Assembly: GCA_039589315.1 (NCBI GenBank)
Contig: JBDHHQ010000105.1
Coordinates: 1-17,987, forward strand
DNA: 17,987 nt
Source: Gemmatimonadota bacterium
GTDB lineage: Bacteria > Gemmatimonadota > Gemmatimonadetes > Longimicrobiales > Gaopeijiaceae
Direction: 5' to 3'
The notes under the pieces are model-generated. The model searched no databases. It saw only the letters and a program-made list of their open reading frames with translations, and had not been told where the DNA came from. This document shows positions 1 to 17,987 of the stretch, piece after piece (the first letter of the stretch is position 1; every line of letters begins with the position of its first letter). Made by a program: the position numbers and the translations under genes.

Positions 1-32
1 CGCTCGTACTGGTGCAGCAGATCGTCACGCAT
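1..32 (-). CDS. tssF: T6SS baseplate subunit TssF, N-terminus only (runs off the window edge)
   Basis: ATG at 32-30 overlaps the tssE stop (TGATG). It reads MRDDLLHQYER, a typical TssF start (xLLxxYERELxxLR), and tssE-tssF is the usual gene order. Only 10-11 codons are visible. Confidence 0.75.
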   Translation of the reverse strand, partial: MRDDLLHQYE

Positions 33-505
33 CAGACCGCCCCGCCCACCGTGAATTTCCCGGAGGAGATCTCCAGGACCGTGTCGAAGACCACCCTCTC
101 CGGGTTCGGCTCCATCTCCAGCGTGGCCTTGACCTTGAACCGGATCTCCTTCTTCCCGGTCTCGCTCGTCGTGGAGACCGTCACCCGGACTCCGCTCAGG
201 CGGGGCTCGAACAGCTCGATGGCCTCCTTGATACCGCGGGCGAGGACGCGAGGCGTCTCCGGAGAGGTGGCGCTGAGGGAGCTGATGTCGGGCAGTCCGT
301 ACCGGAAGAGCGATTGATCCAGCTCCGTCAACGCCTCCGGCACTTCGACGGGCGTACGCCGCGTGTTGAGAAGCCAGTCCAGGTCCCGAAGCACGTGCTC
401 TCGCAGGCGGTTCGCGGACGCGACCCACGTCCTTGGCTCGTCTTCCTCGATGATCCGGTCCAGAAAGGACTGCTGGACCGTCCGCTCGTCGCTACGCGTC
501 GCCAT
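32..505 (-). CDS. tssE: T6SS baseplate subunit TssE (gp25-like), 157 aa
   Basis: Motifs SFLDRII, VLRDLDWLLNTRR, SLFRYGLPD and AIELFEPRLSGVRV. Start placed at ATG 505 (MATRSDERT), overlapping the tssA stop; the extension to 853 in the ORF track overlaps tssA. Confidence 0.93.
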   Translation of the reverse strand: MATRSDERTVQQSFLDRIIEEDEPRTWVASANRLREHVLRDLDWLLNTRRTPVEVPEALTELDQSLFRYGLPDISSLSATSPETPRVLARGIKEAIELFEPRLSGVRVTVSTTSETGKKEIRFKVKATLEMEPNPERVVFDTVLEISSGKFTVGGAV

Positions 506-2369
506 GCGGCTCTGGCTGCTCGGTTTCCTGACCCGCCGCCGCGACCTCGGCCGAAGCTCCTTGGCCGGATCCGGCGTTGAACCGTATGGCCTGCATCGGG
601 TCGACCTTGCAGACCCGGAGATACAGGTTCCTCCGGGCGTCGGAGTCGCCTTCGAGCCTGCCCATGCAGTGGTAGAGGAGTCCCATGGGACCGGAGAGCA
701 CCTCACCCTCCTCCCAGTCTTCCAGCTTGTGCTCGTCGATCTGTGCGAGCATCTCGCGGAGGATGGGCATGGCCACCGCTTCCATGCTGGCGTCCACCAT
801 GATCCCGGCAGCCTGCCCACGGCGGATGAAGCGCGTGCGCTCACTGTTTTCACGTGACGCCGCGTCCATGAGAAGCTCTATCGCCTTCCGCGGCTGTCCG
901 GCACGGGCCTTCTCTTGGGCCCGTTGCCAGGCGTCCCGAATCGGCTTGGCTGCGATCTTCTTGCCTTCGAGCTCGGCCTCGGCCTCGTCGCTGAACGCTG
1001 CGAACCCTACATCCTCCTGGAGCCAAAGGCGTGTCTCCCGGTTGGCCGTGGGAGAGTCGTCCATCAATGTCAGCTCGGGCAGCGTGGGCAGGTCGGCGAG
1101 GAGGCCTCGGAGGGAGCCCTTGATCGCGGCAGCCACCACCTCGAAGTCGGGGCCGAGCCCGTCACACGCGGTGAGCACGTATCGCTGGAGGTCCAGCCAG
1201 CCCCGCCCGAACTCGGTCGCCATGACGTCCTCGCCCGCGTGCAGGAGGTCCATCCACTTCCCGTCCAGGAGCAGAGACTTCAGCCTCGTGCGCACCTGGG
1301 TGGGAGGCGCCGCCAGCGTCCGCGGATCGACCTGTGAGCCGCCCGCTCGCAACTCCCCCCAGCGTAGACCGCGTACCATGAGATAGGGGGCCGGGTTGGC
1401 GGGGTCGTCCACGCGCAGGAAGCGCGCGGCCGCCGAAACGCGAGCCGCGGCATCCTCCCGACTCTGGGGCTCGACCGATACGGAGACCGGGCCGGTGGCA
1501 GTCGGCGAATCCGCGCTCATCGTGTCCCCTTCCCCCTCGGCGGCCGTCGCTCCCGCGTCGACCTCCAGCACTGGTTCGGCCTCCGGCGGATCCGGCTCGA
1601 GCTCCAGCTTCTTGGCCAGGAGCTTGTCCGTGACCCTCCTGATTTCCTTCAAGACGTCCTTCAGCGGCAAGAAGCTCGGCGTCGCGTCGGCGAACGCCTC
1701 GTCACAGTAGTCCTCCAACGACTCGAGCGTCTCGATGGACCCGTGGACCGACGCGACCAGCGCCTTGAACCAGTCCTTCGAGGTGGCCGTGAAGGCCTCC
1801 TCCCAGTCCTCGAGCAGGACCTTGCCGCTCTCCGCCGCCTCGGCCCGGGCTTTCTGACGCTGGTCCGTGTCGGCATCCCCCTCCGACCCCAGGCGTCTGG
1901 CCTCCTCGTAGTCGATCAGGCCGTGGCCGCTCTGGTTCAGCGGTGCCGATCGAACCGCCAGCAGCATCTCGCTGTGGCCACCGACCCAGCCGAGGGGCCC
2001 GGCGCGCATCTCCAGGTCGCCCTCGTCGATCTCTGGATAGAGGTGGTCCCAGAATCGCTCGAGCAGCGCCTTCAGGAGAGCGAGTCCCTCGAGAAGGCCG
2101 GAGAGGCCCTCCCTCCGGATCGTGGCTTCAGTCAGCCATGCGACCAGCTGCAGATCCTTGGAGCGCTTGGCCAGGGCGTCGCTGGCGAGCTTCGCGGCCT
2201 TGCCGTAGTCCGCCTTCTTGAGGTCCCGCTCGAATGCGCCCCTGGGCTCGTCGGGATCGTCGTACTTGCGAGCCTCCTTGATCTGGTCGTAGACCGGATC
2301 GTAGCGGAGGTACTCTCCGGCGGGGTTGGGCCCTTCGATGGGCTCGAGCAGATCGTCCCGAAAAGGCAT
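492..2369 (-). CDS. tssA: T6SS protein TssA (ImpA_N domain plus C-terminal VasJ-like region), 625 aa
   Basis: ImpA_N motifs LLEPIEGPNPAGEYLRYDPVYDQIKEAR, SKDLQLVAWLTEA and FWDHLYP; later FLRVDDPANPAPYLMVRGLRWGE and GWLDLQRY. Confidence 0.93.
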   Translation of the reverse strand: MPFRDDLLEPIEGPNPAGEYLRYDPVYDQIKEARKYDDPDEPRGAFERDLKKADYGKAAKLASDALAKRSKDLQLVAWLTEATIRREGLSGLLEGLALLKALLERFWDHLYPEIDEGDLEMRAGPLGWVGGHSEMLLAVRSAPLNQSGHGLIDYEEARRLGSEGDADTDQRQKARAEAAESGKVLLEDWEEAFTATSKDWFKALVASVHGSIETLESLEDYCDEAFADATPSFLPLKDVLKEIRRVTDKLLAKKLELEPDPPEAEPVLEVDAGATAAEGEGDTMSADSPTATGPVSVSVEPQSREDAAARVSAAARFLRVDDPANPAPYLMVRGLRWGELRAGGSQVDPRTLAAPPTQVRTRLKSLLLDGKWMDLLHAGEDVMATEFGRGWLDLQRYVLTACDGLGPDFEVVAAAIKGSLRGLLADLPTLPELTLMDDSPTANRETRLWLQEDVGFAAFSDEAEAELEGKKIAAKPIRDAWQRAQEKARAGQPRKAIELLMDAASRENSERTRFIRRGQAAGIMVDASMEAVAMPILREMLAQIDEHKLEDWEEGEVLSGPMGLLYHCMGRLEGDSDARRNLYLRVCKVDPMQAIRFNAGSGQGASAEVAAAGQETEQPEPHGDA

Positions 2370-2431
2370 CGGCGGCTACGGCCCCGTGGCAGGCGTGACG
2401 CAGGGGAACAGGTGGAGCGCGGTCACGCCGG

Positions 2432-3145
2432 TCAGCTCGGCGGCGTACTGCTCGCCGTGATCTCGAGCTCGCGAATCTCCAGGATGGGGATCTCCTCGCC
2501 GTCCACGAGGAAAAGCTTCTGGCCCAACGGAAACTCCAGGCCGTCGTCCTCGACCCAGGCGGTCATGCGCCCCAGACGTACCGTGTCCTCTGGGTCCTGG
2601 TACGTCAAAGGCGAAAGAACCGGAAGAAGAACCTCGCCCAATTCCAGCCGCTCGAATCCGGGGCCGGTCTGCACCGTCGCTGGTGTCCACAGGAGGTCCC
2701 GGAGCCGACGCGGAGGCTCGATAGCCACTGATGCCAGGTGCTGCAGCGGCATCCAGGTGTACTCGCCAGCCGCGAAGAACTCGAGCCGGGCACCGAGCCG
2801 TGGATCCGCATCTTGCAGGCTTTCGAACGGGCGTCCGTTCAGCGTGCCGGAGACCGGAGCAGGGCCGGTATCCCCCGGGAAGGCACCCGCGCGGAACATC
2901 TCCTCCCGGGTGGTCGCGGCGTGCAGGGCGCTCCGGTACAGCCAGGCACCCATGCCGGCTTCCGGGCTGGCCCCGGCCACGATCTCCAGATGCTTGCCGG
3001 CGCGCTCGAAGTCGCCGGCGAAGCAGAGCAGCTCGAAGAGAAAGGTCCGGCGCCGAGCGTCGGCGGGATCGTCCCGAAGCTCGGCGCCGAGAACCTCGAT
3101 CGCCTCATCCAGCCGGCCCGCCTCGTAGAGGGCCTGGGCTCTCAC
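2432..3145 (-). CDS. tagJ: T6SS accessory protein TagJ/ImpE (SciE/HsiE family), 237 aa
   Basis: Motifs LYEAGRLDEAI, DPADARRRTFLFELLCFAGDFERA, DADPRLGARLE, PPRRLRDLLWTPA, VRLGRMTAW and GQKLFLVDG. GTG start. Confidence 0.92.
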   Translation of the reverse strand: MRAQALYEAGRLDEAIEVLGAELRDDPADARRRTFLFELLCFAGDFERAGKHLEIVAGASPEAGMGAWLYRSALHAATTREEMFRAGAFPGDTGPAPVSGTLNGRPFESLQDADPRLGARLEFFAAGEYTWMPLQHLASVAIEPPRRLRDLLWTPATVQTGPGFERLELGEVLLPVLSPLTYQDPEDTVRLGRMTAWVEDDGLEFPLGQKLFLVDGEEIPILEIRELEITASSTPPS

Positions 3146-3155
3146 GGCGACCCCG

Positions 3156-3641
3156 TCAGATCGACACCGCCATCACGTCCCAGCTGGCGACCTGGGGCGA
3201 ACCCTTGGCGCCGGTCTCGGTCTGGGGCGTGAACGTGAACGTCACCTTACCGAAGTCCATGGCGATCTGGTCGATGGAGCGATCATCCCCGCCCGAGCTC
3301 CCGGACTGGTTGTAGCTCGAGATGTAGCACTTCTCGAACTCGAGGACTAGGTAGTCCACCGCCTCTTCACCACCCGCCTTGTGTAGCGTGATCTTGGCCG
3401 TGGGGTAATGCATTCCCTTGCAGCAGGCCTGGAAGATGGCCGGGCTGGAAGCATCCGTGTACTTGGTGAGCATGATCGGCGACATGACGGCCTTGCCGGC
3501 GCCGCCTCCCCCTCCGGACCCGATGGTGGTGGGGTTGCTCACGTTCATGTTGAAGCTCATCAGCTCGATCTTCCCCTCGAAGCCCTTACGGGTGGACTCC
3601 CCTTCGACGCCTTCGATTTCAAAGAACGCATCGTACGCCAT
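3156..3641 (-). CDS. hcp: T6SS tube protein Hcp/TssD, ~161 aa
   Basis: Motifs DAFFEIEGVEGES, IELMSF, GAGKA, TKYTDASSPAIFQACCKG and ISSYNQSGS. SD-like GGGAGA lies 7 nt before ATG 3641 (alternative ATG at 3647). Confidence 0.95.
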   Translation of the reverse strand: MAYDAFFEIEGVEGESTRKGFEGKIELMSFNMNVSNPTTIGSGGGGGAGKAVMSPIMLTKYTDASSPAIFQACCKGMHYPTAKITLHKAGGEEAVDYLVLEFEKCYISSYNQSGSSGGDDRSIDQIAMDFGKVTFTFTPQTETGAKGSPQVASWDVMAVSI

Positions 3642-3673
3642 GGCCATGTCTCCCGAGAGAGTGTTTCAGATAC

Positions 3674-3699
3674 GAAGAAGCGCCCTCCGGCGCCTCTCC
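3674..3699 (-). other. Intergenic RNA stem-loop between tssC and hcp
   Basis: Minus strand GGAGAGGCGCC-ggag-GGCGCTTCTTC forms an 11-bp stem including 2 G-U pairs. There is no clear U-tract. Confidence 0.5.
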
Positions 3700-3712
3700 A
3701 AGATGACCTGTT

Positions 3713-5172
3713 TTACGCCGAGGCCGGAGCGGGAAGATCGGCCACGAGGCGCATGGACACGCTCAGCTCGTCGAGCTGGAAGTGGGGCCTCATGAACGCG
3801 ATCGCCCGGTACGCGCCGGGTTTGCCCGGGATCTCCATCACGTCGATGCGCGCTTCGCGCAACGGACGCTTCGCCTTGACCTGGGCCGAGGCATCGTCAT
3901 TGCCCACGACGTAGTTGGAGATCCAGTTGTTCAGGAACTGCTCCGCTTGGCTGCGAGACATGTAGCTGCCGATCTTGTCCCGCATCATCGACTTCAGGTA
4001 GTGGGCGAACCGCGACGTGGCGAAGATGTACGGGAGCTGCGCCGAGATCCTGGCGTTGGCGGTCGCGTCGTCCGAGTAGTACTCCTTGGCCTTCTGCGCC
4101 GATTGGACGCTGAAGAACGCCGCGTTGGGCGTGCCCTTCTGGTGTACGAGAGGCGCGAAGCCGAGGTCCGCCAACTCCTTCTCGCGCCGATCCGTGATCT
4201 GGCACTCGGTGGGGCACTTCATGGCGATGTCAGCCCTTCCACCAGCCCGCCGCTTTCCACACCCCGGATCATCGCGCACCACCCGTACTTGGCGAAGGCC
4301 TCCGTGACCCGGGCGCCCAACGACCAGGCCGCGTTGCCCCACAGGTACCGGTCGTGCTCGGTGCCGTCGACGCCTTCCTCGAAGTTGAACGCCTCGACGG
4401 GCACCGATTCCAGCCCGTAGGGATCCCTGAGCAGCATCCGCGGTAGCGTGAGGGCCACGTAGCGGGCGTCCTCGGTCTCCCGGAACGCCTTCCATTTGGC
4501 GTACTCGGTCGTGTCGAAGATCTTCGCCATGTCCCGGGGCTGGTCGAGCTTCGTGTAGCTCTCGAGGTTGAACATCTCGTTCGAGGCACCCGTGATGAAC
4601 GGGGCGTGGGCCGCGGCAGCGACCTGCGACACCTTCTCCAGCAGCTCGATGTCCTGCCCGCCCTTGGAGAACTCGTAGTCTCCCAGCAGAGCCCCGAAAG
4701 GGGCGCCGCCGAAGACGCCGTACTCTTCCTCGTAGACCTTTTTGAACAGCGCGCTCTGATCGAACTCCGGCGCCTTCTGGAGGTCCTTGAGCAGGTCCTT
4801 CTTGGACACGTTCAAGATCTTCAGCTTGAGCATGACGCTGGTCTCTGTCTGATCCAGCAGGTACCGAAGCCCACGCCAGGTGCCTTCCAGCTTCTGGAAG
4901 TCGGGGTGGTGCATGACTTCGTTCAGCTGGGCGGACATGAGCTGATCGATCTGCGCGATACGGGCGTTGATCATCGACTCCGTATCGGGGGAGACCGTGA
5001 TCGTGCCCTCGAGGACCTCGCCCACGAACCGCTTGATCATGTCCCGGCCGCGCTCGACGGCAGGTGCCGCCTTGCCGAAACGACCCGACTCGACGATCTG
5101 GTCGAGTAGGCTGACCTCTTCTTGAGCCTCTGCTGCTGCTGCTGCTGCCTTCTCAGCCTCGGGATTCGCCAT
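3713..5172 (-). pseudogene. tssC: T6SS contractile sheath large subunit TssC (VipB), split by a frameshifting deletion at ~4229-4231 (real lesion or sequence error)
   Basis: The 5' part (5172-4231) has HHPDFQKLEGTWRGL, EFDQSALFKKVYEEEYG and IRGVESGGLVEGL. The 3' part (4228-3713, another frame) has IAMKCPTECQITDRREKELADLGF, RFAHYLK and RPHFQLDEL. The conserved PxHxFxTDxG segment between them is missing. SD-like GGAGG/GAGGG lies upstream of ATG 5172. Confidence 0.9.
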
Positions 5173-5243
5173 CGAACCCTCCCTTTGAACCGCTCGTCTG
5201 GGATTCTCTTCTAAAACGGCTGACGACCTTCAATGCCGCCAAC

Positions 5244-5771
5244 TCAGGACTCGTCGTCCTCGGATGGCGCCTCGGACGCCAGCTCTTCCTTCAGCTTGTC
5301 CCGCTTCTCCTCGTCGCCCAACGTGCTCTGGATGATCTCGTCCAACGCCTCGTTGCCCTGCAGCTTTCCACGGAGGTCCGCCAACTCTTGTCGGAGCTCG
5401 AGGAGCTTCTTCAGGGCCGGCACCTGCTGGGCCACACGGTCGGGGTCGAAGTCGTCGAGGCTCTCGAACGAGAGGTCGACGCCGATCTTTCCGGCCTCCG
5501 GGTCGTCCGAGAGCTTGTTCTCGACCGTGAACTGCAGGTGCGGATTCATGCTCTCGAGGACGTCGTCGAAGTTGTCCGGGTTCACCTCGGTGAACTTCCG
5601 ATCTTTCAGCCGGTCCAGCGGCTCCTTCGGCTGTCCGGTGAAGTCACCGAGAATGCCCATCACGAACGGCAACTCCTTCATCTCGATGGCGTCGCCCGTG
5701 TGGACCTCGTAGCTGATGTTCACGCGCGGGGGGCGGACACGGCTGAGTTTCTTGTGAACGCTCTCTGCCAT
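5244..5771 (-). CDS. tssB: T6SS contractile sheath small subunit TssB (VipA), 175 aa
   Basis: Motifs RVRPPRVNISYEV, KELPFVMGILGDF, DNFDDVL and FESLDDFDPDRVAQQVPALKKLLELR. SD-like GAGGGAG upstream. Confidence 0.97.
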   Translation of the reverse strand: MAESVHKKLSRVRPPRVNISYEVHTGDAIEMKELPFVMGILGDFTGQPKEPLDRLKDRKFTEVNPDNFDDVLESMNPHLQFTVENKLSDDPEAGKIGVDLSFESLDDFDPDRVAQQVPALKKLLELRQELADLRGKLQGNEALDEIIQSTLGDEEKRDKLKEELASEAPSEDDES

Positions 5772-5938
5772 CTGAGACTCCCTCGGTGGAGACGATGAGC
5801 CGAAGCCCAGGGAGAGGACTCCGTTTCAGCAATCGGGCCGTGGGCGGAAGGGCTCGGAAAACGGGCCGAGCATCAACACGACGGTCGGAGCAACGGCTGT
5901 TTGTAGGGCCGCGCCTGCGCCTCGGGCACGACGCTGCC

Positions 5939-5968
5939 ACCTTATCGGCAGTGTCTGGCGTTTGTCAA
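5939..5968 (-). promoter_or_regulatory. Putative sigma70-type promoter for the tssB operon
   Basis: Minus strand TTGACA (5968-5963), 18-nt spacer, TAAGGT (5944-5939), about 170 nt upstream of tssB in the divergent intergenic region. A perfect -35 box is uncommon in GC-rich DNA. Confidence 0.5.
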
Positions 5969-5996
5969 GGAGAATTGGCTGCTCCCGTCTCCTCGC

Positions 5997-6025
5997 TTGC
6001 GCCGGCCCACCCGGGGGCGCATGGT
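5997..6025 (+). promoter_or_regulatory. Weak candidate sigma70-type promoter for tssK copy 1
   Basis: TTGCGC-N17-CATGGT about 85 nt upstream of ATG 6112; partial consensus match only. Confidence 0.25.
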
Positions 6026-6111
6026 GGTGCTCCCGATCAGGAAGCGCGTAGCGCGGCGCCATGCCGCGACCGGCGTCGACACCCGTCGAATCGAGCGGAG
6101 GCCCGGATTCT

Positions 6112-7464
6112 ATGAGGCAGATGCAGAGCGTGCTGTGGGCCAAGGGCGTCCTGCTTACCCCTCAGCATCTTCAAACGCAGGACCGGTTCATCGAGGACCT
6201 GCTGGGTTTCCAGCTGTCCTCCTTGTCCTTCTGCCCCTGGGGCTTCAGCCGGCTCGAGCTCGACCGGGAGGCCCTGGCAGGGGGCGTTCTGGCCATCGCG
6301 AGCGCCTCGGGAATCATGCAGGACGGCCTGATCTTCGAGATCCCCGAATCGGATTCTCCGCCCGCCCCCAAGCCGCTGGAGGACCACTGGCTCGAGGATG
6401 AGGACGCCATGGACGTGCTGTTGGCCATCCCCGAGCACCGGGTCGGGGGCTACAATGTCTCCCTTGCGGACCAGGACCGGACCACCCGGTATCTGGCCGA
6501 GGTCCTCCTGCGGCGGGATGAGAATACCGGCCGGGAGGAGAAGCCGATCCAGGTGGCGCGGAAGAACTTCCACCTGCTGACGGAAGGCGAGTCGCTCGAG
6601 GGGTTTTCCACCATGACCGTGGCACGCGTCGAGCGAACGGCCACGGGTGAGTTCCACCTCGACGAGACGTTCGTGCCTCCACTGCTGGACATCTCCGCGA
6701 GTGAGTTCGTCCTGTCGATCGCGCGACGTCTGGTGGAGATCCTATCCACGCGAAGCAGCCTGCTTTCGGGCACCCGCCGGCAGCGGGACCAGTCGCTCGC
6801 CGATTTCGGTGTCTCCGACGTGGCCAACTTCTGGCTGCTCTATACCGTCAACACGCACCTCCCCGAGCTCCGCCACCTCTACGAGAGCCGGCGGGGGCAT
6901 CCCGGCGCGCTATTCGAGGCCATGCTGGCTCTGGCAGGGTCGCTCACCACCTTCTCGCAGACCGTCGAGGTCCGGGATCTGCCGGTTTACGACCACGCCA
7001 ATCTCTCGACGTGTCTGACCCAACTGGATCAGCAGGTGCGGGAGCTACTCGAAACCGTGATCCCGGCCCACCACGTGGCCCTGCCGCTCAAGGAAGTGCG
7101 TCCTTCGGTGCAGGCGACGGCCATCGACGACGACCGGTACCTGGCGGCGCCCCAGATCCTGCTGGCCATCCGGGCAGGGGTGAGCAAGGACAAGGTCATC
7201 TCCGGCGCCCAGCAGCTCAAGATCAGCTCTCCCGACCGGGTGGAGCGGCTGATCAGCCGGGCCTTGCCCGGCGTGAAGCTCGCGCACTCCCCGACTCCAC
7301 CCCGGGCGGTCCCGGTGAAGCTCGATTACGAGTACTTCAGGGTCGAGCGGTCCGGCGACGACTGGGACGCGGTGCGCACCGCCCGCAAGCTGGCCGTGTA
7401 CGTCCCGTCCGACCTCCCCGACGCCGAGATGGAGCTGGTCATCCTGCTGCCCGAGGACGACTGA
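6112..7464 (+). CDS. tssK: T6SS baseplate subunit TssK, paralog 1, 450 aa
   Basis: Motifs VLWAKGVLLTPQHLQTQDRF, PWGFSRLELD, ASGIMQDG, DVANFWLLYTVN, HPGALF, YDHANL, SRALPGV and LAVYVP. Start ATG 6112 follows GGAGG (6097-6101), rather than 6061. Confidence 0.95.
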   Translation: MRQMQSVLWAKGVLLTPQHLQTQDRFIEDLLGFQLSSLSFCPWGFSRLELDREALAGGVLAIASASGIMQDGLIFEIPESDSPPAPKPLEDHWLEDEDAMDVLLAIPEHRVGGYNVSLADQDRTTRYLAEVLLRRDENTGREEKPIQVARKNFHLLTEGESLEGFSTMTVARVERTATGEFHLDETFVPPLLDISASEFVLSIARRLVEILSTRSSLLSGTRRQRDQSLADFGVSDVANFWLLYTVNTHLPELRHLYESRRGHPGALFEAMLALAGSLTTFSQTVEVRDLPVYDHANLSTCLTQLDQQVRELLETVIPAHHVALPLKEVRPSVQATAIDDDRYLAAPQILLAIRAGVSKDKVISGAQQLKISSPDRVERLISRALPGVKLAHSPTPPRAVPVKLDYEYFRVERSGDDWDAVRTARKLAVYVPSDLPDAEMELVILLPEDD

Positions 7465-7581
7465 CCGGGCGTAGGATCTCCAGGGACGGGTCCCCACCCG
7501 ACTCCGACGCGCAGTTTCCCCCGAGAAGGTAGAGGGAATCCGCTACTGGAGCGCCGCGCCGCGAGACGGGTGACCCTGTGG

Positions 7582-10080
7582 TCAGGTCCCGGTCGCCTCG
7601 TCGGGGGTGGCGGCCGAGTCCTGTGCCGGCGGCTCGTCCATGAGGCGACGGATGGACGGGCCCGCAAAGCGCCACACCACCAGCGCCACCACCGTCATCA
7701 GGGAGATCAGCACCGCAGCCACGACCACCCCGATCACGAGCCGTCGCGAGGGCCCCTGCGACAGCGCTCCTGACGGTGTATCGGCCGGTGGCGCCGACAG
7801 CGACCCTGGCGGCGCGTCCGTGAGCGGAATCGCCTTGATGATCTGCGAGTACTCGCTCGGCCCCCCTCGCCGCCCTGACGCCGGCGGGCTTCCGGCTGCC
7901 GGGCCTCCGCCGGTGGCCGGAGGCGGCGGCGGTGGTGGCGGAGCCTGACCCCCGACGCGACCAGTGGAGCCCGGCTCGTCTCTCGAGCGCAAACGCTCCA
8001 GGTAGTCGGACGAAATGTCCGGCAAACCCGATCCAGCCCCCGGACCACCGCCCTTCTCCGGCGCATCCGCGAACAGGCCGCGGTCAGGCGGCCGGGGGGC
8101 GGCGCCGCCGGCCGGATCGGGCCCGCGACCCAGCTCGAACTGCCGCGTCAGGGGCCCAGGCTCGGTCGGAGGCGGCGGGCCCGGGGCTCGGGGTGGCGGC
8201 TCGGTCGGCGGTGGTCGAGACGGAGGAGCGGTGGACGGCAGAGCCGGGGGCGGGGGTGGAGGCGCGGACGGGGGCGGGGGCGGCACGTCGACCGAGGGTT
8301 CGCTCGCCGCCGATGCGGCCGGGGTCTCGTCGAGGGGGAGCTCCTCCTCCCACGGCAGCACCACACGCGGGCCTGGGAGGGGTGGCTCCGGCGTTCCTGC
8401 CGGCGGCGCTGGTGGCTCCGGCCCGGCCTTCTGCGATGCTGGCGGCTCAGCGTCGCCGGACTGCGGCCCGGCCAGCTCCTGCCAGGGTCCCGGGGGCAGG
8501 GCTGGTTCCTCCGTGGCCGAAGGGGGGTGGGCGCCCGCTTCGTCGTCGATCTGGAACGACCCGAGCACGGGCTCGGCAGGAGCGGGTGGTGGCTGAGGAC
8601 GCTCCGAATGCGGCGGTGGGCTGGGCTCGGTGCTCTCCGGAGCGGAAGCTTCGAATGACGGCTCCGACTCGGGGGGCTCGCGGAAGGCCTCGAAAAGCTG
8701 AGTGAACTCCCCCTTCTCGGGCTCCTGCGGCGGTGGCCCGCTGGGCTCACCAGCGACGGGCTGCTCCTGCACCGTCTCGCGATCCTCAGCGACGGGCGGC
8801 GGCGGCACCGTCTCCCGACCCTCAGCCTCCTCTTCAGGTGCCGTCTGTGGCTGTGTCGAATCCTCGGTGTCCGTCAGCGCCTCGAATGCGGCCGTGAGGC
8901 CACCGGGCACTCCCAGTGTGGGCTCCGGCTCCGTCGGTGCCTCCTCGGGCACCACGGGAATGGCCGCCTCGACGGTGGGCGCCTGGGTCGGCACATCGGT
9001 CGGCTCCGCCCTCGCCGCCGCTTCCGCCGGGTCCGGCGACTCGGCCGACGCCGCGTCCGCCGGCTCCTCGACTTCGGCAGGCTCCGGGGCGGCGGCCGGC
9101 TCCCCGACGTCGACCAGCTCCGCGGTCCCCGGCGGATCCTCGGTCCCGGCCGGCTCTTCGGCCTCCTCGAAGGCGGCGAACGCCGCGGTGAGCCCACCTT
9201 CGGCTGCGGGCCCGTCCTGCCCGCCCGGCGACGCGTCCGCCGGGGCAACCGGCGGCGGCGCATCATCGCCCAGCGTCGGGAGGTCCCCACCCACCGTGGC
9301 GTCGGCATCGTCCGAATGCGGCATCGCCGCGGCCGCCTCCTGCGACAGCGTCGGCAGGATCGAATCGAGCGTTGCCGCCCCGTCGGCTGGGTCGGCGCCG
9401 GAAGGCGCCGAGCCGGGAGGAAGCTCGGGATCAGCCACGGGGGGCACCGCCGGTACCGCGGTGACCCCCACGGACTCCGCGAGCGCGTCGGCGTCGGCGG
9501 AAACCGGCTCAGCGTCAGGAACCACCACGCTCGGCTCCGAGGGGAGCTCCTCTGTCGCCGAGGCCGGAGCCGACGGCACGCTCGCTGCCGCGGTGTCCGG
9601 GCGCCGCTCCTCCACCAGAGGCTCGGTCACCCGCTCGCCCGCCGGCGCGTCGACGCCAGCGGGAGCCCGCTCGGCGCTCGGGAGGGCCTCGGCCGGCTCC
9701 GCGGGGGCCGCCGGCTCCTCGGTTGCAGCGGGGGGTGGGCGCACCCCCTCATCCTCCGGGGCCACTTCCGGCGTGTAGCCCTCGGCTTCGGCCGCCGCGA
9801 GCCTCTCGTCGAACCAGCTCTCCAGCGACACGAAGTCGAGCAGGAACTTCGTGACCAGGACCGGCGAGCCCTCCACGTCCAGCGTTTCCAGGATGCGCGT
9901 GCGATCCACGGGCAGGAGACGCTGGGTCGCTTCCTCCGCTCGTTTGGCCTGCTCGGGCCCGGTGAAGACATGGACCATCACCACCGCGCCGCCCGGGCCG
10001 ACCGCGTGGAACGTGCCCACGCCGGCTTCCGTGACCCGCTTGAGAAGCTGGTACCGAGATCGGAATTCGTCGCCGGTCAT
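7582..10080 (-). CDS. Hypothetical single-pass membrane protein (~832 aa): degenerate Ser/Thr-kinase N-lobe-like domain, long Pro/Ala/Glu-rich disordered region with repeated short motifs, C-terminal TM helix
   Basis: 2.5-kb open frame filling the gap between the tssK copies. Globular N-terminal ~95 aa (RYQLLKRV, VVMVHVF, LDVEGSPVLVTKFL) and hydrophobic segment LVIGVVVAAVLISLMTVVALVVW at ~7672-7740. Start is uncertain (ATG 10080 or TTG 10119). Confidence 0.8.
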   Translation of the reverse strand: MTGDEFRSRYQLLKRVTEAGVGTFHAVGPGGAVVMVHVFTGPEQAKRAEEATQRLLPVDRTRILETLDVEGSPVLVTKFLLDFVSLESWFDERLAAAEAEGYTPEVAPEDEGVRPPPAATEEPAAPAEPAEALPSAERAPAGVDAPAGERVTEPLVEERRPDTAAASVPSAPASATEELPSEPSVVVPDAEPVSADADALAESVGVTAVPAVPPVADPELPPGSAPSGADPADGAATLDSILPTLSQEAAAAMPHSDDADATVGGDLPTLGDDAPPPVAPADASPGGQDGPAAEGGLTAAFAAFEEAEEPAGTEDPPGTAELVDVGEPAAAPEPAEVEEPADAASAESPDPAEAAARAEPTDVPTQAPTVEAAIPVVPEEAPTEPEPTLGVPGGLTAAFEALTDTEDSTQPQTAPEEEAEGRETVPPPPVAEDRETVQEQPVAGEPSGPPPQEPEKGEFTQLFEAFREPPESEPSFEASAPESTEPSPPPHSERPQPPPAPAEPVLGSFQIDDEAGAHPPSATEEPALPPGPWQELAGPQSGDAEPPASQKAGPEPPAPPAGTPEPPLPGPRVVLPWEEELPLDETPAASAASEPSVDVPPPPPSAPPPPPPALPSTAPPSRPPPTEPPPRAPGPPPPTEPGPLTRQFELGRGPDPAGGAAPRPPDRGLFADAPEKGGGPGAGSGLPDISSDYLERLRSRDEPGSTGRVGGQAPPPPPPPPATGGGPAAGSPPASGRRGGPSEYSQIIKAIPLTDAPPGSLSAPPADTPSGALSQGPSRRLVIGVVVAAVLISLMTVVALVVWRFAGPSIRRLMDEPPAQDSAATPDEATGT

Positions 10081-10378
10081 CGTTCGAGAAAGGAGCGGTT
10101 CGCGGGCCGCATCACGCAACCTCCTGCGCGGCGGCGCGAGTGCGGGGCGCGGCGGACCACGACGGTTGGGCCGAGGCCAGCCCTTTCCGGGGTCCAGAAG
10201 CGGGGGTGGTCCGGCGAGCCCCGCCCATGCTTGTTCAGCCGCATTTCACCCGCCATCATAGTACTGGCGACCCCAGGGGGGGGCAATCGAGTGACCGGTT
10301 GCCCCGCCCACCGGTGCGCGCGCAGCGGGGGCACGGCCGCTCATTCCCTTCGTCGACGCTGGAGGATAGCTCGAACCC

Positions 10379-11773
10379 ATGCTGTCACTGTCGCGAGTGG
10401 TGTGGCGCGAGGGGATGCATCTCGCTCAGCACCACTTCCAGGCCCAGAGTCGATACGTCGAGGAGTCGGCGACGCTCGCCGTCACGAGCGTGTTCTTCAA
10501 GTCCTACGGCCTCGTAGCCCTCGAGGTGGACAACGATGCCGTACGGAACGGCGCAGTGGCTCTTCGTCATGCCCGTGGAGTGATGCCGGACGGACTCCCG
10601 TTCCAGTTCCCGGACGAGCCGCTACCTCCGCCGCTGGAGCTGAAGGACCGCTTCTCCCCGACCAGCGATAGCCACCTGGTTCTCCTGGGGATTCCGGCCT
10701 ATCGCCTCGGCCGTCCCAACTGCCAGATCGACGACGGAGCCGCCGGTGACCCCGTACGCTACAGGAAGGCCACCCGCAGCGTCGCCGACGAAACGACCGG
10801 GCGGGACGCGAAGACCATCGACCTGGCGGAGAAGAACTTCCGGCTCCTCCTTGACGGTGACCCGACGGACGACCTGGTCACGATGCCGGTGGCCCGGGTG
10901 CGGCGGGACGGAGCGGGGAATTTCGAGTACGATCCGGACTACATTCCGCCCAGCCTTCAGATCGGTGCGAGCCCGCGCCTGATGGATCTCCTGGCTCGGT
11001 TGGTGGAGATCCTCGACCAGCGGGCCGAGTCGATGGCCCAGGAGCGCCAGGCAAGACGAGGCGGGTTCTCGGATTTCGCGGCGAGGGAGGTGGCCAGCTT
11101 CTGGCTCACCCACACGATCCACTCCTCCCTCACACCACTTCGCCACCACCAGCAATCCCGGACTCTGCACCCTGAGCAGCTTTTCAGGGAGCTTTCCCGG
11201 CTCGGCGGCGCGCTATGCACGTTCGGCCTGAACTCACACCCACGGACGCTGCCGCTGTACGACCACGACCGGCTCGACGAGTGCTTCGGAGTCCTGGACC
11301 GGCACATCCGCAGTCATCTGGATCTGGTTCTGCCCTCGAACAGCGTCGTCATCCCGCTCGAGGCAGCCGATCCCCTCACGCTGGACGCCAAGAATGCCCA
11401 GGGTCTGAGCGCAGCCACCTTCCATACGGCGACGATCGGGGATCAGCGCTGCTTCGGAGAAGCCGAGTGGTTTCTCTCCGTCCGCTCCAGCGCGAGTGGC
11501 GCCGACGTGGTGTCCGGCGTGCCCAGGCTCGCGAAGCTCTGCTCTGCGGAGGACATCGTCAAGCTCGTGCGCAGGGCGCTCCCGGGGCCCCCGCTGGAGC
11601 CGGTCGCCGTTCCCCCCTCGGCCATCGCGCCGCGGCTGGGAGCCCACTACTTCCGCATCGAGCGGTCGGGTCCGGCCTGGGAGGTCATCGCCAAACGCCG
11701 TACCCTTGGCGTCTATGTTCCGGACGGCATCCCCGACGCGGCGCTCGAGCTGGCCATCGTCCTGGGCTCCTGA
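10379..11773 (+). CDS. tssK: T6SS baseplate subunit TssK, paralog 2, 464 aa
   Basis: Motifs RVVWREGMHLAQHHFQAQ, ARGVMPDG, YIPPSL, EVASFWL, HPEQLFRELSRLGGALCTF, YDHDRL, RRALPG and LGVYVP. SD GGAGG at 10361-10365. Confidence 0.95.
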   Translation: MLSLSRVVWREGMHLAQHHFQAQSRYVEESATLAVTSVFFKSYGLVALEVDNDAVRNGAVALRHARGVMPDGLPFQFPDEPLPPPLELKDRFSPTSDSHLVLLGIPAYRLGRPNCQIDDGAAGDPVRYRKATRSVADETTGRDAKTIDLAEKNFRLLLDGDPTDDLVTMPVARVRRDGAGNFEYDPDYIPPSLQIGASPRLMDLLARLVEILDQRAESMAQERQARRGGFSDFAAREVASFWLTHTIHSSLTPLRHHQQSRTLHPEQLFRELSRLGGALCTFGLNSHPRTLPLYDHDRLDECFGVLDRHIRSHLDLVLPSNSVVIPLEAADPLTLDAKNAQGLSAATFHTATIGDQRCFGEAEWFLSVRSSASGADVVSGVPRLAKLCSAEDIVKLVRRALPGPPLEPVAVPPSAIAPRLGAHYFRIERSGPAWEVIAKRRTLGVYVPDGIPDAALELAIVLGS

Positions 11774-11855
11774 CTGTCCGTGTCTTACGTGATGACCCGA
11801 CACCGGCGCTTCGCGATACCATGTTCGCTTCACATCCGTCCTTCATTGGCTGACC

Positions 11856-12632
11856 ATGGACCAAACCCGAGCGTCTGAGCCGTCTCCCCGGCGGGGTGCC
11901 CTGGCCCTGAGCCTTCAGGAGGCGTTTACGGTCACGGTGCGCCTGCGGGCCGACCGACAGATCGCCTCGGACGCCACCTCGTTCCGCAACCACATCAAGC
12001 AGCTCCTCGGCGCCGCCGACCGGAAGGCTCGGGGGGCGGGATACGACCCGCAGTACGTGAAGCTCGCGGTCTACGCCTTCATCGCGTTCTTGGACGAGTC
12101 GGTGCTGAGCTCGCGGAATCCCGTGTTCGCGGAATGGCACCGGCGTCCGCTCCAAGAAGAGATCTTCGGGGACATGCTGGCCGGGGAGGCTTTCTTCGAC
12201 AACCTGAGAGACCTGCTCGCCAGGCAGGACTCCGAGGACCTCGCCGATCTACTCGAGGTCTACCAGCTGTGCATGTTGCTGGGGTTCGCGGGCAGGTTCG
12301 CGGCGGGTGACGGCGGAGAGCTCCGGGCCCTGGTAGCGACGGTTTCCGACAAGATCATGCGCATCCGCGGTGGGGCCGAGCCCATCTCGGCATCCTGGGC
12401 TCTGCCCGAAGGCGAGCAAGTCCGGGTCACACGTGATCCCTGGGTGAAGCCGATGCGGATCGTGGCCGGGGTAGCTCTGGGCCTCACCGTGCTGCTTTGG
12501 GTCGGCTGCTCGCTCTCCCTCAACGGGAAGGTGCGCGATATCGAGGCGGCAGCCGAGTCGGTCCAGGTCTCACTGCTGACGCACACGGACGGAGCCGCGG
12601 TCGGACCCTCGGCCATGGGGGCGGCACAATGA
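11856..12632 (+). CDS. tssL: T6SS membrane protein TssL (DotU family), no OmpA-like domain, 258 aa
   Basis: Motifs AVYAFIAFLDESVL, WHRRPLQEEIFG, AGEAFFDNL and LLEVYQLCMLLGFAGRF; C-terminal TM helix IVAGVALGLTVLLWVG. Confidence 0.95.
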   Translation: MDQTRASEPSPRRGALALSLQEAFTVTVRLRADRQIASDATSFRNHIKQLLGAADRKARGAGYDPQYVKLAVYAFIAFLDESVLSSRNPVFAEWHRRPLQEEIFGDMLAGEAFFDNLRDLLARQDSEDLADLLEVYQLCMLLGFAGRFAAGDGGELRALVATVSDKIMRIRGGAEPISASWALPEGEQVRVTRDPWVKPMRIVAGVALGLTVLLWVGCSLSLNGKVRDIEAAAESVQVSLLTHTDGAAVGPSAMGAAQ

Positions 12633-15600
12633 TGCAGCGGATGATCCCCTGGATAGGTGGTGGCGGGACGTTCCTGCCTTTTGCCGCAGGCGCCCAGGCA
12701 TCGGGCGGTATGCTTGGACTGGAGGGAGCAGGTCTCCGTATCGTCCAGGCGATCCTGATCTTCGCGGGACTCTCCGTCTCTCTGGTCGTCTTCTGGGCCC
12801 TCTACGCCCGGATGAAGCGGAAGCAGGTCGCCGCGGGCCCTCCGGACGAGATCGACACCCTCACCGCCAGAGCGGAGAAGCGCCTCGCGACGTCGAGCCT
12901 CTCCGAGACGTCCAAGCTGGGCAAGCTGCCCCTGGCCCTCGTCCTGGGCCCGTCGGGTGGCTGCAAGACGACCGCGGTCACCCGTTCGGGCCTGGAGCCC
13001 GAGCTGTTGGCCGGTGAGGTCTACAAGGGCGACGTGGTAGTGCCCACCCGGGACATCAACGTCTGGTTCGCTTCGGACATGGTCTTCCTGGAGGCGGGCG
13101 GCAAGGTCGTGACCGACGAGGCCAGGTGGAACCGTCTGGTGCGGAGAATCCGGCCCGGGAGCTTCGCCGCGGCGTTGGGACGGGGTCGGCAAGCGCCGCG
13201 CCTCGCGCTCGTCTGCGTGAGCTGTGAGGAGTTCCTCAAGCCGGGCAGCTCCGAGTCGGTGCCCGCGCTGGCCAACTCGCTCAGGGAGCGTCTCACGACG
13301 GTGTCTCAGGAGATGGGGATCCGGCTCCCCGTCTACGTGCTGTTCACGAAGACCGACCGCCTGCCCTACTTCGACGACTTCGTCCGCAATCTCACGGGAT
13401 ACGAGGCCGAGGAGGTCTGGGGCGCGACCCTGGACGTGGAGAGCACCACACAGGACGCCGCTTTCGGAGAGCGGCGCGCGCAGCACGTTGCCGACCTCAT
13501 GCGCCGCATCAGCCAATCGCTGGCACTGCGAAGGCTCAACGTGCTCCCCCGCGAGACCGACGAGGACGTCAAGACGGGCGCGTACGAGTTCCCGCGTGAG
13601 TTCGGGAAGATCCAGCAGCTGGCCGAGCAGTTCCTGCTGGAGTTGACGCGTCCCAGCCAGCTCAGCATCAGCCCATTCCTCAGAGGCTTCTACTTCACCG
13701 GCGTCCGAGCGGTAGTCGTCACGGATCCCGGCACGGGTGGTGCGGCTCCCGCCTCGGCGCTCCTCGATCACGCCGGTCCGGGGGACCCGGGAGCGACCCA
13801 GGTCTTCACACCTCACATGATCAGTGCTGCCGTCGAGCCGCAGCCCAGCGCCCAGGGAGCCGGGCGCAAGGTCCCGCAGTGGCTGTTCCTGAAGCAGGTG
13901 TTCAAGGGCATCCTGCTGCAGGACCAGGTGGCCATGGGCGTGACCGGCGGTGGCTCGAGGGTGCAGCTGGCGCGTCGACTCGCGCTGGGATTGGCGACGG
14001 CGGGGCTGGCGGCGCTGATGGCCTGGATCGGGATCGCTTACGCCTGGAACGACTCCTGGGCCGTGCGGGCCGCTCGCGCCATGCAAGCCACCGAGGGCGT
14101 CATGGCCGACCCCGATGGCGTGGCCGTCCTCGACGATCTGAATCGCCTCGACACGCTACGGGATGTGACCGTGGCCATGGGTGAGAGCGCCCGCCACGGC
14201 CGACGCTGGATCCACCTGGGCCTGTACCGAGGCCATCGGGTCCACGAGCGACTCCGAGAGGGCTACTTCGGGGGTCCTTTCCGGCGTGCGCTGTGGGAGC
14301 CGGCCAGAGGCAACCTGCTGGACTCCCTCCAGGCCTGGGACACGCGGGCCGACACGATGCGGGACTATACGGCCAACTATGATGCGCTCAAGGCGTATCT
14401 GGTCATGACCCAGTACCCCGACAGCAGCTCGGCGGACTTCCTCGCTCCGCTGCTCAGGCGGTACTGGACCGCCAGCCACCTGCCCGAGCCCGAGCGCGAC
14501 AGCCTGGGAACCAGCCAGTTCACCTTCTATGCCGACGAGCTCCCCTACGGAAACCCGTATGCCTTGGCAGCGGATGATGCGCTCGCCGGCCGGACGCAGG
14601 ACTTCCTTCTCGACGCCCTGCGCGCCGAGCCCTTCTACCGACGACTCACGGCCGACGTGTCCGAGGCTCTCGGACCCACGGAGTATAAGACCGACGTCGC
14701 GTGGTCGAACCACGTCGTCGACGGGGCCTACACCGCGGCGGGCTGGGTCCAGATGATGGACCGCCTGGACCGGCTCGGCCAGGTCCTGGGGTCGGAGGAC
14801 TGGGTGCTGGGCAGGCGGGTGCCGGACGCTCGCATCGAGGCCTTGGCGGACGAGATCGGTGACCGGTATGTCACGGACTACGTGCAGCAATGGCAAACCT
14901 ACCTCGGTGAAGGCGAGGTAGCCGGCTTCCAGGGCCTGGGTGACGCCGCGAGCAAGCTCCAGGTGCTCACCGGAGGTCAGTCGCCGCTCCTGAGGCTGAT
15001 TGCCCTCGCGGCCGACAACGCGGCCGTCGGCGTCGAGGCCGTTGACAGCGCGTTCCAGCCCGTGTTCGCGGTCACCCCGGTGGGCTCGTCCGAGCGCCCT
15101 GCCGTGCCCGAGAACCAGGAGTATGTGCAAGCGCTGAGCGGTGTGTGGCAGGCGATGGATGAAGCCGCCCAGGCACCCGACGATCAGGCGAGGAACAACG
15201 CGCTGGGAGGAGCCGGACGAGCGGTGCGCCAAGCCGAAACCGCGGTGCTCACCATCGACCGGGAGCTCATCTCCAGCCCGCTCACCGAGCCGGCGCGGGT
15301 GAGCGTCCTCCGCTTGCTGGGCGCCCCCCTGCGATCGGCGTCACGCCTCATCAGCGTCGTGCCCTCTGCGGATCTGAACTCGGGCGGCGCCAGCTTTTGC
15401 CGGTCGTTCGGGGATCTTACGTCAGCTTATCCGTTCCGGGCGTCCGGCGACGACGCGGACTTCGAGACGCTGTCGGCCATGCTCCAGCCTGGCTCGGGCC
15501 TCCTCTGGAGCTACCTCGACGGCAACTGGGCAGGCCTGCTGGAGCGGCGCGGCAGCGGATACGCGGCCAGAACCGGCGCCAACCCCCAGCCCACGGCCGG

Positions 15601-16066
15601 TTTCGTTCGCTTCTTCGATCAAGCCGCCGCCATTTCACGCTCGTTCTATCCGGGCGACGGATCACAGGCCCGCATCGATTTCTCCTTGCGACCCCAGGTG
15701 TCGGCCCCCATCGAAAGCGTGGAGATCGACATCGACGGCAATCGGCAGCGCTTCACGGCCACGGACCGGCCCAACGGCGTCTTCGCGTGGGAGGAGGAAC
15801 GCGCCCGGGGCGCCGGGATGACCATCGCCTACCAGGACGGGTCAGCCGAGACGCTGGCCGTTCCCGACGGACCCTGGGCCCTGTTCCAACTCCTGGGCCT
15901 GGCCCAGCCATGGGAGGACCGGGGACAGGACCGCTACGTCATCCGGTGGCCCATCGAGGGCCGGCAGGAGACCTTGGCCGCGCAGTTGGTGCTGCGGACG
16001 CCTGCACGCGTGCTGGATGCCCGGTACCTCGCCAACCTGCAGTGCGTCTCCCGGGTGGCGCGGTAG
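12629..16066 (+). CDS. tssM: T6SS membrane complex subunit TssM (IcmF), ~1145 aa
   Basis: Walker A-like LVLGPSGGCKTT..SGL, RLPVYVLFTKTDRLPYF, FLRGFYFTG, TM helix at ~13975-14045, YDALKAYL, YVQQWQTYL and GPWALFQLL. The start overlaps the tssL stop (ATGATG at 12629-12634). Confidence 0.95.
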   Translation: MMQRMIPWIGGGGTFLPFAAGAQASGGMLGLEGAGLRIVQAILIFAGLSVSLVVFWALYARMKRKQVAAGPPDEIDTLTARAEKRLATSSLSETSKLGKLPLALVLGPSGGCKTTAVTRSGLEPELLAGEVYKGDVVVPTRDINVWFASDMVFLEAGGKVVTDEARWNRLVRRIRPGSFAAALGRGRQAPRLALVCVSCEEFLKPGSSESVPALANSLRERLTTVSQEMGIRLPVYVLFTKTDRLPYFDDFVRNLTGYEAEEVWGATLDVESTTQDAAFGERRAQHVADLMRRISQSLALRRLNVLPRETDEDVKTGAYEFPREFGKIQQLAEQFLLELTRPSQLSISPFLRGFYFTGVRAVVVTDPGTGGAAPASALLDHAGPGDPGATQVFTPHMISAAVEPQPSAQGAGRKVPQWLFLKQVFKGILLQDQVAMGVTGGGSRVQLARRLALGLATAGLAALMAWIGIAYAWNDSWAVRAARAMQATEGVMADPDGVAVLDDLNRLDTLRDVTVAMGESARHGRRWIHLGLYRGHRVHERLREGYFGGPFRRALWEPARGNLLDSLQAWDTRADTMRDYTANYDALKAYLVMTQYPDSSSADFLAPLLRRYWTASHLPEPERDSLGTSQFTFYADELPYGNPYALAADDALAGRTQDFLLDALRAEPFYRRLTADVSEALGPTEYKTDVAWSNHVVDGAYTAAGWVQMMDRLDRLGQVLGSEDWVLGRRVPDARIEALADEIGDRYVTDYVQQWQTYLGEGEVAGFQGLGDAASKLQVLTGGQSPLLRLIALAADNAAVGVEAVDSAFQPVFAVTPVGSSERPAVPENQEYVQALSGVWQAMDEAAQAPDDQARNNALGGAGRAVRQAETAVLTIDRELISSPLTEPARVSVLRLLGAPLRSASRLISVVPSADLNSGGASFCRSFGDLTSAYPFRASGDDADFETLSAMLQPGSGLLWSYLDGNWAGLLERRGSGYAARTGANPQPTAGFVRFFDQAAAISRSFYPGDGSQARIDFSLRPQVSAPIESVEIDIDGNRQRFTATDRPNGVFAWEEERARGAGMTIAYQDGSAETLAVPDGPWALFQLLGLAQPWEDRGQDRYVIRWPIEGRQETLAAQLVLRTPARVLDARYLANLQCVSRVAR

Positions 16067-16150
16067 CAAGGCGAACGCGGTGGCAGCAAGACGATGTCGT
16101 GAGTTACGTCGCGGAAGCGGCGAGTGAGATACACAAACGAGGTGTCGCTC

Positions 16151-16798
16151 ATGAAAACCCAGCGGGTAGCTGGTCGGACCTGGCTCATCTACGGTGCTCT
16201 GTTGTGTCTACCGCTCACGGCGTGCGGCGGCGGGCCCGATACGCCCGGGCCCGAAGCATTGCCCCCGATCCCGACGATGGACCGCCTGTATCGAGACGCC
16301 GTCAGCGGCATGCGGGACTCGGTCAGGTTGGTGATCCGGGACCAGGCCGCCCTGGACGACGCCTGGTCGAGGGCCACCTCCGAGCAACTCGAGATGCCCG
16401 CGGTGCCGGCCGTTGATTTCGGGCGCGAGATGATACTGGTCGCAGCCGCCGGCCGGATGACGACGGAAGACGCCATCGAGGTCGCCGCGGCCGGGGTGCA
16501 GCGCCGGCGCACCCAGCAAGGCGATGACGTGGACGTGCTCGTCGTCCAGGTACGGACGTTCAAGGGCTGCGGGCGAGTGACCGCCGACGCCTTCCCCGTG
16601 GACATTGTCAAGGTCACGCGCTTCCAGGGACGGGTGCAGTGGGAGGAGGAGACCCAGCAGGAAACGGAATGCGGCCCTGAGCCGGAACGACAGGCCTCCC
16701 TTCTCGGGTCGCCCGACCAGGCGGCCGTGAGCGGCACCGGCCCGCCGACCCCGGCCGACGGTCTAGTGGCATCGCAGCGCACGTCCTCCCATCCCTGA
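16151..16798 (+). CDS. Putative lipoprotein with a PrcB C-terminal-like domain, 215 aa
   Basis: Basic N-terminus, hydrophobic core and lipobox LTA-C (Cys25, 16223-16225). LVIRDQAALDDAW and PAVDFGREMILVAAAG resemble the PrcB_C family pattern (recalled, not searched). SD-like GAGGTG upstream of ATG 16151. Confidence 0.75.
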   Translation: MKTQRVAGRTWLIYGALLCLPLTACGGGPDTPGPEALPPIPTMDRLYRDAVSGMRDSVRLVIRDQAALDDAWSRATSEQLEMPAVPAVDFGREMILVAAAGRMTTEDAIEVAAAGVQRRRTQQGDDVDVLVVQVRTFKGCGRVTADAFPVDIVKVTRFQGRVQWEEETQQETECGPEPERQASLLGSPDQAAVSGTGPPTPADGLVASQRTSSHP

Positions 16799-16806
16799 AT
16801 CGGCGG

Positions 16807-17987
16807 GTGGACAGCAACCCCGAGGGAGGCGTTGGCAATCCGGGACAGCCCGGTCCGGGAGGCCCCGGCCAGTATGAGGTGGGGTCGGTGCTCGCCGGCC
16901 GGTACCGGATCGTGCAGCTCCTGGGCAAGGGTGCCATGGGCGCCGTCTACCTCGGCGAGCATCTGAAGATCGGCCGAAAGGACGCGATCAAGGTGCTCCA
17001 GGCGTCCCTCGAGCGGGATTCGGAGTCGATAGCCCGGTTCACGCGAGGCGCGAGGAACGCTTCGTCGATCCGTCATCCCAACGTCTGCACCGTCTATGAC
17101 TTCGGGGAGACCCATGACGGCCTGGCATTCCTGGCCATGGAGTTCGTGGACGGCGAAAGCCTGTCGGATCTTCTCAAGCGCGAGGGCACGCTCCCCCTGG
17201 AGCAGGCCGGCGACATCCTCTCCCAGGTAGGTGACGCCCTCTCCGCCGCCCACGCGGCCGGAATCGTGCACCGGGACCTGAAACCCGCCAACGTGATGCT
17301 GGCCCAGCGACCCGACGGCTCGCCCCTCGCCAAGGTCGTGGATTTCGACATCGCGAAGGGAAGCGTCGAGGGGGAGGGTGACGAGGTTACGCGACTGGGC
17401 TACGTCGTGGGCACGCCCGAGTTCATGAGCCCGGAGCAGCTCACCGGGGATCCGTTGGACGGGCGCAGCGACGTCTATTCCCTGGGTGTGCTGCTATTCC
17501 GGGCCCTCACGGGCAGCCTCCCCCACATCGCGGACTCGACTCAGGAGCTCATGGTCAAGCGATTGACCGAGAGCCCCATGACCCTCAAGGAAGCGAACCC
17601 CGGGAACGACTACCCCACCTCCCTGCAGGCCCTGGTGGACCGTTCCCTCCAGCGAAAGGCCGCCGATCGCCTGGAAAGCGCCTCCGCGTTCAGCCGGGAA
17701 CTTCGGCGGATCCTCGCTGGCGTGGGCGCCGACCGGAGGTCCCAGAGCCGTGGCGCGACCGTGCCCGCTACCGAGGTCTCGCGGCCCGAGCACCTCACAC
17801 ACGGTCGCTCCGCGCCGGACGACGGACGGAAGTGGTGGCTGATCGGAGCCGGCGCTGTCGCCCTTGTCGCTGGGGTCGCCGTGGGTGCGATGGCTCTCCG
17901 AGGAGGTGGCGGCCATACGGTCACGATCGAGCCGGCGACGAGCACCGTCATGGTGGACGGCGCGCTGGCGCTCGCCAGCCGAGCTGT
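16807..17987 (+). CDS. Membrane-bound Hanks-type Ser/Thr protein kinase (PknB/PpkA-like), 3' end outside the window
   Basis: Translated by hand in frame +1: RYRIVQLLGKGAMGAVY, DAIKVL, HPNVCTVYDFG, HRDLKPANVML, KVVDFDIAK, GTPEFMSPEQ and DGRSDVYSLG. TM helix WWLIGAGAVALVAGVAVGAMAL at 17833-17898, then an Ig-like start TVTIEPATSTVMV. The GTG start at 16807 is tentative. Confidence 0.93.
   Translation, partial: MDSNPEGGVGNPGQPGPGGPGQYEVGSVLAGRYRIVQLLGKGAMGAVYLGEHLKIGRKDAIKVLQASLERDSESIARFTRGARNASSIRHPNVCTVYDFGETHDGLAFLAMEFVDGESLSDLLKREGTLPLEQAGDILSQVGDALSAAHAAGIVHRDLKPANVMLAQRPDGSPLAKVVDFDIAKGSVEGEGDEVTRLGYVVGTPEFMSPEQLTGDPLDGRSDVYSLGVLLFRALTGSLPHIADSTQELMVKRLTESPMTLKEANPGNDYPTSLQALVDRSLQRKAADRLESASAFSRELRRILAGVGADRRSQSRGATVPATEVSRPEHLTHGRSAPDDGRKWWLIGAGAVALVAGVAVGAMALRGGGGHTVTIEPATSTVMVDGALALASRA

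Follow-up and report, generated by a model that had tools for sequence, protein, structure and literature searches.

Gene content of the locus

The window analyzed here is one whole contig (C105; JBDHHQ010000105.1, 17,987 nt) of a Gemmatimonadota bacterium (GCA_039589315.1) and encodes two divergent arms of the same type VI secretion system (T6SS). The tail/baseplate arm (32..5771, minus strand), recognized with Pfam/NCBIfam, comprised tssB (5244-5771), tssC (3713-5172, split in two frames), hcp (3156-3647), tagJ (2432-3145), tssA (492-2369), and tssE (32-472). As tssC is frameshifted in this assembly (around position 4231), by an assembly error or a real lesion, this genome's copy of the system may not fire. 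The second arm ran tssK1 (6112..7464, plus strand), an inverted gene for a repeat protein (7582..10080, minus), tssK2 (10379..11773, plus), tssL (11856..12632, plus), tssM (12629..16066, plus), a lipoprotein gene (16151..16798, plus), and a kinase gene truncated by the contig end (16807..17987, plus). Every one of these genes lay where a first-pass annotation had placed it, and its descriptions of tssM and the kinase also held. The short-form tssL (PF09850) had one C-terminal membrane segment by hydropathy and no OmpA family match in a profile search, and tssM (PF14331, PF06761, PF21070, and PF06744; 1145 aa) ended in alignments directly after the C-terminal beta domain.

The remaining parts of the system were found on other contigs. 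Contig C175, which overlaps the left end of the window exactly, carries tssF, tssG, and clpV (tssH); C167, which overlaps the right end at 95% identity, carries the kinase C-terminus followed by genes for a PP2C phosphatase, an FHA-protease, and a CsgG-like protein; and two vgrG genes reside on C91 of the same genome. While tssA, B, C, D, E, and K were identified by Pfam/NCBIfam, tssF, tssG, tssH, and both vgrG were recognized by translation and BLAST to NCBI-named Granulicella genes. All tail/baseplate genes of a T6SS-i (tssA, B, C, D [hcp], E, F, G, H, I, and K) were therefore present, as were the inner-membrane components TssL and TssM, with tssF, tssG, tssL, and tssM each in single copy. 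Among public sequencing runs, no RNA run with this DNA was listed, and the best DNA share was 0.17.

Two TssK paralogs from one duplication

The canonical T6SS-i baseplate has a single tssK, yet two paralogs of this baseplate-to-membrane connector were encoded here: TssK1 (450 aa; PF05936 E 4.6e-135) and TssK2 (464 aa; PF05936 E 1.5e-124), both also matching TIGR03353, sharing 36% identity (168/463 columns), and each falling in its own clade (K1 and K2; support 100/100). Two full tssK genes were identified in 30 of 301 sampled Gemmatimonadota genomes, with any strong tssK match in 33; at most one fragmentary genome had a lone partial copy of the K1/K2 type. The two clades were sisters (support 97, and 100/99 once long branches were left out). 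A merger of two T6SS loci of different subtypes is ruled out on that account, and K1 and K2 stem, judging from the trees, from one old duplication whose products are both retained in Gemmatimonadota and some Acidobacteriota.

Previously described relatives exist in cultured hosts. The plasmids of Granulicella tundricola and Gemmatirosa kalamazoonensis carry two tssK plus the repeat gene, with their TssK proteins inside the K1 and K2 clades, and their systems form a branch of subtype i4b (PMC9113992); the TssA-H, K, L, M, Hcp, VgrG, and TagJ families are all represented in the system described here too. That paper, in the sections available, places both systems in i4b by TssB only, and its gene table has tssJ and tssK once each, without discussion of two tssK, the repeat protein, or the lipoprotein, which both plasmid loci lack. 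Our own TssB tree (30 rows, without a named i4b reference, one row badly trimmed) had branching too poorly supported for subtype placement, so placement in i4b depends on what PMC9113992 reports of the plasmid systems. We regard the two-tssK locus as a variant of T6SS-i, the mechanism of which we infer below.

In the available sections on the enteroaggregative Escherichia coli TssJLM complex and TssK-F-G wedge (PMC3213119 and PMC6300606), which share TssL and TssM with the system described here, each wedge has two TssG loops and two TssK trimer positions, the cavity for a TssG loop being formed by the N-terminal 15 residues of TssK; E. coli fills both positions from one tssK, whereas two are encoded here. 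Identity over the first 45 TssK residues was 69% within K1 and 66% within K2 versus 38% between them. K1 and K2 likely occupy different baseplate positions; that they do so as separate trimers, one for each TssG loop of the wedge, we put at about even odds. Against it, K1 and K2 differ over their full length (identity: shoulder, 38%; neck, 40%; head, 31%) rather than at the N-terminus alone, and the TssG loops appeared ordinary by eye (7 rows). Obligate K1-K2 heterotrimers, or alternative baseplates built under different conditions, would be a somewhat unlikely substitute for two fixed positions. The paralogs are transcribed in separate directions around the repeat gene, K1 can be far from K2 (G587 and the Gemmatirosa plasmid), and the neck was the domain best conserved between them, all of which would suit such arrangements. 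Against them stand the single tssF, tssG, tssL, and tssM of this genome and the presence of both copies in 30 genomes, where a lone one is at best exceptional.

The inverted repeat protein

Between the two tssK genes lies the gene for an 832-aa protein that neither Pfam nor NCBIfam assigned to a family at E<=0.1. The first-pass annotation called it a half-kinase with disorder, and the half-kinase was borne out. Alignment, structural modeling, and Foldseek identified an isolated kinase N-lobe-like domain without a C-lobe (9781..10080, minus; first 100 aa, pLDDT 94.9) that resembles the N-lobes of CDK2 and CK2 (CDK2 E 6.5e-4, TMq 0.57) and in which, going by sequence pattern, an invariant His37 would occupy the beta3 Lys site. 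The N-lobe profile missed two genomes, G569, from which the domain is absent, and G596, where it was found only via local search. A single weak match to that profile also occurred in a single-tssK genome (G467, E 2.4e-4).

Beyond the N-lobe follow a Pro-rich linker (23% Pro) with five GEFTxxF-type motifs and a single hydrophobic segment (residues 779-808; 7657..7746, minus) predicted by hydropathy to be a transmembrane anchor, and a membrane segment near the C-terminus was likewise predicted in 102 of 106 long homologs. GEFTQLF (8692..8712) was the best-fitting motif; three others (9178-9198, 8884-8904, and 8137-8157) and a terminal SEYSQII (7837-7857) complete the set, all on the minus strand. 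Homologs had a median of four motifs per protein (4.2 versus 0.09 in shuffled sequences), conserved while the rest of the linker cannot be aligned. Thr occupied its position in 239 of 243 G[ED]FxxxF motifs (Thr:Ser, 239:3), with F at 0 and +4 and L, I, or M at +3. The divergent gap upstream of tssK2 contains a sigma70-like element directed toward the repeat gene (TTGC, 17-21 nt, TAnnnT; 10258..10286, minus). This element recurred in 43 of 49 such gaps versus a shuffled mean of 1.7 and maximum of 6, for a pattern picked after the sequences had been viewed.

Counted among genomes that are kin to one another, the repeat protein was encoded by all 38 two-tssK genomes and by none of 31 others. Its gene was inverted between the tssK genes in 54 of 57 loci and divergent in a 55th (L097), while the remaining two loci had it elsewhere in the genome; one genome with two loci had two copies, and where the gene order was broken (G629) it still stood divergent to tssL-tssM. 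On the Acidobacteriota side, it was present in 4/4 two-tssK loci versus 0/9 single-tssK regions, the set K1, repeat gene, and K2-L-M being common to Granulicella tundricola and three other genomes. By these sequence counts, the repeat gene accompanies the tssK pair everywhere.

An atypical kinase and its neighbors

The kinase encoded at the end of the window (PF00069) is a membrane Ser/Thr kinase that keeps the Gly loop (GKGAMG), beta3 Lys (AIK), HRD-K-N (HRDLKPAN, 17269), metal Asp, and APE (SPE), with a membrane segment at 17833-17898 (all plus). It had been described as atypical for its DFD (17341, plus), and the alphaC Glu proved to be lost as well: Gly (17047, plus) and Asp replaced the alphaC Glu and the DFG Gly, respectively, in 13/13 DFD kinases, and four DFG relatives retained the alphaC Glu. 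Since DFD recurs in 11 other loci, it is not a sequencing error. Eukaryotic MNK1/2 kinases also have DFD in place of DFG (PMC3326643), a comparison made at the level of the kinase fold; in the present family, DFD is coupled to the Glu-to-Gly change. A kinase without the alphaC Glu may be inactive.

Genes for PP2C and FHA proteins follow just past the window (on C167, contiguously in L021, and by Pfam on the L025 orthologs), which makes the region look like a PpkA/PppA/Fha-type module. In PMC13584744, as far as the source was available, PpkA, PppA, and Fha correspond to TagE, TagG, and TagH and likewise form a membrane Ser/Thr kinase, PP2C, and FHA set consecutively after tssM; here, the kinase instead has DFD and the alphaC Gly, the FHA protein bears a trypsin-like domain, and a separately encoded repeat protein, rather than Fha or TssL, would be the substrate. 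The first-pass annotation had proposed a phospho-signaling module of an unusual kinase and a multivalent membrane-tethered protein, distinct from PpkA/PppA/Fha. Both genes are present, but the idea of a replacement did not stand, PP2C and FHA genes being right behind the kinase.

Of the 42 loci whose flanks were long enough, only 11 had the complete trio. Across 21 loci where neither tssM nor the lipoprotein is followed by a kinase gene, the motif Thr was retained in 59/59 motifs; the repeat protein is thus not merely this kinase's substrate. FHA domains were encoded by 41/41 two-tssK genomes, and also by 17/31 genomes without this system.

We propose that the repeat protein is likely a membrane-tethered, many-handed recruiter. 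It would extend into the cytoplasm from its C-terminal anchor. A PpkA-like kinase (at this locus, the DFD kinase) would phosphorylate the GEFTxxF threonines, FHA domains would recognize them, and PP2C would reverse the mark, a cycle that would govern where and when the baseplate docks on TssL/TssM; we favor this account slightly. FHA recognition follows a +3 rule, and a Thr:Ser ratio of 239:3 with a hydrophobic residue at +3 suits it. Less probably, the repeats would be docking helices of the FxxLF type, independent of phosphorylation and attaching directly to TssK, TssL, or TssM; the protein would then be a structural tether compensating for the missing TssJ, and the kinase module an optional extra with other targets. 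The universal repeat gene beside an incomplete trio in most loci, the Thr retained in kinase-less loci, the spacing of F and L/I/M in the motif, and the orientation kept in G629 are all compatible with such a tether. A precedent exists in Acinetobacter, where, according to the portions of PMC10564176 available, the co-opted pseudo-enzyme TsmK stabilizes a TssJ-less complex. Against the tether, besides the Thr preference, are the FHA domains of all 41 genomes and the fact that 4/4 Acidobacteriota-side loci have a kinase or PP2C gene only a few genes past tssM.

Absence of TssJ and a lipoprotein predicted on TssM

No canonical tssJ lay just outside the window or anywhere in this genome (95% complete): PF12790 had no match at E<=1, and phmmer with three TssJ queries found none (best E 0.015). 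TssJ was encoded by 0/38 two-tssK genomes versus both full-length single-tssK genomes, and on the Acidobacteriota side by 0/3 versus 2/2. Of 80 loci, only L050 departs from this: a true tssJ (E 1e-28) occurs there alongside two tssK and the lipoprotein. The reported lack of tssJ was confirmed for this genome and for the 38 two-tssK genomes, but strict exclusion fails. As far as profile searches show, tssJ is almost always absent from two-tssK systems. TssJ absence alone is not rare, as 27.5% of 1096 non-Acinetobacter T6SS genomes lack it in a survey (PMC10564176, in the portions available). The TssJ-less Acinetobacter system described there resembles ours in that a protein specific to the locus carries a domain co-opted from an enzyme; however, TsmK has a ketoacyl-synthase-like fold unlike the kinase N-lobe here, and the TssK of Acinetobacter does not group with K1 and K2. 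The TssM GS-linker of that system was absent from the 58 aligned TssM rows, all of which stop at the beta domain, and the window held no unassigned gene of the TsmK kind.

Directly after tssM, the lipoprotein gene encodes a lipobox Cys (16223, plus) and two more invariant Cys; 33 of 34 family members have a hydrophobic stretch plus Cys. Its reported PrcB likeness was weak in direct tests (NF033596, E 0.0018; PF14343 [PrcB_C] in 1/34 members at E 0.066, below the cut-off, which nothing in this genome exceeded) and held transitively, the lipoprotein profile finding four off-locus PF14343 members (E 3e-20 to 3e-14). Atlas matches were to PF14343 clusters (0.88-0.89) and serve as leads only. PF12790 matched 0/34 members at E<=0.1. 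The fold model (pLDDT 93.4) had no Foldseek match at E<=0.001 and Z<=2.2 in a second comparison; a wide search of 48,161 chains gave a best Z of 2.8 (rmsd 4.4, 84 aligned). TssJ, which has a transthyretin-like fold, was not among the fold matches listed, which does not itself show the folds to differ.

Modeled with the TssM C-terminal domain, the lipoprotein gave a complex score of 0.78, compared with 0.00 for the best of 3 controls, against a mark reached by 116/157 solved and 2/215 mismatched pairs; runs agreed in 94% of contacts, with partner pLDDT of at least 88. Lipoprotein residues 21-27 (nt 16283-16303, plus) are predicted to pair with a TssM loop (15758..15781, plus) that deviated in length in 1/34 loci with the lipoprotein versus 18/24 without, and other TssM loops varied oppositely (18/34 versus 1/24). 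Predicted interface residues were no better conserved than the remainder (29% versus 36%). In E. coli, this C-terminal region of TssM is where TssJ binds (PMC3213119, in the part available); the partner there is a PF12790 protein, whose gene is absent here, and the predicted partner here is a PrcB_C relative. Thus placed, the lipoprotein is predicted to fill the place of TssJ, and the models predict with good confidence that one of its strands pairs with the TssM beta-domain loop, which would link channel and outer membrane in the clades where the lipoprotein is present.

The idea that the system has its own anchoring lipoprotein accordingly gained a predicted site on TssM but not a place in the core: 23/38 two-tssK genomes encode the lipoprotein, 15/38 have neither a strong match to it nor TssJ, and the Acidobacteriota-side loci lack it. 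It is improbable that the lipoprotein instead serves the downstream FHA-protease, as PrcB does dentilisin, or acts from the periplasm to switch on the kinase, as RtkS/TagQ feed PpkA; its distant PrcB_C kinship, its gene immediately before the kinase, and its presence alongside true TssJ in L050 would fit, whereas its gene always follows tssM, 11/26 such loci have no kinase, PP2C, or FHA gene behind it, and both the complex score and the TssM loop-length constraint speak for TssM.

A possibly rebuilt baseplate-envelope junction

It is very hard to credit that all of this came about by accident of inheritance, with one tssK redundant and the repeat gene a mere passenger in an otherwise ordinary T6SS-i: the genomes are kin, the locus may have spread as a single block, and TssJ absence is common enough, but both paralogs are intact across two phyla, the repeat gene is retained when moved off the locus and doubled with a doubled locus, its motifs are conserved within an otherwise unalignable linker, and a promoter-like element is conserved as well. 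The claim of a distinct conserved architecture survives for two tssK, the repeat gene, and loss of tssJ, which co-occur in 38 genomes, and not for the lipoprotein. Our main reading, a T6SS with two TssK paralogs, a repeat protein, and no TssJ, in which paralogs, repeat protein, and lipoprotein have the roles proposed above, we give a probability of roughly 0.6. More tentatively, and with the odds still against it, Gemmatimonadota and Acidobacteriota may share a T6SS-i lineage of their own that has rebuilt the baseplate-envelope junction as a whole. Each wedge would then carry two specialized TssK trimers; a GEFTxxF phospho-scaffold, tail-anchored and bearing an orphan kinase N-lobe, would be a new core subunit; a convergent non-TssJ lipoprotein would sit on TssM in some clades, the rest having none; and the kinase would be active, its DFD Asp replacing the alphaC Glu.

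Among the titles and abstract openings listed, none concerned this architecture, although supplementary tables may include such loci. In a 2026 review of accessory factors, T6SS-i is confined to Pseudomonadota, whereas this system occurs in about a tenth of sampled Gemmatimonadota genomes, and the repeat protein has no counterpart among the catalogued accessory parts checked. In the model T6SS wedge, two TssK trimers in non-equivalent positions come from one gene; two conserved tssK would allow each position to be tested separately, with Granulicella tundricola and Gemmatirosa kalamazoonensis available as cultured hosts. The lineage further presents, by prediction, another lipoprotein by which TssM could be anchored, plus clades with none, and so bears on how TssM gets to the outer membrane without TssJ.

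Gene content of the locus and its flanks

The locus fills contig C105 of a 6.67-Mb genome (95% complete), and the loci nearest to it were Gemmatimonadota records. The gene list of the first-pass annotation was confirmed throughout: tssK1 (6112-7464, +), an inverted 832-amino-acid ORF (7582-10080, -), tssK2 (10379-11773, +), tssL, tssM (12629-16066, +), a lipoprotein gene (16151-16798, +) and a kinase gene truncated at the contig end (16807-17987, +), with tssB, tssC, hcp, tagJ, tssA and tssE running in the opposite direction to the tssK/L/M arm. The clpV, PP2C and FHA genes sought in the flanks were recovered. Contig C175, which overlaps the left end exactly, encodes tssF, tssG and clpV. At the right end, contig C167 overlaps with 95% identity and completes the kinase gene, followed by genes for a PP2C, an FHA-trypsin protein and a CsgG-like product; this order is contiguous in a related locus (L021), and Pfam backs these family assignments on orthologs in another (L025). 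The FHA-trypsin gene is followed by a convergent CsgG/TPR-like gene (the pair at C167:2521-4649 and L025:18677-20864). CsgG-like genes, candidates for a function in the envelope, recur near tssM, even in lipoprotein-less loci (L173, L134, L023). A likely effector island (C91:1680-24127) holds an orphan hcp and two vgrG, along with DUF2169-like, PAAR-like and Rhs-like genes judged from translations alone.

The tssC gene is broken into two frames at 4219-4232. Since a relative's contig (run X2) has 31 additional bases at position 4231 and tssC is intact in a same-genus genome (G001), the frameshift either arose in assembly or is a lesion of recent origin. The genome also contains three stand-alone tssB/tssC-like copies (C2:627-2087; C83, about 4737-6140; C33:28222-30258), of which two appear as single ORFs. 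Across many loci, TssB-TssC fusion-like ORFs are frequent between tssB and tssK1 (e.g., L037:5608-7053, with PF05591 and PF05943). In L036 (3595-6892), L056 and L098, the same interval holds one or two genes for SAM-dependent methyltransferases (PF05175; PF10119 with PF21782), and control by protein methylation is possible there.

A conserved core with two tssK genes

The proposal of a distinct T6SS architecture stood for a core of two tssK genes, the inverted gene (encoding what we call the repeat protein), tssL and tssM, nearly always without tssJ, whereas the lipoprotein and kinase module are optional layers. TssK family matches were found in 37/301 Gemmatimonadota genomes (two full copies in 30, one full copy in 2, one partial copy in 1 and weak matches in 4). 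Both tssK genes were present in 57 of 80 related loci, the other 23 stopping short of tssK1, and BLAST placed the inverted repeat gene between them in 54 of the 57; L097 has a divergent copy in that position, and L023 and L069 retain the gene elsewhere in the genome. A profile of its N-terminal domain matched 38/38 two-tssK genomes, once each, versus 0/31 others, bearing out the expected co-occurrence, although these counts are not independent trials because the genomes are related and the sets partly overlap.

The same arrangement extends to the Acidobacteriota side. In the phylum of the Thermoanaerobaculia genome G325, TssK was found in 39/301 genomes, mostly as one match; G569, G596 and G587 have the tssK pair with the repeat gene, which occurred in none of 9 single-tssK regions. 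Plasmid pACIX901 of Granulicella tundricola carries tssK, an inverted hypothetical gene, tssK, tssL, tssM and PP2C, with tssJ absent from the annotation of the region; the product of the hypothetical gene shares the repeats and the anchor but lacks the N-lobe. L165 (Gemmatirosa plasmid, 9107-42542) and G587 retain every part, although tssK1 is separated by about 30 kb, or by hundreds of kb, from the repeat gene and tssK2-L-M.

In trees rooted only at the midpoint, K1 and K2 (the tssK1 and tssK2 products) each formed one group (supports 99 and 100) and were sisters (97; 95 rows), with supports of 100/100, 100/100 and 100/99 when long branches were left out (49 rows). This sister relationship excludes an origin from two merged loci and indicates one old duplication. 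Identity over residues 1-45 was 69% within K1, 66% within K2 and 38% between them, and positions 8, 11, 18 and 20 are fixed for different residues in the two; the remainder of the protein diverged to a similar degree. In the E. coli wedge, two TssK trimers are described as bound via two TssG loops, which enter a cavity formed by the TssK N-terminal 15 residues (PMC6300606); by analogy, each loop might be served by one paralog.

The lipoprotein and the absence of TssJ

No tssJ was found outside the window: TssJ had no match in this 95%-complete genome. TssJ was found in 2/41 Gemmatimonadota genomes tested, and these were precisely the ones carrying a single full tssK; it was found in 0/38 two-tssK genomes and in none of G569, G596 and G587. 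The claim of a TssJ-less architecture thus holds nearly always but not at L050, where a true tssJ accompanies both tssK genes, the repeat gene and the lipoprotein. There, tssJ and a DFG kinase gene are inserted between tssK1 and the repeat gene (5334-8142, -), and the genome carries two such T6SS loci. Lack of tssJ is by itself not rare, since TssJ is reported missing in 27.5% of 1096 non-Acinetobacter genomes (PMC10564176). Single-tssK loci L144 and L145 (G437, G571), where BLAST with TssJ queries found no tssJ, have three consecutive FHA-like genes ahead of tssK and are possibly another TssJ-less arrangement.

The lipoprotein gene follows tssM in 34/56 loci with flank, and its family had no match to TssJ. 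Of its reading as a PrcB-like anchor of the system's own, the PrcB_C kinship was recovered only via off-locus paralogs and an anchoring partner is predicted, but the protein is not universal: strong matches (E<=1e-24) occurred in 23/38 two-tssK genomes and 0/28 others, and it was absent from 13/13 two-tssK genomes of family f5. A complex prediction with the last 235 TssM residues scored 0.78 (0.75, 0.80, 0.78), against 0.00 for the highest of three controls; contacts agreed to 94%, and the partners had pLDDT >=88. This mark is attained by 116/157 solved and 2/215 mismatched pairs, counts that are only approximate with our own alignments. The prediction supports binding to the C-terminal part of TssM; E. 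coli TssJ is described as binding the TssM C-terminal periplasmic domain (PMC3213119). Because TssM-TssJ complexes are already solved, the prediction may to some extent reproduce known structures for TssM. The predicted TssM contact loop was off-length in 1/34 loci with the lipoprotein versus 18/24 without; two other TssM stretches vary in length in the opposite sense, and the predicted interface residues showed no unusual conservation. As no kinase, PP2C or FHA gene follows the lipoprotein in 11/26 loci, TssM is favored as its partner.

The kinase module

The atypical kinase was confirmed: DFD replaces DFG in it and in 11/80 loci, and 13/13 aligned DFD kinases have Gly at the alphaC Glu position, which 4 DFG relatives retain as Glu. 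The Lys, the HRD motif and the metal-binding Asp are preserved. Among the genome's kinases, Gly with DFD occurs in this one only (39 others have Glu with DFG; 6 were unparsed). Ser/Thr kinase ORFs number at least 46 in the genome, with as many as about ten sharing a contig. The coupled substitutions suggest that the kinase either is active, with its acidic residue relocated, or is auto-inhibited or dead; in MNK kinases, which share DFD, this motif is described as favoring an ATP-blocking conformation (PMC3326643). A putative phospho-signaling module is present here as kinase, PP2C and FHA genes, but the trio was complete in only 11/42 loci with >=3.4 kb of flank and is therefore an optional PpkA/PppA/Fha-like module. 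The kinase downstream of tssM in L138 (4971-6716; G587) carries a fused FGE-sulfatase-like domain (PF03781), reminiscent of TagR of Pseudomonas.

The repeat protein and relation to known T6SS

Residues 1-100 of the repeat protein are predicted to form a kinase N-lobe (pLDDT 94.9; Foldseek CDK2, E 6.5e-4) with an invariant His37; because the C-lobe is absent, the protein alone should be incapable of kinase activity. A profile search gave 887 representatives, of which 150 were listed. Among the 106 homologs of >300 amino acids, 102 end in a membrane segment and the median motif number is 4 (4.2 versus 0.09 shuffled), and Thr occurs in 239/243 G[ED]FxxxF motifs. The window protein has five. FHA domains recognize phospho-Thr by a +3 rule, and FxxLF is a docking-helix motif; the GEFTxxF pattern fits either. 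A role as kinase substrate or scaffold is compatible with the motifs, but the Thr is retained in 59/59 cases without a kinase downstream in the locus. FHA domains occurred in 41/41 two-tssK genomes and also in 17/31 others. In the gap before tssK2, a sigma70-like element, by a pattern picked after the sequences were viewed, faces the repeat gene in 43/49 loci (1.7 shuffled), and a looser one faces tssK2 in 14/49.

In the available portions of PMC13584744, the T6SS accessory-factor table has no entry resembling the repeat protein, and the text has no match for Gemmatimonad or Acidobacteri. A literature search covering few subscription journals, and articles rather than supplements, found no paper on a two-TssK, TssJ-less architecture. 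Two plasmid systems (Granulicella tundricola, Gemmatirosa) were previously placed as a branch of i4b (PMC9113992). The present system is a T6SS-i variant with one undescribed protein that is likely part of its core.
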